DNA from: Dictyostelium discoideum
Lineage: Eukaryota
Assembly: GCA_000004695.1 (NCBI GenBank)
Contig: CM000151.3
Location: 2,400,001-2,464,000, forward strand
Length of the DNA stretch: 64,000 nucleotides
Reading direction: 5' to 3'
Position numbers and translations under genes: made by a program
Notes under the pieces: model-generated
The model's database searches: none
What the model was told of the DNA's origin: nothing
What the model saw: only the letters and a program-made list of their open reading frames with translations
Shown here: positions 1 to 64,000 of the stretch, one piece after another
How positions within the stretch are numbered: position 1 is the first letter of the stretch
How the letters are laid out: the number at the start of each line of letters is the position of its first letter

Positions 1-264
1 TCCAACATTCAAACACACAGATCAGTTTTTTTTGGTTTTTGGATTTTTGTTGATAAAAATTTATTTTTTTTTTAATTTTTTTTTTTCTGATTGGCCCAGG
101 CTGTTCGGTATCGAAAAATTATTAAGATATTTTTAGATATGTTTTTTTTTTTAAAAAAAAACTGAGAAGAAAAATTTTTTTTTTTTTTTTTTTGATTGCA
201 ATTGCAGTTGTGAATTTTTTTTTTCTTCTTTTTTTATTTATTCATATTAAATATAAAAAAAAAA

Positions 265-682
265 ATGATCAGAAAACGAATACTATTATTAATTCTAATA
301 ATAATAGTAATATTACAAATTTTTAGGGTTGAAGGAAATCCAGCAATTCAAATTTATGATGTTTCTAGTGAAGAATACTCATATAATAAATATCCAACAA
401 ATACAAATGACAAATATTGTAATTTTTTTTTCTTAATATTTGTAACCGATACTTCAGATACTGGAGTTCAATTAAAAATAAAAACCAACGATTCAGACGC
501 AACAATTTCAACACCAGCATTTAAAAATATTTCAAGTCAAGTTCTTCCAATTTATGTAAATACTAAATCACCAAATGATTATTCATTATTAATTACGGCA
601 GAATATGATAATGATACATCAATTTATAGTAGTATTATAATTAATTATTCTTGTCAATGTTTGTATTGATTATTTTTTTAAG

Positions 683-741
<59 letters not shown>

Positions 742-3700
742 AAATAAATAATTAATTAAATAATTAAATAAATTAAATAGATATTCCACGAGAATCAATG
801 AAAATAAATTTATATCATACTGGTAAATATAAGCATCCAATTTACCCATTTTCAACAATAATGTACATTACAGGATTAAAATACCCATTGGGTCAATTAC
901 AAGTTGACAAACCGTATAATGTAAAAGTTGATAATATAAGGCCATTTGTCTATCATATTGGTGACGAATTTAATGGATTTATTAAACCAGATTTTAATAT
1001 ATCACTATGGTTCATGGATAGTTCAAATAATACTTATTCATTAAATTATACAATTCCAAGTTTAATTTATTCAAGTAAGTAATTATTGTTATTATTATTA
1101 TTGTTTTTATTATTATTATTATTTTAAAAATTAATATATTAAATTATAATTTTAAAAATTCAGATTCAAATGTAAAAGAAAAGGATATTACATTTAAAAT
1201 TTATCCTAATCAAACAAATGTTATAGAATTTGGATTTATTTGTCCACCAATTTATTCTATTACATTAAATGAAACAATTGGATTAAGCGACCCATTGTTT
1301 ATTAATGAAAATATAGGTTTAAATCCATGGGCATCTTATGAAATGCCAGGAAAAGGTACAACATTCCTTGGTCAAGTTTCTTCCGATTATTCAATTGGTG
1401 CTCAAATTAATGGCACCTTAACTACAATTTATTATCAATTTTTAAAGGTCTCATGTAAGTTTATTATTATTATTATTATTTTTTTTTATTATTGTTTATT
1501 TTTATTATTTTAAAAAATCATTTTTGTTAATAATTTTAATAATATTATTATTATTGTTTTTTAAATATATAGATAATATTGATAGAAAATTTCCATCTTT
1601 TCAAATTGATTATTCACCACCATTACCTTCACTTTCATCAATATTTTCAATTAAATTTAATTCAACTAAAAAATTTGATTTATTCAATTATTCAATTAGA
1701 TGGTTTGAAAGTTTTTCAAATAGTTATAAATGGCCTTTTGGTTTCGAAAGTGGTCATAATTCAAATTATTCATTCAAGTCATCATTTCTACAATCTGAAA
1801 TCTCTGTAAATCCCTACAACTCACTTTATTTCAATCAAGATCATTCTTTAACGCAAATTAGTAATCAACAAGGTAATTGTTTTTTTTTATTTTTTATTAT
1901 TATTTAATAAAATTATTATATTAATTAAAATAATTTTATTATAAATAATAGTTGTGGATATAAATACATTACCAATATTAGAATTAGAATCATTTAATTC
2001 TACTCATTTATATAATCAAGTTTATTTATTTAAGATTAAAATAAAACCAATTTATCAAAGTAAAGGGTACAGTACTTTTATTAAAATTAATGATAATGTT
2101 AATCAAGTATTAAGATATGACTCAATGCCTGATATCGAAAACAATATATATGAAACTGTTTTAAATTTTCATGAAGGTATATTAAATAGTTTAAATATTG
2201 GTGATTCTTATTCAAGACAATCTCAATTTTATAATCCATTTCAATATTATTCAATTGATCCACTTTTAAAACTTGATTTTAAATATTCTGATATGATTTC
2301 AGTTTTAATTGGTAATGTAACTTATTTAATAAATAACATTGATGTAACAAATAAATCAGTTGATAATATAATTTATTTCAATTATAATGGTACTCAAGAA
2401 CCTAAAGATGATACAATTAATTTCTCATTTTTAATTTTATCTCATGAGTTTAAAGTAACTGGAGTCGTAGATTATGATAATATTACAACTTCAATTTGGA
2501 ATTCAACAATTTCAAAATATCAAATTAAATTTACAGTTCCTGCAAATACTAGACCTGGTCCACTTGGTTTTGCTTTACTTTGTGGTTATTCAAGTTCATT
2601 AATAAGTGATTTCTTACCTTTATCTTCTCAATTAATTATTGAATCTAAACATTTCGATGAATATGGACCAATATTTAGTAATATTGAAAAAGTTAATTCA
2701 ACAAATGAATTTGGTTGGAAATTTACAATAGATGATCCAATTAATGGTTTTGATTATGCTGATATTATAGTTAGAGGTGAAATGGATAGTTCAACTTATA
2801 AATTCCATTTAACAACTCAAAATTTAACAAGAGGTGATAAATTTAATGGTGATTATCAAATTAATATAACTTTACCAAGTAAATGTGCATCTCAAAATTA
2901 TATTATCACACAAGTTAAATTATATGATACTCAAGGTTATTTAGGTGAATTTTCAGTATCCAGTGGATTTAATGGTATTAGAAATGTATTTATAAATTAT
3001 TTATCAGATCCAACAATAAATAAAGTATATAAAACATGTAGTGGTGAAAATGATGGTATCGATAGTTCACCACCAATTTTAACTTCATTCATACCAATAT
3101 TAAAACAAAATAGTGATGGTACTCAATACTTATCATTCAACTTTGAAGCAGTAGATATTGAAAGTGGTTTAAAAGATAAACAATATCCAATTGTTTATAT
3201 CCAAACAACAGATTTAAGAACACTTGAATGTGTATCATCTATTATTTCAATAAATGAAACAACTTCAACCTATAAATGCACTATCAATTTACCAAATGGA
3301 TTCGGATACAATTCAGATATTATTTTCAGTGTTTATGGATTCATTAATAATGGCGGTTATTATAGCGGATATTCAAGCGAATCACTAAATAGTTTATCTT
3401 TTATATATTCAATGAGCGATATATCCATAAACAAAGTAATACAAATTAATACCTGTAGCAAATTTGTATCTGGTGATAGCGAGTTATGGATAACAGGTAG
3501 AGGTTTCAATTCAACAAAACAACAAGTATATGTAAAATATTTTGGAGAACCTGGATTTAATCAAATAATAGTACCAAATAAAGTTTATTGGAGTGCAATG
3601 TTTATTAAAAATATTAAACCAACTGATAAACCATTCATTATCAAAGTTTCGGACTATCCACTCACATCAAATGAATTCACTGTTATTCCTATAGTTTATA

Positions 3701-4860
3701 ATTTTACGATTCCCTTAACACCAACAGAAACACCAACAGAAACACCAACAGAAACACCAACAGAGACACCAACACAAACACCAATACCTACATCATCACC
3801 AATACCAACGAATAAACCACAAACATGTTTAGGTGAACCAGTATGTGGTGGATCAAAACAAGGTTTTTGTTCATCAAGTGGATGTATTTGTTATCCACCT
3901 TGGATTGGTAATGATTGTAATTCACAAGTTATAATTATACCACAACCATCAACAAATACATCACAACCATCAACTGAATTACCAATTATAGAAAACAATA
4001 ATCAAACATCAAATAGTACAAATTATTTATTCAAATCATTGATTTCAATTGTATCATTAAGAGAATTAGATTTTAATTCAAATCAAGTTAATTTATATAC
4101 ATTTGATAAATGGATTTATACACCAATTAATAATATTAAAAGTCAATACTTTACAAGTATTCAAAGTGGTGATACAAAATCAACAAATACATTAACAACT
4201 AATATTACTGTAACTTTAGAATGGTTCAATCAAACGACAATCATTCAATTTGCAAATAATAATATAACAATGAATCCATCAAGTATTAAATATACAATTG
4301 AAATTACAGAATATAAATTTTTAAATCAATTAAATAGTCTTCAACTTGTAATGTCAGCATTATTCGAATCATCAAATTCCAAAGATACTTGTTCATTAAA
4401 AGAATTTGGAGATACAAGTGATGGTGATAATTCAAACTTCTTTAAAATTCAAATTGATGACCATTCACTTTATGGTAGATTCATTAAAAGAGCAATCATC
4501 GATTCAAAAGTATCTTCAATTGAAAATCAATTATTAGATTCAAAAATGAACTCAATTCAAACATCATCAGTATCACAATCATTCATTGGTATTACAATAC
4601 CAAATTATAAACAATCAATAATTATTGATCCAGACTTTTCAGTATTAGTAGATAGTAAACCAGTATCAAATAATGATAATAATTCAATTTGTACATCAAA
4701 TAAATCAAAACTAACAAGTGCTCAACTCGCTGGTATTATTATTGGTTCCGTTGCTTTTGCCACTGTAGTTATTGTATCAGTTGTTTACTTGGTCGTGAAA
4801 AACAGAAAATCAGATTTATTCCAAAGAAAAGTACAAAACAAATTACAAAAAATGAACTGA
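265..4860 (+). CDS. Tandem paralog 1 of a large type-I membrane glycoprotein family (signal peptide, NxS/T-rich ectodomain, Thr/Pro linker, EGF-like Cys module, single TM helix, short basic tail); 5 exons, ~1396 aa
   Basis: ORF-track pieces 265-669, 798-1082, 1295-1513, 1524-1907, 1954-4860 join through short AT-rich GT..AG introns. Exons are ~265-658, 781-1074, 1164-1454, 1573-1872, 1952-4860, and every junction is phase 1. Donors are gtttgt/gtaagt/gtaatt; acceptors are atag/cag/tatag. N-term MIRKRILLLILIIIVIL is a signal-like peptide. The C-term is AGIIIGSVAFATVVIVSVVYLVV followed by KNRKS. The Cys module CLGEPVCGGSKQGFCSSSGCICYPPWIGNDC is EGF-like. The junctions fit the same model in copies 2 and 3. 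Confidence 0.6.
3718..3777 (+). repeat. Coding 12-bp tandem repeat (acaccaacagaa x4, then variants) giving PTETPTETPTETPTETPTQTP in the mucin-like linker; copies 2 and 3 have only DPTPTQTP here
   Basis: The unit repeats directly in the sequence. It encodes the TETP x4 segment of ORF 1954-4860. The corresponding linker in ORFs 10638-13313 and 16065-18740 is shorter. Confidence 0.8.
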
Positions 4861-5346
4861 TCAGTTAATTTAATTCAAATATTCTAATTAAAAATCTTGG
4901 AAAATAAAAATTATTATTTTTTTTATTAATTTTTAAAAATTTCTTTATGCATTTACTTATTATTTATTTGTCTTTTCTTATGTATATGTAAAAAAAAAAA
5001 TTTCTACTGTAGTGGTTCAACAAAAAAAAAATTAAAAACAAATTAATTAGGTTTACCCACACATTTATTATTTATTTGAAATTATTAAAATTTTTCCAAT
5101 ATTTAAAAATGATGATGTTTAAATTTTTTTATTTTTATTGTTGTTGAAGTGTTAATAAATATTAAACCATTCCTAATGTCATAGTGTATAGATAGATTTA
5201 TATTCTCTCCAATCTTTGGCACAGGATCGTTTGGTAGGTTTATCAGGTTTAATAGTTTTAACAGTTCAACATGTTTAACAGACTGGAAATAAAAAATCTT
5301 CCAATTGAAATTTATTTATTTTATTTTATTTTATTTTATTTTGTTT

Positions 5347-7040
5347 TTATTCATTAAGTTTCATTTCATATAATTTAGCAATATCATCTTCATAATCAGA
5401 AGCTTTTTCAGCAGATTTTTCACAATTAACTTCATTTACATCTTCACCCTTTGAATTTTTAGGTTCAATTTGTTGAACCACTTGAGTCAACTCATCAAAT
5501 TCATCGCTGATTGTTGAGTAACCTTCAACAAATTCTCGTTCACAAGAATTGGAATCATCGAGTAAATTATCAAAGAATTGACCATCGATAAAAGTGTTGA
5601 AAAGTTTTAAACAGTTTGTTTCTTTGGTATGTTTTTTGACAATATTTAATATTTTGGCAATGCCCTCCAAATAGTAATAAAAAGAATTTTTTCGAGCTTT
5701 AGATGCTGAATAATTCTGTTTCAAACATTCAAGACAATCGTTCTGTATTAAGTAAGGCAATTGCAGAGTTGAGAGTATAATTGATTTAATGTCAACTAGT
5801 AATGATGTTGATCTTTTAGAACAAAACATTTGGACATTAGGTAATATCACTGGTGATTCATTCCAAAATAGAGATAGTGTACTCAATTAAGGTATAGTAT
5901 TACATTTGATAGAAATATTGAAAACTCATTCAAAGAAATCACTAGTTTCAAATGTAGCTTGGGTCATTAAAAATCTATGTCGTGGTGTACCACGTACTGA
6001 ATTTAGACTCGTTAAGCCACTATTACCATCAATAAAGAGTTGCTCTTAACTTGGCATAAAGAAGCTGATGTCATATCAGAAGCATTGTGGGCATTATCAT
6101 GCTTGACCGAATCAACCAATGAAGAGCATGAGATCTTTGACAATATTATATCTATGGGATTGGTTGAGGTTATCATTGAAATCATTTTCGAATCAGATCA
6201 AAAAGATTGTATTAAATACGGATTCAATACAATTGGTAATATGCTTTCAGGTTTCTATGACGTTATAGAGTATTTGTTACAATGTAATGTATTGAAAGTG
6301 TTTCCTAAAATCTTATCATCACCATCAGAAGCATTGGTGACGTGAGGTTATTATTTTTTATTATATATTACCAATGGTCCAACAGATCAAGTCCAAAGAG
6401 TCATAGACGAATGTTTGCTTAAAAGAGCTATTGAAACCGGTAAAAACTCATCGATCAATTTAAGAACAAAACTTGAAGCCACCTGCGCTATTGCTAAGGC
6501 TATCTGTGGTGCCTCAACTCTGCAATTGCCTTACTTAATACAGAATTATGAATTTCATTCCCTACAATATAATTTGTATGTTTTGAAGATCCTGATGCAA
6601 CATTTGTTAATGCCCATGATGCTTCGTATTGAATTGAAGTATCTGTTTCATCAACTAAATATCTATGTAAAATTAGTACTAACCCTGAACTAATAACTCT
6701 ATCAATTTGTGGATTATTATCTTTTTTTTATAATAAATAATAAAAAAAAAAAAAAAAAAGTCATTTAAAAAAAAAAAGTCAATTTAAAAAAAAAAAAGTC
6801 AATTAAAAAAAAAAAAAAATAAAAATAAAAAACTTACCATCAGATAAAATTTCTCTAACACATTTAACTGCTTCATATCTTTCTTGTCTATTTGGTGATG
6901 AAATATTTTTAAAAATTAAATAAAATTTATCATTTTGAGTATATATATATAATTAATAAAAATTAATTATTTAAACAAATTGAAAAAATAAAAAAATAAA
7001 AAAAACTTACTAAGGTATTTTGATGTAATGATTCATCGAT
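5347..7040. pseudogene. Importin-alpha (karyopherin-alpha, ARM-repeat) like gene remnant with a rearranged order and internal stops
   Basis: + strand 5790-6350 encodes ARM-repeat motifs: ...IWTLGNITGDSFQNRD (ARM2-like), VSNVAWVIKNLCRG (ARM3-like), EALWALSCLTESTNEEHEIF...IGNMLSG (ARM4-6-like, ORF 6040-6345), with stops and frame changes. - strand 6720-6560 encodes IQYEASWALTNVASGSS (ARM1-like). - strand 6900-6840 encodes NISSPNRQERYEAVKCVREILSDG (IBB-proximal). - strand ORF 5886-5347 encodes a C-terminal-like tail. The ARM1 part is inverted relative to ARM2-6. Confidence 0.45.
5741..6553. repeat. 33-bp perfect inverted repeat (ctcaactctgcaattgccttacttaatacagaa) at 5741-5773 (reverse complement) and 6521-6553 (direct), bracketing the inverted ARM2-6 segment
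   Basis: Direct comparison of the two loci. Both arms translate to STLQLPYLIQN, in - ORF 5347-5886 and in + ORF 6415-6693. Confidence 0.7.
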
Positions 7041-7149
7041 ATGGTGTATGTGTCAAAATATTTTTAAAATTATGGATTTAAAAAAAAAAAAAAAAAAAAT
7101 TATTTGAAAATATTTTTTTTTTTTTTTAAATATTAAATTTTTTATTTTT

Positions 7150-7495
7150 AAATCTTAATAGGAGTTGATAATATAATTTATTTCAATTATAATGATACTC
7201 AGGCCACAGTGATCTTCAGCTACATTCTCACTTTTTATTTTAAATAGTAGTAATACAGATATGATCTAATATATATTTCAATAGTTTCAAAAAATCAAAT
7301 TAAATTTACAGTTCTTACAAATACTAGACCTGATCCACTCAGTTTCTTTTTAATTAGTACTTATCAATCTTCAATAACAAATGATATGTTTCCTTTATCA
7401 TCACAACTATTAATTGTTTCTAAACATTTCAATGAATATGGACCAATATTGACTATGGCGGTTATTATAGCGGATATTCAAGCGAATCACTTATA
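7150..7495 (+). pseudogene. Relic fragment of the membrane-glycoprotein family with an internal ~0.7 kb deletion and stops
   Basis: 7150-7440 matches copy-2 exon 5 around 10875-11190 (SVDNIIYFNYN.TQ...KFTVL.NTRP.PLSFFL...DMFPLSSQL..VSKHF.EYGPI). It then jumps directly to ggcggttattatagcggatattcaagcgaatcact (GGYYSGYSSESL), which is copy-2 ~11860. It has no start codon and does contain in-frame stops. Confidence 0.55.
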
Positions 7496-7977
7496 AAGGA
7501 AATTCCTTTATATAACAAAGGAAAATAATAATGAAAAAAAAGATATTAATATTTAAAATTAATTTAATATTTTTTATCATTTTTATTATAATATCAACAA
7601 ATAATTTTATTTTATTATTCTCTGTGTATTGGTGATTTTTTTTTTTTTTTTTTTTTTTTATAAATTAAAATTCATTGTTCCATAATTTAAATTAAATAAA
7701 GAAATTTATTGTGCATTTTAAAATTAAAATAAATAAACATATTTATTATTTTTTATTGTTTATTGTTTATTGTTTATTACTTTAAAATTAAAATTCTTTA
7801 TTTGATAATATAAATATAACTACTTTACATTTAAATAAACCTATTGATTGATTTTTGTTTAATCCTTTAAATTAAAACTCTTTATTTGGTAATTTAATTA
7901 AAAATGAATAACTGCTTTATATTTTTTTATATTATATTATTTTTTTTTTTAAATTTTTTTATTTTTTTTCTTTGTTT

Positions 7978-8011
<34 letters not shown>

Positions 8012-8276
8012 TTTTTTAAAAAATATATTTTACTAAAATTTTTCAAAATTAATTATTAAAAAAAGGCACAATAGAAAATTCAATAACCAAAATTTTTTTT
8101 TTTGATTTTTTTTATTATATTTTTTTATTTTTTTATTTGGCTAAATTATTACTAAACAAAAAATGGTATACATTTGTAGAGGTTGTAATCAACCTAAAAA
8201 AGAACAATGTCAATGCAAACAACTACTAGCAACATTAGGAACACAACAAAAACTAATACAAGCACAACAACAACTA

Positions 8277-8390
8277 ATACAACAACAAAATCCAAACACA
8301 AATCATATTATGCCAAGTCTTCAATCTGATGAATTCACAACTAATACAACAAAATCCAAACACAAGTCATATTATGCCAAGTCTTCAAGC
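8277..8390 (+). repeat. ~48-bp direct repeat x2 (aatacaacaacaaaatccaaacacaa(a/g)tcatattatgccaagtcttcaa) separated by 18 bp
   Basis: Seen directly in the sequence. It lies inside the low-complexity ORF 8163-8393, which has no other gene support. Confidence 0.5.
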
Positions 8391-8532
8391 TAATGGATTT
8401 ATAACAACTAAACAAGGTATTTTGGACTAAATAAACAAAATCTTCAACAAATAAAACATAAATGATTTTATTCCAGATCCAACTCTACCAAACAAATTTT
8501 ATGTTAGTATTAGAAATTAAATAAATTAAACA

Positions 8533-8580
<48 letters not shown>

Positions 8581-8697
8581 GTACCATTTATAATGTGTTT
8601 GTTGGGATCAAAAAAAAGAAATAAAAAATAAAAACAATGAAATTTTGTTGTGAGGTAGTCTTGAAATTCAAAAAATATTTTTTTTAATTTTTTTTTT

Positions 8698-8757
8698 AAA
8701 ATATCTTTTTATAAATATCTTTTTATAAATATCTTTATCAAATCGTAAAAAAAAAAA
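8698..8757 (+). promoter_or_regulatory. Conserved upstream element: (AAATATCTTTTT)x3 followed by CAAATCGTAAAAAAAAAA, ~55 bp upstream of the copy-2 ATG
   Basis: A nearly identical element at 14044-14100 precedes the copy-3 ATG, with x2 of the first box. A related aaaatatctattttt box at 20581-20595 precedes copy 4. aaaatatctttgg sits in the palindrome loop upstream of copy 5. Confidence 0.4.
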
Positions 8758-8809
8758 TGGGGAACGTTTTTTTTTTTTTTTTTTTTATTTTTTTTTTTAA
8801 AAAAAAAAA

Positions 8810-11800
8810 ATGATAAAGAAAATTTTATTAATAATCCTAACATTGGTGATAATAAATAGCTTTTCAACAATAAATAATTTAATAATTGGGGTTGAAGGAC
8901 AGTTTCAATTGTATGATATTACAAATCAAGAAGAAGGTGCTTATAATAGATACCCAGATTCAACAAATCAAAAAATTTGTTCATATGTTTTTTCGATTGC
9001 AATAGTTGATTACTCGAATAGTGGGGCAACTTTGAATGTTTTCACCAATGATACAGATGCAATGGTCTATCAAATCATTAGGAAAGAATATGGAGGAATT
9101 GCCACAGTTATAGTTAAAAATAAAACACCAAATACTTATACATTATTAATAAATGCAACATTGCAAAATGGTCAAAATATTTATAAGAATATCTCAATAA
9201 CTTATTCTTGTGAATGTTTGTATATAAAATTTAAAATTAAAAAAACAAAAATAAATAATTAATTAATTTCAATACCAATTTTATATAGATATCCCTCGAG
9301 AATTGATGAAGGTCAATGTTTTAACAAGTAACAATTATAAATTTACAATTAATCCTTATACAACATTAATACACTTTACAGGTTTAAAATATCAAATATC
9401 TTATCTAAATGTTTCAAGTCCTTCTTGGATAAACATAAATAATTTTTATTCAAATTTATTATATGTTAGTGTAGATTTTAATAAATATAATTTTGTACCA
9501 GAGTCTAATATATCAATACTTTTCTTGGATAGTTCAGATCAACAATATACTGTGAATATTACAATTCCTTTTTTTTATTTTTCAAGTAAGTATAATAATT
9601 AAATTTAAAAAAAAAAAAATAAGATATTAAAATTATTATTATTATAAGAAATGAATGTAGAAGAAAAGGATATTACATTCAAGATCTATCCAAACCAAAC
9701 CGATGTTACAGTACTTGGAGTTAATTGTTCACCAGTTTACTCTATTACATTAAATGAAACCATTGAATATGATCCATTATTTATTGAAGATGTTTCACGT
9801 CGTATGCCTACTCCATCATATGAAATACCAGGAAAAGGTACAACATTCATTGGTTATGTTTATACACAATATTCTATTTTCGCACAAATTAATAACTCAT
9901 TAACAACAATTTATAGTAACCCAAATTTAAATGTTTCAAGTAAGTTTTTTAAAATTAAATTCAATTACTTTTTAATATATACATATATCAAAGATTAATT
10001 TCTATTGACATTATTTAAAAAAAAATGAATAGAAAACTTTAATTTTACATTTCCAAATGTCATTGTTGAACCAGTATCATTACCTTTAATATTAAACTCA
10101 ACAATGTTTTCATTTGGGTTCACTTCAAGTTTTCAGTATGCAATTTTTCCATTTTATTTTAGATGGAATTTAGGTTTTCAATATATCTTTAGTTGGCCAT
10201 TTGGGTTTGAAAGTGGTCAAAATTCAAACTATTCTTTAAAAGTATCATTTTTAAAACCCACGTATTCGCCAAACAATTTTGGTTTATTGACCTTTAATAA
10301 TGAAAATTTTATTATTCAAATAGACAATAGTAAGTATATATACATATAATCATTAATATTCTAATATACATATATAATCATTAATATTCTAAACTACTAC
10401 TGAATAACACACACACACACCCCACACACAAACAAGTACTAACATTAAAAAATATTTTTAAAAATAGCGATAAATTCATCATTACTACCATTAGAATTAG
10501 AATCATGTAAAGTTATATACCTTTTTGAACAATTTCATTTATTAATAATTAAAATAAAACCAACATATAAAGAGATTGGTTATAATCTTTTCATTCAAAT
10601 TAATGATGATGCAAATGCAATATATAGACAAGAATCATTGGTAGATGCTGAAAATAATATATATGAAATTGTTTATGATTTTAAAGGGCGTGGATTTTCA
10701 GTTTTATCTATTGGAGATTCAACTTTTAAAAAGAGTCAAGTTTATTATGTAAATAGTTATTTTTCAATTAATCCATTTTCAGTTATAGATTATAAAGCTC
10801 CAACAATATTACCTGTTTTAATAGAAAATATTACATTTTTAAAAAATTATATTGATGTGGCAAATAAATCAGTTGATAATATAATTTATTTCAATTATAA
10901 TGGTACTCAAGCCCATAGTGATCCTTCAGCTTCATTCTCACTTTTTATTTTAAATAGTAATACCACAGAATCTAATATAGTTTTCGATAGTTTAAAGTTT
11001 GCAACTTGGAATTCAACAATTTCAAAATATCAAATTAAATTTACAGTTCTTGCAAACACTAGACCTGGTCCACTCAGTTTCTTTTTAATGTGTGGTTATC
11101 AATCTTCAATAACAAATGATATGTTTCCTTTATCATCACAACTATTTATTGTTTCTAAACATTTCGATGCGTATGGACCAATATTTAGTAATATTGAAAA
11201 AATTAATTCACCAAATGAATTTGGTTGGAAATTTACAATAGATGATCCAATTAATGGTTTTGATTATGGTGATATTATAGTGAGAGGTGAAATGGATAGT
11301 TCAACTTATAAATTCCATTTAACAACTCAAAATTTAACAAGAGGTGATAAATTTAATGGTGATTATCAAATTAATATAACTTTACCAAGTAAATGTGCAT
11401 CTCAAAATTATATTATCACACAAGTTAAATTATATGATACTCAAGGCTTTTCAGGTGAATTTTATGTAGTTGGTGAAATGGATGGTATTAAAAATGTATT
11501 TATAAATTATTTATCAGATCCAACAATAAATAAAGTATATAAAACATGTAGTGGTGAAAATGATGGTATCGATAGTTCACCACCAATTTTAACTTCATTC
11601 ATACCAATATTAAAACAAAATAGTGATGGTACTCAATACTTATCATTCAACTTTGAAGCAGTAGATATTGAAAGTGGTTTAAAAGATAAACAATATCCAG
11701 TTGTTTATATTGAAACAATAGAAGTACAAACACTTGAATGTGTATCATCTATTATTTCAATAAACGAAACAGCTGCAACCTATACATGTACTATCGATTT

Positions 11801-13313
11801 ACCAATAGGATTTGGATACAATTCAGATATTATTTTCAGTGTTTATGGATTCATTAATAATGGCGGTTATTATAGCGGATATTCAAGCGAATCACTAAAT
11901 AATTTATCTTTTATATATACAATTAATAATATAACTTTTAATAAAGTAATACAAATCACAAAATGCAGTAAATTTAATTCATTTGATAGCGAGTTATGGA
12001 TAACAGGTAGATGTTTCAATTCAACGCAACAAGTATATGTAAAATATGAAGGAGACTCAAGCTTTAATCAAATAGTACCAACTACAGTTTATTGGAGTGC
12101 AATTTTTATTAAAAATATTAAACCAACCGATAAACCATTCATTATCAAAGTTTCAGACCTACCACTCACATCAAATGAATTCACTGTCAATCCAATAGTT
12201 TATAATTTTATAGATCCAACACCAACACAAACACCAATACCTACATCATCACCAATGCCAACGAATAAACCACAAACATGTTTAGGTGAACCAGTATGTG
12301 GTGGATCAAAACAAGGTTTTTGTTCATCAAGTGGATGTATTTGTTATCCACCTTGGATTGGTAATGATTGTAATTCACAAGTTATAATTATACCACAACC
12401 ATCAACAAATACATCACAACCATCAACTGAATTACCAATTATCGATAACAATAATCAAACATCAAATAGTACAAATTATTTATTCAAATCATTGATTTCA
12501 ATTGTATCATTAAGAGAATTAGATTTTAATTCAAATCAAGTTAATTTATATACATTTGATAAATGGATTTATACACCAATTAATAATATTAAAAGTCAAT
12601 ACTTTACAAGTATTCAAAGTGGTGATACAAAATCAACAAATACATTAACAACCAATATTACTGTAACTTTAGAATGGTTCAATCAAACGACAATTATTCA
12701 ATTCGCAAATAATAATATAACAATGAATCCATCAAGTATTAAATATACAATTGAAATTACAGAATATAAATTTTTAAAACAATTAAATAGTCTTCAACTT
12801 GTAATGTCAGCATTATTCGAATCATCAACTTCCAAAGATACTTGTTCATTAAAAGTATTTGGAGATACAAGCGATGGTGATAATTCAAACTTCTTTAAAA
12901 TTCAAATTGATGATCATTCACTTTATGGTAGATTCATTAAAAGAGCAATCATCGATTCAAAAGTGTCTTCAATTGAAAATCAATTATTAGATTCAAAAAT
13001 GAACTCAATTCAAACATCATCAGTATCACAATCATTCATTGGTATTACAATACCAAACTATAAACAATCAATAATTATTGATCCAGACTTTTCAGTATTA
13101 GTAGATAGTAAACCAGTATCAAATAATGATAATAATTCAATTTGTACATCAAATAAATCAAAACTAACAAGTGCTCAACTCGCTGGTATTATTATTGGTT
13201 CTATTGCTTTTGCCACTGTAGTTATTGTATCAGTTGTTTACTTGGTTGTGAAAAACAGAAAATCAAAAAAATTCCAAAGAAAAGTACAAAAGAAATTACA
13301 AACAATTAACTGA
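8810..13313 (+). CDS. Tandem paralog 2 of the type-I membrane glycoprotein family; 5 exons, ~1378 aa
   Basis: Exons ~8810-9215, 9289-9585, 9649-9939, 10033-10329, 10468-13313, all phase-1 junctions (gtttgt/gtaagt donors, atag/taag/aatag acceptors). Exon lengths are 406, 297, 291, 297 and 2846 nt, giving an unbroken frame. ORF track: 8810-9262, 9303-9602, 9651-9998, 10104-10349, 10638-13313. Signal MIKKILLIILTLVIINS. TM AGIIIGSIAFATVVIVSVVYLVV. Confidence 0.65.
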
Positions 13314-14015
13314 TAATTACTTAATCAGTTAATTTAATTCTAATATTTAAATTATAAATCTTGGAAAAAAAATAAAAATAAAAAATAAAAAATAAAAGAT
13401 AAAAACAAATAAAAACAGGACTTTTAATTCGAAAAAAAAAGTATATATAAAAAAAATTTTAATTTTTTTTTTTTTATTATTTTTTAAATTAATCTTTAAA
13501 AAAAAAAAAAAAAGACAAAATCACCATTAATTATATAATCAATTAGCTTGAGATAGAACAAAAAAATGGATCAAGATTAGTAGAAAGAAAAAGCAATTGA
13601 TTTCATCAACAACACCAAAAAACCAATTATTTGGTAAAAAGAAAAAAAAAAACCAAAAAAAAAATAAAAAACAAGTAAAATGAACCAATCATTTAGATGA
13701 ATGTTGTTTTTTTAAAAATAACAATAATAATAAAAGATAAAATAATAAGGGGAGTTACACAGAAAATAAAAAAAATAAAAGTAAAAAAAAAAAATAAAAA
13801 AAAAGAGGAACACTTTAATGCAAAAATTTTTACAACCGCCTTATAAAATATATATAAAAAACAATCATCAATATTTTGTTTTTTTTTTTTTTTTTTTAAC
13901 AAAACGACACCAATTTGTTTGGTAATAAAAGCGAAAAGAAATTTTGTGTCTTTTTTTTTTTTTTTTTTTCTGTTTGCCCCTTAGAATTTCAAAATTTTTT
14001 TTTTGTTTTTTATTT

Positions 14016-14043
<28 letters not shown>

Positions 14044-14048
<5 letters not shown>

Positions 14049-14100
14049 TATCTTTTTTTAAATATCTTTTATTAGCTCAGCAAATCGTAAAAAAAAAAAA
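14044..14100 (+). promoter_or_regulatory. Copy-3 instance of the AAATATCTTTT...CAAATCGTAAAAAAAA upstream element
   Basis: Matches 8698-8757 upstream of copy 2. Conservation between the copy-2 and copy-3 intergenic regions indicates a recent tandem duplication that included the promoter. Confidence 0.4.
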
Positions 14101-14214
14101 AAAAGCAAAAATAAAAAAAAATGTTTGCTAAAGGGCAAGTTTTTTTTTTTTTTTTTTGTTGTTTTAATAAAAAAAAAAAAACTTATTGCAAGTTTAAATA
14201 AACAAAAAAAAAAA

Positions 14215-14635
14215 ATGATAAAGAAAATTTTATTGATAATCCTAACATTGGCGATAATAAATAGCTTTTCAACAATAAATAATTTAATAATTGGGGTTGA
14301 AGGACAGTTTCAATTGTATGATATTACAAATCAAGAAGAAGGTGCTTATAATAGATACCCAGATTCAACAAATCAAAAAATTTGTTCATATGTTTTTTCG
14401 ATTGCAATAGTTGATTACTCGAATAGTGGAACAAATTTGATGGTTTTCACCAATGACACAGATGCAACAGTCTCTCTAATCAATAAGAAAGAATATGGAG
14501 GAATTGCCACAGTTATAGTTAAAAATAAAACACCAAATACTTATACATTATTAATAAATGCAACATTGCAAAATGATCAAATTATTTATAAAAATATCTC
14601 AATAACTTATTCTTGTGAATGTTTGTATATAAAAC

Positions 14636-14680
<45 letters not shown>

Positions 14681-15037
14681 AAAAAAAAAAAAAAAATAAT
14701 TAACTTTAATATCAATTTTATAGATATCCCTCGAGAATTGATGAAGGTCAATGTTTTAACAAGTAACAATTATAAATTTACACTTTTTCCTTATACAGCA
14801 ACAATACACTTTGCAGGTTTAAAATATCCACTAAATTTGCTAAATGTTTCAAGTCCTTCAAATGTTGCAATGAGCTTAGAGGGATATTCAAATTTATTCT
14901 TTGTTGGTGTAGGATTTGATAAAAATAATTTAATATCAGAGTTTAATATATCAATAAGATTCTTGGATAGTTCAGATCAACAATATACTGTAAATATTAC
15001 AATTCCTTTTTTATATTTTTCAAGTAAGTATAATAAT

Positions 15038-15068
<31 letters not shown>

Positions 15069-18000
15069 GATATTAAAATTATTATTATTTTAAGAAATGA
15101 ATGTAGAAGAAAAGGATATTACATTTAAGATCTACCCAAACCAAACTGATGTTAAAGAATTTGGAATTAATTGTTCACCAGTTTACTCTATTACATTAAA
15201 TGAAACCATTGAATATGATCCATTATTTATTGAAGATATTACAAATAATATTCCAACTCCATCATATGAAATACCAGGAAAAGGTACAACATTCATTGGC
15301 CAAGTTCATACACAATATTCTATTTTCGCAAAAATTAATAACTCATTAACAACAATTTATAGTGATCCAAATTTAAATGTTTTTAGTAAGTTTGTTAAAA
15401 TTAAATTTAATTACTTTTTAATATATACATATATCAAAGATTAATTTCTATTGACATTATTTTAATTTTTTTTTTTAAAAAAATGAATAGATAATTTTAA
15501 TTTTACATTTCCAAATGTCATTGTTGAACCAATATCAGTACCTTTAACATTAAACTCAACAATGTTTTCATTTGGATTCAATTCAAATACCCAGTATGAA
15601 ACATTTTCATTTTATTTTAGATGGAATTTAGGTTTTCAATATATCTTTAGTTGGCCATTTGGGTTTGAAAGTGGTCAAAATTCAAACTATTCTTTAAAAG
15701 CATCATTTTTAAAACCCACATATTCGCCAAACAATTTTGGTTTATTGACCTTTAATAATCGAAATTTAAATATTCAAATAGACAATAGTAAGTATATACA
15801 CATATAAAATCATTAATATTCTAAACTACTACCGAACAACACACACACACTCAAAACAATTACTAACATTAAAAAATATTTTTAAATATAGCAATAAATT
15901 CATCATTACTACCATTAGAATTAGAATCATGTAAAGTTATATACCTTTTTGAACAATTTCATTTATTAAGAATTAAAATAAAACCAACATATAAAGAGAT
16001 TGGTTATAATCTTTTCATTCAAATTAATGATGATGATGCAAATGGAATATATAGACAAGAATCATTGGTAGATGCTGAAAATAATATATATGAAATTGTT
16101 TATGATTTTAAAGGGCGTGGTTTTCAATTTTTATCTATTGGAGATTCAACTTTTAAAAAGAGTCAAGTTTATTATTTAAATAGTTATTTTTCAATTAATC
16201 CATTTTCAGTTATAGATTATAAAGCTCCAACAATATTACCTGTTTTAATAGAAAATATTACATTTTTAAAAAATTATATTGATGTGGCAAATAAATCAGT
16301 TGATAATATAATTTATTTCAATTATAATGGTACTCAAACCCATAGTAATCCTTCAGCTTCATTCTCACTTTTTATTTTAAATAGTAATACCACAGATTCT
16401 AATATAGATTTCAATAGTTTAAAGTTTGCAACTTGGAATTCAACAATTTCAAAATATCAAATTAAATTTACAGTTCTTGCAAACACTAGACCTGGTCCAC
16501 TCAGTTTCTTTTTATGGTGTGGTTTTCGAGCAATAACAAATGATATGTTTCCTTTATCATCACAACTAATAGTTGTTTCTAAACATTTCGATGAATATGG
16601 ACCAATATTTAGTAATATTGAAAAGGTTAATTCAACAAATGAATTTGGTTGGAAATTTACAATAGATGATCCAATTAATGGTTTTGATTATGGTGATATT
16701 ATAGTGAGAGGTGAAATGGATAGTTCAACTTATAAATTCCATTTAACAACTCAAAATTTAACAAGAGGTGATAAATTTAATGGTGATTATCAAATTAATA
16801 TAACTTTACCAAGTAAATGCGCATCTCAAAATTATATTATCACACAAGTTAAATTATATGATACTCAAGGTTATTCAGGTGAATTTTCAGTAGTTAATGG
16901 AATAGATGGTATTAAAAATGTATTTATAAATTATTTATCAGATCCAACAATAAATAAAGTATATAAAACATGTAGTGGTGAAAATGATGGTATCGATAGT
17001 TCACCACCAATTTTAACTTCATTCATACCAATATTAAGACAAAATAGTGATGGTACTCAATATTTATTATTCAACTTTGAAGCAGTAGATATTGAAAGTG
17101 GTTTAAAAGATAAACAATATCCAATTGTTTACATTCAAACAATAGAAGCACAAACACTTGAATGTGTATCATCTATTATTTCAATAAACGAAACAGCTGC
17201 AACCTATACATGTACCATCAATTTACCAATAGGATTTGGATACAATTCAGATATTATTTTCAGTGTTTATGGATTCATTAATAATGGCGGTTATTATAGC
17301 GGATATTCAAGCGAATCACTAAATAATTTATCTTTTATATATACAATTAATAATATAGCTTTTAATAAAGTAATACAAATCACAAAATGCAGTAAATTTA
17401 ATTCATTTGATAGCGAGTTATGGATAACAGGTAGATGTTTCAATTCAACGCAACAAGTATATGTAAAATATGAAGGAGACTCAAGCTTTAATCAAATAAT
17501 AGTACCAACTACAGTTTATTGGAGTGCAATGTTTATTAAAAATATTAAACCAACTGATAAACCATTCATTATCAAAGTTTCAGACCTACCACTCACATCA
17601 AATGAATTCACTGTCAATCCAATAGTTTATAATTTTATAGATCCAACACCAACACAAACACCAATACCTACATCATCACCAATACCAACGAATAAACCAC
17701 AAACATGTTTAGGTGAACCAGTATGTGGTGGATCAAAACAAGGTTTTTGTTCGCCAAGTGGATGTATTTGTTATCCACCTTGGATTGGTAATGATTGTAA
17801 TTCACAAGTTATAATTATACCACAACCATCAACAAATACATCACAGCCATCAACTGAATTACCAATTATCGATAACAATAATCAAACATCAAATAGTACA
17901 AATTATTTATTCAAATCATTGATTTCAATTGTATCATTAAGAGAATTAGATTTTAATTCGAATCAAGTTAATTTATATACATTTGATAAATGGATTTATA

Positions 18001-18740
18001 CACCAATTAATAATATTAAAAGTCAATACTTTACAAGTATCCAAAGTGGTGATACAAAATCAACAAATCCATTAATAACTAATATTACTGTAACTTTAGA
18101 ATGGTTCAATCAAACAAAAATCATTCAATTCGCAAATAATAATATAACAATGAATCCATCAAGTATTAAATATACAATTGAAATTACAGAATATAAATTT
18201 TTAAATCAATTAAATAGTCTTCAACTTGTAATGTCAGCATTATTCGAATCATCAACTTCCAAAGATACTTGTTCATTAAAAGAATTTGGAGATACAAGCG
18301 ATGGTGATAATTCAAACTTCTTTAAAATTCAAATTGATGACCATTCACTTTATGGTAGATTCATTAAAAGAGCAATCATCGATTCAAAAGTATCTTCAAT
18401 TGAAAATCAATTATTAGATTCAAAAATGAACTCAGTTCAAACATCATCAGTATCACAATCATTCATTGGTATTACAATACCAAACTATAAACAATCAATA
18501 ATTATTGATCCAGACTTTTCAGTATTAGTAGATAGTAAACCAGTATCAAATAATGATAATAATTCAATTTGTACATCAAATAAATCAAAACTAACAAGTG
18601 CTCAACTCGCTGGTATTATTATTGGTTCCGTTGCTTTTGCCACTGTAGTTATTGTATCAGTTGTTTACTTGGTTGTGAAAAACAAAAAATCGGTTTTGTT
18701 CCAAAGAAAAGTACAAAACAAATTACAAAAAATGAACTGA
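14215..18740 (+). CDS. Tandem paralog 3 of the type-I membrane glycoprotein family; 5 exons, ~1379 aa; near-identical to paralog 2
   Basis: Exons ~14215-14620, 14724-15023, 15095-15385, 15491-15787, 15892-18740, all phase 1. The real ATG is at 14215 (MIKKILLIILTLAIINS); ORF 14125 begins upstream in poly-K/F. ORF track: 14738-15040, 15097-15444, 15562-15807, 16065-18740. Confidence 0.65.
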
Positions 18741-18827
18741 TCGGCTTAATAAATAATTGATTTCGTCCCAACTTTTTAATAAAAAAAAAAAATTAGTTAA
18801 TAATCCTAAAATTCTCTTTTTATAATA

Positions 18828-18893
<66 letters not shown>

Positions 18894-19090
18894 TATAAGA
18901 TGAAAAAAATTAAAATAAAATTAAAATAAAAAGAAATAAATAGGACAACAAAAACAATTTTCTAACTATGGCTTGGGTATATACTAATATTTGGTAATTA
19001 AAATTTATTTTTATTTTTATAAACATTTTCTAAGGAATTAATAGATAGTATCATCATATTTAATTAAAATTTGAATTATTATTTTCAAAT

Positions 19091-19482
19091 TTAATTAAAA
19101 TATGGTAAATCTCTATTGAGTGGTCTAGATGGCATTATTCTAATGTCCATTACATTTTCTGAATCATCATCAATTTTCTGAGTTATACACCTTGATTGAA
19201 CAAGTTCATAATCTTCTCCATTGCATTCAACTTTTCCACTATTGATTTCAAAATTTTCATTACTCCAAAGTTTACCATCTGTTTTATATTGAATAAAACG
19301 AATAAAAAGAGGTGGTGGAAAGATCATTGGAGTTGGTAATGTGATTGCTAAAAATTATTTTTAAATGTTGGATTGAAATAAATATTTAAATAAACAAAAT
19401 TGGATATATTATTTCAATTTATTATAAATAATTTACCTTTTCCACTTATTGTTGATTCTCCATCATTATTTTTAATTATCAT
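19091..19482 (-). CDS. Small two-exon ORF (~100 aa) of unknown function; candidate gene only
   Basis: Exon 1 ~19482-19437 (MIIKNNDGESTISGK, ends ggaaaag|gtaaat). Exon 2 ~19347-19091 after tttttag; it is ORF 19091-19327 extended upstream (AITLPTPMIFPPPLFIRFIQYKTDGKLW...PYFN*). A degenerate second copy lies at ~19690-19900 on the - strand (MPTDIK...; IPPQFWFRVIDYKLEGQTWV). Confidence 0.3.
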
Positions 19483-19962
19483 TTTATATCTGTTAGCATT
19501 TTCAATTTTTTTTTTTTTGTTTATTTGATTTTTATATTTATTAAAAAAAAGGGTAATAAGAAAAAAGAAAAATTAAAAAAAAAAAAAAAAAAAAACATTA
19601 AAAATTACCCAATATAAAAGAGAGATTTGGATCACTTCCCTATTTATTTAAAAAACGATGTTAATTGTATATTAAAATCGGTTTTTTTTTTTTTTTTTTT
19701 TTTTTTACCCAAGTTTGACCTTCTAATTTATAATCAATTACACGAAACCAAAATTGTGGTGGAATTTTTTGTTGTGATCAAATTGAAGATGCTATAATAA
19801 AAAAAAATATTAGAGTTATAAAAAATTAAAGAATATATAATTTGAATATTATTATCACTGTTGATCCTCCATTGTAACTATTTGTGATTTTAATATCTGT
19901 TGGCATTTAAATTTTTTTTTTTTTAATATGAAATTGATATTTTTTTTTTTTTTTTGATTTGG

Positions 19963-19999
<37 letters not shown>

Positions 20000-20796
20000 T
20001 GTAGGTTTTTAATCTTTTTAAATTGGTTTTTTTTTTTTTTTTTTAATGTATTTATTTATTTTTTTTTTATTTTTTTATATTAAAACCAAAAAAACCACCT
20101 CTGTTTGGTTATCGAACCAAATCCAAAATAAAAATAAAAATAAAAAATGAAAAAAAAATAAAAATAGTGATAATGAAAAAAAAAAAAATAAAAAATATCA
20201 TGATTTTTGGAACGATAATTTTTTTTTTTCTTTTTTTTTTTCTTTTCACCATTTTTTTAACTTCAAATAATAAATTTAATTGAGGAATTTTATGAAATTT
20301 TTTTTTTTAATTCTAAATTTAGCTTCCTCGTTTTTTTTACTTCAAAATGATCAAAATAAAGTTTTTTTTTTTTTTTTTTTTTATTTAAATTAAACAAAAA
20401 AATAAGGGACCCTCCCTTTGGGTAGGAAATAAAAAAGAGGCCAGCTCCGCATTAAATTACTTTTGACGATGATGTTTTTATCTTACAAAAAAAATAAAAA
20501 AAAAAAATCAATTTTTTTTTGAGTTTTTTTAAAAAATTATAATTCATGACATTTGCTTTTCATTTCCATTTATTTTTTTAAAATATCTATTTTTCCGACC
20601 AAAGATTTTTTTTTTCCGACCGATGATTATTTGCACTCAAAAAAAAAAAAAAAAAAAAAAAAATTGGACCCAGGGTTGTTAATATTTGAATATTGTTAAA
20701 TGTTGGATAGAAAAATATTTTTAGTATTTTTTTTTTTTTTCATTTTTTTTTTTTTTTTTTTTTAATATTAAAAATCATTTTGTATAATTAATTAAA

Positions 20797-23296
20797 ATGA
20801 ATAAAAATTTTGTTTTGTATTTATTTTATTTTATTTTTTTAAATTATTGTAATAGTCAATCATTGAACATAACAGATATTTCAGAAGCAAATTCGTATAT
20901 AGTATATCCTGATTCATCAAATTCACAAACTTGTTCTTTTAATTTTAAATTTTTTATCCAAACTGTTAATATAATAAATTATTCTGGAAGTTCATTTTCA
21001 TTTTTATTATCTAAATCTTTTGTTTTGGATACATCATCATTTATAACTAAAGATGGTCATGCATATGCATCTTTTAATGGTTTAAATTTGCCATTAGGAA
21101 ATGATAGTCTAATATTAACATCAACTTATGAAAATTCAGATGGTATTAAAATTCAACAAAATTATTCAATATCTTATAAATGTGAATGTTTGTATTTGCC
21201 CCATTAAATTAATTAATTTAATATTTTAAAAAATTATTTAAATTGCTAATTTTTTTTTTTAAAAGTAATTGAATTTAATTCTTTGGGTTATAAGGTTTTA
21301 TTAACAAATAATTTTAAAAAATCTAAATCAGGAATGAATGGAATTATTCAATTTACAGGATTAAAAAATAAACTAAAATCATTAAGTTCGAGTGGGGGAA
21401 TTTTCAATGTCAAACCAACATTTCCAAATAGTTTTTCATTTTCTGATTATCAATTTCAAAATTTAACAAAAGAAAATATAATTTCACTTTTATTTAATAA
21501 TGGTAATAATATTACAGTAAAATTTCCATCATCATTTAGTTCATGTAGGTATTTTTTTTTTATTTTTTTTTGAACTTGCACTTTTCATTTTTTTTTTTTA
21601 TTTTTTTATTTTTTTTTATTTAAAAATTTCAAAAAATAATTAATCCTCGTTTAATTTTATTATTTTTTAGATTATAATGTTGATGAAAGCAATTCAAAAG
21701 TTGTAATTTATCCAAGTGAAAGCACAAATATAATTGAATATGGATATGACAATTCTCCACTTTATTCAGTTACAATAAATAAAACCAGTGTTGATTATGA
21801 ACCTTATATTCAAGTTAATAATGGGTTTAGCAACTATTCTCAAATAACACCAATATATCAAAATGACAAAACTGTAACATATTTAGGTCAACTTATTAAT
21901 TCAGCACCTTCAAAATTATCAATTTATTCAGAGTTTAATAATTCTTTAATAAAAATCTATGAAACACCAATTTTAAATATTACAAGTAAGTATTTTAAAA
22001 TATATCTTTATAAATGAATTTTAATAGTAATGATAATAATTTTTATTATTATAATTTTATTTAGAATTTAGTAAAGAACCTTTTGTTCCAAATCCATTTA
22101 TTGTTACATACTTTAATAGTGATGGTATTTTTTTATTAAATTCATCAATGTTTACAATTACCACATCAAATCAATTTAATTTCTTAACAACAACCTATTC
22201 ATTTGGTTTATTCACAAAAGATTTTCAATGGCCATTTGGTTTTGGAAGTGGTAATAATTTTAATTATAATGTATCCGCTTCATTTTTGAGATACAAGGCT
22301 CTCATTAGTTCACCAAAAGTTTTTACTGTTGATAAAACAAATCTAATCAACATTAATTCAAATATAAGTATGTATATAATTTATTATAAATAAATTTAAA
22401 ATAATAATTAATAATAATAATATTTAAATTTTTTAATATTAATATATATTTTTATTATATTATTATTATTATTATCATTAAAACATAAACTGTTTTTTTT
22501 TTAAAAAAAAAAAAAAAATTATAGTTGCACCAACTGTAAATGCACCAATTCTTTTAAAATTTGAATGGGTTCATTTATTTTCAGGAAATTATTTATTAAA
22601 ATTTAGGGTAAAAGATAATGGATATGAAGCATTTGTTGGTATTGGTGATGTCAATACAATTGCATTAAGATATGAATCAATGATAGATAGTGAAAGTATA
22701 GGTGATGAAATTGTATTTGCAGCAGTTATAGATACATACAGATATCCAATTGACAAATTTATTGTATTCGATAGATTGGGACAAACAGAAACATATTCAA
22801 TCGGTCAATATTATTCAGTTAATCCACTTTTAAAAATTGATTCATTTTATGAAAATAATAATAAAAATAATAATAATAATAATAACTTATTACTTATTAA
22901 TAATATTACATTTTTTAATAATTTTATCGATATAATAAATAAATCAGTTGATAATGTAGTTTATTTTACATATAATGGAGGTAGAATGGATAATGATGAA
23001 AAACCAATTGGATTTATGTTAATGGACGTAGTTACATTAGTAAAGAATAGTAAATACCATTTCAACAGTTCAACACTATACTTTTCAACTTGGAATTCAA
23101 CAATATCAATGTATCAAATTAAATTTAAAATACCTGCAAATACCCAACCTGGTCATATTCCATATAGATTCTTTATCAACTCTTATTCAACACCTTTAGA
23201 TAGTGAATTCTTACCATCATCTGCACAACTATATGTAACATTATCAAGTAAGTATCTATAATATAGGTATAAATACAATTTATCAATAGTTTTCAA

Positions 23297-23378
<82 letters not shown>

Positions 23379-25625
23379 GAATCTACAGATTTCGATGGAT
23401 ATGGACCAATATTTAGTAATATTGAAAAGGTTAATTCAACAAATGAATTTGGTTGGAAATTTACAATAGATGATCCAATTAATGGTTTTGATTATGCTGA
23501 TATTATAGTTAGAGGTGAAATGGATAGTTCAACTTATAAATTCCATTTAACAACTCAAAATTTAACAAGAGGTGATAAATTTAATGGTGATTATCAAATT
23601 AATATAACTTTACCAAGTAAATGTGCATCTCAAAATTATATTATCACACAAGTTAAATTATATGATACTCAAGGTATTGGTTGCTACTTTTCAGTATCTG
23701 AATCATTTGTAGGTGGTGGTGTTAATAACCCATTTATAAATTATTTATTAGACTCAACAATAAATAAATTATATAAAAAGTGTAGTGGTGAAAATGATGG
23801 TATCGATAGTTCACCACCAATTTTAACATTATTTACACCACAAGTAGCTATTCCTGCAGATGGACATATGGAAGTATATTTCTCATTTGAAGCAACTGAT
23901 TACGAAAGTGGATTAAAAGATCTTCAATATCCAATGGTTTACGTTGAAGCAATTGAATTTCAAATATTTGAATGTGAAACAATTATTAAATCAAAGAATA
24001 TCACCTCTGCAACCTATCAATGTTACGTTTACTTACCAAGAGGTGTATTGTACACTTCAGAAATTACATTCAGTGTTTATGGATTAATTAATAATGGTGG
24101 TTGTTATGGTGGTTATTCAAGCGACTCACTAAGAATTCTATTCCCGTATAAGTTTTCAATGAAAGCAGTATCATCAGGACTTGCTAAAAGGTTAGATATC
24201 TATAGAGTTTCTCAAATTACAACAAGTGGTGGCGAATTATGGATAATAGGTGCTGGTTTCTTTTCTTCAAATCTTGTAGTATTAATTAAATATTATGGTG
24301 AATCAACATTTACACAAACATCAATACCAACTATAAGTTATCCAAATGCAATGTTAATCAATGATGTCAAACCAACTGATAAACCATTCATTATCAAAGT
24401 ACAAGAAGCTTTCTTTTCAAATGAATTCACTGTTTATCCATTAGTATTTGATATTCGTTTTGTACCACCAATTCCAACAGAATTACCAACAGAATCCCCA
24501 ACACCAAATCCATCATCATCATCTTCTTCAATAGACTCGTCATCGTCAACACCTACATCATCACCAATACCAACGAATAAACCTCAAACATGTTTAGGTG
24601 AACCATTATGTGGTGGATCAAAACAAGGATATTGTTCATCAAGTGGATGTGTTTGTTATCCACCTTGGATTGGTAATGATTGTAATTCACAAGTTATAAT
24701 TATACCACAACCATCAACAAATACATCACAACCATCAACTGAATTACCAATTATCGATAACAATAATCAAACATCAAATAGTACAAATTATTTATTCAAA
24801 TCATTGATTTCAATTGTATCATTAAGAGAATTAGATTTTAATTCAAATTAAGTTAATTTATATACATTTGATAAATGGATTTATACACCAATTAATAATA
24901 TTAAAAGTCAATACTTTACAAGTATTCAAAGTGGTGATACAAAATCAACAAATACATTAACAACCAATATTACTGTAACTTTAGAATGGTTCAATCAAAC
25001 AACAATCATTCAATTTGCAAATAATAATATAACAATGAATCCATCAAGTATTAAATATACAATTGAAATTACAGAATATAAATTTTTAAATCAATTAAAT
25101 AGTCTTCAACTTGTAATGTCAGCATTATTCGAATCATCAACTTCCAAAGATACTTGTTCATTAAAAGTATTTGGAGATACAAGCGATGGTGATAATTCAA
25201 ACTTCTTTAAAATTCAAATTGATGATCATTCACTTTATGGTAGATTCATTAAAAGAGCAATCATCGATTCAAAAGTATCTTCAATTGAAAATCAATTATT
25301 AGATTCAAAAATGAACTCAATTCAAACATCATCAATATCACAATCATTCATTGGTATTACAATACCAAATTATAAACAATCAATAATTATTGATCCAGAC
25401 TTTTCAGTATTAGTAGATAGTAAACCAGTATCAAATAATGATAATAATTCAATTTGTACATCAAATAAATCAAAACTAACAAGTTCTCAACTCGCTGGTA
25501 TTATTATTGGTTCCGTTGCTTTTGCTGCTGTCGTTGTTGTTGCAGCTTCTTATTTTATTATAAAAAAGTGGAAAGACGATAAATTTGTAAAAACATTTAA
25601 TAGAAAATTAAAAAAACTATCATAA
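20797..25625 (+). pseudogene. Divergent paralog 4 of the membrane glycoprotein family; 6 exons, including an extra intron absent from copies 1-3; the open frame is interrupted by a single in-frame TAA at 24849-24851 upstream of the TM helix
   Basis: Exons ~20797-21187, 21266-21544, 21671-21985, 22065-22367, 22525-23247, 23389-25625. The junctions are phase 1 and the lengths fit a continuous frame. ORF track: 20797-21207, 21283-21573, 22148-22393, 22680-23261, 23520-24851, 25035-25625, with the last two in the same frame. aattcaaatTaagtt aligns to aattcaaatCaagtt (Q, NSNQVNLYTF) in copies 1-3. The tail is AGIIIGSVAFAAVVVVAASYFIIKKWKDDKF... Confidence 0.55.
23248..23388 (+). other. Paralog-specific intron (gtaagt...(att)n...tctacag) inside what is continuous exon 5 in copies 1-3
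   Basis: Copy 4 reads ...QLYVTLS | NFDGYGPIFSNIEKVNSTNEF. Copies 1-3 read ...QLIIESKHFDEYGPIFSNIEKVNSTNEF without a break. The donor is ttatcaa|gtaagt and the acceptor is tctacag|atttcgat. The intron contains an (ATT)~29 microsatellite at 23293-23378. Confidence 0.6.
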
Positions 25626-26554
25626 TTAACAAATAAAAAATACTGTGTATTAATTTTTTAAAAGTTTATTCCTTTTTAAAAGGAGTAGTTTAAATAAAGA
25701 TTTTTAAATAATTAATTTTTTCTATGGAATTATTTAAATAAAATTTTTAAAAAAAATATATTTAACTAGTGGATTTTATTTATTTTTAAATTGTTTTAAT
25801 TGTCTTAGAGTTTTTTTGAATTACTTTTTTTAAAAAATAAGAAAGAAACTGATACAATAACAACACAACAGATAATTCATTTGAAAAGAATTTTGAATTT
25901 TCTTGTACTTTGATAATGAATGGTTTTTCAGTTGGTTTGACATCATTAATTAACATTGTATTTGGATAAATTATAGTAGGTATTGATGTTTGTGTAAAGG
26001 TTGATTCACCATGATATTTAATTAAGACTACAAGATTATTTCATTTAATTTTTTTGTATCTACTCTATGCAAAATAGTATTTAAAAAAAAGAATTGATGT
26101 TAAGTTGGTGGTAAATTAAAATTTCTTTGTATGCTGGAAATTGAGATTCTCTAACTTTTTAATTTGAAATTATAATTGGTATAATAATAAAACTTGGGAA
26201 ACTTAATTTTAATTATCTATATGTTGAATGAATACTTTAACATCAGCCTCACTTAAATACTTCCCAGAGGTGGTAAATTTGGTGTTGATTGCAATTAATT
26301 ATTAAAAAAAATTTTTTTTTTTTTTTTTTAAAAAATATTTACTAACATAATCCACTTTTCAATTTCATAAACCAATTTCATTTTTTTAAATCTGACAACA
26401 CTGTTTAAAACTTTTTGATTGCCAAACTCTTTTTCTATATGGTTACCAAAAATCAAAGTGAGTGGTCCATGATTTTTTTAACATTATGGGTACAGTTTAT
26501 TTTGAGCATTAAAATAACAGCAGTAATGTACTCGAATTTGAAACCAATTAATTT

Positions 26555-27560
26555 TTAAGATAATGGAAATTGTGTGATAGTTTGAAATTCGAATAAATTT
26601 AATTTGGTTGCCATAGTGTTTAAGTCAATAACAGGAAGGATGATTTTAAAATTACCATTACCTTTACTATTTTGTGTGATGATGTGACCGCCATATGATA
26701 ATTCTTGGATTGATTTACCACATATACAATAACATAATAATGTTTCCAAAGTTTCATCATTGAAGCCACCAATTCTCATTCTTTGAATACGTTTTTTGAG
26801 TGAAAATCCAAATTTGGATACCATTTGAATTGAAACCGATTCATTTTCTATATCTATCAATGCATCTGAACCGTAACTATTAAAATGTTCTCTTTGTTTT
26901 ATTGAATTAAAATGATCATCTAAATCAGATATCAAATATTCCAAGTATCTTGGAACAATACCAAGATCGATAACCATTATTTTAAAAAAATTATTATCTA
27001 ATTGTGGAAAATATTTAACATTATTTTTAATTTTTAATTTTGATGACTCATATGATAATGGTTTAATATTTATATTCTCTATCTCCCATTTTGATAAAAC
27101 GATCTCTAATGAATCGGAATTGGTTCCAGTTAAAAATGGTATGATGAAAATATTGTTATTGTGTGCGTTTGATTTATTAATTTTATTACCTGTACATTTG
27201 AATGTTCCTAATGCCTATATCATTTTTTTAACGAAATTATCATATTGACTACCAAATCCTTTTGCATATTGGTGTGCCATTTGAAATTCATCAATATGAA
27301 TGAAAATTGCTAATGGTTTGGTTTGATCAGTTCTATTTTTTACAATATTCAGTAACGTATCATTTAAATTAAATAATTTATTTTCATTTCCATTTAATTT
27401 ATTTAATTTTGAATTAGAAAAAGAAAGACCTAAAACTGATCTTGAATAACCTTTTACATAATACAATTTCATCTGAATGATTTAAATCTTCAGCAACTAA
27501 AGCATCACCTCCACCATTGAAATCCATTGATATGAAAATACATTCTTTCATTATATCATT
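26555..27560 (-). pseudogene. Disrupted gene of unknown function with a Walker-B-like motif (LAIFIHIDEFQ), possibly P-loop NTPase-like; it has a frameshift and an in-frame TAG
   Basis: - strand ORFs 27472-27215 and 26977-26555 are in the same frame and separated only by TAG at 27217-27215 (FVKKMI*ALGTFKCTGNK...). Upstream, MKECIFISMDFNGGGDALVAEDLNHSDEIVLCKR lies in the +1 frame. There is no acceptable GT..AG intron around the stop. Confidence 0.35.
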
Positions 27561-28373
27561 TAATGATACATAAAAAAAGGTTGGGAAATTTTTTATTTTT
27601 CACCAAAAAAAAAAAAAAAAAAAAAAAAAAATGAATACATACTCGAACAGGGTTTAACTAAATCTTGAGTTATATGTTCTTTTTTTTGAATGCTTTGAAA
27701 AAGTGAGGGTAAATCTAAAACTTTTATTTTAATTAGAACAAGGTTATTTATATTTTAAAAATTTAAAAAATTTTTACTTACTTGGGTAAACACTTTGAGG
27801 AGCTATTTCTGGAAATTTTTCATTGGACTCAACATACTTAAAACTTTTATAATCGGAATGTGTGAGAAAAATTTTGATAAATCTTGGATCAAAATTTAAT
27901 TTTTCGCCAATTAAAACTTGAAAAGAGTAATAGTAATTTATTTTATCTTTAAATCAAATAGTGAAAGTAAACTCTTTATTATTTTTACATAAATGTAATT
28001 AAAGTTTCATTTTTCATTTGTAAATAAAAAATAATAATAAAGGGGGAAATAATTAATAGAGTTTTTATAAAAAAAAAAAAAAAATTAATATTGTGCGTTT
28101 TTAGCAAATTAATTGTTGAAGGGAATTTTTTTTGAAATTTCGCTTTCTAAACGGTGTACACTAAAAAAATTCACCCAAGTCAAACAAAAAAAAAAAAAAA
28201 AAAAATAAAAAAAATAAAAAAAGGGTTTAAACTCACTATAAAATATTAAAAAACTTTCCAAGTTAATCATTATGAATATTTATTTGTTTTTAATTTTAAA
28301 AATTTAAAACTACACAATAAAAATGTTTTATACTAAAATTTCTTTGAAAATAAAAAAAAATTTATTTATTTTA

Positions 28374-28377
<4 letters not shown>

Positions 28378-28443
<66 letters not shown>
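28378..28443 (+). repeat. (ATT)n microsatellite (~22 units)
   Basis: Seen directly. It translates as poly-I in spurious ORF 28323-28520. Confidence 0.9.
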
Positions 28444-28445
<2 letters not shown>

Positions 28446-29220
28446 AGTTTTATTGTTTATTTTATAAACAAATTACCTTTGGATGAAAGGAACAACTCTA
28501 ACAAATTTTTAATTTTTTAGGATATCCTGGGCATGGTTGGCATGGTGTAGAACCCCTTCTTTTTTGGCTGGTGCAATTGCTATTGAGTTTGTGATTACAA
28601 TATAGTTTGGTTGAGTCCATTATAAAATTGAGGTATGTTTAAATATATAAACGAAAATGATATTAATAAATAATAAATAAATAATAAATAAATAAAATAA
28701 ATATGAAAAAAAAAAAATAATAGATAAATAAAATATGAGTGAATAAAATAATTAAAGTTAAAAAAAAAAAAATCTATTTAAATACTTAAAATATTTCATT
28801 GCAACCGAGTTAATATATTTTTGATCAAAGATTTTTTTTTTATTTTATTTTTATTTTCTTTTTTTAATTTTAAAAAAAGTGGGGGAAAATATCTCCAACT
28901 GTTTTTAATTTAATATAATTTGATTTTTTTTTTTTAATTTTCTTTTTATTTCAAAAAAAGGGTAATGTTTTACAGTTAAAAAAAAAAAAATTCACTCATT
29001 ATTTTAACCAACTATAAATAAAATGAAATACAATTGTTCATTTATAAAAACTATGGCCATTATAATATTAAACCATCACATCTATATTTTTGGTTAAAAT
29101 CAAATGATCATTTTTTATTTTAAATAAAAAAACCACTTTTAGTTTATAATAATAAAAACAATTTAAAAAACATAATTAATAAAACCAAAATAATAATATA
29201 ATTAATTATACATATAATAG

Positions 29221-29440
29221 TAATAGAAATAGAAATATTAATATCAATAGTTATAGCAATAGCTATATAGTAGTAATGGTAATAGTAATAATATAATAGT
29301 AATAACAGTAATAGCAAGAGCAATATAGTAGTAATAATAGTAATAATAGTAATAGCAATAGCAATATAGTAGTAATAATAGTAACAATAGTGATAGCAAT
29401 AGCAATATAGTAGTAATAATAGTAATAATAGCAATAATAT
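29221..29440 (+). repeat. Minisatellite: ~42-bp unit (agcaatagcaatatagtagtaataatagtaataatagtaat, with variants) repeated ~4-5 times in tandem
   Basis: Seen directly. It gives antisense poly-Y/L/I pseudo-ORFs 29144-29468. Confidence 0.7.
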
Positions 29441-29906
29441 AATGAAACCTAAAAGAATGAATGCTCATTTTCTTCTAGAGGTATTATATTTTATTATTTT
29501 AGATTGAATATAAATATTTGTACTAATTTTTTTTTTTTTTTTTTTTTTTTTTTTCTCTAATTAAAAACAAAAAACTGTTCATTGGATTTTATCGCCAAAA
29601 CCTAAACTTCTGGTCTGAAAAAAAAAAAAATCAATACCAAAAGGTGAAAAAAGAAAAAATAATAAAAAAAAAAAAAATAATAAAAAAAAAAAACAAATAA
29701 AAAAAAAAAATAAAAAAAAAAAGTGTTTGATTTGAAAAATTTAAAAAAAAATATTAAAAAGTGTTTGGTTTGGCCAATCCGCACAATAAAAAAAAAAAAG
29801 GGGGGAAATTTAAATAGAGTTTTTTTAATTTTCTATTAAACATTTTAACAAATTTATCATCTTTCCACTTTCTTATAAAAAAAGTAACTACAATTTATTA
29901 AGCTGA

Positions 29907-34759
<4,853 letters not shown>

Positions 34760-34828
34760 TTTCTATTTGACTGATAATAACAATAATAAAAACAATATGC
34801 ATTATTTTTTTTTTTTTTTTCGTCATGT

Positions 34829-34948
34829 CAATTTTAATGTTTTCAATAATAATCACTCTTTTGATTTTTTTTTAATTTTTTTTTTATTTTAAAATATCTT
34901 TGGCATTAAAAAAAATCAAAAGAGTGATTATTATTGAAAAAATTAAAA
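34829..34948. promoter_or_regulatory. ~43-bp inverted repeat (1 mismatch; perfect 29-bp core caataataatcactcttttgatttttttt) with a ~36-bp loop containing aaaatatctttgg, 70-190 bp upstream of the copy-5 start codon
   Basis: Arms 34845-34873 and 34909-34937 are exact reverse complements. The extended arms gtcaattttaatgttttcaataat / attattgaaaaaattaaaattgaaatg differ at one position. Confidence 0.6.
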
Positions 34949-35525
34949 TTGAAATGAATTAAATTAATTGTCAGATATTTATTTTTTTTTTTTTTTGTGC
35001 AGTCAACTAAAAATAAAAAAAAGATATTTTTAAAAAATCATGATTGTTGAAATTGGTGGTTTTATTTGGATTTTCATTTTTTTTTTTAAAAATAAAATAT
35101 AATACTATTATTATTTTATTGTAAAACATTATTTAAATTCTATTATATGTTTAGTGATGTGGAGGAAAATGAAATGAAAATGAAATTTTAAAAAAAAAAA
35201 AAAAATAATTAATATTTTCATTTTTGAAAATAATTTTATTACTATGGCATTTTGAAAAGAAGATGATATCATTTATAAATTAAAAACTAGAAATTAAAAA
35301 ACTTAAAAAAATAAAATTAAAAAAGGTTAATGAAATATATATTTTTCATTATTGTTTAAAAAATCAATTTAATTAATATAAAAAAATTAAAAAAAATATA
35401 TTTAATACTGGTATATTTGTTTTTTAGATATTTATTTTGAAATTAGATTTTTTTTTTTTTTTTTTTTGATTTTTTTTTAATTTTTTTTTTTTTTTATTAT
35501 TTTTTAATGTTTCAATAAAGTGAAA

Positions 35526-37553
35526 ATGGTTTCAAATAATGATGATTTATTTTTTAAAATTTTTAGAAATCAATATATTAATAGAGAAATATTTAATAAA
35601 GTTAAAGAATATAATAAGAAATTAAAATATATCAGATATAATTATTATGATTTACCTTTAGAATTAATAATAAAAAAAAAAAATCAACAATTATTTGTAG
35701 AAAAATTAAAAGATTTTTTAAAACTTAAAAATGAAATAAAAGAGAATGGATTCACCAAAGAAAATCAATCAAATGTACATAAATATTTTATTAGATTTGA
35801 TGAAGGGCAAATATTACTTTTATTAGGATGGAAAGAATTGGATTTAGAATCATTTGATCTTTATTTAAGAATATTTGAAAATGAAATTAAAAATCGGAAT
35901 GAAATAACATTATATATTAACCCCAGTGGTTTTGAAATATGTGATGATAAATTCATACACTTTTTAGAAAAAAAAACATTTAGAAAATTAATTAAATTTG
36001 ATAATATCGTTGCCTTTGTATATAGAGGGGTTCATTCAATAAGATTATTAAATTATTTTATTGATAATTGTAAAGATTTAAATAGTGATGCTTTAAAAGA
36101 TTTAAATAATCTATATACTATATTTTCATTGTATTATTCAAATGGGAAAAATGAAGATTTAAAATACGAATATCTAAAGAGAATAAAAAGGTCAAATCAA
36201 TATTTTTCACGTTTAAATTCCTTTACAAGATTTATTGAAGATGCAATAAGAAATGAAGATTTAAAAATGTTAAAATCGCTACTTTCTCTTTTTAAATATG
36301 ATAAAAAACAAACCAATCCAACAGATCACCATCCAGATGATATAGTTACAATATTGGATATTCAAATTTCAATTAAAATATTAGAGCAATTAAAAATTAG
36401 TATTAATTCATTTAGAGGAAATGATAAATTATTACCATTTTATAAAATTTTAATAGAACGAGTATACTCTTCAAATAACTATTTCAAAAAAGAACAAAAA
36501 AAGAGACTTACAATAGCCTCAATAGAGTTTAGAAATTATGCAATTGACAAGATGTTAAATAATGGCTTCTATGCCAGTGATGAAAGAATGTTTGAAAATA
36601 TTTCATTCGCTTCAAATTGTATAAATGATGATGATCCAAACAATCTTTCAGAATATGATAAATTATTATTAAAACCAGAGTTTTTATCAGTACTTTTTTA
36701 TAAATGTAAAATAATGAATAGAGATTTAAATTTATTCAAATTATATCTGGTTAAATTTGGATTCAACTTTGAAAAATTATTAACTATAATAGAATTAAAT
36801 TATGAAAACATGGTATCTTATGTAATTTCAAACCTTTCTGAAATTGTTTTAAATCGATATTTAGATTTAATTGATTTTTCATTACCATCAAATGAAAGTG
36901 AAGGTTATGATTTTGTTTTTAATTTAGTTTTACCATTGTTAACTTTTGAAGAAACATTATCACTACACGAAAAAATTCAAAGCATCAAATTACCTTTCAA
37001 CTCTGAAAGAAGAAGAAAATTCATTTTAAAATCATATGAAATTGAATCAAAAATTGATGAAATTAATAGAAATAAAATCAATCAAAGATTTTTAAAAAAT
37101 TTTCTTAATAGAAAAGAAATTTTAATTGAAATTTGTAATAGCAAAACACTAACTGATTTAATATTTTGTAATTTAAAATCAGAGAATTTTAAAACAATTA
37201 AAAAAATTAAAAAACTTTGTTTTATCATTGATAAAACTTTATTAGCTAAATTTATTTGTTCAATTTATTGTGATTATTCAAAATCACTTTTATACTTAAT
37301 TCACATTCTAGATATTAATAATATTAATGATAATGATAATAATAATAATATAACAATTCCACAATCCATCTCCTCAAAATTTTCAAGTTTCGAAATGGCA
37401 ATGGGCCAAAGTATGCAGTATTTTTTATTAAATTTAAAATCAAGCTATGATGAAGAAAAAGATGGCCAGATGGTAACTGTAGACATTCAACCCCCAACAA
37501 AAAGTAATAATTATAATTTTATCAAAAAAGCACTATCATTTTTAAAAAAGTAA
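35526..37553 (+). CDS. Intronless hypothetical protein (~675 aa), Asn/Lys/Leu-rich, with no recognisable domain
   Basis: ORF 35520-37553, first ATG at 35526 (MVSNNDDLFFKIFRNQYINREIF...). The 2-kb frame is uninterrupted and codon usage is typical of AT-rich coding sequence. Confidence 0.5.
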   Translation: MVSNNDDLFFKIFRNQYINREIFNKVKEYNKKLKYIRYNYYDLPLELIIKKKNQQLFVEKLKDFLKLKNEIKENGFTKENQSNVHKYFIRFDEGQILLLLGWKELDLESFDLYLRIFENEIKNRNEITLYINPSGFEICDDKFIHFLEKKTFRKLIKFDNIVAFVYRGVHSIRLLNYFIDNCKDLNSDALKDLNNLYTIFSLYYSNGKNEDLKYEYLKRIKRSNQYFSRLNSFTRFIEDAIRNEDLKMLKSLLSLFKYDKKQTNPTDHHPDDIVTILDIQISIKILEQLKISINSFRGNDKLLPFYKILIERVYSSNNYFKKEQKKRLTIASIEFRNYAIDKMLNNGFYASDERMFENISFASNCINDDDPNNLSEYDKLLLKPEFLSVLFYKCKIMNRDLNLFKLYLVKFGFNFEKLLTIIELNYENMVSYVISNLSEIVLNRYLDLIDFSLPSNESEGYDFVFNLVLPLLTFEETLSLHEKIQSIKLPFNSERRRKFILKSYEIESKIDEINRNKINQRFLKNFLNRKEILIEICNSKTLTDLIFCNLKSENFKTIKKIKKLCFIIDKTLLAKFICSIYCDYSKSLLYLIHILDINNINDNDNNNNITIPQSISSKFSSFEMAMGQSMQYFLLNLKSSYDEEKDGQMVTVDIQPPTKSNNYNFIKKALSFLKK

Positions 37554-37683
37554 TAAATAATAAATAATTTTGTATTTTTATTTTATTTATTTTTGTTTAT
37601 TTACAAATAAATTAATTTTTTTTAAAAAAAAAAAAAAAAAAAAAATGAAATATATATATATTTATATAATTATTAATAATATT

Positions 37684-37687
<4 letters not shown>

Positions 37688-37737
<50 letters not shown>
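37688..37737 (+). repeat. T50 homopolymer (A50 on the - strand) starting immediately after the TAA of the RING gene
   Basis: Seen directly. The stop codon is at 37738-37736 (- strand) and the run follows it. Confidence 0.9.
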
Positions 37738-37739
<2 letters not shown>

Positions 37740-40700
37740 CTCTTTGAAAAACATAACATACAACCTTGATCTTCAATACAACAATGATGATATGAATGAC
37801 CACAATTTGGGAATACTATAATTGTAGCGGGTGTTGAACCTAAAAATGAAGATTCAGGATTTTCAGCTAAAGATAAGGTACAAATTGGACAAGAACCAGT
37901 TGATAATTCAGTTTCTACACCCCAATGTCTACGTGAATTATCTTCAAAGAATGAAGGTATTTTAAAATCGATATTATCACCACTATCATGACTTGAAGTT
38001 CCAAGTTTATTAAAGAATTCTTTGAATGGATTATTTGGTAAAGTTGGGTCCAATTCAGGACCAATCATAGTTAAGAATTGAGGTGAAATGGTCAAGGGTT
38101 TCTTTAACCATAAATGACTATCCAAAAGTGATAAGATATCATATGATAACTTTGGTCTATCATACAACGACCATTTTCCAAATTTAATCCAATCTGATAA
38201 TAATTTAGTTTCAATTTTACTCTTTTCAAACATTTCTGAAAATTTGCAAACCAATTCAATAGTTTCCAATGGACCAATTGCTTTACCAATTAAATCCAAT
38301 ATAAATAATTCTGAAATTTCAAATGTAATACTTGATTCACCAGATTGATCTTCATTTTCATGTTGATCAATTCTTAATTGTTTCATAATTTCTAAAGTAT
38401 TTGACCAAATTTCAATTGATGTACTATTTTCAAAACAATTTGAAAAACCTTTTTTATCATCAGTGAAAATGGTTAATTCCAAGAGTTTCTTTGAATAATG
38501 ATTCAATTGTTCTTGATTATGTAAAATGGATTTCATAGAATAAACATTTTTGAAATAATGTTCATAAATTTTATAAAGGCCAATATGAAAACCATTTTCA
38601 GCAGACATTGATTCCAATGATTTCAATAAATTACCATTACCATATTCATTATTAATTACATTATCAATAATTTGTATTAAAGTATCTTTTGATTTCCATT
38701 CAATTAAATTTGATTTTAATTTTGGTATAAATTTTCTTGTTGATGTTGTTGACATATCTTCTCTTTCTTCAAATAATTGATTTTGATTTGGTTTATTATT
38801 CATTAAATTTGAAAGGAACCATTGTTCTAATAATTCTAGTGAATTAAATTTACATTCTGGTTTTAATTTCATTAATTGATTTAAATATTCAAATTTAATT
38901 AAATTACCTAATTCTTTATTACTTCTACTACCACCACCACTATCATTACTTTTATTAATAATAATATCATCGTTTTCAATTAAAGAATTTGTAAAATTTA
39001 AAATATTTCTTGGTAATATAATTGGGAAATGTTTTGCAAAGAATTTTGAAGATTCAATTGGATCCAATTCTAATAATTGATTTAAGAATCTAAATAATAA
39101 TCCATAATCATTTGAACAATGACTATCCAATAATGTTAAACAAGTTGAAGAATCTGAAGAATCAATGAATTGATAAATGGTTGAGATTATCTTTGATTCT
39201 TGTTTTGTAAATGATTCAAATTCAACCAATTGTTCTATACATCTATCCCATTTACGTTCATTTGAATTTAAATAAACTCTATTGGTATTTAAAAATTGAT
39301 AATACTCTTTAATGAATTCAATTGCTAATTGTTCATTCCAACACTTACAAAGTTTATTTGTATGTGTTAAACTTTTACCATTTCCACCACTACCACTACC
39401 ACCACCAGTACTACACTCTTTAGTAGATTTCAAATTTATACCAAAACAGAAACAACTTGTAACTATATCTTTTATCATATCACTTGGAATAACACTATCT
39501 TCGATAGAATTAAATAATTGTACCCAAATTTGTAACATTGGTTCAAATGATGTTGTTTTTGTCTTATTCTCTTTATATTGTTGTAAAGATTCATAGGTTT
39601 GTTTGGTTAATTTCTCTAAAACTTCAATTGGATGTTGTTGTGATTGTTGTTCATTTACTATTGTTGTATTTAAATTATCTGTTATTGTTGTTGCTGTTGT
39701 TGCTGTTGCTGTTGCTGTTGTTGTATTATTTAATGTTACATTTGTATTATTACTTGAATTTATATCATCACCACTTGATGGACCTAAAATTTTATGTGTA
39801 ATATCAGATTTAATTTCATTTGTTTTATTTAATGCAAATTGCTTAATCTCCAAGAATGATGATGTAGCTGAATTTAATGTTTTAAAAATACCCTGTTGTA
39901 TATTATTAGCTGTAACTGTTGTTGCTGATGTTGGTATTGGTGTTGGTGTTGGTGCTATTGTAGTTTCTTCTTTTTTTGGTGATAATGATACTTCTGCTGG
40001 TGTGGTTGTTGTTGTTGTTGTTGATGATGATACGGTTTCTACATATAAAGGTGGTGATGGTGTAGGATTTGAAATTGGTGGCGATGAGATTTGTGGTGTG
40101 GTTGTAGTTGTAGTTGATAATGCCGCTGCTTTTTTAATAATTTTTTTCTTTACAATAACTGTTCTTTTGACTTCTGTTGGTGCTCCTATTGATGTTGATG
40201 TTGCTGTTGCTGTTGTTGCTGTTGTTGATGATGATACTATTGATTGTGGTGGTGAAGTTGATAGAGTTGCTGTATTATTTGTTCCATTTAATTGTTGATC
40301 CTGTGGTAATGCTGTTTTTATAACCTTTTTCTTTATAACCTTTCTAGTTGTTGATGCAGCTAAAGTTGGATCTTTAACACTTGTTGATACCATTAATGGT
40401 TCTGATGATAAAGGAATATCTGAGAAAATACATTCTTTTGATGCTACTCTTTGAATTGATGTTTCAACTGCTGTTGTCGTTGTTGTACTATCCAATAATT
40501 TATCATCAACGAATTGATCAGTTGATGATTTTAATGATGAAGGTTGTTGTTGTTGTTGTTGTTGTTGTTGTTGGTTTGATGATTCACTAACTAATGGCAA
40601 ACTTGCACTACCTTCAATAGTTAATGAATTTGTACTACTTGATAATGTAGAATTATCAGTATTTGTACTATCAATTTCACTACCAATTATATTATCACTA

Positions 40701-40946
40701 TTTGATAAAGTTGTTAAATTCTCTTTTTTTAAAAAAAAAAAAATAAATAAAAAAAAAAAAGTATTAATATATCAATTCAGCAAAATCATTAAAGTATCCT
40801 TTTTTTTTAAAAAAAAAAAAAAAAAAAAAATTACCTTGTGATTCAGATTTCTTTGGTTGTAATTGTTCATCTTTCTTTTCCTCAATTAATGAGGCTATTG
40901 CTATTGGTTGTGGTTGTGATTGTGGTTCACTTATTATTTCCTCAGG

Positions 40947-40982
<36 letters not shown>

Positions 40983-42458
40983 TTGTAATTGATCAGATTG
41001 TTCTTGTAATTCTTGAGGAGTTGGTAAAATTTCTAAAGGAATTGAAGTGAAAATTCTAGAGATAGAATGATTTTGACCATGTAATGCATAGATTGAATCA
41101 TGATAAACAACCAAGTCATGAATTTGATTTGTATCTAATTTCCATTCTAAAACTTCAACTTCATTAACATCGATTAAGAGTAATGATAATTCATCATATG
41201 ATATTAAGTAATTACCAAATGGTAATAACTTTGAGAATATCATTGGGAATTTACCAGTGAGATAAGTATTTGCATCATTGGATGAATTTGAAGATATTAA
41301 TGGTTTTGGTTTCAATATTATATTTGGTATTGGATTTGTAGTACCATCTTCGTTTGTGGTTGAGGATGGTGTGAAATTCATAGTCGATAAAACACGACCA
41401 TCAATTGGATCGGCTAACCATAATCTTTTGCCAGGTCTTGATGTGTAAACAGAGGATTTATAAAATGGGTGAAAACAAGCACCCTGTTTAGTATTCTCAC
41501 GTTGTTTCTTACCAATTTGAATGATACTCAATACTTTACCAACATTGGTAGCTGTTAGTATTTGAAAATTTACAACTATCGATTTGGTTAATGTGCTTGC
41601 TAATATTGAAATAGTGATTGAGTTTACTGGTGGTATTGAATTTGTTATTGGTATAGTATGTACAATATTTTGTTGTTGTTGATGATGATTATTTAATGAC
41701 GAATTATTCGAATTTGAATTTGAGTTTGTGGTTAATTGAATATCCTGGTGTAGTTGTGTATTTGTTATTGTTGGTATCGATGGTATTATATCCAATTGTA
41801 CAAGTTTTGAATCACATTTATAAACTAGGTCAGCAGAGAAAAAGAATGATTTTCTAGCTTTTGTGACGGAACAACAATAAAGGTTACCCAAATCATCGCC
41901 ACTAAATAAATAACCACCGCAATGACTCCATATCAATGTTGTAATTTCTGCATCTTTTGGATGATCTGTCATCTTGACCAATACTTTCTCTTTCTCTCTA
42001 CGAATTGATATATTCGGTTCAATGATGAATATGGTCTTATGTGTTGCAATCGCTACTAAATTATCATTACATGGATTTATCTTTATAATTGAAATTTGAT
42101 CCCTTATATCATTTAATGATAAAATTTGTGTGAATGATAAATTTTCATTTGTAAATATTTTAACTGTTGGTAATAAATATGATTGTGGTTGTTGTAGTTG
42201 TGGTTGTAGTTGTTGTTGATTATCTTGATTTTTATTCTTTGGAATTATTGATGACATTGATTTCCTTTCAAAGAAATATAAACTACCAGTATTTGCACCC
42301 AATGCTAAATATCTTTTTGAAACATCTAAACATGTATACTTTACTCTACCACCACCACCTATTGGTGATAATATACTATCTAAATCATTTATAACTAATT
42401 GTGGTGTTGGTTGCTGTTGTTGTTGATTTGTTGTTTGTTGTTCCTCTTCATTGGTCAT
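37736..42458 (-). CDS. Large (~1536 aa) protein with N-terminal WD40-like beta-propeller repeats, poly-Q/T low-complexity inserts and a C-terminal RING-H2 zinc finger; class-C Vps (Vps8/Vps41)-like architecture; 2 exons
   Basis: - strand ORFs 42458-40764 and 40600-37736 join through one intron: donor tcacaag|gtaatt at 40835, acceptor aaaaaaag|agaattt at 40722. Exon A is 1624 nt (phase 1) and exon B is 2987 nt (2+995 codons), which is consistent. N-term: RYLALGANTGSLYFFERKS, DNLVAIATHKTIFIIEP, CGGYLFSGDDLGNLYCCS. C-term: CPICTLSL...VFPNCGHSYHHCCIEDQGCMLC (C-x2-C-x24-C-x-H-x2-H-x2-C-x6-C-x2-C). ATG at 42458. Confidence 0.6.
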
Positions 42459-42708
42459 TTATTTTTTTTTTTTTTTTCAATTTATTGTTTAAATAATTTT
42501 AATGTATTTTTTTGTTTATAAATAAAAAGTAAAATAAATAAATGGTACAAATAAAATAACAATGACAATAAATAAAAAAATTGAATTTTTTTTTTATTTT
42601 TTTTTTTTTTTTATTTTTTTTTATTTTTTTTTTGTTTTGAAAAAGATTTTTTTTTTATTTTTTTATTTTCATATTTTTCTTTTTCTTTTTCTTTTTAAAA
42701 AAATGCAT

Positions 42709-42740
<32 letters not shown>

Positions 42741-43858
42741 CTTAAGATTTAAAATTTCATATTCAAATAAATAATGAAATATTTGAAAAAATCAAAAAAG
42801 CAAAATTTTTTTTGTTACACCTAAATTTTATGTTATTTTATTTATTTTTTTTTTTAAAAAATTAATTTAATTAATTTTTTTTTTTTTTTAAGTGCACAAC
42901 AAAAAAAAAAATAAAAAATAAAACAAAAAAAAAGAAATCACATTTTATTCATTTTTAAATTAAAAAATATTTCTTTTAAAAATATACTACCTGTGTGGCG
43001 AATCAATTTAAATTTTATTTTTTTTAATTTTTTTTTTTTTTATTTATTTTTTTTTTTAATAAAAAAAAATTATGAATAATTAAAAAAAAAAAATTGTTTT
43101 TTTTTTTTTTTTTTAAACTTTGTATGTATAAATTTTTATTTATTTAAATTCAATAAGTTTTTTTTTTTTAAAAAAAAAATGGAAAAAGGTAAATATTATT
43201 ATTATTATTATTACTATTCATTATATGTATATTGTTTTTTTCACACACAAACCCGAAAATTATCCAAATTAAACGAGTATGGGCATTTCGAACCCACGAG
43301 CTCGTGGTCAAATAAGTTGGAAAAAAGGAAAAAGAAATCTAAAGAAAAAAAAAAAAAAAATTAAAAAAAAAAATAAAAGATTTTTTTTCTAAAGGTTGAA
43401 AATTCTAAAAAAAAAAAAAAAGAAAAAAATTCAAAAAAAATAAATTAAATTAAATTATGACATATTTGCAAACAGGCGTGACTGTTGGTTCTTTATAATA
43501 GTAATCTAACACCATATTATTAAAAAATATCTTTTTTTTTTTTTTTTTTTTTTTAATTTTTTTTTTTACTTTTTTCTCTCAAAAATAAACAACAACTCGG
43601 TTTAGTTTCAGTTTTTTTTTTTTTTTTTAATTTTTTATTTATAATAACAACAAAACCCTCAAAATTAAATTATAATTTTCCATTTTTTTTTTTTTTTGTT
43701 TTTTTTTTTATTTTTTTTATTTTTTCTTCCTTTCATATAATTAAAATTGTACATTAAAAAAAAAAAAAAAAAATTATTAATAATATAATACCAAAACTAT
43801 AACATACATAATAATAATAATTTCACAAACCTTTAAAAAAAAAAAAAAAACTTTAAAT

Positions 43859-45685
43859 ATGGTAATTTCATCTCCAATAACAAAAATTAAAAAATTAAAA
43901 GAGGATAACATCGACAACAGTAGCAGCAGTAATAGTAATAGTAATAGTAATAATAATAATAATGAAATAAATAATTTTGGAAACCACCACCATAATGATG
44001 ATAATATATCATTTTCTAGTAATAATAATAATAATAATAATAATAGTAATAAAGGCAGTAATATTAATAATAGTAGTACAACAACAACAACAACATCAAC
44101 ACCATTAATTGGAGGAGATGGTGGTGGAGATTCTTGTGAAGTCAAAAGAAGTAGGAATATATTACCACATGAAGTATTATTAACAAGAGTAACATTTAAA
44201 GTTGAAACACCAATTGGATACGTTAGAGAGAATAATGTTTTAGCAATCATTGGTGATAGTGCAGAGATTGGAAATTGGAAATCAAAGGATGCACCTCAAA
44301 TGGTTAATTCCGAATGTACAGATACTCATTTAATTTGGACTATAATTTTATCATTCCCAAAAGCAACTAGAATCAATTATAAATATATCATTAAATCAAA
44401 TAGTAATAATAGTAATCATCAAAATCAAAATAATCATCATCATCATCATCATCACAGAAATCAATTAATTAATAGCAATGGGTCAACATCATCAATCACA
44501 TCAACATCATCGTCATCGTCATCAATTACAAGTAAATCAAATTTAGTTGAATGGGAAGCAAGTAAGGGATTGAGTAGAACATTATCAATTGAAGGTATTG
44601 ATATGTTTGTTAATGATGGGTTATTTGGAGTATTAGAGTCTGGTTCAAAACCATGGATTGGTAGAGGTTGGTTACCAGAGGATGAATATCAATTACGTAT
44701 TCAATTACAATGTGACGATAATCAATCACCAGTTCATCTATATGATCATCTAATTGAACAAAATCAATTGGTACTTCGTTTACATGATCCATTTGGTTTA
44801 TCACAAGATTTTCATTTACCAATGACTGGTTTCACCGAATTGGTATTACATACTCATTCATTATCTTCTTTTAGTTTTAGTGTAACTTTATTATTAAAAG
44901 ATGGTTTGAATTTACCAATTACCACCACTACCAACAATACAACTACTACTACTACCACTACCACCACCGCCACAGCCAATAGTAATATTGGTAGTAATGG
45001 TGCATCATCTCCAACATCATATCCATCATCACCAAATGGTTATAAAGTTTTAGGTAAATCATATATTTGTTCTAATCAAGTTTCGACAGATTTATGGGGT
45101 AAGTTATATACTCCAATAATTGGGGAGAAGTATTTCCCAATTGGTGAATTTCGTTGCAACTATTTAGTGGTGACACCATTTTCTCATCCTCAAAATTCAC
45201 TATCAAATCTTTGGCATTCATTCGTTGAACAACCTCAAACATTAATTGGACATCGTGGTAATGGTAAGAACAATTTTGGTATCAATGCAAACGCTGTCAC
45301 AGAGAATACAATTTTATCATTTTTAACAGCGGCTCAATTTGGAGCTAAAATGGTGGAATTCGATTTACAATTAACCTTTGATGGTGTACCAGTGATTTTC
45401 CATGATTATGAAATTGAAATTGAAACAAATGAAGGTTTCACAATGAAAGAGACAATCAATCGTTTAACATTGGAACAATTTTTAAAGGTGAAACCGACAA
45501 CAAACAAAAGTGATTTAATTAGTCAAAAATTGAAAAGATTAAAATCATTACGTATTTCAAAGAGTACAAGTGATCTATTATCATTATCAAGTTGTCCATC
45601 TTCAACTTCATTTGATCCTTCCTCATTTTTAGAAAATGTTACACAATGTAATAGTAATTTGGTTGTCAGTGATAATAATAACAAC

Positions 45686-45741
<56 letters not shown>

Positions 45742-46573
45742 TAATGATAATAATAATAATAATAATAATAAAAATAATAATACAATTAGACCATCTAGTA
45801 TCATTCATGATCGTTTTTCAACACTTCAAGATGCTTTTCATTTAGTACCACAAGAAATTGGTTTTATGATTGAAATTAAATATCCAAATTTAGCAATGCA
45901 AAATTTACGTAAGTTTAAAGCACCTGAAAGAAATGAATTTATTGATATAATTTTAAATGTATGTAATTTTTTAAATCTTAATCTCTCCCTTTAATTTATA
46001 TAAATTTAAAAAATTAATTATTTTTATTTTTATTATTTTTTTTTTTTTAATTTTAAAAATAGATTGTTTTTAATGAAACAAATGATAGAAGAATTGCATT
46101 TTTAACATTTGATCCAGATATCGCAATTTTATTAAGAACTAAACAATTTAGATATCCAGTTTTATTTTTAGTTTGTTGTGATACACCAACATTCTTTGAA
46201 GAATTCGACCCAGATGTAAATATTAATGATAATAGAGGTAATAGCATTACAAATGCAATATCTTTTGTTAAAACTGTAAATTTGGATGGTATTGTTTGTG
46301 ATAGTCAAACAATTTTAAATAATCATTCTTTTGTAAATTTAATTCATAGTGATAATTTATTATTATTCACTTATGGTAGTAAAAAGTAAGTTTTTTTATA
46401 TTATTTTATTTTAATTTTTTAATTTTTTAATTTATCTATAAAAAGATATTAACATTTATTTTTTTTTTTCCAGTGTTGATCCTGTTAATGTAAAAATTCA
46501 AAAAGAATTGGGTGTTGATGGAATCATAGCTGATAATATTACAAAGTTAAATAAAACCGTTATTGGTTTTTGA
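43859..46573 (+). CDS. Glycerophosphodiester phosphodiesterase with an N-terminal CBM20-like starch-binding domain (GPCPD1/GDE5-like architecture); 3 exons
   Basis: Exon 1 43859-45958 (donor aat|gtatgt). Exon 2 46063-46385 (acceptor aaatag, donor aaaaa|gtaagt). Exon 3 46474-46573 (acceptor ttccag, TGA 46571-46573). CBM20-like: VTFKVETPIGYVRENNVLAIIGDSAEIGNWKS...THLIWTIILSFP. GDPD: GHRGNGKN...ENTILSFLTAAQFGAKMVEFDLQLTFDGVPVIFHDYEIE; C-term GVDGIIADNITKL. Confidence 0.7.
45667..45770 (+). repeat. Coding (AAT/AAC)n microsatellite giving poly-Asn (~35 N) inside the GDPD gene
   Basis: The ORF 43859-45994 translation shows [37 protein letters not shown]. Confidence 0.9.
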
Positions 46574-46839
46574 AAAAAAAATAACATATACATAAATATA
46601 TATAAAAAAAAAAGGTAATAAAATAAATAAATAAAAAAAAAAAAAGTATTTTTTTTTTTTTTTAAAAAATATTAATATTTTCTTTAAAATATTAATATTT
46701 TAAAGAATTACATACATGTAATTGCACGACCTATTGTGGATTTATCCTTGATGGTTTAATATCAGCTGTTGAAGGAGATGCTTTTTTTAATTGTAGTAAT
46801 AGTAATAATTGTGTTTTTAGCCAAAATGTTATTAACCAA

Positions 46840-47136
46840 ATGTTACCAGTAATTCCAATGACATGTATGGCAGGTGAATGTATAAATAATAATAGTAGTG
46901 GTAGCCAAAATAATAATAATACTACAAGTGATAATGGTAGTAGAAATGGTAGCGAAAATAGTCATCATAATAGTGATAGTAGTAATAATGATAATATTAA
47001 ATGCCCAACTTGTGATTGTAATAAATCCACTACTCATTTCATGATAGCAATAATTATTTTTTTGGTTGTTTTGATAATTTTATCTATAATAAACATTATT
47101 CTTGTATTTAAAAAAAGAAAAAATAATTATACATAA
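46840..47136 (+). CDS. Possible small type-I membrane protein (98 aa: Cys/Asn/Ser-rich N-term, C-terminal TM helix FMIAIIIFLVVLIILSIINIILVF + KKRK)
   Basis: ORF 46840-47136 only. There is no clear signal peptide. The in-frame upstream stretch (KELHTCNCTTYCGF...CSNSNNCVF) has no ATG. Confidence 0.25.
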   Translation: MLPVIPMTCMAGECINNNSSGSQNNNNTTSDNGSRNGSENSHHNSDSSNNDNIKCPTCDCNKSTTHFMIAIIIFLVVLIILSIINIILVFKKRKNNYT

Positions 47137-47279
47137 TAATTTTCTTTGAAATCAAATAAAAATATCTTAATTTTAATTTTTTTAATTCTTTTTTTTTTTT
47201 TTTTTTTGTGATTTGTTTTTTTTTTTTTTTTTTGATTTGTTTTTTTTTTTTATTTTCAGAGTTAAAAAAAAAAAAAAAA

Positions 47280-48933
47280 ATGGCAATTAATTATGAAATA
47301 AATGGTAATGAAATTAAAAATTTACAAACTATCACTTACAATTATAAAGAACCAATTGAAATTGATAAAGAGTTAGAATGTATGATTTGCTTATTACCAC
47401 TTTTGGAACCAGTAGTCGAACCAAATTGCAGACAAATGGTAAACTATTATAATTTTAAAAAAAAATAATGTAATGAATGTAATTTTAATAATTTTTTTTT
47501 TTTTTTTTAAAAATGTTTTTTAGTTTTGTAAAGATTGTTTAACAAATTGGTCTATTGAAAAAGGTCAAAAAGGATGTCCATATTGCCAACAATCATTTAA
47601 TATAAAATCAGTTAGTTTACCACCAAAATTTGTAACAAATACATTAGATAGTTTATTAGTTTATTGCAATACAGATGGTTGTGAATTCAATAGTAATAGT
47701 GATAGAAATCAATTAATTCGTCGTTGTGAATATAGAAATCATTTTGAAAGAATTTGTAAAGTAATATGTATTGATTGTAATCAACAATTTACAAGAGAAC
47801 AATTAAAATTACACTCAAATGAATGTACTTCAAAATCAGTTAAATGTAATGCAAGTTCATTAATGTGTTCATGGGTTGGTCCAATTAAAGAATTGCAATC
47901 ACATGAATCAAATTGTCATTACATTGCATTATCGCCAATACTCAATAAATTATATGATAAAATCCAACAATTAGATATCAGTAATCAAAAAACCACCTCA
48001 TTTTTATTAGAAAAAATAAATTATTTAGAATCAATAATTTCATCATCATCAGCATTATCAACACCAAATTTGAGTTCTCCAATTTATTATCAACCAATTC
48101 CAACTGCTCCATTACCAGACTCAACAACAATGTATGATAATAGAAATACAACCACCACAACAACCACAACAACAACAATTTCATTGGATAAAATTACACC
48201 GGTTGAAATTAAAAAAGTAGCATCAATTGAAATTTTTAAAAATAATAGTAATAAATATGTAATTGGTAAAGTTGAATCAGGTGTTAAGAGTGTATCGATT
48301 GATGGAGATTATGCAGATACATGGCCAATTGTTAAAGGTAATTTACCAAATTCAGTTGACACATTAATATTATTAGATGGATTTAAAGAATTGGTATACT
48401 CTGTTCCAAAATCAATTAAAGTACTACACATTGGTGATATTAAAAAATCACATGCATTCTATATTCAATGCAGTTCAGTTAATGAAATTCATTTTCATGA
48501 TAATTGTAAAATTAAATTCACAAAGAATGTTATACCAGATTCAGCTAAAACAGTTCACTTTTATAGAATTAATGAACCATTAACAACTGAATCAATTGGT
48601 AAGAATGTAAAATGTCTTCATATACATGATGGATTTTCAAAATCATTAGGATATGGTGTTTTACCATCATCAATTCAAGAATTACATTTATATGATATTA
48701 AAAGACAAGCATTGTCAATACCAAGCTCAATTAAAATATTATACCTTCATAATCAATTCAATAATGAATCAATTGAATTACCTGATCAACTTGAAACTCT
48801 TTATCTTGATAACATTATCCACCCAATTAAAAATTTCCCATCATCTTTAAAAACAATTCATTTAATTAATTATAAATTTGAAGATAAAGTACCATTTCCA
48901 CCAAAAGTTAAAATTATTATGGGGACAAAATAA
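47280..48933 (+). CDS. RING finger + TRAF-type zinc finger + FNIP-repeat protein (~603 aa); 2 exons
   Basis: ATG at 47280 (MAINYEINGNEIK). Exon 1 47280-47438 (donor caaatg|gtaaac, phase 0). Exon 2 47524-48933 (acceptor tttttag). The RING is split by the intron: CMICLLPLLEPVVEPNCRQM | FCKDCLTNWSIEKGQKGCPYC, with Q in the usual His position. TRAF-type zinc fingers: CEYRNHFERICKVICIDCNQQFTREQLKLHSNECTSKSVKCNASSLMCSWVG...HESNCHY. FNIP-like ~22-aa repeats: LPNSVDTLILLDGF, VPKSIKVLHIGD, IPDSAKTVHFYRIN, LPSSIQELHLYD, IPSSIKILYLHNQFN, FPSSLKTIHLINYKF. Confidence 0.65.
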
Positions 48934-49036
48934 TAAATTTTAAAATAATAATAATAAAACAATAAATAAAAAATATGTTTTGTACTTTTAAATTAATAAA
49001 TATATTTTTATTTATTTATTTATTTATTTATTTTTT

Positions 49037-50836
49037 TTATTTTCTTTTTTCAAGAATTACTTTGAATGGGTTTGGTTTTAATGTTAAACCATAAGTTTGA
49101 GTTTCATCAACTGGTTTACCATCAATTGATTTAAATTTGAAATTTAATATCATATTTGATAATGCAATATAAATTTCATCTTGGGCAAAATTACTTCCAC
49201 TAAATTATTAAAAATAAAAAATTAATATCTGAAAATATATACATGATAATACTCAAATCAATTAAGTAATTGAGTGAGAATATAATTTAGATACATTACA
49301 CGCAATTTCTTGGACCAATACTAAATGGCATGAAAGCTGGATTTGAATCAGAATTTAAAAATCTAGTTGGATCAAATTGATTTGGATTTTCAAAATATTC
49401 TTCATTTCTAGATAATGCATGATAATTAATTAAAATTTGAGCATTCTTTGGAATAAATTGACCATTATTTAAAATGATATCAGAGGTAGTTGATCTTGGT
49501 AAACCAAATGGTGATATTGGTTTATATCTTAATGTTTCTTTAAATAATGATACAACAAATGGTGTTGATTGTCTATCTGATAACAAAACTTTATTTCTCT
49601 GAGTTAAACCACCACCACCACCGCCACCATTTGATGATAATGCTGATTTAATTTCATTATAAGCTTTCTCTTGATATTCTGGATAATTAATTAACATCAT
49701 TACAATTAATTCTAAAGAAGTTGCAGAAGTATCAACACCAGCTAAAAAGAAATCACTAACTGTTGCAGAGATTGATAAAATTTGATCATCAGTTTCTGTA
49801 CCATATTCTTTAATCAATAGATCCATTAAGTCTCTTTGAACATCTGGTTTGTAAGTTTCTAAATGTTTATAAATTTTCATTTTACCAAAATTAATAACTT
49901 GATAATAATGACTTGTAAACCATTCTAAATATAAGAAATACAATGGTCTTGTTATCTCTAAAACATCAAATAAACTACCAGTACCGAAATCTTTGAATAC
50001 CTTTTGCATTGGTTTCATTAATTGTGCTAATTGACCATTATGCACATCTTCATCTTTGGAAATATCTTCATTGAAAATATATTTAAACATTGCTGACATT
50101 GTAAATTTGGTTAAATAATAACGTGGATCAAATGTTTCACCACTGGATTCAATGGTTCTCATCGATTCAATTAATACATCAACTTGATCATCCAATAATT
50201 GATAAATATGTTTTAAATTGGTCTTTCTCATTGCCTTACCAACAATCTCTTTATTATTTTTCCAATTATCACCCATTGATGCTACTGTACCATGATAAAA
50301 TGTTCCATGTTTTACTGACTATTTATTTTATTTTATTTATTTAATTAATTAATCTTATTTATTATTATTAAAAAAAAAAGAAATAAAAACTATTATAAAA
50401 AAAAAAAAAATTTTACATACTGGTATTTTTGGTCTGTCAATGAAATTGTCAAACTTGTCAACAAATAGCTCTCTTGCAATTATTGGATCACAAACAATAA
50501 CTGTATATAAGTCTGCTAAATAAATTCTAAAGATTTTACCATATTTTTCACTCATCTTTGTTAAATCAAAATGAGGTAAATTGGTTAACTGATAAATGTT
50601 GCCCAATATAGGAATTGGAAAAGGACCTGGTAATTGATTTTCATTTAATCTTTTATATTTTGAATACTTTTATTTTTATTTTTTTTTTTTTATTTTTTTT
50701 TTTTTTTTTTTTTGGTAGACTAACATGTTTTTTAAATTTTTTAGAAAATAAAAAAAAGAAAAAATAATAAAAAAATACTTACAGCATTATGTAAAATATA
50801 AATTAAAAATAGATACACAATGATGCCAAATATCAT
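49037..50836 (-). CDS. Cytochrome P450 (copy A of a tandem triplet), ~493 aa, 4 exons
   Basis: - strand exons 50836-50783 ([18 protein letters not shown]|gtaagt), 50666-50421 (...DRPKIP|gtatgt), 50318-49300 ([20 protein letters not shown]...FSIGPRNC(V)|gtaatg) and 49199-49037 ([10 protein letters not shown]...EKRK*). Phases 0/0/2 are consistent. ExxR ETLRYKP; PFG; heme loop [13 protein letters not shown] track: 50355-50606, 49296-50276. Confidence 0.75.
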
Positions 50837-51185
50837 TTTTTTAAAAATTGATTTTATGAAATTAAAAAAAAAAAAAAAAAAAAAAATTTAATTATAAAAT
50901 CAAAAAAAAAAACCATAAAATATGCCAAAAAAAAATAAAAAAATAAAATTAAAAAAAATAAAAATTAATTATAGTAATTTATAAATATCTTCAAAAGTAA
51001 AGATTCTTTTCAAATTGAAAAAAAAAAAAAAAACCAACCCTCTTTTTTAAAAAAAAATAAAAAAAAATCTTTATTAAATTTGAAAGTAAAAAATGAAATT
51101 CTTGAATAATAAAGTTAAATATCAAACCAATAAAAATAAGGTTATCGCGTTAACTAGTATTTTTATTAATTTTATATTTTTAATT

Positions 51186-51218
<33 letters not shown>

Positions 51219-51320
51219 TTTAATTATTTAAAAAATATATTAAAAAATTTGTTATTTCTTTTTTGAGTCACAATGAATCCTTTTTTTTGTTTTTGAAGTT
51301 AAATAGTTTTTTTTTAAATT

Positions 51321-51366
<46 letters not shown>

Positions 51367-51401
51367 TATTATTATTATAATTATTTAAATAAATATAAAA
51401 A

Positions 51402-52046
51402 TTAGATAATTCTTTTTTCAAGAGTTACATTGAATCTATTTTTAGTTTTTAGTGTGAGGCCATATTCCTCAGTTTCATCAATCTTTTTACCGTCAATTGA
51501 TTTTAATTTAAAATTTAAAAGAATATTTGAAATACAAATGTATAGCTCATCTTGAGCAAAACTTTGACCCCTATAAAAAAATAATTTAATTGATTAATTA
51601 ATTGTTTATTTTTTAATTTTTTTTAAAAATTAATTATACATACACACAACTTCTAATACCAATACTAAATGGTAAAAATGCAACATTTGATTCAACTTTT
51701 AAAAATCTTGATGGATCAAATTGTTCTGGATTTTCATAATATTCTTCATTCATTCCAAGTGCTTGATAATTAATTAAAATTTGTGCATTCTTTGGAATGA
51801 AATGACCACCAATCATACAATCCTTTGATGAAGATCTTGGTAAACCAAATGGTGACATTGGTTTATATCTTAATGTTTCTTTTATTACAGCAACTAAATA
51901 AGGTGTTGATTGTCTATCTGATAAATTAACTTTACTTCTACCATTTACAACTGTCTTTATTTCATCAAATGCTTTTTCTTGAATTTCTGGATAATTTGTT
52001 AACATCAATACCATTGATTCTAAAGCAGTTGAACTTGTATCAACAC

Positions 52047-52082
<36 letters not shown>

Positions 52083-53414
52083 AGAATATTATTTTTTTAA
52101 ATAATAATAATAATAAATACTTATAAATACAAACCTGCTAAGAAAAAATCATTAATTGTTGCCAAAATTGATAAAATTTTATCATCATTATCAGTACCAT
52201 ATTCTTTAATTAAAATATCAAGTAAATCTCTTTCAACATCTGGATCAAAGGTTTTTAAATGTTCATTATATTTCTCTCTATGATATTTCATAATATCTTT
52301 AAAACTTTGATCAAACATTTCTAAATATAAAAGATAAAGTGGTTGAGTAATATTTATGACATCAAATAAACTACCTCTACCAGCATTTTGAAAAACCTCA
52401 GACATTGGACCCATCAATTTTTGTGTATCACCTTTATTAATATCTTCATCCTCTGGAATATCATGATTGAAAAGAAATTTAAACATTGCTGACATTGTAA
52501 ATTTTGTAATATAATAACGAGTATCAAATGTTTTACCACTGGTTTCAATTGATTTCATTGATCTTATTAATACATCAACTTGTTTATCTAATAATTCATA
52601 AATATGTTTTAAATTTGTTTTTCTCATTGCTTTACCAACAATTTCTCTATTGTTTTTCCAATGTTCACCATAACTTGTAACTGTACCATGATAAAATGTT
52701 CCATGTTCAACTGACTATTTAAATTTTTAATTTTTTAAATAAAATAATTAATAATTAATAATTAATAAATAAATAATTAATAATTAATAATTAATTTTTT
52801 TTTTTTTTTTAAATTATTAATTATTTTAATTAATTATTATTATTAATTATTTATAAATTTTTTATTTTTTAAATAAAATAATTAATAATTAATAATTAAT
52901 AAATAAATAATTAATAATTAAAAAAAAAATAAATTAACACACAATTTATTAATTATTTAATTTTGATACATACTGGTTTTTTAACTCTATCGGTGAAAAT
53001 ATCAGAATTATCAACATACATTTCTCTAATTAATAATGGATCAGATACAACAACAGTGTACATGTCTGCCATATAAACCCTTAAAATATGGCCATACTTT
53101 TTAGTCATCTTTGTTAATACTCTATGAGGTAATTCTCCAAATTGATGGAGATTTCCTAAAATTGGAATTGGGGTTGGACCACATAACTCATTAACATGAA
53201 TTTTTTTATATTTTGAAATCTGATTAATTAAAATAATTATTTTAAAAATAAAAAATTAAAAAATTAAAAAATGATTATTTTTAAAAATAATAATAATAAT
53301 AATTTAGATTAATTATATTTATTTTTATTTTTTTTAATATAAAATAATAGGACTTACAGCATTATGTATAATATAAACAACAAATAATGAAATAATAATT
53401 TCAAATAAAGCCAT
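51402..53414 (-). CDS. Cytochrome P450 (copy B), 5 exons; has an intron after ...FFLAG| that copy A lacks
   Basis: - strand exons 53414-53358 ([19 protein letters not shown]), 53219-52974, 52714-52135 ([20 protein letters not shown]...DFFLAG|gtttgt), 52046-51644 ([15 protein letters not shown]...FSIGIRSCV|gtatgt) and 51570-51402 ([10 protein letters not shown]...EKRII*). The lengths 57/246/580/403/169 are frame-consistent. ORF track: 52121-52627, 51634-52014. Confidence 0.75.
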
Positions 53415-54155
53415 ATTTTTTAAATTACCACTTGTGTGCAAGTAATTTTTTTTTTTGTTTTTTTGTTTTTTTTTTTTTTTTCTTTTCAACAATTATATTT
53501 TTATTTTTTATATTTTTATTTATATTTTTAATTTTTGGTTTAAATATTTTTTTGTTTTTGTTTTTGTTTTTTTTTTTTTTTTTTTTTTTGTTCAACAACA
53601 GTTTAAAAAAAAAAAAAAAAAATAAAAAAAAAAAAATTAAAAAAAAAAAATTATTTTAATAATGTTTGAATTAAAACTGACAACATAGATGATTAACATA
53701 GTAAATCTATGAATCATAAAAATAAATTATTGTTTTCTCAACTGAGTAAGATGTCTCCTCACAATCTAATGTACAAAAAAAAAAAATAAAAAAAAATAAA
53801 AAAAATAAAAAAAATAAAAAAAAAATAAAAAATAAAAAAATAATACTAACACCATTATTAAAAAAAAAAAATTAAAAAAAAATTTTAAGATCCCCACACA
53901 TTTTCTATTCAATATGCACAAAAAATACACACACTTTTTTTCTTTTCTTTTTTTTTCTTTTTTTTTTTTTTTTTTTTTTTCATTGTTATTCTCAATTTTT
54001 GAGATTTTATAAAAAATAAAAAATAAAAAAAAAAATAAAAAAAATAATGAAAATAATAATAAAAATAATAAAAAATTATAATTTTTTTTGTATTGGGTTA
54101 AATTTGGACACAATAATATTCAATAAAATTTAATCCAATATTTACACGCTCACAG

Positions 54156-54208
<53 letters not shown>

Positions 54209-54252
54209 TTATTTATTATAATTAATTATTTTTTATTAAATTTTACAATGAA

Positions 54253-55566
54253 TTAAATTCTTTTTTTAATGGATACATTAAATTTATTCTTGCATCTTAA
54301 TGTAACTCCATACAATTCAGTTTCATCAATTTGTTTCCCATCAATTGAACTAAATTTAAAATTTAAAATTATATTTGAAAATGCAAGAAACATTTCATCT
54401 AATGCAAAATTTTGACCACTTAAAAAAAAAAAAAAAATTAATTTAACAATTTTTAAATAAATAATTAAAAAAAATAATAAAATAAATAATTTTTTTTTAC
54501 TTACACACAATTTCTTGTACCAATACTAAATGGTAAAAATGCAATATTTGTATCTGGATTCATAAATCTTGATGGTTCAAATTGTTCAGGATTTTCAAAA
54601 TAATCTTGATTTCTTGAAAGTCCATAATAATTTATAAAAATTTGAGCATCTTTTGGAATGAATTTATCACCAATTATAATATCTTGAGAAGTAGTTCTTG
54701 GTACACCAACAGAAGATGGTGGTTTATATCTTAATGTTTCTTTAATAAATGAAACTGTATATGGTGTAAATTGTCTATCAGATAATAAAACTTTATTTCT
54801 ACCGTTAACAGTTAATTTAATTTCATCATATACTTTCTCTTGAATTTCTGGATAATTAACTAACATCATAACCATATATTCTAATGAAGCACTACTTGTA
54901 TCAGTACCTATTTTAAATAAATTTATTAATAATTGAAATTTTTTAATAAAAAATAATAAAACTAATTTAATACAAACCAGCTAAAAATAAATCATTTATA
55001 GTTGCAATAATTGTTAAAATATCATCATCACTTCCACTATAATATTCTTTAATTAATAAATCTAATAAATCTCTTTGAATTTCTGGATTATAAGTTTTTA
55101 AATGTTGATGATATTTTTTTTTTAAAAAATTTAAAATTTTTGGATAATTTTTATCAGTATGTTCAATCCATTGATAATATAATGGTCTTGATATTAATAA
55201 AACATCAAATAAACTACCACTTCCTAAATCTTTGAAAACTTGTTCAATTGGCCCAATTAATTCAGATATTTCATTATTAAAATTTATTTCTTCATTGAAA
55301 ATGAATTTATACATTGCTGCCATTGTATATTTTTTAAAATAAATACGTGGTTCAAATACTTGTCCATCACTTTCAATTTTATTCATTGATTCAATTAAAT
55401 TATCAACTTGTTGATCTAATGAATCATAAATTAATTTTAAATTGGTTTTTCTCATTGCTTTATTAATTATATCTCTAATTTTTAACCAATATTCACCAGA
55501 AGATGCTTTTTTTTTTAAAAAAAAAAAAAAAAAAAAATTAATAATTAATTTTTTTTTTAGTTTTTT

Positions 55567-55603
<37 letters not shown>

Positions 55604-55917
55604 CTAACTTGCAATACCATGATAATGAGTTGCATGTCTTATTGAAGGTATTTTTGGTCTGTCTAGGAAATAATCACCATTGTTAACAAACATTTCTCTA
55701 ATCAAAATTGGATCAGATAATACAACAGTGTATAAATCAGCAAACCAAAATCTATAAATTCCACCATATTTTTCAGATATTTTAGTTAAATCTCTGTGTG
55801 GTAAACCACTTGTAAGTTGATATAAATTTCCTAAAATTGGAATTGGAATTGGTCCTTTTAATTCATTTTTATTTATTTTTTTAAATTTAATATACTGATA
55901 AAAATTGATTTAATTTC

Positions 55918-55961
<44 letters not shown>

Positions 55962-56119
55962 TATTTAAATTTTACCATATCTGTGTTTAGAAAAAAGTAT
56001 AATTATTATTATTATCCTTTTTTTTTTTTTTTTTTTATTAAAATTAAAGAAAAAATACAAACAGTATTATGGATTATATAAAAAATTATTAGAAACAATA
56101 TTAATTTTAAAAACTCCAT
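54253..56119 (-). CDS. Cytochrome P450 (copy C), 5 exons; its intron pattern differs from A and B, and exon 2 has an apparent 1-nt frameshift at ~55859-55861
   Basis: - strand exons 56119-56063 ([19 protein letters not shown]|gtttgt), 55895-55609, 55505-54978 (...FLAG|gtttgt), 54897-54495 ([16 protein letters not shown]...FSIGTRNCV|gtaagt) and 54418-54253 ([10 protein letters not shown]...KKRI*). Exon 2 reads [11 protein letters not shown] then aat gaa TTT aaa agg, where aat gaa TTa aaa gga cca ([14 protein letters not shown]) is expected; the exon is 287 nt, not 286. [18 protein letters not shown] is continuous, so there is no intron where A and B have one; instead an intron follows HGIA (gcaa|gttagt ... 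aaaag|ca). Confidence 0.6.
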
Positions 56120-56292
56120 TATGTTTTACTTGTAGTTTTATTGCAATAAATTTTTTTTTTTTTTTTTTTTAAAATTATATAATAGATAAAAAATAAAAAA
56201 TAAAAAAAAAAAAATTAAAAAAATTAAAAATAAAAAAATTAATTTATTTTCAAAAAAAAATCTTGGGGTCAATCCTAAAAAATTAAATGCCA

Positions 56293-56354
<62 letters not shown>

Positions 56355-56668
56355 CAATTTTATTTAATTAATCTGTGGTACGAATTAAAATCTTTATCTA
56401 TTAAAAAAACCAATTAATAATAAAAAATTAATTATATAATTAAAATACACATAAACAAATTGTTTTTTTGTATTAAATTCTTTTTTACTTCTTTAACATG
56501 TTTTTTATAAAAATAAAATATTTTTTTTTTATCATTTTTTTTTTTTTTTTTTTAATTAAAATTCTATACCACCCAATAAAAAAATCTTAATATATAATTA
56601 ACAAATGAAAACCCAATAAATATCCCTTGACAATTGTCAAATATTAATCAAAAAAAAAAAAAAAAAAA

Positions 56669-56719
<51 letters not shown>

Positions 56720-56930
56720 TAATTATAATATAAATAAAATAATAATAATAATTAATTTTTATATAAAAAAAGAGGGGAAATGGGACAGAGGAGAAAAATA
56801 AAAAAAAAAAAATTTTTAAAATTACAAAAAAAATAAAAAAAAAATCTTGTGTTAAATTTATAATCTTTTATTATTAACTTTATTTTATTTTTTTTTTTTT
56901 TTTTAATATTAAAAAGACCAGTAATTTTAA

Positions 56931-57617
56931 TTATTTAATTGGGTCAACATCAAAAGAGCAAACTAAAAAAGTATCAAACTCTATGATTGTTGAAAGACCG
57001 TTATAATGAATATCGTTAATACCATAACGATAAATACCATGAGGAGAATTTGAAATGTTAATTCTAGTTTTCTTATAGTCAAACCATTGTTTTTGCTCCT
57101 TGTACATGTATTGATATGCTTTGGTATAAATTGCCAATAAATCCAAAGAGGAAATTGGAATGTTTGGATCAGGTTTTGTGACTTTAATAACGGATTTCTT
57201 TAATTGATATTTACCAAAAACACAATAGACATGATCCACATATCTACCAACACCATACAGGTTTTTATCCTTGTCAACGATTAATTTGTCATTAATAAAT
57301 GACTCTGTTTTTTCATTTTTTAAATTACCATTTGATTCTGATAATAGCTTATTGAATTGAATTAATTCATTCTTATTCTTTATTGGTAATGAATTACTAT
57401 CGATTGATACAATACCTTGATTTTTAATCTTCTTTTTCTTTTCATTTAATTGATTATTTAATTTATTTTGAAAATTATCAATATCATTAACATTAGATGC
57501 TGGTGATGCACAAACTGGTAATATCTCTTTATCAATTTTTTGAATTTTTGATTTTGAAATTATTTTTCTTTCATCTTCTGATGCATTATCCATATAAATT
57601 TTATTAATTTCAAACAT
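56931..57617 (-). CDS. Hypothetical protein X1 (228 aa, intronless), in a tandem pair with X2
   Basis: ORF 56931-57617. It shares a C-terminal module with ORF 58351-58935: HVYC(V/F)...IKVT(K/R)PD(P/A)N...L(D/E)LLAIY(T/S)KA(Y/F)Q(Y/F)(M/I)Y(K/E)E...HG(I/R)Y(R)YGI...YNG(L/F)S....(F/Y)..F.C.F.VD. Confidence 0.45.
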   Translation of the reverse strand: MFEINKIYMDNASEDERKIISKSKIQKIDKEILPVCASPASNVNDIDNFQNKLNNQLNEKKKKIKNQGIVSIDSNSLPIKNKNELIQFNKLLSESNGNLKNEKTESFINDKLIVDKDKNLYGVGRYVDHVYCVFGKYQLKKSVIKVTKPDPNIPISSLDLLAIYTKAYQYMYKEQKQWFDYKKTRINISNSPHGIYRYGINDIHYNGLSTIIEFDTFLVCSFDVDPIK

Positions 57618-58002
57618 TTTATTTATTATTTGGTTATTTTTTATTATGAAACAATATTTTTTTTTTTTTTTTTTTTTGTTTTTTGTTTTTCAATTTATTT
57701 AAATTAAAATGAAAATGAAAATGAAAATTTCAATTTTAAAATCCTTATTTATAGTTTAATTTTAATATGAGGTTTTATTTTTAAAAAAAAAAAATAAAAA
57801 AAAAAAAAAAAATAAAAAAAAAAAAAAAAATAAAATAAAATAAAATAAAACAAAGTTTATTTTAAAGGTTATATATCATGTTCTATGGATCTTTTTTTAT
57901 GAAAAAAATTTCTAAAATAATACAAATATATATTTTTAGTAATCTTCCATTTTTGTTAAAATAAAAAAAAAATAATAAAAAAAAAAAAAAAAAAAATTTA
58001 AA

Positions 58003-58058
<56 letters not shown>

Positions 58059-58313
58059 CAATTCAAGAGGCAATATGAAAAAGAGCCAGGATCTTGGTGC
58101 TTAAAATGGAAATTATAAAAAATTTAATTAAAAAGATTAAAAGAAAATATAAATAAAAAAAAAAAAAAAAATCAAAATTTCTAAAAAAAAAAAACAAAAA
58201 AATTACAAAAATAGATTAAAAGAAAATTAAATAAAAAATAAAAAAAATAAAAAAATCTAAATTTTTCTATTTTTGTAATATTTTTTTTTTTTTTTAGATA
58301 TTTTATTTATTAT

Positions 58314-58350
<37 letters not shown>

Positions 58351-58356
<6 letters not shown>

Positions 58357-58935
58357 ATCTACTCTAAATTCACAAAAAATGAAATCTTTATAGATTAAAA
58401 CATCTGAAAAACCATTGTAAACTAAATCTGAAAGATCGTGACCCCAAATTCCATATCTGCCATGAGAAACACCTCTATTAAGCATACCTTGAATGTGACC
58501 AGGATTACCTACTTCTTTTTCCTCTTCTTCATAGATGAATTGAAAAGCTTTTGAATAAATTGCTAATAATTCAACATTGGTCAAGGGTTGTAATGAATTT
58601 GCATCTGGTCTTGTTACTTTAATAGTTACAGGATTTGCAGTATAGGCATCAATGAAACAATATACATGTTTAGTATTATCACCACCTTCAATTAATACAG
58701 TCTCTTTAAATAAATCATCGTCAGTTTGATTTGGTTGATTAAATGATTCTAATCCCCATGATTTTTTAGATAATGCATCTTCTTTTAAATAATTTTTATA
58801 ATTTTCTAATGTTGTAATTTGTTTATTTGGTGCACCAATATCTTTTAAAATATTTTCTAATTTTTTAATTGGTTTTAATCCTTCTATTTCTTTTAATTCT
58901 TCTGAATTTGCATCGCGAAATAAATAATTTTCCAT
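58351..58935 (-). CDS. Hypothetical protein X2 (194 aa, intronless), tandem paralog of X1
   Basis: ORF 58351-58935 (MENYLFRDANSEELKEIEGL...). Conserved motifs as listed for X1. Same strand, ~730 bp downstream of X1's start. Confidence 0.45.
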
Positions 58936-59038
58936 TTTATTTTATTTTTTTTTTTTTAACTTGCTCAACGATGAAGTTTGTGATGAATAATTATAAAAAA
59001 AATAAAAAAAAAAAAAAATAAAAAGTAGTGTGTTAAAG

Positions 59039-59070
<32 letters not shown>

Positions 59071-59563
59071 ATTTTTATTTCAAAAGAGTCTCGTTATATT
59101 TACTATTAATTATTAAATTCTTGGTAAAATCGATTTGTTTATGATAATAATAAAAAACTGATATTTTTTTTTTTTTGGGATTTTTTTTTTTTTTTGGGAA
59201 TTTTTTTTTTTTTTTTTTTAACTTTTTTATCAAAAAGAAATTTTATAATATTAAAAAAAAAAAAAAAAATAATAATATATTACAAAAAATTATTTATATT
59301 TAAGTATTATTATTTGTTTTTAAAACTAAATAAAAAAAAAAAAAAAAAATACCGTTTTGCACTCGAAAAAAATTTGTGTCAATTGTAATCCCTAAAAAAA
59401 GAGTATTATAAAAAGGTGTGTATTTTTTTAAAAAAAAATGTGTTGCTTTGCATCTTTTAAAATATCCAAAAAAAATTTTAAAAATGATTTGAATTTTATT
59501 AAAAAAAAAAAAAAAATATCTAGTAATAATTGGTTTGTGTAAGTGTAAATCCTTTTTTTTTTA

Positions 59564-60204
59564 TTAATTTATTATACAATTATTTTTTTCGGGGGATTGT
59601 GTTTTTTTTAGAGAAGTTTCTTCAATTCTATTTATACAAAGCTTTACTAAAGAGATAAAAGCCTCTTCAATGTTAATTGATTGTTTTGCACTTATTTCTT
59701 TGAATGGAATATCTAAAGAATCGGCAAATTCTTGAGCTAAAAAAGGGTCAACCACTTTTTGTGAGACTAAATCATTTTTATTTCCAATTATAATTTTAAT
59801 GACATTTTCATTTGCATATCTTCGGATATCTTCTATCCATGAGGGAACATTTTCAAATGATCTTTGATCTGTAACATCATAAACTATAATAACTCCATGA
59901 CAACCTCTATAATGTGAATTATGAACTCTAAATCGCTTTTCTCCAGCTGTATCCCAAATTTGAAGTTTTATTGGTTTACCTTCAATATAAACTGTCTTTA
60001 TTTTAAACTCAATACCAATTGTTATATGTGTTTCAGTAAATGTATCATCTGTAATTCTAAATAAAATGCTTGTTTTACCTTTTTTTTAATAATTAATAAT
60101 TAATTTATTTATTTAATTATTAATTATTATTATTTATTATTTATTGCAGTTAATATTTACCAACTCCACTATCACCTGCAAGTACAAATTTGAATAAGTG
60201 TCTA

Positions 60205-60247
<43 letters not shown>

Positions 60248-60318
60248 TTAATATTTTTTCAACAAAAAAAAAAAAGAAAAAAATAAAAAATAGATTCTTA
60301 CTCATATTCTTTACTCAT
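59564..60318 (-). CDS. Rab-family small GTPase (Rab1-like), 3 exons, 193 aa, with a non-canonical C-terminus ...SPEKNNCIIN
   Basis: - strand exons 60318-60302 (atg agt aaa gaa tat ga|gtaaga), 60210-60161 (E)HLFKFVLAGDSGVG|gtaaat, and 60078-59564 (K)TSILFRITDDTFTETHITIGIEFKIKTVYIEGKPIKLQIWDTAGEKRFR...YDVTDQRSFENV...IIGNKNDL...SAKQSINIEEAF...CIIN*. P-loop GDSGVGKTS, DTAGE, NKxD and SAK motifs are present. ORF track 59564-59755. Confidence 0.65.
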
Positions 60319-60372
60319 TTTAATTGTATTTTATAAAAATTATATTACATTTTTTTTTTCTTGAACCAAAAA

Positions 60373-60418
<46 letters not shown>

Positions 60419-60957
60419 GAATTTCAATATAATAAAAAAAAAAATTAAAAAAAAAATAAAAAAAATAAAAAAAAAAAAAAAAAAAAATCACCTGAGGGAT
60501 TTTAATAATAATAAACAAATAAATAATAATTGAAAAACAAAAAATAATAAACTTTATTTGTTTTTTTAAAAAAAAAAAAATTAATGGTCAATGATTTTTT
60601 TTTTTCTCTCAGTTAGTGTAGGGAAATTAAATTAAAAAATTCACTGGAAAGAAATTTTATTGAAAATTCCCTGCAACATTTACAATTTTCTTAATAAATT
60701 GGAAATTAAAAGACAAAACACAATTGTGTTAAAACCATTTTTTTAAGTAATCAAATTAATGCACTCATATTTCTTTTTAAACTGTATTATATAATATGTA
60801 ATATATATAATTATAATATAAACTTTTATTAAATATCAATGATAGGTTTAATTTAATGAAAATTATTATCATCAAGCTGTGTTGAATTAGTTCCTGTTGT
60901 TGCTGTTGTTTGTTGTTCAATAGGTAGTTTTAGATGATGAATCAATTATATTTGGTG

Positions 60958-61717
60958 TTAGCGACCAGTAATACAAGGACCTATAATTTCATTTTGGTAT
61001 TTTTTTCCTGCAACATTAGGCATTACAACACAATTAGAAATTTTACATTTTTTAATTAGATCACAATCTCCTACTATATGTCTATTTTAAAAAATAATAA
61101 TAATTTCATTAATAAGATATTAAAAAAACATTATTTAAAAAGAATATATATATACATACAAAACAAAACCTTTATCAGTCATCTTTGAAAAATTTAAATA
61201 ACCAATAGATGGATCAACAGTAAAACCAATTCCATCTATAAGTAAATAGTCAAGTTTAAATCTTGAAATTAATGATTGTTGTAATGTGAATTTTTGAATT
61301 GTTGCTTCTTTACCAGAGTTTATGAATTGGATTTCCATTGCATTGACTCTTTTATACCAATCTTGATTAATTGAATCTATTGAAAAATTCTTGTAACCTT
61401 TTTGAGACATTTCATTATGAATTTGAAAATTTATTAATTCTAAATTTGGGAATAAATCCATTGATGGTACATTTGTATCAATATGATTGAGTGATAAACT
61501 CAATGTATTTATATATGTATTTATTTTTGTTAGTTTTGGATATTTAAAACCAGGTAATGTTTTTTTAACAATTATTCTATTAATAACTCCCTCAAACCAA
61601 ATTGAACTTAATGGCACAGAAATTGAATTAAATTGAACAGTTTTCAATTTTTCTGGGGGACTAAAATTATCTGGGAAAGGTTGTTCTTGTTTTGAAACTT
61701 CTCTATATCAATTAGAG

Positions 61718-61767
<50 letters not shown>

Positions 61768-62186
61768 AAAATAATGAAATTATAACAAATGAGAGTAATT
61801 ATCATTTATATTTACAAAAGCTCTAAATTTTTTAATAAAGGAAGTGTTTTTTCATAAAATACGGTTTGTATTTGAATATTTTCTTCAATTATTAATTCAG
61901 ATAAATATCGAAAAATACTGAAATCATAAGAAACAAAAGATAATCTTGTAGAGTTTATTCTAATTGTAGTTATACCATATGTTTTTGGTTCATAAATAGG
62001 TGAACATACAAAACAACCATAAAAACAAATTTCTTCTAAAGTTTTTGCTTCAAAATTATAAAGTGATTTTAGAATACTTTTAGCAGCAAGAATTTCATTT
62101 ATGGGGAATTCATTTCTATCAGCACCAATACTTTGATAATTTATATAAAAACAAATTAAAATAAAAATTAGGTTAATATATTTCAT
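60958..62186 (-). CDS. Secreted hypothetical protein D1 (signal peptide plus a C-terminal Cys-rich tail GDCDLIKKCKISNCVVMPNV...GPCITGR), 3 exons
   Basis: - strand exons 62186-61816 (MKYINLIFILICFYINYQSIGA...KNLELL, donor ctttt|gtaaat, phase 2), 61702-61170 (LEVSKQEQPF...MKTVQFNS...SKMTDK, acceptor tgatatag, donor aaag|gttttg, phase 1) and 61070-60958 (acceptor atagtag, ...CITGR*, TAA 60960-60958). ORF track 61812-62186, 61135-61647. Confidence 0.5.
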
Positions 62187-62992
62187 TTTTTTATAAAATT
62201 TAATTTTAAATAAAAAAATAAAAAACTAATTTCAAATTATTTATAAAGGAAAAAAAAAAAAAATAAAAATAAAAAAAACAACAATAATTAAAATTAAAAA
62301 AAAATAATAATAATTAAAATTATATAAAAATAATAATAAATGAATTATAATATAATTTTATTAAGACATATAATTCTTGATAAATGATAATTTATATCCA
62401 ACCCCTTTAAAAATATTTACACAGAAATAATCACACCTTGACCTACACACATAAACACAGAAATAATCACACCCCCCCACTAAAATTTTTTTTGCTATTG
62501 TTTTAAGACTATATATCATAATGATTAAAAGTATGGCTTTAAATATTAGTGAATGGTAATAAATTTTAATTCAACCCCAATTAACACTTCACACGGATAC
62601 AATCTCACCCTCACCTGCACATACCCCACTAAAATTATTTTTTTTTTTTCCAAATTTTAAAAACTATTTTAATAATAAATAATATGTTTATTGTATCGAT
62701 TAAAAGTATGGTATAATTAATAGATCGAAATAATTTCATAATAATTACACTAATTTATTTAAAACATCCTAGATTTATGAAACTGTTTATGGATGCAATT
62801 TAATTAAAATTTTTAAATATTTGTGATATAAAGAAAAACATTATAAAATATTAAATTCTAAAATTAAATAAAAATGATCAATTTTTTAATTTTAAAGAAG
62901 GGAGGGGATCAGATTTAGTGCTAAAGATAATCCTCTTACATTGCTATTACCATTGTGGAGTTGGAAAGCCAAACATTCCATTTTTTTTTTTT

Positions 62993-63784
62993 TTAATAAA
63001 CAATCAAATAATCAACTGGTGTTACCGAGGTAGTTTTACAACAAATATTTCTAAATGTATTATGTGAGGTTGATGTAACAGTAGGTAGTACAACACAATT
63101 TGTAACTTTACATTCATTAACCAGATCACAAGTTCCATTTATTTTCCTATTTTAAAAATAAAAAATATTATAAATTACATTAATAATACATAAAAAAAAA
63201 ATTTTTAAAAGCAATATATTTATACATATAAATCAATACCATATATATCATCCATCTTTGAAAAATTATTAAATAAATAACCAATAGATGGATCAAGAGT
63301 AAAACTAATTCCTTTGAAAACCAACCAACAAAGTTTAAATTTTGAAATTAATGATTGTTGTGATGTGAATTTTTGAATTGTTGCTTCATTACCAGAGTTA
63401 ATGAAATTGAACTCCAATGCCACATTTATATACTCGATTAATTGAATCAATTGAAAAATTCTTGTAACCTTTTTGAGACATTTCATTATAAATTCCAAAT
63501 CCCAATCCTAATAAATTTTTGATTAATTTCAATGATGGTACATTACTATCAATATGATTGAGTGTCAAATATAAATCCATTTATATTTAAATTTATATTT
63601 TTTTTGTTAATTTTGGATATATAAAACCAGGTAATGTATTATAAACATATAATGAATAAATATTTGCCTAAAACCAAATTGAACTTAATGGTACAAAAAT
63701 TGAATTAAATTGAACTCCTGACAATTTATCTGGGATATTAAATTTATCTGGGAAAGGATGTTCTTGGTTTGAAATTTCTCTATT

Positions 63785-63843
<59 letters not shown>

Positions 63844-64000
63844 AAAATAATGTTATTATAACAAAGTTGAGTAATTATAATACATATTTACAATTTTTTT
63901 AAATTTTTTAATAAAGGGAGTGTTTCATTATAAAACAAAGTTGTTAGTTGAACTTTTTCACCAATTACTAATTTAGTTAAGGATTTAAAAACATTGGGAT
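62993..64000 (-). CDS. Paralog D2 of D1 (partial; the N-terminus lies beyond the window end); the last-exon junction is out of phase by 1 nt
   Basis: 63220-63498 ORF (...QKFTSQQSLISKFKL...FTLDPSIGYLFNNFSKMDDIYG). The last exon is ~63146-62993: KINGTCDLVNECKVTNCVVLPTV...NICCKTT...*. 63860-64000 is homologous to the D1 exon-1 end (TLPLLKNL). The donor tatg|gtattg is phase 1, but the only acceptor (aaaatag|gaaaat) leaves the frame 1 nt short. Confidence 0.35.

What the first reader, a model, noticed from the sequence alone, without database searches (positions are those of the whole stretch)
5347..7040. Importin-alpha-like pseudogene carrying an internal inversion bounded by a 33-bp inverted repeat
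The ARM-repeat order is scrambled. IBB-proximal and ARM1 pieces read on the - strand (6900-6560). ARM2-6 read on the + strand (5790-6350). A C-terminal-like tail reads on the - strand again (5770-5347). Flipping the segment between the 33-bp inverted repeats (5741-5773 / 6521-6553) restores a colinear - strand gene. The repeats encode the same peptide STLQLPYLIQN on opposite strands. So this is either an IR-mediated inversion caught in the sequence or an inverted segmental duplication inside a decaying paralog.
Basis: partly seen in the sequence, partly recalled or inferred. Interest (0 to 1): 0.6.

Follow-up and report, generated by a model that had tools for sequence, protein, structure and literature searches.

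The report
Dead importin-like gene copy, middle flipped
This is a decaying spare copy of a Dictyostelium importin-alpha-like gene whose middle 0.77 kb was flipped in one breakage-and-rejoining event. That event also created the 33-bp inverted repeat, so this is a clean small example of a known rearrangement signature, not a new kind of element.

Summary
It bounds a segment read on the + strand, inside a gene otherwise read on the - strand.

The window is D. discoideum AX4 chromosome 2. The gene is an unprocessed, dispersed duplicate of DDB_G0277993, an importin-alpha-like ARM protein with no IBB domain. Three pieces of the copy tile the parent exactly once. Only the 33-mer is present twice.

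The copy is dead: ATG lost, two in-frame stops, a 1-nt deletion, and branch dN/dS 0.68 against 0.15 for the parent. An independent de novo assembly matches 5280-7160 base for base, so this is not a misassembly.

A remnant of the same pseudogene at the syntenic site in a D. cf. discoideum strain is un-inverted across breakpoint A and has no 33-mer there. The repeat therefore did not exist before the inversion. It is most likely a by-product of it: a break staggered by about 33 nt, filled in and end-joined with 0 and 1 nt of microhomology, or a single template switch.

The AX4 models DDB_G0272594 and DDB_G0273973 are a chimeric fragment of this pseudogene. Known kind, modest interest.

The parts
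5289..5346 (-). 3' flank copied with the gene; homology to the parent's 3' flank ends at about 5289
   Evidence: blastn to L001-L003; alignments
5347..5740 (-). Distal part of exon 3 (ARM8b to the acidic C-terminus, stop TAA at 5347-5349). In-frame deletions of 3, 72 and 24 nt relative to the AX4 parent at 5470/5469, 5428/5427 and 5422/5421
5741..5773 (-). Left arm of the inverted repeat. It is the ARM8 tract X in coding orientation on the - strand (STLQLPYLIQN) and continues in frame into 5740-5347. Base 5773 (G) is also the G of the parental ...CATAA|G|AGTATA... at breakpoint A, giving 1 nt of junction microhomology
5774..6512 (+). Inverted segment of exon 3 (ARM2b to ARM8a), now on the opposite strand. 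In-frame TAA at 5888-5890 (parent GAG), 1-nt deletion between 6039 and 6040, in-frame TGA at 6343-6345 (parent GAG)
6513..6545 (+). Right arm of the inverted repeat. It is the same tract X in coding orientation on the + strand, continuous with the upstream ARM8a sequence, so it is the copy that moved with the inverted segment
6546..6720 (-). Proximal part of exon 3 (ARM1 to ARM2a). It ends at breakpoint A (...GAAATTCATAA)
6721..6837 (-). Intron 2, retained at the parental position
6838..6934 (-). Exon 2
6935..7010 (-). Intron 1, retained (69 of 76 aligned bases identical to the AX4 parent)
7011..7046 (-). Exon 1. The start codon ATG is replaced by CAC, next to a deletion of about 35 bp in the 5' leader
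7047..7090 (-). 5' flank copied with the gene. Homology is recognisable to about 7085. The true edge lies somewhere before the ComC fragment at 7163 and is blurred by A/T runs
5347..5829 (-). Annotated 160-aa ORF DDB_G0272594 = DDB_G0273973 (Q556L3). It spans the left junction: 19 codons read antisense to ARM2 coding sequence, followed by the last 141 codons of the pseudogene
   Evidence: exact look-up; ORF list; no Pfam hit

Best explanation
Window 5289 to about 7090 is an unprocessed pseudogene in D. discoideum AX4 chromosome 2. It is a dispersed DNA-level copy of about 1.8 kb of DDB_G0277993, an importin-alpha-like ARM-repeat gene without an IBB domain. The copy kept both introns and short flanks, and it landed between two tandem ComC-family genes in the ancestor of the D. 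discoideum species complex. It has been decaying since. Later, on the lineage leading to the NC4-derived lab strains, one rearrangement inverted about 0.77 kb of exon 3. At the ARM2 breakpoint (A) the DNA broke cleanly. At the ARM8 breakpoint (B) the two strands were cut about 32-33 nt apart. Both overhangs were filled in and the ends rejoined in inverted order by end joining, with 0 and 1 nt of microhomology. That left the 33-bp tract at both ends of the inverted segment in opposite orientation. The inverted repeat is therefore a scar of the inversion, not its cause. The locus has no function. The annotated 160-aa ORF is a chimeric by-product. Shown here: the identity of the parent, the tiling of the three pieces, the lesions, relaxed constraint, the un-inverted ancestral state, and the independent assembly. 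Inferred: the staggered cut with fill-in and end joining. A single replicative template switch would give the same product.
For: Parent and tiling: three blastn pieces tile the intact gene once, abutting at one base at A and overlapping by about 33-36 bp at B. MAFFT of the re-inverted model against the parents is colinear through both introns and the flanks. The parent is DDB_G0277993, and the window ORF equals DDB_G0272594/DDB_G0273973 on the 8,484,197-bp contig. Pseudogene status: ATG->CAC, TAA 5888-5890, a 1-nt deletion at 6039/6040 and TGA 6343-6345. Branch dN/dS is 0.68 (0.67, 0.65 and 0.75 in the three pieces) against 0.15 on the parent lineage, with similar dS of 0.157 and 0.128. Real DNA: an independent Nanopore+Illumina de novo assembly (L007) is colinear with window 4201-28749 at 99.85% and matches 5280-7160 exactly (assembly method from PMC12745789). 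The repeat did not pre-exist. All parents read ...ATTCATAAGAGTATAATTG... at A and hold tract X only once. The syntenic remnant in D. cf. discoideum (L011 9330-9610) reads ...ATTCATAAGAGTATAATTGATTTAATATCAG..., which is un-inverted and lacks X. It shares 4 derived substitutions with the AX4 pseudogene over 199 sites. Timing: the pseudogene branches outside the discoideum/cf. discoideum parents (99.7% bootstrap) and inside D. citrinum (100%). The arms are 33/33 identical to each other, whereas X differs from the AX4 parent tract at several positions. No foreign DNA: every base at both junctions is accounted for by parental sequence. Precedent: inverted duplications of single-copy breakpoint sequence, often at only one breakpoint, are explained by staggered breaks plus NHEJ in Drosophila, where the shortest is 46 bp (PMC1885836).
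Against: The breakage chemistry cannot be read from the product. A single intramolecular template switch, or staggered breaks on sister chromatids, gives the identical sequence. A stagger of 33 nt is long for a simple nuclease cut. No full-length un-inverted allele was recovered, because the D. cf. discoideum remnant covers breakpoint A only. The ancestral state at B is therefore inferred from the parent genes. dN/dS of 0.68 is below 1, so a short functional period after duplication, or a bias of the counting method in this AT-rich genome, cannot be excluded. That assembly GCA_054883475.1 is strain AX2-214 is my inference from its 99.85% identity and the strain list of the paper. It is not stated in any tool output.
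Confidence: 0.8

Rival explanations
1. Single replicative template switch (FoSTeS/MMBIR-like, or a long version of short template-switch mutations). The nascent strand left the template at the end of ...CATAA, copied the opposite strand backwards from the end of X to the G at breakpoint A, then returned to the start of X. This gives inversion plus a 33-bp inverted duplication in one step without double-strand breaks.
For: The product predicted by this path is exactly the observed order P - rc(X) - rc(S) - X - T. Like the favoured model, it needs only one event and no pre-existing repeat.
Against: Microhomology at the two switch points is 0 and 1 nt (read). Template-switch junctions usually show 2 nt or more (general knowledge). 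The switch would have to span about 0.77 kb. The sequence alone cannot exclude it.
Confidence: 0.25
2. Two-step, repeat-mediated inversion. A reverse copy of the 33-mer was first inserted at the ARM2 site. Homologous recombination between the two arms then flipped the segment between them.
For: The final product is compatible. The arms are 100% identical.
Against: No genome shows the required intermediate. Parents in five genomes, and the orthologous pseudogene remnant in D. cf. discoideum, have no repeat copy at breakpoint A. It needs two rare events where one suffices, and the first step would itself be a template switch. 33 bp is a short substrate for homologous recombination (general knowledge). 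The same orientation is found in both assemblies of the lineage.
Confidence: 0.1
3. Assembly artefact: the inversion exists only in the AX4 Sanger assembly.
For: The region lies in the AX4 chromosome 2 duplication, shown by two gene identifiers for one protein. The two copies there could not be assembled independently.
Against: A de novo Nanopore+Illumina assembly of a near-identical strain contains window 5280-7160 as an exact 1,881-bp match, including both junctions. It differs from the window elsewhere, by a 20-bp insertion at 7601 and by 6 mismatches and 7 gaps over 24.5 kb, so it is not a copy of the reference.
Confidence: 0.01
4. Inverted segmental duplication inside a paralogue. The + strand block would be a second, inverted copy added to a gene.
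For: None beyond the 33-bp repeat.
Against: The three pieces tile the parent once with no other overlap. Their identities to the AX4 parent are similar (85, 81 and 82%), as are their branch dN/dS values (0.67, 0.65 and 0.75).
Confidence: 0.01
5. The locus still encodes something. The chimeric 160-aa ORF DDB_G0272594, or the 158-aa + strand model called in the other assembly, would be a real lineage-specific protein.
For: Two annotation pipelines each called a gene here. The last 141 parental codons are still open.
Against: The C-terminal piece evolves at dN/dS 0.75, like the rest of the pseudogene. The ORF has no Pfam domain. From the density of lesions in the middle piece, I estimate that an open stretch of 141 codons would survive by chance with probability of roughly 0.3. 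The two pipelines chose different, mutually exclusive fragments. No paper mentions these genes.
Confidence: 0.05

Closest known systems
Inversions flanked by inverted duplications of single-copy breakpoint sequence (staggered-break model; Ranz et al. 2007, PLoS Biol, PMC1885836)
   Same: A sequence that is single-copy in the ancestral arrangement and sits at one breakpoint is found at both ends of the inverted segment in opposite orientation. No repeats or transposons lie at the breakpoints. [quoted passage not shown]
   Different: The scale is far smaller: a 0.77-kb inversion inside one exon of a pseudogene, against chromosomal inversions. The 33-bp duplication compares with 46 bp to 1.9 kb there. 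The organism is an amoebozoan, and the locus is neutral, so there is no position effect or selection to discuss.
Template-switch mutations and replicative rearrangements (FoSTeS/MMBIR; short template switches of Loytynoja and Goldman 2017). Recalled from memory, not checked here.
   Same: One event yields an inverted copy in place, plus a new inverted repeat where the copied interval overshoots the replaced one.
   Different: It is much longer than typical short template switches, which are tens of bp. Only 0 and 1 nt of microhomology are present. There is no net gain of copy number beyond 33 bp.
Importin alpha (karyopherin alpha) family
   Same: The ARM-repeat core of the parent DDB_G0277993 aligns colinearly with rice importin alpha-1a, residues 15-416 to 37-429, E 1e-74. 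The W...N motifs of ARM2-4 and ARM7-8 are kept.
   Different: There is no IBB domain and no Pfam Arm_3 match in the parent or in any of the four orthologues. The protein starts at about residue 60 of a canonical importin alpha. The pseudogene has lost the W/N residues of ARM7 and ARM8 (GYYFLLYITNG and EATCAIAKAICG).
Unprocessed (duplicated) pseudogenes
   Same: Introns and flanks are retained, disabling mutations are present, and constraint is relaxed.
   Different: It additionally carries an internal micro-inversion. One fragment is still annotated as a protein-coding gene in AX4.

Membership tests
Importin alpha family | N-terminal importin-beta-binding (IBB) domain, Pfam PF01749 | tested here: not met
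   Pfam finds only Arm and ARM-like models in the re-inverted model and in the parent P0016, even at E 0.1. Precomputed Pfam for P0001-P0004 lacks PF01749. The parent's residue 21 aligns to residue 81 of full-length rice importin alpha.
Importin alpha family | Colinear core of about ten ARM repeats | tested here: met
   Each alignment is one colinear stretch. The pseudogene model aligns 6-382 to 7jjl 20-386, E 1.8e-52. The parent aligns 15-416 to 2yns 37-429, E 1e-74.
Importin alpha family | W...N arrays on helix 3 of ARM2-4 and ARM7-8, which are the major and minor NLS-binding sites by established structural knowledge | tested here: met
   The parent has EASWALTNVASG, NIWALGNIIGD, ISWTISNLCRG, GYWCLSNITSG and ITWAIINAITG aligned to the rice motifs. 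In the pseudogene ARM2-4 are kept, but ARM7 and ARM8 are degraded to YYFLLYITNG and ATCAIAKAICG. NLS binding itself was not tested.
Importin alpha family | C-terminal atypical ARM (Pfam Arm_3, PF16186; binding region for the export receptor CAS) | tested here: not met
   There is no PF16186 hit for P0016 or the pseudogene model, although canonical importin alphas carry it.
Unprocessed duplicated pseudogene | Derived from an identifiable intact parent, with introns and flanks copied | tested here: met
   It is 80-85% identical to DDB_G0277993 loci, including both introns at parental positions and short 5' and 3' flanks.
Unprocessed duplicated pseudogene | Disabling lesions and relaxed selective constraint | tested here: met
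   Lost ATG, two in-frame stops, one frameshift and the inversion. Branch dN/dS is 0.68 against 0.15.
Inversion with breakpoint duplication (staggered-break class) | The duplicated tract is single-copy and lies at one breakpoint in the ancestral arrangement | tested here: met
   Parents in five genomes have tract X once, at ARM8. The orthologous un-inverted remnant has no X at breakpoint A. The ancestral state at B in the pseudogene itself is inferred from the parents.
Inversion with breakpoint duplication (staggered-break class) | The two copies lie at the two ends of the inverted segment in opposite orientation, and each keeps one authentic flank | tested here: met
   The right arm is continuous with upstream ARM8a on the + strand. 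The left arm is continuous with downstream ARM8b on the - strand.
Inversion with breakpoint duplication (staggered-break class) | No repetitive or transposon sequence at the breakpoints, and end-joining type junctions | tested here: met
   All junction bases are parental, with microhomology of 0 and 1 nt.
Inversion with breakpoint duplication (staggered-break class) | Staggered nicks with fill-in actually occurred | not testable with these tools
   The product is identical to that of a single template switch or of sister-chromatid staggered breaks.
Inverted-repeat-mediated (homologous recombination) inversion | The inverted repeat is present before the inversion | tested here: not met
   It is absent at breakpoint A in all parents and in the D. 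cf. discoideum remnant of the same pseudogene.
Inverted-repeat-mediated (homologous recombination) inversion | Both orientations are recoverable in a population or in reads | not testable with these tools
   Only one orientation is seen in the two assemblies of the lineage. Reads were not available.

The most novel reading that the evidence does not exclude
The micro-inversion fused 19 codons read antisense to ARM2 with the last 141 codons of the importin-like gene. That created the ORF annotated as DDB_G0272594/DDB_G0273973, present in two copies in AX4. If this ORF is transcribed and translated, it would be a lab-lineage-specific chimeric gene born from a pseudogene by an inversion, with a partly de novo N-terminus.
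Probability: 0.04. Interest if true: 0.45.

Novelty: new member of a known kind. Interest (0 to 1): 0.27.

Why it matters
It gives a base-pair-resolved natural micro-inversion in an amoebozoan for which the ancestral, un-inverted state is documented twice: in the parent gene and in an orthologous remnant. The evidence shows that the flanking inverted repeat is a scar of the event and not its cause. That is a useful caution against reading every repeat-flanked inversion as repeat-mediated.

It is also one more data point that the breakpoint-duplication signature described in Drosophila occurs at sub-kilobase scale outside animals.

On the practical side, DDB_G0272594 and DDB_G0273973 in AX4, and the 158-aa model in the newer assembly, should be re-annotated as fragments of one pseudogene of DDB_G0277993. 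None of this changes how any system is thought to work.

Tried and rejected
The repeat finder on 4000-9000 did not list the 33-bp repeat among its top 25, because long A/T-rich low-complexity pairs outrank it. I found it by an exact search instead.

The homologue search with the 478-aa re-inverted model did not return the AX4 model P0018, although 141 residues are identical. An exact look-up did find it. Absence from that search is therefore weak evidence, and I ran no further search on it.

The look-up of encoding contigs has no record for P0018. As a result, no Logan or short-read contigs could be used to check the junctions.

The paper search for the three DDB_G identifiers found nothing.

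A retrocopy origin is rejected because both introns are retained.

Synteny with the parent locus is rejected. The parent lies between an ETF gene and a gene of about 3,300 aa, and shares no flanks with the window.

A recent, AX4-specific insertion was considered when four other genomes lacked the pseudogene at the syntenic site. I rejected it after finding remnants there in three of them, and because the pseudogene branch is long.

I looked for 3-nt microhomology (CTC) at the distal junction. The sequence fits only 1 nt.

All 12 look-ups of encoding contigs were used. Whole-genome searches of the other Dictyostelium assemblies were not possible with these tools.
Full report
1. WHAT IS IN THE SEQUENCE

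The window is AT-rich, about 22% G+C. The 33-mer TTCTGTATTAAGTAAGGCAATTGCAGAGTTGAG lies at 5741-5773 on the + strand, and its exact reverse complement lies at 6513-6545. With up to three mismatches allowed, these are the only two matches in 64 kb, and none is expected by chance.

Six-frame translation and the ORF list show that both arms read STLQLPYLIQN, one on each strand. Coding sequence similar to importin alpha runs as follows:
- on the - strand from 7046 to 6546, interrupted by two A/T-rich introns;
- on the + strand from 5774 to 6545;
- on the - strand again from 5773 to 5347.

2. RE-INVERSION TEST

A translation built in the order (6546-7040, -) + (5774-6512, +) + (5773-5347, -) aligns to solved importin alphas in one colinear stretch. 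An example is importin alpha-3, 7jjl, query 6-382 to chain 20-386, E 1.8e-52. Pfam sees only ARM repeats and no IBB domain.

The same model covers 100% of four intact proteins of 512-527 aa:
- D. cf. discoideum, 69% identity;
- D. discoideum, 67%;
- D. citrinum, 63%;
- D. firmibasis, 57%.

3. IDENTITY OF THE LOCUS AND OF THE PARENT

Exact look-up shows that the ATG-initiated ORF 5347-5829 (-) is the AX4 protein DDB_G0272594 = DDB_G0273973 (Q556L3, 160 aa), on a contig of 8,484,197 bp. Two gene identifiers with one sequence are what genes inside the AX4 chromosome 2 duplication have. The duplication itself is described in PMC12745789.

The intact relative in the same genome is DDB_G0277993 (Q54YZ3, 524 aa). 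It lies between an ETF gene and a gene of about 3,300 aa and shares no flanks with the window.

Its ARM core aligns to rice importin alpha-1a (residues 15-416 to 37-429, E 1e-74) with the W...N motifs of ARM2-4 and ARM7-8 conserved. However, it starts at about residue 60 of a canonical importin alpha and has neither an IBB nor an Arm_3 match in Pfam. 'Importin-alpha-like' is fair. 'IBB-proximal' is not.

4. DNA-LEVEL ANATOMY

blastn against the intact gene loci shows that three pieces tile the parent once. In L002 coordinates:
- window 6546-7042 = 10520->10005 (-);
- window 5772-6549 = 10520->11298 (+);
- window 5415-5772 = 11622->11263 (-);
- window 5289-5433 = 11803->11671 (-).

The pieces abut at a single base at breakpoint A. 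They overlap by the repeat, plus a few chance bases, at breakpoint B.

A MAFFT alignment of the re-inverted sequence with three parental loci is colinear through both introns, about 40 or more bp of 5' flank and about 60 bp of 3' flank. The copy was therefore made from DNA, not from mRNA.

Using the AX4 parent's exon structure, the map is as follows:

| Feature | Window coordinates |
|---|---|
| exon 1 | 7046-7011 |
| intron 1 | 7010-6935 |
| exon 2 | 6934-6838 |
| intron 2 | 6837-6721 |
| exon 3a | 6720-6546 |
| right arm | 6513-6545 |
| inverted block | 5774-6512 |
| left arm | 5741-5773 |
| exon 3c | 5740-5347 |

The lesions are:
- ATG -> CAC at the start codon, beside a deletion of about 35 bp in the leader;
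- TAA at 5888-5890 and TGA at 6343-6345, both GAG in the parent;
- a 1-nt deletion at 6039/6040;
- in-frame deletions of 3, 72 and 24 nt in the acidic tail.

5. IS IT DEAD?

I assigned substitutions to branches by parsimony, with D. citrinum as outgroup.
- The pseudogene branch has dN/dS 0.68, and 0.67, 0.65 and 0.75 in the N-terminal, inverted and C-terminal pieces.
- The parental lineage has dN/dS 0.15.
- dS is similar on the two, 0.157 and 0.128, as it must be for sister branches.

All three pieces are equally old and equally unconstrained. This also argues against the inverted block being a later, separate insertion.

6. IS IT AN ASSEMBLY ERROR?

No. Locus L007 comes from GCA_054883475.1, one of the Nanopore+Illumina de novo assemblies of Holland et al. 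2025 (PMC12745789). It is colinear with window 4201-28749 at 99.85% identity, with 6 mismatches and 7 gaps. It contains window 5280-7160 as an exact match, including both junctions, yet differs by a 20-bp insertion at 7601.

I infer that this assembly is the lab strain AX2-214, the only lab strain in that project. This is an inference, not a tool result.

7. HISTORY OF THE LOCUS

A neighbour-joining tree of the genomic sequences places the pseudogene after the split from D. citrinum (100% bootstrap) and outside the clade of parents from AX4, another D. discoideum strain and D. cf. discoideum (99.7%). Its own branch of 0.141 is about twice the parental path of about 0.068.

At first the pseudogene seemed absent from the syntenic gap between the same two ComC-family genes in four other genomes. 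Closer inspection found remnants at that site:
- D. cf. discoideum (L011 9330-9610): about 245 bp remain, covering the end of exon 2, intron 2, exon 3a and 26 nt beyond breakpoint A. This is 88% identical to window 6546-6756.
- One D. discoideum strain (L004 14874-14912): 39 bp of the 3' coding end remain.
- Another D. discoideum strain (L010, up to 7931): the 3'-flank end of the copied block remains.

The duplicate is therefore ancestral to the D. discoideum complex at this site. It was mostly deleted elsewhere, plausibly through the instability of the tandem ComC array; that last point is inference.

8. THE DECISIVE OBSERVATION

In gene orientation, the D. cf. discoideum remnant reads ...GAATGAAATTCATAAGAGTATAATTGATTTAATATCAG.... 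This is the parental order straight across breakpoint A, with no copy of the 33-mer.

It is orthologous to the AX4 pseudogene, not to the parent, on two grounds:
- It sits at the same intergenic site.
- Over 199 sites where three parents are invariant, it shares 4 derived substitutions with the AX4 pseudogene, against 7 AX4-only and 6 remnant-only changes.

Hence the pseudogene was originally un-inverted and had no inverted repeat. The inversion arose later, on the lineage of the NC4-derived lab strains.

The arms are 33/33 identical, while tract X has diverged from the AX4 parental tract at several positions. Take a neutral divergence of about 0.14-0.16 on the pseudogene branch. The chance of zero differences between the arms is exp(-2 x 33 x d), where d is the divergence since the inversion. 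It falls below 5% once d exceeds about 0.045. The inversion therefore falls in roughly the last third of the pseudogene's history. This is my own calculation and it ignores gene conversion.

9. MECHANISM

Write the ancestral exon as P-G-S-X-T, where:
- P ends in ...ATTCATAA;
- G is a single base;
- S is AGTATAATT...GGTGC;
- X is the 33-mer in its coding orientation, CTCAACTCTGCAATTGCCTTACTTAATACAGAA, the reverse complement of the + strand string in section 1;
- T is CGATTGTC....

The present - strand reads P - rc(X) - rc(S) - X - T. The complement of G coincides with the first C of X. So either 32 bp were duplicated with 1 nt of junction microhomology, or 33 bp were duplicated with a 1-nt loss. 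The P|rc(X) junction has no microhomology.

This is the product expected if:
- breakpoint A was a clean break;
- breakpoint B was cut on the two strands about 33 nt apart;
- both overhangs were filled in;
- the ends were joined in inverted order.

That is the staggered-break model proposed for Drosophila inversions. There, inverted duplications of unique breakpoint sequence accompany 17 of 29 inversions, are often one-sided, and are as short as 46 bp (PMC1885836).

A single template switch during replication would yield the same sequence. I rank it second because the junctions carry only 0 and 1 nt of homology. Recombination between pre-existing repeats needs an unobserved intermediate and a second event, so I rank it third.

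10. COMPARISON AND VERDICT

The locus works like nothing. It is a neutral relic. Its interest is mechanistic and for annotation.

It is a new, very small and unusually well-polarised example of a known rearrangement signature, sitting in an unprocessed pseudogene of an IBB-less importin-alpha-like gene. The AX4 gene models DDB_G0272594 and DDB_G0273973, and the 158-aa + strand model in the newer assembly, are fragments of this pseudogene.

Its interpretation is partly supported. The inversion in a pseudogene stands, but the repeat as cause and the segmental-duplication alternative do not.

Noticed in passing
window 7163-7530: A decayed fragment of a ComC-family (EGF-like / ComC_SSD) gene on the + strand. 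It is about 82% identical to neighbouring paralogues (for example L004 17837-18151; L010 12094-12408 and 13057-13154), has an internal deletion, and directly abuts the 5' flank of the importin-like pseudogene. It may be the relic of a lost array member.
   Followed up: partly
window 265-25540: A tandem array of ComC-family genes: A at 265-4860 (five exons by tblastn with P0019), B at about 8810-13313, C at 14215-18740 (= AX4 protein P0022), and more downstream. Intergenic spacers differ strongly between strains, 0.45 to 3.9 kb at the spacer that holds the pseudogene.
   Followed up: partly
L003 3001-4772 (parent gene DDB_G0277993; not in the window): An importin-alpha-like ARM protein conserved in five group-4 Dictyostelium genomes. 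It has no IBB domain and no Arm_3 match, yet keeps the W...N motifs of both NLS-binding sites, and it is under purifying selection (dN/dS 0.15). An NLS binder that cannot dock on importin beta would be worth a look in its own right.
   Followed up: partly
window 7601 vs L007 3401: The other assembly of the lineage carries a 20-bp insertion here (ATAATTTTATTTTATTATTC, a tandem copy of the adjacent sequence). It is the only difference between the two assemblies in window 5000-7600.
   Followed up: no
window 8163-8500: A Q/N-rich ORF at 8163-8393 contains a 64-nt tandem repeat (two copies, 86% identical, 8273-8400). The homologous place in another D. discoideum strain is annotated as a 108-aa gene (L010 9206-9532).
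   Followed up: no
window 8005-8222 vs L004 15572-15361: A 218-bp stretch of the same intergenic spacer matches the other strain in reverse orientation (82.5% identity). This may be a second small inversion in this spacer.
   Followed up: no
tool behaviour: The word-indexed homologue search did not return the 160-aa AX4 protein that is identical to 141 residues of the query, although the exact look-up found it. Negative results from that search should be read with care for short proteins.
   Followed up: partly

Follow-up and report, generated by a model that had tools for sequence, protein, structure and literature searches.

Analysis of the spacer between the first two genes of a ComC-like gene array in Dictyostelium discoideum AX4 revealed an exon-derived relic which is, judged from its sequence, an inert, same-strand pseudogene fragment of the local ComC-like surface-protein family. 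Its position in a nucleotide tree and its protein identities show descent from the copy-2/3 lineage of the same array, and the branching order dates its origin to the time after D. citrinum had split off, close to the base of the D. discoideum complex. The distribution of its private changes furthermore shows a fragment that evolved without the constraints of the family since its origin and has been dead for long. Duplicative pseudogene fragments in tandem families are of a well-known kind, and the relic is a previously unannotated example of it.

The ComC-like array and the structure of the relic

The window (the whole stretch of 64 kb that was analyzed, with a G+C content of 22%) belongs to a chromosome 2 region that is duplicated in AX4 and carries the paired identifiers DDB_G0272570/DDB_G0273939, plus DDB_G0272572 and DDB_G0272903. 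Five full-length members of the ComC-like family are found within its first 35 kb. The parent proteins share the domain order DUF8390-DUF7035-DUF7034-DUF7949/EGF-ComC_SSD followed by a transmembrane segment, of which the Pfam domains DUF7035 and DUF7034, the EGF-like DUF7949, the ComC supersandwich domain, and then the transmembrane segment are encoded by the large last exon. Relatives in the databases are labelled "EGF-like domain-containing protein" and occur across the group-4 dictyostelids; the family as a whole is large and dispersed, with 74 protein hits and members on several AX4 chromosomes. The features of the locus are, in window coordinates:

265-4860, + strand: copy 1, intact; a more distant paralogue of the relic (76% identity over R1)
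5289-~7110, - strand: ARM pseudogene, a whole-gene, unprocessed copy with three exons, two introns, and short flanks
5772-6549, + strand: inverted central segment of the ARM pseudogene (0.78 kb), flipped in place
7163-7450, + strand: R1, exon 5 homology, from the variable region just upstream of DUF7035
7451-7454, no strand assigned: junction GACT, standing where intact copy 2 has 674 bp (11186-11859) and resembling neither side of that interval
7455-7491, + strand: R2, inside DUF7034 (12 codons), encoding GGYYSGYSSESL
7492-7512, no strand assigned: perfect palindrome TATAAAGGAA-A-TTCCTTTATA with 10-bp arms, abutting the 3' breakpoint of the relic
8810-13313, + strand: copy 2, intact; the closest relative of the relic in the window, with the homologous intervals 10871-11185 and 11860-11896
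14215-18740, + strand: copy 3, intact, of the copy-2 type
20797-25625, + strand: copy 4, full-length family member
~29961-34759, - strand: fifth copy, full-length family member

Copies 2 and 3 are 93% identical over exons and introns (8799-13314 versus 14204-18741). Their homology extends from 11 bp before the ATG to 1 bp beyond the stop codon, while the intergenic DNA is unalignable, and in the tree they group by haplotype, not by position. This pattern suggests either gene-bounded concerted evolution, i.e., gene conversion, or repeated independent duplication. In the intact genes, the part of exon 5 upstream of DUF7035 (10871-11185 and its homologues) shows substitutions spread evenly over the codon positions (14/14/12; 6/4/4), the 3' two-thirds of exon 5 are near-identical between paralogues, and copy 1 differs by ~5% between AX4 and the wild strain ACTFIW. 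Relaxed or diversifying selection may act on the N-terminal half of the ComC-like proteins. In copy 4, the large exon is broken into three ORFs (22680-23261, 23520-24851, and 25035-25625), and the gene is still annotated with 1378 aa in the AX2-like assembly; copy 4 therefore either contains additional introns or has been disrupted.

Other relics and clusters were also recognized in the window. A second family relic (25776-26037, - strand) lies 150-410 bp downstream of copy 4 and in opposite orientation. Its first piece (26037-25867), which is 89.5% identical to copy 4 at 24270-24434, is joined directly to a second one (25865-25776) matching the last ~90 bp of the gene; between the pieces ~0.8-1.1 kb is missing, and one open frame runs to the homologous stop codon. 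Further downstream, three cytochrome-P450-like ORFs on the - strand (49296-50276, 52121-52627, and 54967-55635) share similar segments (DLLIKEYG...FLAG). They form another tandem cluster (49296-55635), with two of the ORFs apparently truncated, and may be multi-exon genes or further relics.

The first-pass annotation had described the relic as a ~345-bp fragment (7150-7495) that reproduces two separated parts of exon 5. Self-BLAST and alignments confirmed both parts and narrowed the true limits to 7163-7491 (329 bp, + strand, between copies 1 and 2), with homology beginning abruptly at 7163 and ending at 7491. R1 matches copy 2 at 10871-11185 (E 1e-93 in the self-BLAST), copy 3 at 16298-16609, and copy 1 at 2358-2675. 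Its identity to copy 2 is 82.1% with gaps and 88.9% when only substitutions are counted; by the latter measure copy 3 reaches 87.0% and copy 1 76.0%. At the protein level, a tblastn comparison of the relic with the parent returned E 2e-25. R2 is identical at all 37 of its 37 positions to 11860-11896, 17284-17320, and 3350-3386 in copies 2, 3, and 1, respectively (E 1e-13). Translation recovers the motifs NYN(G>D)TQ...KHF(D>N)EYGP and GGYYSGYSSESL. The two parts are collinear, and their distance in intact copies, previously given as ~700 bp, measures 674 bp compared with 4 bp in the relic. In intact copies, the interval deleted from the relic is bordered by an imperfect direct repeat (TATGGA..ATT.A.TAAT), and the GACT in its place looks like filler.

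The + orientation, the lack of a start codon, and the presence of stops, all reported before, were borne out as well. Within R1, single bases are missing after 7203 and after 7213, 25 bp are missing after 7264 (28 bp when compared with copy 1), and TGG>TAG creates a stop at 7273; the reading frame shifts again across the 674-bp junction. Both ends are truncated, no start codon occurs within the relic, and the longest ORF on either strand comprises 36 aa. No gene is called on the relic in the AX2-like annotation, and scans of the spacer for Rfam families and for tRNAs returned no match. The relic retains neither the ComC supersandwich nor the DUF7949 domain, and ~7% of the 4.5-kb unit survives. 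The palindrome at the 3' breakpoint occurs once in the 64-kb window, with 0.09 matches expected by chance. It may represent a snap-back repair footprint or a coincidence, and may or may not be part of the relic.

Descent and neutral evolution

The descent of the relic was analyzed in a neighbour-joining tree of R1 and 14 intact homologues from six haplotypes with 500 bootstraps. The relic fell among the copy-2/3 genes of the D. discoideum complex, branching at or close to the base of their clade, with copy 2 of D. citrinum outside the clade in essentially all of the 500 bootstraps. Nucleotide identities agree with this placement, amounting to 88.9-89.6% for copy-2-type genes, ~76% for copy-1 types, and 75% for D. 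citrinum copy 2. As a check on paralogues, the frame-corrected relic was compared by local BLASTP with 74 retrieved family proteins, a set that comprises annotated proteins and not whole genomes. Amino acid identity was 65-69% to copy-2/3-type orthologues, 57% to D. citrinum copy 2, 53-54% to copy-1 types, and at most 38% to every other, non-array paralogue among these 74. The first-pass annotation had named a better match to a dispersed copy elsewhere as the finding that would speak against a local origin; among the 74 annotated family proteins, none is closer than the array members.

Twenty substitutions are private to the relic, 16 of them nonsynonymous (one being the stop) and four synonymous, with 6/9/5 at the three codon positions. 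The codon-position test is non-discriminating here, as intact copies are likewise even across positions in this region. We therefore turned to an invariant-site test, in which the 162 sites unchanged in all 14 intact sequences were set against the variable sites. Twelve private changes of the relic fall on invariant sites compared with four novel states at variable sites, whereas the ratio of invariant to variable is 44:51 in the pooled functional copies (Fisher p 0.056) and 11:20 in D. citrinum copy 2 (p 0.015), with p 0.015-0.02 for the D. citrinum copies. Because the private changes ignore conserved sites, the relic has escaped constraint through essentially its whole private history; it either died early or was never functional.

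The private divergence of R1 amounts to 7%, plus three indels. Given the rates of R1, the probability of an unchanged R2 is 0.046-0.068 (jointly ~0.05). Late death of a long-functional copy, which would explain the perfect R2, is disfavoured, since the private changes in R1 pay no regard to conserved sites.

Composition of the spacer and comparison across haplotypes

The start-to-start spacing of 8545 bp between copies 1 and 2, compared with 5405 bp between copies 2 and 3, had been read correctly (8.5 versus 5.4 kb) in the first-pass annotation and taken there as a sign of a lost array member. This argument fails, since a 1.82-kb pseudogene of an unlinked gene fills most of the excess, contributing 1.8 kb of the ~3 kb. 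From copy 1 to copy 2, the 3949 bp of the spacer comprise the copy-1 3' flank (428 bp), the ARM pseudogene (1822 bp), a stretch of 52 bp, the relic (329 bp), and 1318 bp upstream of copy 2, within which 7883-8809 is shared with the ACTFIR haplotype.

The parent of the ARM pseudogene encodes an ARM_ARMC5/importin-alpha-like protein of ~520 aa and is unlinked, lying on another contig in other strains. The copied stretch begins ~85 bp ahead of the parental ATG and extends 61 bp beyond the stop, and its retention of both introns identifies a DNA-level copy instead of a retrocopy. It has lost the ATG and acquired stops and a frameshift, and its 5' end lies ~50 bp from the relic. A 33-bp inverted duplication (5741-5773/6513-6545) marks one breakpoint of the inversion of its central part, which is derived in the AX4 lineage because the ACTFIY remnant is un-inverted across the breakpoint. 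On the ORF of the pseudogene, the AX2-like assembly calls a 158-aa gene (L001 1589-2145), probably spuriously. The copy is ~78-80% identical to its parent (~70% in the comparison by protein distances), and four-point distances let it branch near or before the D. citrinum split. As the relic dates from after this split, it arose beside a pre-existing pseudogene; these distances thus show an ARM pseudogene that is older than the relic and was already in place.

A blastn and tblastn search of the spacer for other parts of a unit (promoter, exons 1-4, the 3' 1.4 kb of exon 5, and 3' flank) detected none at the DNA or protein level. The proposed search for exons 1-4 upstream of the relic hence came back empty, their place being occupied by the older ARM pseudogene. 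A match of the right flank of the relic (7500-7601) to the 3' flank of copy 3 (18809-18908) proved to be merely an (AAT)n/poly-T microsatellite. Insertion of the ARM gene into a former array member was likewise rejected, the ARM copy being older and the exon-5 pieces on either side non-collinear.

For comparison, we used the syntenic arrays of the wild D. discoideum strains ACTFIW and ACTFIR, the possible cryptic species ACTFIY and ACTFIZ, and D. citrinum. These five haplotypes are part of the PMC12745789 strain panel. A sixth assembly, 99.85% collinear with the window, carries the relic base for base; it is evidently AX2, so not independent. All five other haplotypes lack the relic in the copy 1-copy 2 spacer and have an intact copy 2, and in none of the compared haplotypes or species is an intact gene or a larger remnant found at its position. 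An empty-site allele was not found either, as no compared haplotype keeps the flanks 7111-7162 and 7492-7685. Spacer lengths between copies 1 and 2 are 1216 bp in ACTFIW, 2506 bp in ACTFIR, 733 bp in ACTFIY, 660 bp in ACTFIZ, and 450 bp in D. citrinum, and across the array spacers range from 297 to 3949 bp.

Traces of the ARM copy are left in three of these haplotypes, namely a contiguous 318-bp piece in ACTFIY (parent positions 3246-3557), 50 bp of the 3' end in ACTFIW, and the 3' flank in ACTFIR. They indicate an ARM insertion ancestral to ACTFIY, ACTFIW, and ACTFIR, with the short spacers as deletion derivatives. The breakpoints differ: ACTFIW is without 5409-7685, ACTFIY is without 4910-6545 and ~6800-8609, and in ACTFIR 5336-7882 is replaced by other sequence. 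Since each of these deletions spans the relic site, the absence of the relic needs no extra event and is uninformative on its origin. An AX4-specific insertion, first suggested by presence/absence parsimony, was dropped for the reason that the ARM scraps reveal the others as deletion derivatives. We infer that the relic survives solely in the NC4/AX4/AX2 haplotype, the others having lost this part of the spacer by independent deletions.

Turnover by birth and death, as the first-pass annotation had proposed for the array, is clear independently of the relic, both from the second relic at 25776-26037 and from the number of copy-2-type genes, which is two in AX4 and ACTFIW and one in ACTFIR, ACTFIY, and D. 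citrinum. Several further rearrangements were noted around the array. In ACTFIR, the small Dicty_CAD gene that follows the copy-2/3 block occurs in duplicate; in ACTFIZ, copy 2 is followed by a DDE_Tnp_4 transposase gene and a gene of 571 aa; and ACTFIW carries window 8005-8222 inverted. The ACTFIW haplotype (L002) additionally contains, at 14786-14833, a 32-bp exon-5 scrap with 31 of 32 positions matching 11610-11641 and coding LKQNSDGTQYL. This scrap is preceded by the G-rich filler GGGGGTGGGAGTGTAC and replaces ~140 bp of AX4 spacer (5096-5237); it is situated left of the ARM remnant, and its source lies within the interval missing from the AX4 relic.

Origin of the relic and comparison with known systems

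That a complete copy-2-type array member once stood at this site and was then reduced by deletions is a proposition we regard as evenly poised. A tandem duplication of a copy-2-type unit would have set an extra copy between the ARM pseudogene and copy 2, which would have been inactivated early and subsequently shortened by three or more large deletions of the end-joining type. At the 5' end, a loss of >2 kb would have taken away promoter and exons 1-4 together with the first 230 bp of exon 5, an internal deletion of 674 bp would have been sealed by the 4-nt filler between short direct repeats, and a 3' deletion would have taken ~1.4 kb; small deletions and the nonsense mutation would have been added afterwards, leaving no function now. 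As R1 is still ~89% identical to copy 2, the missing 93% was not lost by substitution and must have been deleted or never present. Of the earlier proposal that a further member had decayed here, the dead same-strand fragment of an array gene stands, and decay by substitution is impossible; a complete member is possible, with no trace of exons 1-4 and no intact orthologue. In favor of a once-complete copy, the relic keeps the array orientation, lies inside the array, and belongs to the copy-2/3 clade. Duplication of copy-2-type units recurs, with copy number varying between haplotypes, kb-scale deletions are frequent in the same spacer (the ARM pseudogene being cut differently in ACTFIW, ACTFIR, and ACTFIY), and copy 4 is neighbored by another exon-5 relic with an internal deletion. 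However, neither the promoter and exons 1-4 nor the last 1.4 kb of exon 5 and the 3' flank have left a remnant around the relic, and no compared haplotype or species has an intact gene or larger remnant at the site. The older ARM pseudogene kept ~95% of its length in AX4 whereas the younger relic lost ~93%, a weak argument (p ~0.16 from a rough count), and the known scraps (R1, R2, and the ACTFIW 32-mer) all come from one 1-kb stretch of exon 5. In addition, R2 is perfect over 37 bp despite the 7% divergence of R1 (joint P ~0.05), and filler and palindrome suit a templated repair patch.

The main alternative is a birth as a partial copy, which we consider possible, if on the doubtful side. One or two copy-2-type exon-5 pieces would have been copied into the spacer beside the ARM pseudogene, with no complete gene ever present, either during double-strand-break repair (template switching, or templated insertion of the polymerase-theta or MMBIR type) or by illegitimate partial duplication; the copying would have skipped 674 bp between short repeats, and the pieces would then have drifted neutrally. 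Nothing but exon-5 pieces is left of the 4.5-kb unit, R2 and the independent 32-bp scrap of ACTFIW have the size of templated inserts, the junction contains filler, a unique palindrome abuts the 3' breakpoint, and the second relic (25776-26037) has the same two-piece architecture. The neutral pattern along the whole private branch fits a piece that was dead on arrival, and with the ARM gene copy the spacer had gained ectopic DNA before. On the other hand, R1 with its 288 bp is long for a templated insert, and its 7% private divergence makes it an old piece, indistinguishable from a deletion remnant. No empty-site allele exists among the compared haplotypes, the microhomologies are AT-rich and of low significance, and orientation, in-array position, and recurrent unit duplication suit the in-situ reduction of a complete unit equally well. 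A wider version of the partial birth, by which the scraps at 7163-7491 and 25776-26037 and the ACTFIW 32-mer would all be repair footprints templated from neighbouring paralogues in AT-rich, unstable spacers, is rather unlikely in our estimation. If true, some "gene relics" of Dictyostelium tandem families would record break repair and not gene death.

Two other explanations fare much worse. An origin as a dispersed copy of a family member elsewhere, or as a processed retrocopy, is very improbable: the family is indeed large and dispersed (74 hits, several AX4 chromosomes), and the ARM pseudogene shows that ectopic insertion occurs here, but the adjacent copy-2/3 units and their orthologues match it best (65-69% aa identity, compared with at most 38% for non-array paralogues), and the nucleotide tree puts the relic inside the local copy-2/3 clade. 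A retrocopy is furthermore opposed by the lack of a poly(A) tract from 7492 on, of a target-site duplication, and of terminal repeats; intron loss is uninformative in this respect, the relic lying within a single exon. Capture by a transposon (Pack-MULE- or Helitron-like) was rejected as well, with no terminal repeats or target-site duplication and only A/T-run repeats around the relic; an 18-nt direct repeat bracketing it is ARM exon sequence and not a transposon signature. It is scarcely credible that the relic would be a functional element, be it by contributing an exon to an unannotated transcript, by regulating copy 2, or by giving rise to small or antisense RNA directed at the family. 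The perfect conservation of R2 and an AG before 7163 resembling a splice acceptor could be read in this sense, yet no ORF exceeds 36 aa on either strand, neither an AX2-like gene call nor an Rfam match falls on it, it is absent from five other haplotypes in which copy 2 is intact, and its substitution pattern is neutral.

Taken alone, the relic is the expected leftover of a fast-duplicating family and leaves the knowledge of ComC-like genes unchanged. Its value is that of a dated marker in a spacer in which six haplotypes show the fast turnover of Dictyostelium intergenic DNA. Here the ectopic copy of a whole gene was inserted, underwent inversion, and was then deleted in a different way in each lineage, the homology of sister genes ends at start and stop codons, and short exon scraps are found at breakpoints. 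The 158-aa gene call on the ARM pseudogene in a recent assembly also advises caution in annotation.

Unprocessed pseudogene fragments are a regular component of tandem families evolving by birth and death according to the model of Nei and Rooney, such as the olfactory-receptor, MHC, and immunoglobulin V arrays. The ComC-like locus shares with these a same-strand, truncated in-array copy whose nearest relatives are the adjacent units, frameshifts and a nonsense mutation, neutral drift, and copy-number variation between haplotypes. It differs in that 7% of the unit is left, with no other part of the unit and no intact orthologue, so that the death of a full member would have to be inferred. Templated insertions, or filler DNA, at end-joining junctions are known from polymerase-theta-mediated end joining and MMBIR. 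The locus resembles them in short patches from nearby paralogous sequence (37 bp, and 32 bp in ACTFIW), non-templated filler, imperfect microhomology, and a palindrome at the breakpoint; in contrast to such insertions, R1 is 288 bp long and old, and there is no empty site or donor junction.

Within the same organism and strain panel, the tgr family of AX4 comprises 26 pseudogenes beside 38 genes (PMC12745789). Both the tgr and the ComC-like family are large and duplicate fast, encode single-pass surface proteins, and leave behind many truncated copies. The array described here, which is not treated in PMC12745789, encodes ComC-like proteins with DUF7035/DUF7034/ComC_SSD and not TIG-repeat proteins, and its locus is the chromosome 2 duplication region. 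ComC itself, Dictyostelium communication mutant C, is an EGF-domain, secreted/transmembrane protein (PMC4931340, Table 3). The intact parent genes share with it the ComC supersandwich and the EGF-like DUF7949, of which the relic keeps neither.

Follow-up and report, generated by a model that had tools for sequence, protein, structure and literature searches.

Repeats of AAAATATCT(T) are predicted to be the sites of one sequence-specific transcription factor, and a proximal cluster of them is probably characteristic of the ComC-like (DUF7035/DUF7034/ComC_SSD) genes of group-4 Dictyostelium. The repeats are over-represented upstream of these genes, specific to the family, constrained in position and present in both orientations, and they are retained across species in promoters that can no longer be aligned. 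Enrichment, positional constraint and retention in orthologues and distant paralogues are the predictions of a shared transcription-factor site, and their observation supports that reading.

The window, a stretch of 64,000 nucleotides of Dictyostelium discoideum DNA with a G+C content of 22% across its whole length, contains an array of five gene copies. Their products are ComC-like membrane proteins of ~1,380 amino acids with a signal peptide, DUF7035, DUF7034, DUF7949, a ComC supersandwich domain (ComC_SSD) and a C-terminal membrane anchor, and their top database matches are entries named 'EGF-like domain-containing protein [Dictyostelium discoideum AX4]'. AX4 proteins of the array genes include XP_644341, XP_644336 and XP_644339, and the matches contain at least 10 AX4 records of the family. 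ComC itself is restricted to group 4 and essential for development (PMC4931340). The corresponding locus of a second D. discoideum assembly (GCA_054883475.1), L001, is 99.85% identical to positions 4201-28749 of the window. Start codons of the five copies were taken from the sequence and verified by N-terminal homology:

265, plus strand: ATG of copy 1
8810, plus strand: ATG of copy 2
14215, plus strand: ATG of copy 3
20797, plus strand: ATG of copy 4
34759, minus strand: ATG of copy 5

Family genes were compared across 11 loci that represent six or seven species or lineages of Dictyostelium; ten of these loci, L002-L011, were fetched for the comparison. Among them are four orthologous arrays: two belong to 'D. 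cf. discoideum' lineages, one to D. citrinum and one to a divergent assembly that bears the name D. discoideum (locus tags ACTFIW), with 82% protein identity to copy 2. The others comprise a D. firmibasis paralogue, a second D. citrinum array, a D. dimigraforme array, two genes of D. purpureum and, from yet another D. discoideum assembly (locus tags ACTFIR), a singleton on a different contig. Some of the gene starts are automatic gene models, and two that were demonstrably wrong were corrected. For the D. purpureum gene of L008 the corrected start is 8365, the public model (931 aa) being N-terminally truncated; for the third family gene of L005 it is 20889, behind a full copy-2-type promoter. 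The public model of the latter begins ~300 bp too early (region 20582-20889), and its exon 1 apparently has an internal deletion, so this gene may be a pseudogene.

Several features of the window concern the history of its genes. The last ~1.1 kb of the five copies (3766-4869, 12219-13314, 17646-18750, 24511-25540 and 29897-31024) are 96-98% identical, whereas their 5' two-thirds are just 75-86% identical, which suggests gene conversion of the C-terminal part (ComC_SSD and membrane anchor) beside diverging N-terminal ectodomains. Two intergenic fragments of family coding sequence, one at 7163-7450 (84% identity to 10871-11185) and one at 25867-26037 (an inverted, 89% copy of 24270-24434), are probably pseudogene remnants. 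Other tandem paralogues, unrelated to the ComC-like array, lie at 49078-55498 (three copies, 73-79% identity) and at 61009-63980 (two copies, 80% identity). Among the AX4 matches, two of the three proteins looked up have two GenBank accessions per sequence (for example, EAL70416 and EAL71086), and the third has a second AX4 entry within the same 90%-identity cluster (EAL70414 and EAL71159). Chromosome 2 of AX4 contains a duplicated segment, and the paired accessions are as expected if the array locus lies inside this duplication.

Each of the five copies is preceded by the 8-mer core AAATATCT, which forms the conserved part of the repeat. The sites and the sequences beside them are as follows:

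8692-8736, plus strand: 14-bp tandem array of copy 2 (Tandem Repeats Finder: period 14, 3.2 copies, 93% matches)
8699-8706, 8713-8720 and 8727-8734, plus strand: three AAATATCT cores of copy 2, 111, 97 and 83 bp 5' of ATG 8810
8739-8750, plus strand: CAAATCGTAAAA of copy 2, then an A-run to 8757, 53 bp 5' of the ATG
8767-8798, plus strand: 32-nt T-run of copy 2, between the boxes and the A-run/ATG
14046-14053 and 14060-14067, plus strand: two AAATATCT cores of copy 3, 14 bp apart, 169 and 155 bp 5' of ATG 14215
14081-14100, plus strand: CAAATCGTAAAA (14081-14092) and A-run of copy 3, ending 115 bp 5' of the ATG
20580-20588, plus strand: single AAAATATCT of copy 4, 216 bp 5' of ATG 20797
20591-20600 and 20612-20621, plus strand: two TTTTCCGACC of copy 4, found exactly elsewhere only at the same site in the L001 strain
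125-141, minus strand: inverted pair AGATATTTTTAGATATG of copy 1, which is AAATATCT on the minus strand with 10-bp spacing
34892-34899, plus strand: AAATATCT of copy 5, inverted relative to the gene, 139 bp 5' of ATG 34759
34973-34980 and 35022-35029, minus strand (gene orientation): two more cores of copy 5, 221 and 270 bp 5' of the ATG

The copy-2 array is identical in the second D. discoideum strain, where the length of the downstream T-run is the sole difference. Given the usual build of Dictyostelium promoters, the T-run at 8767-8798 would adjoin the transcription start. A common layout unites the copy-2-type promoters of four lineages: GAAATTTCAAAAA, a T-run, one to three AAAATATCT and (C)TCAGCAAATCGTAAAA are followed by an A-run and a short block that contains GC, then by another T-run and A-run, and finally by the ATG. 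The window contains AAATATCTTT nine times, compared to 2.4 expected, a count reached in one of 100 shuffles. The count of CAAATCGTAAAA is not above chance (two compared to 1.9 expected, with up to one mismatch); its significance lies in its place next to the core array in both copy-2/3 promoters and in their orthologues. It is exact at copies 2 and 3 of the window and at L005 g2 and g3, and inexact at L002 g2 (one mismatch) and L003 g3 (two mismatches). A search across the loci did not find it at copies 1, 4 and 5 or at the distant paralogues. Judged by this distribution, the CAAATCGTAAAA box was added to the copy-2/3 promoter in that lineage alone; it could act as a second site or as a TATA-like element (TAAAAAAA), or be plainly inherited sequence.

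The inverted pair of copy 1 lies ~139 bp 5' of ATG 265 and is kept in all four orthologues. In D. citrinum the pair reads AGATATTTTGGATAAG and is among the few surviving blocks of an otherwise diverged promoter. Copy-1-type promoters of the D. discoideum complex conserve other blocks as well, namely GATTGG (an inverted CCAAT box; window 89-94) and GATTGCAATTGCAGT (window 194-208), which holds the palindrome GCAATTGC.

At copy 5, the core at 34892 lies within the 35-nt loop of an inverted repeat, whose 88-nt arms (34785-34872 and 34908-34995) are 77% complementary. A palindrome is also found in the promoter of the second gene of L003, from a D. cf. discoideum lineage (9747-9872; 62-nt arms, 94% complementary, 2-nt loop), and carries AAAATATCA in each arm. 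Divergent from copy 5 is the gene of a 675-aa protein without a Pfam match (ATG 35526). An inverted core at 35426-35433 lies 100 bp 5' of this ATG, and the orthologous site in L002 is at 22493, 125 bp 5' of the gene at 22618. The motif may thus serve both genes of this bidirectional intergenic region.

All the sequences that the original prediction had placed upstream of copies 2, 3, 4 and 5 are present there. The threefold first box ~55 bp 5' of copy 2 corresponds to the three cores of an element that ends 53 bp before the ATG, and the twofold box 115 bp 5' of copy 3 to two cores of an element that ends at exactly that distance. AAAATATCT followed by TTTTCCGACC twice occupies 20580-20621 at copy 4, and the loop of the copy-5 palindrome holds AAATATCT at 34892-34899. 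The inverted pair of copy 1 and the two further cores of copy 5 go beyond that description. The proposal of a two-part box, AAATATCTTTTT / CAAATCGTAAAAAAAA, shared by the array holds for the AAATATCT half, which is found in all five copies; the second half is confined to the copy-2/3 lineage, where it could simply have been inherited. TTTTCCGACC, which had been noted beside a related box, is private to copy 4, with no exact copy at any locus beyond copy 4 and its L001 counterpart. Co-regulation of the array, as originally proposed, would be too narrow a description, because family loci elsewhere on the chromosomes are marked as well.

The frequency of the core was compared between family promoters and other DNA. 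Ten of the 27 AAATATCT sites in the window fall in the 1.46 kb 5' of the five family ATGs, corresponding to a density of 6.8 per kb, compared to 0.27 per kb elsewhere. With both strands counted, 18 of 19 genes have the core within 300 bp 5' of family ATGs (28 sites in 5.66 kb, or 4.9 per kb), against a background of 0.48 per kb in AT-rich DNA and 0.17 per kb in other DNA. AAATATCT is 10- to 47-fold commoner upstream of family genes than in other AT-rich intergenic DNA or ahead of neighbouring genes, the outcome expected by the original prediction, which had made its case depend on a comparison with other intergenic DNA. Across all 11 loci, the core occurs at 21 of 26 family genes (36 sites) and at 5 of 61 neighbouring non-family genes (6 sites; Fisher p = 4e-11). 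Dinucleotide shuffles of the family promoters contain 0.98 +/- 0.96 sites, with a maximum of 5, compared to the 36 observed.

Longer and shorter forms of the word behave in the same way. The 10-mer AAAATATCTT is counted 20 times in 7.8 kb of family and once in 18.1 kb of non-family promoters, and AAAATATC is present at 24 of 26 family and 6 of 61 non-family genes. An unbiased presence test of all 8-mers and 7-mers placed AAAATATC, AAATATCT and AATATCTT on top. After orthologues were collapsed into 15 paralogue lineages, AAATATCT is found in 10 (p = 3e-8) and AAAATATC in 13 (p = 7e-12); neither gene nor lineage counts are fully independent, owing to the common ancestry of family promoters. The background is local, comprising the 61 neighbouring genes and ~200 kb, and the motif could mark a wider gene set than the ComC-like family. 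One apparent non-family match (L002, 19273-) is the N-terminal half of a split family gene.

The sites are also constrained in position. The median distance of the ATG-nearest site is 134 bp, and in 21 of 24 genes this site lies at 80-190 bp. Promoters contain one to five sites in either orientation, and tandem sites are spaced by 10-16 bp, mostly 10-14 bp. Two of the 26 family promoters, L007 g2 and L009 g3, lack even AAAATATC within 300 bp, and in three genes, two from D. purpureum and one from D. dimigraforme, the word is followed by A or C rather than T. Among the more distant family members, the D. firmibasis paralogue has three forward AAATATCT sites, two of the three genes in the second D. 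citrinum array have one site at -110, the D. discoideum singleton on the other contig has two forward sites and three inverted tandem sites, and the two D. purpureum genes carry AAAATATC at -180 and -133. At 7680-7860 of the D. purpureum locus L008, a tandem triple, AAAATATCAT AAAATATCAT AAAATATCTGG, lies ahead of a leftover 5' fragment of a family gene. This arrangement is ~660 bp 5' of the real ATG at 8365, and the gene's own promoter retains one AAAATATCA. Triple and remnant together look like a partial duplication of promoter and first exon.

The 52 sites selected for the core AAATATC have the consensus (A)AAAATATCT(T), with A at -1 in 43 of the 52 and T at +7 in 39. Its 9-mer, AAAATATCT, is identical to the plant evening element. 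Plants bind this element with single-repeat SHAQKYF MYB factors, those of the CCA1/LHY/RVE group. SHAQKYF MYBs are present in Dictyostelium (PMC6278869, PMC2845816), and because the consensus equals the evening element and this class exists in the organism, a SHAQKYF MYB is the first-choice candidate, although a tentative one. A more specific version of this analogy, in which AAAATATCT would be the amoebozoan counterpart of the evening element and a CCA1/RVE-like SHAQKYF MYB would drive the group-4 ComC-like family, appears unlikely. The analogy is weakened by the reported consensus of MybE, the only characterised Dictyostelium SHAQKY MYB, which is AAC(a/t)GTT (PMC2845816). This MybE site is missing from the box, and the word AACTGTT is sporadic in copy-1-type promoters and not conserved. 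A literature search found, among the papers it covered, none that links AAATATCT or the evening element to Dictyostelium, and the sole motif reported in a Dictyostelium ATAC-seq motif paper is MADS-box. In the comparison with known Dictyostelium elements advised by the original prediction, neither the MybE consensus nor canonical GATA words nor GATC fit.

A non-canonical GATA zinc finger is a second choice that we only infer. No role is known for many of the Myb/SANT and GATA factors of Dictyostelia, and the GATA family is very large and rapidly amplifying (PMC6873476). The reverse complement of the core, AGATAT, contains GATA, and the sites could be bound by a Gta zinc finger, such as GtaC or another, which would be a variant of the shared-site explanation with another class of protein. 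GtaC controls early developmental and cell-cell signalling genes, and its ChIP-seq peaks are enriched for a GATA-like motif (PMC4506546); in addition, the second site of the D. citrinum copy-1-type promoter is GGATAAG. The composition of the promoters, however, does not follow this pattern. A canonical GATA/GtaC site was rejected because neither WGATAR words (family compared to non-family, GATAA 2.06 and 1.60, GATAG 0.52 and 0.50 per kb) nor GATC, the word preferred in vitro by the GtaC DNA-binding domain (PMC4506546), are enriched (GATC, 1.03 and 0.83 per kb). The enriched word is GATAT, at 7.7 compared to 2.2 per kb, and the conserved 9-10 bp (AAAATATCTT) exceed a typical 6-bp GATA site. A GATA-factor site is an unlikely description of the motif.

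It was also considered whether the repeats are part of the core promoter. The classical Dictyostelium promoter, as reportedly described by Kimmel and Firtel in 1983, has a TATAAA(T/A)A box, an oligo(dT) run and the start. The repeats would then be a TATA-box variant that positions RNA polymerase II before the oligo(dT) run, a general feature of Dictyostelium genes. Two of the three copy-2 repeats read TATAAATA, several orthologous repeats read TATAAA(A/T)A, and the long T-run and A-rich leader downstream are the classical Dictyostelium arrangement. Yet the conserved part is AAATATCT, including a C, and C and T fall outside the TATA consensus, while the TAT prefix is unconserved and missing in copies 3, 4 and 1, L006 and L007. 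Against a TATA-box role speak the independence of orientation, a copy number that varies from one to five per promoter, and family specificity; the word is within 300 bp of just 5 of the 61 non-family neighbours and so is no generic element. Distances of up to 180-280 bp from the ATG would also be long for a TATA box in a short-leader genome. For copy 2, whose repeats read TATAAATA, a core-promoter role is conceivable; as an explanation of the motif in general, it is decidedly unlikely.

The remaining alternative is a box without function, inherited through the duplications that gave rise to copies 2 and 3 and the rest of the family, and not yet decayed. Copies 2 and 3 are indeed 94-95% identical from 11 bp 5' of the ATG to the stop codon, their orthologues have a clearly homologous promoter layout, CAAATCGTAAAA is confined to the copy-2/3 lineage, and slippage erodes complex sequence more slowly than the surrounding homopolymers. 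However, the alignment of the two copies ends on both sides of the coding region, and the upstream similarity is restricted to the box. The box region aligns at z = 12.7 relative to dinucleotide shuffles, the 260 bp 5' of it show no similarity by the same measure (z = 1.5), and matches between box and ATG are limited to T/A runs. With unaligned flanks and a box that is identical between strains, the box is a conservation island, which is unexpected from a simple recent duplication; neither the sequence ahead of the box nor that behind the stop codons aligns, and such a tandem duplication was rejected as the full explanation.

The wider comparison points in the same direction. The D. citrinum copy-2-type promoter still aligns overall with that of copy 2 (z = 4.7), but the copy-2 promoter has no significant overall similarity (z = 0.6-2.7) to its counterparts at copies 1 and 5, in D. 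firmibasis, in the second D. citrinum array and in D. purpureum, which indicates that the word was kept in sequence diverged past alignment. The 8-10-mer recurs in promoters without detectable overall homology, those of copies 1, 4 and 5, of D. firmibasis and D. purpureum and of other chromosomal loci, with its distance constrained and its rate 10-47 times that of the background. D. citrinum has the most diverged copy-1- and copy-2-type promoters, and the core is one of the few blocks left in them. Enrichment is also seen, on a small scale, at unlinked family members. A duplication leftover is thus very unlikely to account for the motif.

Other elements near the box were examined and set aside. 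A second shared motif, (G)GTGGGAA / GGCTGGGAA, had been seen by eye and is outside the top-ranked 6- and 7-mers; its likeness to a CSL/Su(H) site was rejected because CSL/LAG1 is among the families undetected in Dictyostelia (PMC6873476). An upstream ORF (ATGGGGAACG...) was discarded since its ATG is not conserved and is GTG in L005 g2, as was an intron donor in the 5' UTR (TCG/GTAAAA) since the acceptor is not conserved, both judged by eye. Dispersed ~100-bp repeats detected by self-BLAST are unrelated to the box and represent long (ATT)n microsatellites, both intronic and intergenic, which occur at 8537-8581, 32178-32287 and about six other places.

A shared transcription-factor site, the preferred reading, suggests a simple model. 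One to five sites, typically 80-190 bp 5' of the ATG and often in tandem pairs or triplets 10-14 bp apart, would recruit the factor just 5' of a core promoter composed of an A-run, a short GC-containing block, a long T-run, an A-rich leader and the ATG. Recruitment would provide a common transcriptional input for the family members, and local slippage or duplication would alter the number of sites among paralogues and species, such as the three in copy 2 and the two in copy 3. Protein binding, activation of transcription and the position of the start are what we infer from this arrangement.

More generally, very few cis-regulatory words have been defined in the extremely A/T-rich Dictyostelium genome. 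Of its ~250-290 transcription factors, most, including dozens of MYB and GATA proteins, are without a known target sequence (PMC6873476, PMC12714135). A short, family-specific and position-constrained motif that is found across species offers a concrete bait for DNA-affinity capture or one-hybrid experiments, and a handle on the expression of the ComC-like surface proteins, a large family that duplicates rapidly. If its binder is a SHAQKYF MYB, the motif would link plant and amoebozoan MYB specificities; otherwise, it would be an ordinary though clean promoter element. Should the evening-element counterpart prove true, the MYB-DNA recognition code would predate the split of plants and amoebozoans, and the ComC-like family would be one cell-cell communication regulon.

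The motif can be compared with four known systems. The classical Dictyostelium core promoter is similarly A/T-rich, some of the repeats read TATAAATA, and a long T-run and an A-rich leader follow in both, but the motif described here is multicopy, occurs in both orientations and belongs to one gene family. The GtaC regulon shares a GATA core, here on the opposite strand, and promoters of developmentally relevant surface-protein genes; it differs in that the word here is GATAT(TTT) rather than WGATAR or GATC, in a stretch of 9-10 bp. MybE sites in the ecmA and mrrA promoters are likewise short Dictyostelium promoter elements tied to a SHAQKY MYB, and an ecmA fragment containing the site works when multimerised (PMC2845816), although the site is unrelated in sequence to AAAATATCT. 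Finally, the plant evening element resembles the motif at the sequence level only, and the host here is an amoebozoan without a known circadian clock; as in the ComC-like genes, however, the evening elements of proximal promoters may point either way and are often present several times.

Follow-up and report, generated by a model that had tools for sequence, protein, structure and literature searches.

Five tandem genes of one family lie on Dictyostelium discoideum AX4 chromosome 2 within a window of 64,000 nucleotides, which is the whole stretch of DNA analysed here. Copies 4 and 5 are interrupted at one and the same codon, and copies 1-3 read through the homologous site. Is the interruption an intron and, if so, was it gained in the lineage of copies 4 and 5 or lost in that of copies 1-3? 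An earlier reading made from the letters of the window (the sequence-only reading) had left both directions standing.

The locus and its gene family

The five genes (Table 1) each encode a protein of about 1,380 amino acids, and the motif (F/Y)D.YGPIFSNIEK matches five times, at 2665, 11175, 16599 and 23403 on the forward strand and at 32111 on the reverse strand. By their Pfam domain set the genes belong to the dictyostelid ComC-like 'EGF-like domain-containing protein' family, for which we found 64 dictyostelid homologues. DUF7035, DUF7034, DUF7949 and ComC_SSD were all detected in copy 1, with E-values ranging from 2e-37 to 1e-14, all past the gathering cut-offs. In the 17 mapped gene models of the family, all introns but one are in phase 1, with a spacing of about 100 amino acids. 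The family shows an ancestral structure of one phase-1 intron per domain boundary, from which introns were lost independently and repeatedly.

Phase-1 introns at domain boundaries are a trait of the Ig, EGF and FN3 exon-shuffling genes. The ComC-like genes resemble the '1-1' symmetric phase-1 exons of such modular extracellular proteins, in that their phase-1 introns lie about 100 amino acids apart at domain boundaries, in the present case at the start of DUF7035. They differ in that the domains are dictyostelid-specific and of unassigned function. A literature search returned nothing specific to the introns of the ComC-like family.

Table 1. Genes, introns and associated features in the window (position 1 is the first nucleotide of the 64,000)
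Feature	Position	Strand	Remarks
Copy 1 gene	265..4860	+	5 exons: 265-658, 781-1074, 1164-1454, 1573-1872, 1952-4857 plus stop; model guided by P0001 and splice sites
Copy 2 gene	8810..13313	+	5 exons; boundaries transferred from copy 3; 1,378 aa, without stop
Copy 3 gene	14215..18740	+	5 exons; P0004 (XP_644341.1) maps exactly
Copy 4 gene	20797..25625	+	6 real exons; the annotation's seventh is made by a doubtful 72-nt intron; P0066 maps exactly
Copy 5 gene	29907..34759	-	6 exons; P0010 maps exactly
Intron 5 of copy 4	23248..23388	+	gtaagt...ctacag, phase 1; XP_645075.2 (P0066) maps exactly with the intron
Intron 5 of copy 5	32126..32304	-	179 nt, gtaagt...atttag, phase 1; XP_644336.1 (P0010) maps exactly with the intron
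Intronless homologous site, copy 1	2650..2651	+	AAAC/ATTTCG; coincides with the start of the DUF7035 match
Intronless homologous site, copy 2	11160..11161	+	from the alignment
Intronless homologous site, copy 3	16584..16585	+	from the alignment; exact mapping of P0004 (XP_644341.1), 5 exons
(ATT)27 microsatellite in copy 4 intron	23297..23378	+	TRF: period 3, 27.3 copies, 100% matches; 58% of the intron
(AAT)34 microsatellite (gene sense) in copy 5 intron	32186..32287	-	TRF: period 3, 34 copies, 100% matches; 57% of the intron
Exon-like patch, 3' end of copy 4 intron	23373..23388	+	attattgaatctacag against copy 1 exon 2635-2650, ATTATTGAATCTAAAC: 14/16
Homogenised (gene-converted) tract	23389..23675	+	2 mismatches in 287 nt against copy 1 (2651-2937), then abrupt divergence

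A conventional intron interrupts copies 4 and 5

The junction reads TTATCAA/gtaagt...ctacag/ATTTCGATGGA in copy 4 and CAGAAA/gtaagt...atttag/ATTATGATGGA in copy 5. The consensus splice donor of Dictyostelium is GTAAGT. In both genes the phase-1 intron splits an Asn codon (A/AT) exactly at the N-terminal boundary of DUF7035, which bears out the proposal that the two copies are interrupted at the same codon. The limits given in the sequence-only reading were exact for copy 4 (141 nt); for copy 5 the start was right but the end, placed at 32127, fell one base short of 32126. Likewise, the Ser said to precede the split Asn is found in copy 4, but in copy 5 the residue is Glu.

Both introns have a GT donor and an AG acceptor of the U2 type, restore the open reading frame when removed, share a conserved position and phase, and have a composition of their own (91% A+T in copy 4 and 94% in copy 5, versus 74% in the exons of the copy 4 coding sequence). 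Splicing gives back the QL-x6-FD spacing found throughout the family, and retention would bring in an in-frame TAA in copy 4 and, on direct reading, a stop after eight codons together with a frameshift in copy 5. Judged from these sequence features, the interruption is a conventional GT-AG spliceosomal intron. Both introns are already in the AX4 reference annotation, as GenBank proteins XP_645075.2 and XP_644336.1 splice exactly there.

Retention had been named in the sequence-only reading as the outcome that would turn copies 4 and 5 into pseudogenes. On such an account, AT-rich microsatellite insertions would have disrupted both genes and would share a codon by coincidence. Copy 4 does have a separate in-frame nonsense codon (24849-24851), but copy 5 is free of any other disruption, the ends are canonical (gtaagt...ag), phase and position are those found in nine other mapped genes, and removal exactly restores the conserved spacing between flanking exons that are open and conserved. 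We give this explanation hardly any credence, and the intron itself lends it no support. The one Logan contig recovered (P0069) was considered as transcript evidence and dropped; it is unspliced genomic sequence that runs into the copy 4 intron and ends at the stop within it.

The intron was lost from copies 1-3

A phase-1 intron at the same place, column 859 of the family alignment, is present in 11 of the 17 mapped genes, from five species. Besides copies 4 and 5, the carriers are D. citrinum P0012, D. firmibasis P0022, D. dimigraforme P0023, D. discoideum P0013, P0026, P0031, P0057 and P0058, and D. purpureum P0060; in these other genes the intron measures 70-104 nt. The D. purpureum protein is only about 30% identical, yet its gene has the intron in the same column and phase. 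The sequence-only reading had looked to D. purpureum and D. firmibasis to tell gain from loss, and the presence of the intron in P0060 and P0022 points to loss, the first of its two options.

Neighbor-joining trees, bootstrapped and built separately from either half of the protein, agree with this polarity. Copies 1-3 and P0006 group together with a bootstrap value of 100%, and their clade is nested within the intron-bearing genes. The exact sister group of this clade received weak support (38-59%), and the C-terminal tree is blurred by gene conversion. Copies 4 and 5 do not form a sister pair that excludes the other intron-bearing genes. The D. citrinum array shows both states, with no intron at the site in genes 1 and 2 and the intron present in gene 3. 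The intron is also absent from four tandem D. purpureum genes and from D. discoideum P0038, and the loss is thus recurrent.

The converse reading has copies 1-3 keep the original state and places an insertion of the intron in the common ancestor of copies 4 and 5; Ile-Ile codons might, for example, have seeded an (ATT)n array that expanded and was intronised. This reading draws on the (ATT)n array of copy 4, which shares the frame of the downstream exon and would read as poly-Ile, and on the tail of the same intron, which reads IIESTD and resembles the IIESKH of copy 1. However, the intron lies at column 859 and in phase 1 in nine mapped genes besides these two copies, the distant D. purpureum member among them; copies 4 and 5 are not exclusive sisters; and the intron sequences of copy 5, D. 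citrinum P0012, P0013 and others are unrelated to one another and lack (ATT)n. Since distant paralogues and D. purpureum share this position and phase, we ruled out gain by intronisation of an Ile-codon microsatellite, and we consider a gain in the lineage of copies 4 and 5 very improbable.

We conclude from the alignments and trees that the intron is very probably ancient, that copies 4 and 5 have kept it, and that it was lost precisely in the common ancestor of copies 1-3. It would predate the divergence of D. discoideum and D. purpureum, as one of an ancient set of phase-1 introns between domain exons of about 100 amino acids. The loss itself would have preceded the split between D. discoideum and D. 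citrinum, since copies 1 and 2 have orthologues in D. citrinum that are also intronless. The intron of column 859 may have arisen by a very deep gain, which would leave the polarity within copies 1-5 unaffected.

The two microsatellites are not homologous

The sequence-only reading had described both introns as mostly (ATT)n/(AAT)n. The proportion was right (Table 1), but the motif is not shared: read in the sense of the gene, copy 4 has (ATT)n whereas copy 5 has (AAT)n, which makes the two complementary; they are not homologous. A shared ancestral microsatellite was ruled out by the opposite sense strands, the different positions within the introns and the absence of the array from most orthologous introns. 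In strain ACTFIR, the copy 4 intron is 188 nt long because its (ATT) array is longer. Nine (AAT/ATT)n arrays of at least eight units occur in the window. AT-rich trinucleotide microsatellites are abundant in Dictyostelium non-coding DNA genome-wide, a property that the AX4 genome report is said to describe. The perfect intronic arrays, with their strain-variable length, match that class with no distinguishing difference, and they are independent, strain-variable microsatellites of the kind usual for non-coding DNA in this genome.

Excision at the former junction was exact

In copies 1-3 the reading frame is continuous across the site, as the sequence-only reading had held, with the residues IIESKHFDE in copy 1, FIVSKHFDA in copy 2 and IVVSKHFDE in copy 3. 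In copy 1 the first residue of the DUF7035 match is number 234 of the ORF that opens at 1954, which falls at nucleotide 2653. Around column 859 the alignment has no gap at the former junction in the intronless genes, and several intronless relatives still have the Asn codon A/AT intact (FIVSKN in P0007 and P0009, and also in D. citrinum gene 2). Excision in the ancestor of copies 1-3 would thus have been exact, leaving the coding sequence uninterrupted and with no indel.

Because removal was exact and without indel, a reverse-transcriptase-mediated loss is compatible with the data, the classical candidate for the excision being recombination with a spliced cDNA. This cDNA model of precise intron loss, reportedly due to Fink in 1987 and treated in later surveys, predicts a 3' bias, the co-loss of adjacent introns, or both. 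Of the six N-terminal introns, copies 1-3 are missing the two nearest the 3' end, but the one at column 716 had already gone in a wider clade. Other members of the family have lost internal introns one at a time; since the losses are not strictly 3'-biased, the cDNA model gains no special support. The present case is like known precise losses in a paralogue in being exact, free of indels and confined to one paralogue clade, with sisters and outgroups retaining the intron and the other introns of the gene untouched. It is unlike the cDNA model in that no trace of a mechanism is visible and the losses in the family strike internal introns singly.

Overall this is a routine, ordinary intron loss after gene duplication. 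Its significance is small, as the intron is already annotated in AX4 and precise, paralogue-specific loss is well known; the practical gains are that the question of gain versus loss is decided as loss and that the gene model of copy 4 is flagged (see below).

A gene conversion tract ends at the intron site

Over the 300 nt upstream of the site, copy 4 shares 67.5% identity with copy 1 and 82.1% with its D. citrinum orthologue. Over the 300 nt downstream the order is reversed, with 98.3% identity to copy 1 and 89.6% to the D. citrinum orthologue. The homogenised tract has sharp edges, one at the intron site and the other at +287. Downstream of the site, then, paralogues are more alike than orthologues over a sharp-edged segment, the mark of ectopic gene conversion, or concerted evolution. 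Ectopic conversion after the loss would have held these 287 nt nearly identical in all five copies, the upstream exon staying divergent. Conversion tracts in tandem gene arrays are limited by heterology. The locus resembles such arrays in the excess of paralogue over orthologue identity downstream (98% versus 90%) and in the sharp edges of the segment, one of them at a heterology of intron presence and absence. It is a tidy example of a conversion tract whose edge falls where an intron is present in some copies and absent from others. What is not textbook is that 16 nt of exon-like sequence seem to have spilled into the copy 4 intron at its 3' end.

The acceptor region of copy 4 had been said to match the coding sequence of copies 1-3. 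The match is good for copy 1 (Table 1) but not for copy 2 (about 11/16, by hand count on the alignment) or copy 3, which is poorer still; only copy 1 shows it. When the 3' ends of 73 other family introns were scored, the highest value was 9/16, and none of 5,931 intronic 16-mers reached at least 13/16. The match in copy 4 is therefore beyond chance, which we rejected as its cause on this empirical null. Motifs of a similar kind, attga-tc and ATTATTGAGTC, are present in the D. citrinum orthologues. In D. cf. discoideum, the contig of the P0008 locus stops short of the copy 4 orthologue.

We regard it as a fair guess, though one that falls somewhat short of probable, that the copy 4 intron ends in 13-16 nt of exon sequence exchanged with the intronless copy 1 lineage, the conversion tract having crossed the acceptor and resolved at an ATT-ATT microhomology beside, or seeding, the (ATT)n array. 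If conversion in copy 4 leaked past the acceptor by some 16 nt, the resemblance of the intron tail to the copy 1 exon would be accounted for. Such a leak needs the acceptor AG to have been retained or restored (AAAC versus ACAG). If the exchange took place, the tail would be a natural footprint of an aborted, paralogue-mediated erasure of the intron, and the intron presence/absence difference would be the barrier that fixes the edge of the tract.

The same likeness could also reflect an imprecise loss, in which the deletion was offset by 16 nt upstream and the last 16 nt of the exon were replaced by exonised intron tail, so that ATTATTGAATCTAAAC in copy 1 would be a relic of the intron. The 14/16 match would follow, and the length of the protein is unchanged. 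The related motifs in the D. citrinum orthologues of both genes suit this scheme as well; they make the similarity of tail and exon older than the speciation of D. citrinum. However, it is improbable that a deletion should equal the intron in length and yet be shifted by 16 nt, and the likely ancestral residues F-I-V-S-K-N (copy 2, D. citrinum gene 2, P0007-P0009) match the exon ends of intron-bearing genes, FIISSN in P0013 and FIKSSN in P0012. FIVSKN moreover includes the split Asn codon A/AT, where an exonised tail would give g/AT, or Asp, and the IIE state of copy 1 is derived within the intronless clade. With FIVSKN fitting the intron-bearing exon ends and the split Asn codon kept, we disfavour an offset deletion with exonisation of the tail and consider it unlikely.

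A nonsense codon in copy 4

Independently of the intron, copy 4 has an in-frame nonsense codon at 24849-24851, 1.46 kb further downstream. The annotation hides this codon inside a doubtful, probably fake 72-nt intron at 24781-24852, and the gene model of copy 4 is therefore probably wrong.

A tandem array of five ComC-family genes

Five genes, each encoding about 1,380 aa, are arranged in tandem in the window (G+C about 22%). The GenBank proteins XP_644341.1 (P0004, copy 3), XP_645075.2 (P0066, copy 4) and XP_644336.1 (P0010, copy 5), all from chromosome 2 of Dictyostelium discoideum AX4, match its sequence at every codon. The array proteins carry the Pfam domains DUF7035, DUF7034, DUF7949 and the ComC supersandwich domain, and the (F/Y)D.YGPIFSNIEK motif occurs once per copy. 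Their 64 homologues are all from dictyostelids and are named 'EGF-like domain-containing protein' or 'hypothetical protein'. Each mapped gene has two AX4 GenBank protein records (e.g., EAL70414/EAL71159 and EAL70411/EAL71088), which fits a location of the window inside the large segment that is duplicated on AX4 chromosome 2; the XP_645075.2 version (F at residue 12) is the one that matches the window. Two array members of D. cf. discoideum are separated by a gene for a DDE_Tnp_4 transposase (locus L011, 6822-9446). In D. citrinum and in strain ACTFIR (loci L001/L007), array members have small Dicty_CAD-domain genes as neighbours; those of ACTFIR are located between the genes that resemble copies 2/3 and copy 4.

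Features of the array (window coordinates; slashes mark exon-intron junctions)
Feature	Position	Strand	Details
Copy 1	265-4860	+	
Copy 2	8810-13313	+	
Copy 3	14215-18740	+	
Copy 4	20797-25625	+	
Copy 5	34759-29907	-	
Copy 4 intron	23248-23388	+	141 nt; TTA TCA A/gtaagt...ctacag/AT TTC GAT GGA
Copy 5 intron	32304-32126	-	179 nt; TCA GAA A/gtaagt...atttag/AT TAT GAT GGA
Further AAT/ATT array	33839-33940		34 units, perfect; in copy 5 intron 2 (33963-33816)
High-identity blocks common to all five, copy 1 examples	2651-2937; about 3900-4800		
High-identity blocks common to all five, copy 4 examples	23389-23675; about 24600-25550		
Annotated sixth 'intron' of copy 4 (XP_645075.2)	24781-24852		72 nt; 82% A+T
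Coding counterparts of 24781-24852	4016-4087; 12469-12540; 17896-17967; 30751-30680		

Copies 4 and 5 are interrupted within the same codon

The sequence-only reading had described an intron present in copies 4 and 5 and absent from copies 1-3, an observation that we confirm. Both introns are in phase 1 and split an Asn codon, and copies 1-3 are continuous at the homologous point, as proposed. The coordinates suggested for the copy 4 intron were exact; for copy 5 the start was correct, but the intron is one base longer than proposed. Both introns have canonical ends (gtaagt...ag), and their A+T content is 91% and 94%, as compared to 74% in the copy 4 coding sequence. Retention of the copy 4 intron would introduce an in-frame TAA, and that of the copy 5 intron, by direct reading of the sequence, would bring a stop eight codons on and also shift the reading frame; splicing restores the QL-x6-FD spacing conserved across the ComC family. 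By every sequence criterion, the two interruptions thus appear to be introns. The reference annotation already uses identical splice sites in both genes, and the phenomenon is an ordinary one. The sole Logan contig in the copy 5 cluster is genomic and unspliced.

Perfect period-3 arrays make up 58% of the copy 4 intron and 57% of the copy 5 intron (TRF), in line with the description of both as mostly microsatellite. Read in gene sense, copy 4 has (ATT)27 and copy 5 has (AAT)34; these are complementary motifs, not a shared one, and the arrays differ in sense strand and in place within the intron. The window as a whole contains nine perfect AAT/ATT arrays with eight or more units, among them the one in copy 5 intron 2, and most orthologous introns are without such arrays. 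Array length in copy 4 varies by strain, the intron being 141 nt in AX4 and 188 nt in ACTFIR. These microsatellites are unremarkable.

The intron was lost from the copy 1-3 lineage

Whether the difference reflects gain or loss had been left undecided. We fetched eleven related loci, mapped the annotated proteins back to their own DNA with an exact splice mapper, and placed the introns of 17 gene models on a MAFFT alignment. The introns fall in seven columns (175, 312, about 435, about 568, 716, 859 and 1671), roughly one per 100-aa module, and only one is not in phase 1, a phase-2 intron of 45 nt right at the beginning of D. purpureum P0060. The copy 4/5 intron lies at column 859, where the DUF7035 match begins. 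D. discoideum copies 4 and 5, P0013, P0026, P0031, P0057 and P0058 have an intron in this column, as do D. citrinum P0012, D. firmibasis P0022, D. dimigraforme P0023 and P0060, whose identity to copy 1 is only about 30%. Copies 1-3 lack it, as do the copy 2 orthologue P0006, P0038, and D. purpureum P0045 with the three other D. purpureum tandem genes at its locus. In neighbor-joining trees built separately from the protein parts upstream and downstream of the site, copies 1-3 and P0006 form a clade (100% bootstrap) nested among intron-bearing genes, and the D. citrinum array shows the same pattern, two intronless genes followed by one with the intron. Together, this distribution, the nested clade and the D. 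citrinum array show that the intron is ancient. A single loss in the common ancestor of copies 1-3 preceded the D. discoideum/D. citrinum split, and the intron was lost at least twice more, independently, elsewhere in the family. The presence/absence interpretation is supported, with loss from copies 1-3 as its direction.

No indel was found in the alignment at the loss junction. The data show no trace of the mechanism. So precise a removal would suit a cDNA-mediated event, to which the single internal losses seen across the family add no support. Single-intron losses differ by lineage: the column 568 intron is missing from P0023, P0038 and P0060, that at column 716 from copies 1-5, P0012, P0013, P0022 and P0023, and that at column 859 from three separate lineages.

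A gene conversion tract ends at the intron site

Over the 700 nt upstream of the site the five copies are 40-75% identical; directly downstream, identity leaps to 94-100%. Copies 4 and 1 differ at 2 positions in the first 287 nt downstream and then diverge abruptly. Upstream, copy 4 is nearest to its D. citrinum orthologue (82%, versus 67.5% to copy 1), whereas downstream its D. discoideum paralogues come nearest (98.3% for copy 1, versus 89.6% for the orthologue). The downstream segment has undergone concerted evolution through gene conversion, and a tract edge falls at the intron site. Exon 5 as a whole is a mosaic in all five copies, with sharply bounded blocks of 95-100% identity alternating with blocks of 35-75%. 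Within-species paralogues resemble each other more closely in the first block than do orthologues of D. discoideum and D. citrinum. These features indicate ongoing gene conversion beside hypervariable N-terminal and mid-protein segments.

The match between the copy 4 acceptor and coding sequence, also described before, is correct: the last 16 nt of the intron match the copy 1 exon before the homologous site at 14 of 16 positions (about 11/16 for copy 2 and fewer for copy 3, counted by hand on the alignment). The 3' ends of 73 further introns of the family scored 9/16 at best, and none of 5,931 intronic 16-mers reached 13/16. For an acceptor region, the tail has an unusually high G+C content as well. 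This match, the sole mildly unusual feature here, is largely explained by conversion of the downstream tract with its edge at the intron site. On the simplest reading, copy 4 and the copy 1 lineage would have exchanged sequence slightly beyond the acceptor, as far as the ATT ATT codons that abut the (ATT)n array. Alternatively, copies 1-3 could have lost the intron through a deletion offset by 16 nt, exonising its tail. We disfavour this possibility, because FIVSKN, the state that is probably ancestral for the intronless clade, agrees with the ends of exons in paralogues that have the intron (FIISSN, FIKSSN) and keeps the split Asn codon. Weaker forms of the motifs occur in the D. citrinum orthologues: attgatc (intron) and ATTATTGAGTC (exon). 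In ACTFIR copy 4 (L007, 12160-12606) the exon base before the donor is G, not A, which makes the split codon Asp in place of Asn, and the tail of the intron is attatttaatctacag, with T replacing G; both the codon and the exon-like patch are therefore polymorphic within D. discoideum. The resemblance of this intron's tail to exon sequence, at the edge of a conversion tract, is a minor curiosity that would merit brief mention in work on concerted evolution but is no discovery.

A probable nonsense codon in copy 4

The annotated sixth 'intron' of copy 4 is, save for one or two bases, coding sequence in the other four copies, the decisive base changing CAA (Gln) to TAA at 24849-24851. For these reasons, copy 4 probably carries a genuine nonsense mutation skirted by gene prediction, and would be a pseudogene or encode a truncated product. 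The gene is modelled alike, with the 72-nt intron, in its two AX4 duplicates and in strain ACTFIT.

Follow-up and report, generated by a model that had tools for sequence, protein, structure and literature searches.

A premature stop codon in one of five tandem ComC-like genes of Dictyostelium discoideum: a probable nascent pseudogene or truncation allele behind an annotated intron

One of five closely related neighbouring genes of Dictyostelium discoideum carries an in-frame TAA at a position where its sister copies read CAA, and public protein models nevertheless run through the site. Is this stop codon a flaw of the reference sequence, a triplet that is removed from the transcript by splicing, the designed end of a secreted protein, or the first lesion of a gene that is being lost? 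We addressed the question in a stretch of 64,000 nucleotides (assembly GCA_000004695.1, contig CM000151.3, positions 2,400,001 to 2,464,000), hereafter the window; unless another contig is named, all coordinates are given on it.

The window has a GC content of 21.9% and uses the standard genetic code. Reading TGA as Trp (table 4) was tried and rejected, since it made the ORFs barely longer and the sequence is eukaryotic. Five paralogous genes, arranged in tandem, encode ComC-like type I membrane proteins of ~1,400 aa, and about 70 homologs of ~1,380–1,420 aa were found in D. discoideum, D. citrinum, D. firmibasis, D. dimigraforme, D. purpureum and Polysphondylium. Pfam searches together with exact threading revealed the following order of elements in copy 4: signal peptide MNKNFVLYLFYFIFLNYCNS, DUF7035, DUF7034, the EGF-like DUF7949, ComC_SSD, a transmembrane (TM) helix and a short tail. 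The Pfam search of positions 23394–24848 returned E-values of 4e-36 for DUF7035 and 5e-21 for DUF7034, and the EGF-like module was matched with E = 1.6e-15. By this domain content copy 4 is assigned to the ComC-like family, although ComC_SSD and the TM helix do not lie in one uninterrupted ORF: their coding sequence is complete but split by the TAA. The gene comC itself is listed among dictyostelid proteins as ‘Has EGF domains’, with a signal peptide and a TM segment, and is restricted to group 4 dictyostelids (PMC4931340, Table 3). With copy 4 threading exactly onto its AX4 protein and copies 3 and 5 identical to theirs, the window is placed on chromosome 2 of D. discoideum AX4. The positions of the five genes and of the elements of copy 4 are collected in Table 1.

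Table 1. Coordinates of the five paralogs and of features of copy 4 in the window.
Feature	Position	Strand	Remarks
Copy 1 paralog	265..4860 (approximate)	+	0 stops in any exon HSP, appears intact; CAA at 4084-4086
Copy 2 paralog	8810..13313 (5′ boundary approximate)	+	CAA at 12537-12539; 1,378-aa gene annotated in GCA_054883475.1 contig L002
Copy 3 paralog	14215..18740	+	Identical to AX4 XP_644341.1; CAA; 24 codons retained in model
Copy 4 gene	20797..25625	+	Threads 100% onto XP_645075.2 / EAL71159.2 / UniProt Q558J3
Copy 5 paralog	29907..34759	-	Identical to AX4 XP_644336.1; CAA; 24 codons retained in model
Intron 5 of copy 4, genuine	23248..23388	+	GTAAGT...CAG, 141 nt, 9% GC, (ATT)n tract
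Translated part of last real exon, 5′ of stop	23389..24848	+	Pfam and threading
DUF7035	23394-23786	+	Pfam
DUF7034, then Ser/Pro/Thr linker	23820-24158 (DUF7034)	+	Pfam
EGF-like DUF7949	24591-24695	+	Pfam; first ~40 ComC_SSD profile positions also precede the stop
Gene-conversion tract	24654..25484	+	C>T at 24849 is the only difference of copy 4 from the four-paralog consensus
Annotated sixth ‘intron’	24781..24852	+	72 nt, in-frame, GTACAAAT...AAATTAAG; codons for STNYLFKSLISIVSLRELDFNSN*V removed
Premature TAA (CAA>TAA, Q1158*)	24849..24851	+	Same TAA at L002:14053 of GCA_054883475.1
Stranded intact 3′ coding remainder	24852..25625	+	ComC_SSD profile positions 46-222, TM, tail, stop
TM helix LAGIIIGSVAFAAVVVVAASYFII	25491-25562	+	
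Basic tail, then normal TAA (25623-25625)	25563-25622	+	Copy-4-specific tail peptide KKWKDDKFVKTFNRKLKKLS

The alignment of the five copies around the stop is unambiguous: a 26-mer spanning the site occurs five times in the window, once per copy, against zero occurrences expected by chance. Position 24849 is T in copy 4 and C in the other four copies, two of which also carry a synonymous A>G change 4 bases upstream of the site. The TAA shares its frame with the CDS that precedes it and with the 257 codons and normal TAA stop that follow it, the frame staying open for 774 nt past the premature stop and through the TM helix. The unspliced CDS of copy 4 comprises 1,415 codons, with the TAA at codon 1158. 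Another in-frame stop, at 23259–23261, was considered as a second lesion and rejected: it is harmless inside the genuine intron 5 (common to copies 4 and 5 and absent from copies 1–3), and copy 4 thus has one coding lesion only. These results bear out the original prediction of a lone nonsense substitution followed by about 770 bp of intact frame that includes the TM helix. Its estimate of a ~1150-aa product without an anchor is likewise close to the 1,157 aa obtained when the annotated 72-nt splice discussed below is not applied. Readthrough or recoding of the stop was set aside on general grounds, as a TAA with G after it terminates efficiently and selenocysteine is encoded by TGA.

The simplest way to dismiss the stop would be to ascribe the T at 24849 to an error of the reference, for example to a read misplaced within a five-fold repeat that is 97–100% identical. 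The block is indeed highly repetitive, and a single-base difference is the smallest error possible. The locus was compared in another assembly. Contig L002 of GCA_054883475.1 matches window positions 10781–35625 (24.8 kb) with 99.9% identity; the 23 differing columns are all intergenic and mostly concern homopolymer length. At the site it likewise reads T in copy 4, and its TAA is flanked by copy-4-specific sequence. In addition, the models of both twins of this gene in the AX4 duplication need the same bypass of the stop. With the TAA present in an independently produced assembly as well, a base-calling error is effectively ruled out, the T is real, and we give an error of the reference hardly any probability. 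The strain behind GCA_054883475.1 may belong to the same laboratory lineage as AX4.

Comparison with more distant genomes points to the direction of the change. The ortholog of copy 4 in the divergent isolate ACTFIW (L005, 16511–21246) is a continuous ORF with CAA at the site and with conservation of the 24 codons that the annotated intron removes from copy 4, and in the closest gene of D. citrinum the codon at this position is GAA. Since the ortholog reads CAA and the D. citrinum gene GAA, TAA is, on this comparison, the derived state, specific to the AX4-type strain lineage. The between-strain comparison at 24849 is made with ACTFIW; both contigs of a further isolate, ACTFIR, end inside inverted conserved 3′ blocks. 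The isolates available for comparison are strongly diverged overall and so bound the age of the mutation only loosely. A single-copy gene flanking the cluster shows 96.6% nucleotide identity between AX4 and ACTFIR. This gene being itself 3.4% diverged, we rejected the idea that the cluster displays a hyper-polymorphism of the tgr type. One Logan fragment containing cluster sequence was found, and it is genomic, because it reads into an intron of copy 5.

Further evidence on timing comes from exchange among the copies themselves. The C-terminal block of the family (the ~320 codons that precede the TM helix) undergoes concerted evolution. In this block copy 4 is 97.5–100% identical to the paralogs of its own genome versus 92–97.5% to its ortholog, a relation that is inverted in the variable central part of the exon (58–78% to paralogs versus 92–99% to the ortholog). 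A tract of about 830 nt within the block has been homogenised by gene conversion, and throughout it the C>T change is the sole private feature of copy 4. The mutation is therefore judged to be younger than the most recent conversion event to have homogenised the five copies over their 3′ ~0.9 kb. Variants that mark copy 4 lie at 24606 (T), 24630–24632 (TAT) and 24651 (G), and in the tail at 25518–25622. Over the conserved block as a whole, copy 4 has 6 private changes, compared with 3–7 in the intact copies; only one of its private substitutions lies 3′ of the stop (A>S at 25485). We saw no secondary lesions or relaxed constraint in the conserved block of copy 4, and it contains 0 frameshifts. 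Such unrelaxed constraint 3′ of the stop is compatible with a very young lesion or with gene conversion that still continues, and also with a region that is still translated. The original prediction had left two options for the stop, a very recent origin or a sequencing error: the first of these gains support from the conversion tract, and the second is contradicted by the independent assembly.

Existing annotation proposes that the stop is bypassed. Three models, Q558J3, its twin Q556L9 from the chromosome-2 duplication, and KAM9952106.1 from a newer assembly, skip the identical 24 codons as an intron. The span ends one base past the TAA, so that the AG of its acceptor overlaps the last A of the stop codon. 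The AX4 protein accordingly reads ...NNNQTSN-I-NLYTF..., versus ...NNNQTSNSTNYLFKSLISIVSLRELDFNSN*VNLYTF... encoded by the genome; the peptide of the spliced form is QTSNINLYTFDK. If the annotation were right, the span would be a genuine or newly arisen exitron-like intron, and copy 4 would yield an anchored protein of 1,391 aa lacking 24 residues.

To evaluate this reading, we compared the span with real introns of the family. Splice-site weight matrices were built on the 14 real introns of copies 3–5 and applied with leave-one-out; 552 exonic GT and 500 exonic AG dinucleotides served as decoys. In its termini and length the annotated intron is acceptable. It has GT and AG termini, is a multiple of three, and at 72 nt falls within the family range of 71–179 nt, just above the shortest real intron. 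Its GC content of 18% is low against an exon mean of 28%, though exon windows reach 17% at their 5th percentile, while 13 of the 14 real introns have 4–13% GC and the remaining one 22%. The splice signals depart from those of real introns. Real donors fit GT[A/T][A/T/G][G/T][T/C] (n = 14), whereas the putative donor GTACAAAT has C, A and A at +4 to +6, each of them seen in 0 of 14 real introns at its position. Its score of –4.28 bits is below that of every real donor (minimum –0.7, median 9.7) and equals the decoy median, 53% of GT decoys scoring equal or better. The acceptor reaches 0.06 bits versus a real median of 6.2, and 40% of AG decoys do as well or better.

Conservation of the span speaks against its removal. 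The same GT and AG are present in each of the four paralogs, whose models nonetheless keep the 24 codons unspliced, and the ACTFIW ortholog, which has no stop, is read straight through. Four residues within the ‘intron’ (S79, S82, R87 and E88, counted on the copy-1 fragment) are invariant in the 30 homologs aligned, the most distant of which share 39% identity with the query. Structure prediction with AlphaFold2 (mean pLDDT 73.5) assigns the 24 codons to the first two beta-strands of the ComC_SSD sandwich (E75-78 and E82-89, local pLDDT about 88–91), and the stop sits at the start of the third. Splicing would thus damage the domain: the ComC_SSD match of the spliced model starts only at profile position 32 and scores 46 bits, as against positions 9–222 and 61.5 bits for an intact paralog, a cost of profile positions 9–31 and 15 bits.

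The choice of this particular span is also not distinctive. Nineteen different GT..AG spans would carry the frame across the stop, and what singles out the annotated one is only that no other is shorter. Its use by three annotated models counts in its favour at first sight. Protein evidence is, however, often transferred between annotations, and for this reason the three models are probably not independent. Taken together, these points make it most likely that gene prediction introduced the annotated 72-nt intron to prevent the ORF from closing, and we regard a genuine intron at this place as unlikely.

One property of the mutation deserves separate consideration. The –4 position of the acceptor is C in 0 of the 14 real acceptors, and the C>T change puts a T there, with which the acceptor scores 0.06 instead of –4.3 bits, a gain of about 4.4 bits. 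The substitution could thus both create the stop and improve a dormant acceptor, with some copy-4 transcripts losing the 72 nt in an exitron-like rescue. This scenario is highly improbable in our estimate; if true, one allele would give rise to a truncated secreted ectodomain and, in parallel, to an anchored form whose supersandwich lacks 24 residues.

We conclude that copy 4 is most likely a nascent pseudogene or a truncation allele generated by a real C>T transition, and that the annotated intron is probably an artefact. The transition converts Gln-1158 (CAA) to TAA in the final true exon, ~2 beta-strands into ComC_SSD, so that translation should end after 1,157 residues. The truncated chain, ending in ...LRELDFNSN, would still contain the signal peptide, DUF7035, DUF7034 and the EGF-like module, but about 190 residues of the beta-sandwich would be missing, together with the TM helix and the cytoplasmic tail. 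Such a chain might be secreted or removed by quality control. The membrane-anchored function of copy 4 would be lost, a loss presumably buffered by the four intact paralogs. Given the exchange among copies, a later gene conversion from a neighbouring copy could repair the stop, or the stop could spread to the intact paralogs.

The same 1,157-aa protein could in principle be functional, that is, a secreted ectodomain maintained by selection, for example as a decoy or a diffusible ligand of a ComC-like adhesion/signalling family. In its favour, copy 4 retains an undamaged signal peptide and every N-terminal domain as far as the EGF-like module, its gene structure 5′ of the stop is perfect, and exon-junction-dependent NMD would not be expected to apply to a stop that is placed, as here, in the final real exon of our exon model. 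A designed soluble ectodomain is nonetheless argued against by the position of the TAA, which in the AlphaFold2 model cuts ComC_SSD after ~2 of roughly 20 strands, inside the beta-sandwich and not at a domain boundary. Moreover, the allele was seen only in AX4-type sequence, with the divergent isolate and the sister species intact, and the downstream codons for the TM helix and tail are still perfect, as would be the case for a lesion too young for selection to have acted. We consider selection for a soluble product very unlikely, and the loss of an intact copy 4 by a young nonsense mutation remains the preferred explanation.

This reading has consequences for public databases. Q558J3 and Q556L9, whose sequences are without 24 conserved residues because an intron was apparently invented to hide the stop, probably stand for a protein that cells never produce, and the newer annotation KAM9952106.1 carries the same model. 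That these three are probably incorrect models is all that is new here, both the allele and its masking being of known kinds; the stop in copy 4 opens no new biological question. A literature search on the copy accessions, the new assemblies and comC together with lagC yielded nothing usable. The locus also illustrates, cleanly and on a small scale, how a nonsense mutation can arise within a tract under active homogenisation by gene conversion.

Several known systems offer points of comparison. With the ComC-like ‘EGF-like domain-containing’ proteins, copy 4 shares the full domain order, the signal peptide and the coding sequence of a C-terminal TM helix; it differs in that its frame is cut at codon 1158 within ComC_SSD, and its likeness to comC consists in a shared Pfam domain. 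Among solved structures, the best match of the modelled SSD and TM region is GLMP (PDB 6nyq_C and 8r8q_B, E = 1.2e-5), which also has a beta-sandwich ectodomain followed by a single C-terminal TM helix. With a TM-score of about 0.40–0.44 and 8–11% identity, this match is weak and amounts to a resemblance of fold, and we claim no membership for the copy. The annotated intron resembles known gene-prediction artefacts, in which a short intron is invented over an in-frame stop: here, too, the shortest GT..AG span is used, its signals are at decoy level, and its content is conserved coding sequence. It departs from them in that the mutation slightly improves the acceptor, and it is judged an artefact here from sequence and modelling. 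Copy 4 also invites comparison with young pseudogenes of duplicated genes and with nonsense alleles segregating in tandem families under gene conversion. It differs in that public databases mask its lesion behind a protein-coding model, and the lesion is known here from the DNA itself. In common with them, copy 4 has a single disabling substitution alongside intact paralogs and an intact ortholog; as in young pseudogenes of tandem families, it shows no secondary decay, and its 3′ block is homogenised within the genome.

The five ComC-like paralogs (copies 1–5) are not uniformly similar along their length. Two islands of 96–100% nucleotide identity, mapped on copy 4 and present at the homologous parts, run through all five copies and enclose a variable core that is only 58–78% identical. 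Together, the islands and the core form a concerted-evolution mosaic, in which the DUF7034/linker region is thereby free to diverge. Gene structure is also uneven. Copies 4 and 5 have in common an intron that carries a long microsatellite, (ATT)n/(AAT)n, while copies 1–3 lack it at the homologous position; thus, intron presence varies between tandem paralogs.

Coordinates of features in and around the ComC-like cluster (window positions)
Feature	Position	Strand	Remark
Copy 1	265–4860	+	
Copy 1 supersandwich and TM region	3802–4857		model m1992c7199e4a
Isolated fragment	7164–7454	+	between copies 1 and 2; similar to family residues 563–669
Small Dicty_CAD (calcium-dependent cell adhesion) family gene	~19084–19475	−	between copies 3 and 4; transferred from the annotation of L002, a near-identical independent assembly
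Microsatellite intron, copy 4	23248–23388		
First identity island	23400–23637		
Copy 4 exon segment matching the inverted repeat	24270–24434		
Second identity island	24567–25517		
Copy 4 TM and cytoplasmic tail	25518–25622		last ~35 codons
Copy-4-type tail coding sequence	25553–25618		
Inverted repeat	25867–26037		171 nt; ~240 bp beyond the copy 4 stop codon
Tail-like match	29818–29883	−	just 3′ of the copy 5 stop
Microsatellite intron, copy 5	32126–32304		
Flanking single-copy coding gene	35520–37553		

At the 3′-end of copy 4, the TM helix and cytoplasmic tail have diverged not only from each of the four paralogs but also from the ortholog in the isolate ACTFIW (L005; about 68% nucleotide identity), in contrast to the adjoining block, which is 92–100% identical. 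Copy 4 terminates with TAA, the other four copies with TGA. Beyond its stop codon lies an inverted sequence 89.5% identical to a segment of its own exon, a relic left here, at the end of the gene, by an inverted duplication or by rearrangement. A second relic, derived from copy-4-type tail coding sequence (91% identity), is found in the 3′-flank of copy 5; its presence there suggests that the current copy 5 tail was put in place by conversion or replacement, the earlier tail having stayed behind.

Copy 1 appears intact, and ACTFIW_011806 is 95% identical to it. Among the search matches there was no AX4 protein at least 90% identical to copy 1 (best AX4 match, 81%); the corresponding protein may be unannotated, modelled differently, or overlooked in the search. 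The isolated fragment downstream of copy 1 shares 56% amino acid identity with the family protein P0010 and is probably a degraded family relic. Genes similar to the Dicty_CAD neighbour are also found alongside the cluster elsewhere, in other strains as well as in other species (L001, L003, L004, L005).

In Dictyostelium cf. discoideum (GCA_054859205.1, L001 8932–11271), a family member is annotated in two fragments of 395 and 371 aa and entirely lacks the EGF, supersandwich and TM parts. Therefore, truncated or decayed cluster copies occur in other lineages too. The flanking single-copy gene differs from AX4 by about 3.4% in isolates labelled D. discoideum (ACTFIR and ACTFIW; L006 3409–5442). 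Such coding divergence is high for variation within D. discoideum, and these isolates may represent cryptic lineages.

Among solved structures, the best match to the modelled supersandwich and TM region of copy 1 is 6nyq_C (E = 1.2e-5, TM-score about 0.4), the luminal domain of the lysosomal glycoprotein GLMP, which is a type I membrane protein. The resemblance points to a possible distant relationship in fold between the ComC supersandwich plus TM region and this GLMP domain.

Follow-up and report, generated by a model that had tools for sequence, protein, structure and literature searches.

The ComC locus and its promoter palindrome

The window under study, a stretch of 64 kb from D. discoideum chromosome 2 with a GC content of about 22%, contains five paralogues of the ComC family, whose start codons lie at positions 265, 8810, 14215, and 20797 on the plus strand and at 34759 on the minus strand. 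The last of these genes, copy 5 (29907–34759, minus strand; ATG at 34757–34759), is predicted to encode 1408 aa in the gene call of a second assembly (L001, GCA_054883475.1), and its product carries the Pfam domains ComC_SSD, DUF7034, DUF7035, and DUF7949. Upstream of copy 5 extends a divergent intergenic region of 766 bp, beyond which a plus-strand open reading frame (35526–37553; 675 aa) begins that is 100% identical to DDB_G0272903 of D. discoideum AX4, which gene is in turn identical to DDB_G0273953 as a result of the chromosome 2 duplication; in the literature searched we found no mention of either locus. Farther to the right, the minus strand between 49299 and 55638 holds several open-reading-frame fragments with cytochrome P450-like heme-binding motifs, suggesting a small tandem cluster of P450 genes.

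Within this intergenic region there is a large, nearly perfect palindrome, which a preliminary description of the same DNA had recorded as two arms of 43 bp with one mismatch and a perfect core of 29 bp, ending at 34948 and lying 70–190 bp upstream of the copy-5 ATG. The palindrome did not figure among the top 25 entries of a general inverted-repeat listing, and we established its arms by direct comparison, which procedure reproduced the 43-nt arms with their single mismatch (34829–34871 and 34909–34951). The end at 34948 was accordingly 3 nt short, and the symmetry was found to continue outward to 34823–34872 and 34908–34957, thus yielding arms of 50 nt with two mismatches (34827 with 34953, and 34839 with 34941) around a spacer, or loop, of 35 nt (34873–34907). 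The perfect core, whose existence was upheld, had been underestimated, since it measures 33 nt (34840–34872 pairing with 34908–34940); the upstream location likewise stood, with the distance from the ATG at 34759 revised to 64–198 bp. A tract of 16 T residues (T16; 34805–34820, plus strand) abuts the left arm.

A structure of this size had been thought unusual even for AT-rich DNA, an opinion that our statistics bear out. In the 64-kb window the palindrome is the sole long inverted repeat that is not homopolymeric, the other long ones pairing poly(A) with poly(T); its score as a complex inverted repeat was 42, against 14 for the next one in the real window and a maximum of 16 in 14 order-3 Markov simulations of 64 kb. 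The 29-mer of the core occurred at the two arms only (0 occurrences being expected), and no further copy with up to 3 mismatches was present in the 64-kb window. As single-stranded DNA the palindrome folds with −41.9 kcal/mol, compared to −15.3 ± 2.5 kcal/mol for shuffled sequences (z = −10.8), so that the AX4 locus has gained the potential for a very stable hairpin; for the minus-strand RNA the corresponding values are −52.2 kcal/mol and z = −13.7, which figures express a folding potential only. Among the other inverted repeats of the window, the very long poly(A)/poly(T) tracts at 57778–58057 and 60211–60415 form low-complexity inverted pairs, which in a naive inverted-repeat scan surpass everything except the palindrome, and a perfect 14 + 14 palindrome with zero spacer (46680–46707) adjoins a complex insertion of 64 nt (46705–46768) that is specific to AX4 relative to its relative L002.

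The L001 assembly, which is independent, shares 99.7% identity with the window across 10 kb and shows no difference at all in the whole 766-bp intergenic region; the palindrome is therefore not an artefact of assembly.

The loop of the palindrome contains a AAAATATCTTT box (34891–34901, plus strand), which is oriented opposite to the ComC gene. Two further copies of the AAATATCT core follow on the minus strand, in the same orientation as that gene: the second, within GTCAGATATTT, at 34973–34980 and the third at 35022–35029, both of them conserved. The statement that the loop motif is also found upstream of the other copies proved correct, all five ComC genes having it. In the window, AAATATCT occurs 27 times versus the 12.0 ± 3.6 expected, which count was reached in 0 of 100 shuffles, and 10 of those occurrences are situated at −83 to −270 of the five ComC ATGs, with at least one per copy. 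Tandem boxes at an exact spacing of 14 bp were observed upstream of copy 2 (three boxes, 8699–8734) and of copy 3 (two boxes, 14046–14067). The box may resemble the evening element of plants. Its appearances in the Dictyostelium literature that we searched were only incidental, primer-like matches, with no described factor; the SHAQKY MYB protein MybE, when considered as a candidate, was discarded because its reported consensus, AAC(a/t)GTT, does not match the box.

The orthologous promoters in related lineages

We located the orthologous loci through the single-copy neighbour DDB_G0272903 in two diverged lineages: one represented by L002 and L004, both designated D. discoideum, whose neighbour protein has about 92% amino-acid identity to that of AX4, and the other by L003, designated D. 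cf. discoideum, with 84%. The pairwise identities of the neighbour protein (92% for P0001–P0002, 84% for P0001–P0003, and 84% for P0002–P0003) give the tree ((AX4, L002/L004), L003), with which the intergenic identities agree (0.89 for AX4–L002, 0.73 for AX4–L003, and 0.75 for L002–L003). The comparison thus comprises three independent lineages, with the polarity of the changes depending on L003 as the single outgroup. A second D. cf. discoideum strain (L005, GCA_054859235.1) was uninformative, since its orthologue of DDB_G0272903 lies among other genes, none of them a ComC gene—there (1–22010) it adjoins PRP8 and a retrotransposon pol gene instead of the ComC array—which difference indicates that the synteny here varies even inside the D. 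cf. discoideum lineage.

Every lineage aligned has orthologous counterparts of the loop, its box, the right arm, and the GTCAGATA that follows downstream, the loop having the same orientation in all of them and the right arm (34908–34957) being the ancestral sequence, present in L002, L004, and L003. AAAATATCTT does not vary among the five sequences aligned, TTTTAAAATATCTT at the loop box is unchanged in five of five, and the three copy-5 boxes (34892, plus; 34973, minus; 35022, minus) stand in the same order and orientation in AX4, L002, L004, and L003. The left arm, for its part, is present in AX4 and L001, while 31–32 nt of it (34822–34852) are missing in L002, L004, and L003, with both flanks aligning; where AX4 has the T16 tract, the T-rich tract of the relatives is longer and uninterrupted. 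The alignments and an indel scan delimited a derived segment at 34822–34860, the putative target of a template switch, which segment differs from L002, L004, and L003 by an insertion of 31 nt (34822–34852) plus five clustered substitutions that run from TTTTTTTG in L002 and L004 to TCACTCTT in AX4, the relatives being T-rich there.

The derived segment matches the opposite arm: 34823–34860 is the reverse complement of 34920–34957 with two mismatches. In ungapped matching the 31-nt insert scored 0.90 against the reverse complement versus 0.65 in direct orientation, and the five substitutions adjoining the insertion also agree with the reverse complement of the right arm, so that a single event would replace an indel and five substitutions, all of them corresponding to one reverse-complement copy. 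The dinucleotide CG at the outer junction (34821–34822) is not accounted for by that copy and, as the T-run can be aligned in ways that differ by a few bases, the switch points cannot be placed exactly. In the 17.7 kb of collinear alignment between AX4 and L002 there are about 30 indels of at least 12 nt, nearly all of which are changes in the length of microsatellites or homopolymers, the palindrome insertion being the only complex one that copies nearby DNA in reverse complement.

Immediately inside the derived segment lies the left half of a 12-nt stem, TTGATTTTTTTT (34861–34872), that was already present in L002 and L004; its right half (34908–34919) is ancestral. In L002, TTGATTTTTTTT at 5469–5480 pairs perfectly with AAAAAAAATCAA at 5522–5533, and this stem is located exactly at the inner ends of the AX4 arms. 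The stem is seen in the L002 centroid fold, the region overall yielding −11.2 kcal/mol (z = +1.3), no better than shuffles.

The two arms also retain a record of the order of the changes. Both AX4 arms carry GAG where the single-copy L002 sequence has AAG, ATT where it has ATA, and an additional ATT that it lacks, and at both mismatches the left arm keeps the C of the relatives while the right arm has A, the contexts of the left-arm C being AAAACAT, as in L003, and TGACATG, as in L002, L004, and L003. This combination of shared AX4-derived states with the relatives' C in the left arm is most simply accounted for if the right arm was copied first and mutated later. The arms differ from each other at 2 of 50 positions (4%), compared with the 11–12% intergenic divergence between AX4 and L002 and the 27% between AX4 and L003.

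The synteny breakpoint closest to the palindrome is found about 250 bp farther right, at approximately 35208–35241, and is the site vacated in the AX4 lineage by a gene block of about 3.9 kb, hereinafter block X. In L002 (6155–8858), L004 (about 4386–7081), and L003 (about 7138–9732) that block is still in place, between the ComC promoter and the orthologue of DDB_G0272903, and carries the gene of a P-loop-like protein, which measures 774 aa in L002 and L004. The orthologous block of AX4 and L001, with 91–96% identity, is found inverted between copies 4 and 5 (26036–29822 of the window, minus strand), where it is split by a 1.7-kb insertion of 17% GC (28084–29785) and flanked by ComC pseudogene fragments. 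Two such fragments occur on the minus strand just downstream of copy 4 (25776–25865 and 25867–26037), the second matching copy 4 at 24270–24434 in reverse complement with 89% identity; their occurrence at the new junction of block X suggests a complex rearrangement. The flanks of block X in L002 (5942–6237 and 9673–9935) form a diverged direct repeat (about 69% identity) of sequence upstream of the DDB_G0272903 orthologue. A clean deletion of the block mediated by that direct repeat was considered and rejected, the left breakpoint being 130 bp outside the repeat.

Palindromic AT-rich repeats mediate translocations in humans, where they are proven sites of breakage. The present palindrome shares with them an AT-rich, near-perfect sequence and the capacity to form a hairpin or cruciform; the human arms, however, extend for hundreds of bp with little or no spacer, as opposed to arms of 50 nt and a spacer of 35 nt here. 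The proposal that the palindrome had served as a recombination hotspot that helped to create the convergent arrangement of copies 4 and 5 is contradicted by the presence of that arrangement in L002 and L003, which have no palindrome; nor does the palindrome mark the synteny breakpoint, the real one having arisen in the same lineage but some 250 bp away.

Origin of the left arm

We consider it very probable, from these alignments, that the palindrome arose as a single template-switch stem extension in the lineage of AX4, and it is best understood as a structural mutation of recent date rather than as an ancient element. The ancestor would have possessed a T-rich tract, the 12-nt stem TTGATTTTTTTT … AAAAAAAATCAA around the conserved AAAATATCTT box, and, to the right of these, unique sequence. 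Once the AX4 lineage had separated from L002/L004, the 3′ end of a nascent strand that had just copied the T-run or the A-run would have paired through the 12-nt stem, either within its own strand or on the sister strand; about 38 nt lying to the right (source, 34920–34957) would then have been copied in reverse complement before synthesis returned to the template. By this means about 7 nt of T-rich DNA would have been replaced by 38 nt, and the stem extended from 12 to 50 bp, without inversion of the loop, whose unchanged orientation indicates only that the spacer was not copied. Two subsequent C-to-A substitutions in the original right arm (34941 and 34953) would account for the sole two mismatches. 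The simplest history would thus be one in which the right arm is the original and was copied after having gained its AX4-specific changes; on the small numbers available, the copy would be roughly one-third as old as the AX4–L002 split, and would predate the split between AX4 and L001.

For the recognition of a template-switch stem extension we took the criterion of Monttinen & Loytynoja 2022 (PMC8794818). In the AX4 promoter, source and target occupy the two opposing halves of a single stem, at equal distances from the loop; one half of the stem gains an insertion, and a single event explains that indel together with the substitutions; complementarity already existed at the switch point, in the form of the 12-nt stem of L002; and the copy-free state is encountered both in the sister lineage (L002, L004) and in the outgroup, which latter consists of the single lineage L003.

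Mutations of this kind are already known, and the palindrome would be another instance of them. As in the cases reported by Monttinen & Loytynoja (PMC8794818) and by Walker et al. 2021 (PMC7954356), one reverse-complement copy explains an insertion and clustered substitutions as one event; those cases, however, are from RNA genes or great-ape genomes and are mostly shorter, whereas the AX4 product belongs to a promoter and is not known to have any role as RNA. The palindrome likewise shares with the template-switch mutagenesis of quasipalindromes in E. coli and yeast (e.g., PMC7202029) the perfecting of an imperfect repeat by arm-to-arm copying, but those events involve few bases and were observed experimentally in reporter genes, while ours would comprise about 38 nt and belongs to evolutionary reconstruction. 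The closest parallel is provided by the inverted repeats of yeast promoters, which expand by template switching to give arms of 10–48 bp (Rozenfeld et al. 2026, PMC13100816): upstream of SPT8 a repeat grew from 12 to 48 bp, and arms of 7–12 bp reached 24–48 bp in particular strains. There, as here, a short perfect promoter repeat became a much longer, near-perfect one in one lineage; the yeast expansions have spacers of up to 70 bp, were recognised against strains with the short form, and may carry transcription-factor sites (PMC13100816). The present example differs in coming from an amoebozoan with 22% GC and in having an arm of 50 nt, which equals or slightly exceeds the maximum in yeast, as well as in that the yeast comparison was made within a population, ours between diverged lineages and from sequence alone.

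Other histories have to be weighed against this one. The palindrome could have been ancestral, the left arm having been deleted in the L002/L004 and the L003 lineages owing to the proneness of palindromes to deletion: palindromes are known to be unstable (review, PMC7999016), the sampling consists of three lineages, and arm-to-arm gene conversion in an older palindrome could also have produced the derived states common to both arms. Yet this history would demand two independent deletions with nearly the same boundaries, a continuous arm-to-arm conversion that held the divergence at 4% versus 27% and maintained the AX4-specific states, and five further substitutions for the relatives' TTTTTTTG versus TCACTCTT; given the tree ((AX4, L002), L003), one gain is more parsimonious than two losses, and we regard such an ancestral palindrome as improbable. 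A remnant of a transposon—a MITE or foldback element, for example thug-like, or a scar thereof—is the least probable origin of all, and one to which we give hardly any credence. The shape resembles that of terminal inverted repeats, and Dictyostelium does harbour hairpin-forming thug-S copies of a DNA transposon, which are AT-rich, reside in the same genome, and in some instances yield small RNAs. An insertion, though, would have brought arms and loop together, whereas only one arm is new and lineage specific, the rest being orthologous single-copy sequence; moreover, no target-site duplication is present (the flanks read …TTTTTCG and ATTAAATT…), and no other copy with up to 5 substitutions exists in 172 kb of D. 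discoideum-group sequence. The thug-S elements are multicopy and mobile, while the palindrome is single-copy in the sequence searched and of local origin; the 29-mer had no match, either, in the metagenome contigs scanned. The suggestion of a foldback-element remnant is accordingly not sustained.

A closer relation to the neighbouring rearrangement deserves somewhat more weight, in that the arm duplication might represent one template switch within the complex replication-based event that moved block X. Both changes are specific to AX4 and L001 and stand 250 bp apart, and the junctions of block X, with their inverted ComC fragments and 1.7-kb insertion, bespeak a complex event; among the strains compared, however, none has one change alone or documents the two arising together, the intervening 250 bp align collinearly at ordinary divergence, and short-range template switches are known to occur by themselves (PMC13100816, PMC8794818). 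We consequently deem this connection unlikely, and prefer a single template switch as the source of the left arm.

The palindrome in the present-day promoter

Of the interpretation first offered for this DNA, the structure and the motif proved to be real, while the roles proposed for them were not supported. With respect to regulation, the notion of a conserved regulatory palindrome fails in that the left arm is missing in the closest relatives, which nevertheless keep both the gene and the boxes; the dyad symmetry is not conserved in the orthologous promoters of L002, L004, and L003, and in the window no comparable inverted repeat occurs upstream of the other four ComC copies. The AAATATCT box, in contrast, is a real conserved element which, judging from the alignments, is older than the palindrome, and the three boxes would be the conserved functional elements of this promoter. 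What the insertion did alter is the spacing of the loop box from the gene, its distance from the ATG having passed from 80–103 nt in the relatives to 133 nt in AX4. The motif TGACATG, too, has changed place: conserved in L002, L004, and L003 (L002 5558–5566), it reads TGAAATG in the right arm of AX4 (34945–34953) and survives in AX4 only in the new, inverted left-arm copy (34827–34835), which shift between arms could represent the turnover of a putative binding site.

A palindrome selected for cis-regulation—as the site of a dimeric or cruciform-binding regulator, or as a means of presenting the loop box on an extruded hairpin, with a change in ComC expression—would accord with its location in the promoter, around a conserved box, and with the duplication of the conserved TGACATG in inverted orientation. 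A spacer of 35 nt, though, disfavours the extrusion of a cruciform in duplex DNA, as is generally known; the structure is not conserved beyond AX4 and L001, and the four other paralogues carry the box without any such palindrome. The experience with yeast is divided, since an engineered expansion changed GRE2 expression about 4-fold, whereas the ERT1 case changed little (PMC13100816). Selection of this kind strikes us as doubtful. Still less probable is that the palindrome constitutes a gene for a hairpin RNA, transcribed as a de novo miRNA-like precursor or forming a structured 5′ UTR. The minus-strand fold cited above would suit such a gene, as would the T16 tract abutting the left arm on the plus strand, inasmuch as miRNA genes in D. 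discoideum are mostly intergenic, with poly-T tracts ahead of the start site (PMC6161686). Against this idea, an Rfam search of 34500–35600 at E-values up to 1 returned no match; the arm sequence did not appear in the text supplements of two D. discoideum miRNA catalogues (PMC6161686, PMC11014262), nor did 16-mers of the arm, in DNA or RNA spelling, in the literature full text searched. Furthermore, the positions in the paralogues suggest that the box lies upstream of the start site of transcription, and if the loop box acts from there, the hairpin would not be wholly included in the ComC mRNA. A stem extension by template switching with either no effect or a modest one in cis on the promoter of this ComC paralogue is thus what the palindrome probably represents.

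We would nonetheless mention, as a speculation to which we assign little likelihood, that the template switch may at one stroke have rewired the promoter of a single ComC paralogue or, alternatively, that a transcribed hairpin may be a newborn small-RNA locus. Were the rewiring true, an inverted, TGACATG-containing copy would have been placed about 130 bp nearer the gene while the original site decayed by C-to-A substitution, the proximal AAATATCT box would have become enclosed in a 50-bp stem, and the consequence would be a paralogue-specific change of expression in a cell-communication gene family of AX4-type strains.

With the relatives as reference, the conserved part of this promoter—the three AAATATCT boxes, common to the ComC paralogues—becomes separable from the new part, the palindrome, and large, perfect palindromes near genes call for a similar check in related strains before being considered regulatory or mobile. 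The locus provides a clean and dated example, in a very AT-rich amoebozoan genome, of how one template switch would turn a 12-bp stem into a near-perfect promoter palindrome of 50 bp; and if that palindrome altered the expression of its gene, the evidence from yeast for the evolution of promoters by template switching would extend to Dictyostelium.

Follow-up and report, generated by a model that had tools for sequence, protein, structure and literature searches.

Differing intron sets in the tandem cytochrome P450 genes cyp508A3, cyp508A1 and cyp508A2 of Dictyostelium discoideum: probable old intron losses and one gain

Introduction

Three cytochrome P450 genes lie in tandem on the minus strand of the window, a stretch of 64,000 nucleotides of the D. 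discoideum genome, and each of them is interrupted by a different set of introns, which raises the question of how neighbouring paralogs came to differ in this way. An initial annotation had taken the genes for recent duplicates whose introns were lost or slid, and had proposed gene conversion with processed cDNA as the cause. In the literature found that mentions CYP508 the intron history of CYP508A1-A3 was not described, and no description of CYP508A intron structure was found in the literature searched.

Results

Gene identities and array layout

In the public annotation of D. discoideum the trio at 49037-56119 (minus strand) is already present, exon structures included, as the tandem array cyp508A3 - cyp508A1 - cyp508A2. 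Three complete P450 genes on the minus strand, as first reported, were confirmed by tblastn and by Pfam PF00067 (E 3e-90 to 9e-104). No fourth P450 copy or fragment was found in the window by tblastn, and a tRNA scan of the window gave no hit. Start-to-start distances were 2578 and 2705 nt, not the ~2.4 kb estimated at first. The genes are listed below as A, B and C, with intron sites numbered as CYP508A1 residue.phase.

50836-49037, minus strand: gene A, cyp508A2 (493 aa); exons 50836-50783, 50666-50421, 50318-49300, 49199-49037; intron sites 20.0, 102.0, 429.2
53414-51402, minus strand: gene B, cyp508A1 (484 aa); exons 53414-53358, 53219-52974, 52714-52135, 52046-51644, 51570-51402; intron sites 20.0, 102.0, 295.1, 429.2
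56119-54253, minus strand: gene C, cyp508A3 (479 aa); exons 56119-56063, 55894-55609, 55505-54978, 54907-54505, 54418-54253; intron sites 20.0, 114.1, 295.1, 429.2

The translations of exon models A, B and C were exact full-length matches to the annotated AX4 proteins CYP508A2, CYP508A1 and CYP508A3 (XP_644330, XP_644331 and XP_001134606 for the UniProt entries 'Probable cytochrome P450 508A1/A2/A3'). The product of gene A was exactly XP_644331, 'Probable cytochrome P450 508A2', and that of gene C matched the AX4 protein P0001, named CYP508A3, with 100% identity and coverage. No sequence-level difference was found between the window genes and annotated AX4 cyp508A1/A2/A3, and since the proteins are identical over their full length, the exon-intron structures are identical as well. 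Two AX4 accessions exist for each of the three proteins, in keeping with the known chromosome-2 duplication of AX3/AX4.

The PF00067 matches were full-length (A 3e-90, B 8.6e-104, C 3.3e-94), their scores of 304-348 bits lying above the gathering cut-off of 22.8, and the heme-thiolate loop FxxGxRxCxG, the K-helix ExxR, the I-helix AGxDT and a PERF-like motif were intact in A, B and C, with I-helix [VT]DTS and [DE]P[ST]RF present in all three. CYP508A1-A3 are predicted to be membrane-anchored, heme-thiolate P450 monooxygenases. By the P450 nomenclature rule, members of one subfamily share >55% identity; A, B and C were 59-65% identical in pairs, matched named CYP508A proteins exactly and fell in a clade with 100% bootstrap. 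For CYP508C1, activity towards discoidol was looked for and not seen (PMC6524965).

Intron positions in A, B and C

Three distinct intron patterns were borne out by the exon models, by independent spliced alignment and by the matches to annotated proteins. The introns, all on the minus strand, were as follows.

A 50782-50667, B 53357-53220, C 56062-55895: intron 1, site 20.0, phase 0, after the N-terminal membrane anchor
50420-50319: intron 2 of A, site 102.0, 102 nt, phase 0, after DRPKIP
52973-52715: intron 2 of B, site 102.0, 259 nt, phase 0, after DRVKKP
55608-55506: intron 2' of C, site 114.1, 103 nt, phase 1, in the Thr codon after HGIA
52134-52047: intron 3 of B, site 295.1, 88 nt, phase 1, in the Gly of FLAG, donor GTTTGT
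54977-54908: intron 3 of C, site 295.1, 70 nt, phase 1, donor GTTTGT
A 49299-49200, B 51643-51571, C 54504-54419: heme-loop intron, site 429.2, phase 2

Most of the arrangement first described was upheld: introns 1 and 2 are common to A and B, the heme-loop intron is common to all three genes (in A it splits the Val codon after the heme Cys ligand), and C keeps intron 1, lacks intron 2 and has a new intron after HGIA. Several details were corrected. The new intron lies 12 codons and 1 nt (37 nt) downstream of site 102.0, not 16 codons; exon 1 of C ends in HNT, whereas intron 1 of A falls after HNA as stated; and the intron at the I-helix AGxDT motif, present in B and C and absent from A, lies in phase 1 inside the Gly codon of FLAG and not after it.

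Every intron in A, B and C had GT..AG ends, a G+C content of 3-16% and a premature stop if retained. Intron 2' (GTTAGT..AG, 5% G+C) would lead to a stop at codon 116. The same junctions were returned by an independent spliced aligner, even with another paralog as the query, and the proposed splicing of the three genes is supported by this comparative evidence and by identity with the public annotation. The length of intron 2 in B is due to AT-rich tandem arrays (TRF: 52736-52937), the orthologous introns measuring 78-121 nt. Two aligner calls were discarded as spurious, a 45-nt 'intron' across the poly-Gly insert of A (query B) and, in the D. purpureum gene, a terminal mini-exon; they arose from linear gap costs and from the global alignment. 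The sole Logan-derived cluster member, P0132, is not a spliced transcript but an exon-4 ORF from genomic DNA.

Intron distribution among dictyostelid genes

The comparison with other dictyostelid P450s proposed earlier was carried out on 25 genes, in which 17 intron positions were mapped and one was universal (site 20.0, 25/25). Site 102.0 was found in nine genes (CYP508A1, CYP508A2, CYP508A4-like and D. purpureum DICPUDRAFT_43840), and site 295.1 in A1, A3 and D. purpureum but in none of the three CYP508A2 orthologs. Site 429.2 was shared by 16 of the 25 genes including one from Polysphondylium violaceum, and is therefore ancient. Site 114.1 was present in all four CYP508A3 orthologs and in 0/21 other genes, so that a lineage-specific gain of intron 2' is inferred from its private distribution. 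The D. purpureum relative DICPUDRAFT_43840 has the same four-intron set as CYP508A1. On this distribution the ancestral set most likely comprised these four introns and was kept whole by CYP508A1.

Within CYP508 there were also two hot spots at which paralog clades have mutually exclusive positions: the I-helix AGxDT motif, with four in 13 nt, and residues 96-114, with four in 55 nt. The per-intron rate in CYP508A1-A4 was 4/16 against a genome-wide 2.8% in PMC4683709 (P ~8e-4, a comparison that carries caveats). The differences between the genes had been called uncommon, and this holds in so far as the per-intron rate exceeds the genome-wide estimate; within this P450 family, differing patterns are the rule.

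Age of the triplet

Both D. citrinum and D. firmibasis have the full triplet with the same paralog-specific intron patterns; in D. dimigraforme two members of the trio were found, likewise with their paralog-specific introns. Each of the CYP508A1, A2 and A3 ortholog groups had 100% bootstrap, determined by split counting, and dN was 0.25-0.29 between paralogs vs 0.03-0.10 between orthologs. By these comparisons, and with paralog proteins 59-65% identical, the triplet is older than the divergence of D. discoideum from D. citrinum, D. firmibasis and D. dimigraforme, and the duplicates are not 'recent'. The branching order of A1, A2 and A3 received 32-63% support, varying with the region in region-wise trees. 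D. purpureum was the outgroup to A1-A4 with 72% support, and a split with A3 basal had 8%; on such a tree A3 would never have carried intron 2, and the history would consist of two gains without a loss.

Exactness of the losses and the 37-nt interval

The intron sites were aligned at the nucleotide level in 13 CYP508A genes, and no indel was found at any lost or gained site (A 295.1, C 102.0, C 114.1). Two features of this alignment are given below.

49737..49742, minus strand: Ala-Gly codons GCT GGT of the I-helix AGVDTS of A, with the empty intron-3 site between 49739 and 49738
55609..55645, minus strand: 37 exonic nt TCAATAAGACATGCAACTCATTATCATGGTATTGCAA of C, between the lost intron-2 site (55646/55645) and intron 2'

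As the empty intron-3 site of A has no indel, its loss was exact. In A and B the sequence homologous to the 37 nt of C is the opening 37 nt of the exon that follows intron 2; the interval lies upstream of an intron in C and downstream of one in the other CYP508A genes, the shift from site 102.0 to site 114.1 changing phase 0 to phase 1. The junction of intron 2' was GCAA|CATC in 4/4 CYP508A3 orthologs. An origin of intron 2' by tandem duplication was rejected, there being no AG|GY junction and no visible resemblance of the intron ends to the flanking exon. Paralog-templated conversion at residue 295 was rejected as well: in the sliding window A2 was 81-84% identical to A1 and 58-68% to A4, which lacks intron 3. 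Sliding-window identity at residues 102-114 showed nothing special for A3, and the region-wise trees gave no consistent conversion signal.

Discussion

Old exact losses and one gain, starting from a four-intron ancestor, quite probably explain the patterns of A, B and C. The common ancestor would have carried one intron following the membrane anchor, one following DRPKIP, one in the I-helix Gly and one following the heme Cys; CYP508A2 would then have lost the I-helix intron exactly, while in CYP508A3 intron 2 would have been removed exactly and a phase-1 intron would have arisen 37 nt further downstream, leaving a mutually exclusive near-intron pair. Introns 2 and 2' could probably not coexist stably, because a micro-exon of 37 nt would remain between them.

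The losses may have come about when spliced mRNA was reverse-transcribed and the cDNA recombined with the gene over short conversion tracts, a route by which losses exact to the base are expected. In D. discoideum 441 precise intron losses have been reported and a reverse-transcription model was favoured (Ma, Che, Porceddu and Niu 2015, PMC4683709). The losses in A2 and A3 resemble these in being exact and free of flanking indels, and an A4-like paralog outside the window lost the adjacent 3' introns 3 and 4 together; they differ in being single and internal, and the rate in CYP508A1-A4 is above the genome-wide estimate. A2 lost intron 3 and kept 4, and A3 lost 2 and kept 3 and 4, without the 3' bias or joint loss of neighbours that marks the cDNA model. 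With more 3' introns retained in both genes, the cDNA model therefore needs short conversion tracts. Since AG|GT occurs at either end of intron 3, the exact loss in A2 could also be a genomic deletion by microhomology.

In near-intron pairs the two introns are said to exclude each other, exons under ~50 nt being rare (Lehmann, Eisenhardt, Stadler and Krauss 2010, PMC2891723). The CYP508A pair agrees with this in that none of 25 genes has both site 102.0 and site 114.1 and that the younger site marks the CYP508A3 orthologs, a group with 100% support. It differs in its spacing (37 nt here, against a working cut-off of <32 nt), in the comparison of paralogs instead of orthologs, and in the absence of the signatures of sliding and tandem duplication found in Drosophila.

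An exact loss and an exact gain within 37 nt in one lineage could also be coupled, if excised intron 2 was reverse-spliced 37 nt downstream in the cyp508A3 transcript and a cDNA copy of that RNA then recombined into the gene, so that intron 2 was taken out and intron 2' put in at once. Such a step, a version of the cDNA idea that covers the gain too, would suit the reverse-transcriptase-rich genome of D. discoideum (PMC4683709). It is nevertheless unlikely: Lehmann et al. found no support for gains by reverse splicing in their own near-intron pairs (PMC2891723), and the retention of introns 1 and 3 demands a very short conversion tract. Similarity between introns 2 and 2', which this step would predict, would hardly stand out, since even orthologous introns are 15-72% identical, near-random, in sequence of 90-95% A+T. 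The idea that intron 2 was relocated in one step within CYP508A3 is tentative and of low probability, and so is its wider form: the hot spots, and the unusual donor GTTTGT that sites 295.1 and 297.0 have in common across a shift of 5 nt, hint at repeated short-range relocation by some route different from classical sliding.

Intron 2' would be no gain at all if the ancestor had carried introns 2 and 2' around a 37-nt micro-exon, with A3 losing 2 and all other lineages losing 2'. Recurrent loss is common, and sparse outgroups often make losses look like gains (PMC4683709), but 21 genes, spread over at least six separate lineages with every outgroup clade among them, lack site 114.1, none of the 25 genes carries both introns, and an exon of 37 nt is expected to be disfavoured, so that this course is very improbable.

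The version proposed at the outset, recent tandem duplicates reshuffled by recent processed-cDNA conversion, agrees with the real tandem arrangement and with both exact losses; the duplicates and their patterns, however, predate four species, paralog dN is 0.25-0.29 and conversion by cDNA cannot create an intron, which leaves the private intron of C unexplained and makes this version scarcely credible. Least credible of all is sliding, in which ancestral intron 2 persisted and, in the CYP508A3 lineage, both splice sites of that intron moved 37 nt further downstream. The sites are close and mutually exclusive, no A3-lineage gene in the sample is without both, and in Drosophila sliding is reported to have given rise to near-intron pairs frequently (PMC2891723), but it would have exchanged 37 nt of intron for exon and 37 nt of exon for intron, while the interval is homologous coding sequence in 13/13 CYP508A genes, which refutes migration of the splice sites, the protein alignment has no indel, and 37 nt is not a multiple of 3 and fails the stepwise-shift criterion of PMC2891723.

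The reading as old losses and one gain has little consequence for the genes themselves, as their annotation is public and the cDNA route to exact loss is already accepted for Dictyostelium. Differing intron sets among closely related P450 paralogs that often lie in tandem are reported to have been read as frequent loss and gain in C. elegans (Gotoh, 1998), Arabidopsis (Paquette et al., 2000) and Drosophila (Tijet et al., 2001). The value of the present case is modest: it is a worked example of what appears to be a cleanly polarised gain, paired with the loss of a neighbour 37 nt away and older than four sequenced species. Well-supported intron gains are scarce, and the pair 102.0/114.1 and the CYP508 hot spots could be used in denser studies of intron evolution in dictyostelids.

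Intron patterns of the tandem CYP508A genes

The G+C content of the window was about 20%, with long A/T runs between genes as in Dictyostelium. Three minus-strand P450 genes were modelled explicitly from GT..AG introns between 56119 and 49037, and their translations were exact full-length matches to D. discoideum AX4 proteins:

50836-49037, minus strand: gene A, 4 exons, 493 aa ("Probable cytochrome P450 508A2", XP_644331)
53414-51402, minus strand: gene B, 5 exons, 484 aa (508A1, XP_644330)
56119-54253, minus strand: gene C, 5 exons, 479 aa (508A3, XP_001134606)

Owing to these exact matches, the exon-intron structures are those already publicly annotated, and both the genes and their structures are known. 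Each CYP508A protein had two AX4 accessions on an 8.48-Mb chromosome record, consistent with the chromosome-2 duplication of AX3/AX4. Pfam PF00067 was matched end to end by all three proteins (E 3e-90 to 9e-104), in which the I-helix AGxDT, the K-helix ExxR, a PERF-like motif and the heme loop FxxGxRxCxG were intact, and no fourth P450 copy or fragment was detected by tblastn in the 64-kb window. No function was reported for CYP508A1-A3 in the literature searched, where CYP508C1 was the only CYP508 member tested, and discoidol was not modified by it (PMC6524965).

Intron positions were compared on the protein alignment of A, B and C, and the three differing patterns described by the initial annotation were confirmed. 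A phase-0 intron behind the N-terminal anchor was common to all three genes, although exon 1 ended with HNA| only in A and B and with HNT| in C. A phase-0 intron after DR(P/V)K(I/K)P was present in A and B and absent from C, which instead carried a phase-1 intron within the Thr codon after HGIA, located 12 codons plus 1 nt (37 nt) downstream of the A/B site rather than 16 codons. The FLAG intron was shared by B and C and absent from A as claimed, but it lay in phase 1 inside the Gly codon and not behind it. A phase-2 intron in the Val codon behind the heme Cys was found in A, B and C alike. The tandem arrangement was also real, with gene starts 2578 and 2705 nt apart instead of about 2.4 kb.

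Every intron in A, B and C had a G+C content of 3-16%, and retention of any one introduced a premature stop. The junctions were reproduced by a spliced protein-to-genome aligner with any of the three paralogs as query; the sole exception was a spurious 45-nt "intron" called over the poly-Gly insert of A. This Gly-rich insert of D. discoideum CYP508A2 ([13 protein letters not shown], 49577-49621) was shorter in D. citrinum (SNNSDGGGS) and missing in D. firmibasis, and is thus a lineage-specific low-complexity expansion.

Age and conservation of the triplet

The duplicates had been regarded as recent, which was incorrect. Protein identity was 65% for A/B, 60.5% for A/C and 59% for B/C, and Nei-Gojobori dN reached 0.25-0.29 among the paralogs, versus 0.03-0.10 when each gene was compared with its ortholog in D. 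citrinum or D. firmibasis (dS 0.6 versus 0.34-0.50, compressed by codon bias). The C-B-A triplet was found with the same neighbours in D. firmibasis and D. citrinum, orthologs of C and B were found in D. dimigraforme, and the intron set of the D. discoideum counterpart was kept exactly in all 8 orthologs. The duplicates are therefore old. Between species, exons were 80-95% and introns 15-72% identical. This conservation, together with the retention test, strongly supports the splice models as predicted from sequence.

Order and orientation of the flanking genes were conserved in D. firmibasis, D. citrinum and D. dimigraforme:

47863-48933, plus strand: FNIP-like gene, converging on cyp508A2
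56931-57617, minus strand: small gene upstream of cyp508A3, 228 aa, paralogous to the next
58351-58935, minus strand: small gene upstream of cyp508A3, 194 aa

At the syntenic locus of D. dimigraforme (L003, 11870-12175), the CYP508A2 ortholog was missing, and since only about 300 nt were left between the CYP508A1 ortholog and the FNIP-like gene, deletion of one array member is suggested. The deposited model of the D. firmibasis CYP508A3 ortholog (P0003; D. firmibasis locus L001, 10001-12114) has 467 aa, while homology-guided mapping recovered all 479 aa with an HGIA intron of 375 nt; the deposited model thus probably mis-splices this long intron. The second intron of cyp508A1 (52715-52973) was 259 nt long versus 78-121 nt in the orthologous genes, an enlargement due to AT-rich tandem arrays with periods of 22 and 29 (52736-52937), and this intron is an example of intronic microsatellite expansion.

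Distribution and polarity of intron sites

A total of 25 dictyostelid CYP508-like genes from D. discoideum, D. citrinum, D. firmibasis, D. dimigraforme, D. purpureum, Polysphondylium violaceum and Cavenderia fasciculata were placed on one alignment, with sites named by CYP508A1 residue and phase.

Distribution of the introns of A, B and C among the CYP508-like genes
20.0 (intron 1): 25 of 25 genes
102.0 (intron 2): 9 genes, namely the CYP508A1 and CYP508A2 orthologs, the CYP508A4-like paralog P0010 and D. purpureum DICPUDRAFT_43840
114.1 (intron 2', 55608-55506 in C): the four CYP508A3 orthologs only
295.1 (FLAG intron 3): CYP508A1 and CYP508A3 orthologs and D. purpureum 43840
429.2 (heme-loop intron 4): 16 genes, one of them from P. 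violaceum

Neighbour-joining analysis with 500 bootstraps gave 100% support to the CYP508A clade (A1, A2, A3, A4-like and D. purpureum 43840) and to each ortholog group, and weak support to the order within the clade (A1+A2 62%, plus A3 63%, plus A4 72%; A3-basal 8%). The branching of A1, A2 and A3 also varied with the region analysed: A2+A3 was supported by 56% over residues 20-101, and A1+A2 and A1+A3 by about 42% each over residues 102-200. Identity between the exon-2 region of A3 and the A4-like gene reached 83%. Ancient ectopic conversion or unequal rates may account for such shifts of paralog grouping along the gene.

The most economical history would place 20.0, 102.0, 295.1 and 429.2 in the ancestor, a set that both CYP508A1 and D. 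purpureum 43840 retain. CYP508A2 would have lost 295.1, and CYP508A3 would have lost 102.0 and gained 114.1. The A4-like gene would have lost two introns together, 295.1 and 429.2, and acquired a private one at 72.2. Site 114.1 is derived under any internal branching order, because an ancestral 114.1 would require losses in at least 6 separate lineages. The A4-like gene came from another D. discoideum assembly (L005, 6001-7873); both 3' introns were absent from it, and its phase-2 intron at residue 72 (FADL|YTV) is a putative second gain in the subfamily.

Mechanism of intron loss and gain

At the nucleotide level, both losses (A2 and A3) and the gain were exact and without indel. The loss model favoured for Dictyostelium, where 441 precise losses were counted in D. 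discoideum (PMC4683709), is recombination with reverse-transcribed spliced mRNA, and it fits the exactness of the A2 and A3 losses. Short conversion tracts must be assumed, as introns further 3' were spared by these single losses. Conversion with cDNA, proposed by the initial annotation, thus holds in part for the losses and leaves the gain in C uncovered. For intron 3, exact microhomology deletion would also be permitted, since AG|GT was present at both ends.

The gain in CYP508A3 paired with loss of a neighbour 37 nt away matches near-intron-pair logic, by which very short exons are disfavoured and one of the two introns therefore persists alone (PMC2891723). Intron 2' is an insertion rather than intronisation of coding sequence, because the protein alignment is ungapped there. 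One-step relocation of intron 2 to 2' by reverse splicing and cDNA conversion seems quite improbable. Introns of such age retain no alignable sequence. Origin by tandem duplication was unsupported, since the exon junction (GCAA|CATC) showed neither AG|GY nor intron-exon end similarity.

Sliding, as previously put forward, was ruled out. The 37 nt between 102.0 and 114.1 (55645-55609 in C) were clearly homologous coding sequence in 13 of 13 CYP508A genes, upstream of the intron in A3 orthologs and downstream in all others, whereas splice-site migration would exchange them between intron and exon; nor is the distance a multiple of 3, as expected for sliding (PMC2891723). Copying of the intron-less I-helix of A2 from the A4-like gene was rejected on sliding-window identity around residue 295, which was 81-84% between A2 and A1 and only 58-68% between A2 and A4.

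Intron turnover in the CYP508 family

Frequent intron loss and gain has long been reported for close P450 paralogs of nematodes, plants and insects. Among the 25 CYP508-like genes, 17 intron positions were occupied and 1 was universal; intron heterogeneity is the rule within this family. The trio neatly illustrates ordinary intron turnover within a tandem P450 cluster of old origin and contains one well-polarised gain (114.1 in CYP508A3).

Compared with the genome-wide baseline (441 losses versus 15,510 extant introns, 40 putative gains; PMC4683709), CYP508A1-A4 showed an excess of losses (4 of 16 ancestral introns; binomial P ~8e-4) and of gains (2 of 14 extant introns; P ~6e-4), and the three window genes alone gave P = 0.04 and 0.03, respectively, values that overstate the contrast because the baseline was restricted to strict one-to-one orthologs backed by stringent outgroup evidence and because paralog branches may exceed the D. 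discoideum-D. purpureum split.

Two position hot spots were found. The first comprised 295.1, 296.2, 297.0 and 299.1 inside 13 nt at the I-helix AGxDT motif:

52047-52134 and 54908-54977, window: introns
6001-7594, locus L006: gene
3930-5579, 6001-7779 and 8583-10208, locus L007: genes
4416-6315 and 6414-8807, D. purpureum locus L008, minus strand: genes
6976-8763, locus L011, minus strand: gene

These four positions were mutually exclusive and occurred in different CYP508-like clades. The unusual donor GTTTGT was used by 8 of 9 genes at 295.1 and 4 of 4 at 297.0, and the introns at these two sites flanked opposite sides of a conserved 5-nt exonic GTNNT; they may represent short-range relocation of one homologous intron.

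The second hot spot held four positions (96.2, 102.0, 111.1 and 114.1) inside 55 nt, residues 96-114:

55506-55608, window
6414-8807, locus L008, minus strand
5001-6849, locus L011

The D. purpureum L008 gene shared site 96.2 with the D. firmibasis CYP508-like protein P0019 and also carried site 111.1, which lay only 9 nt from CYP508A3 site 114.1.
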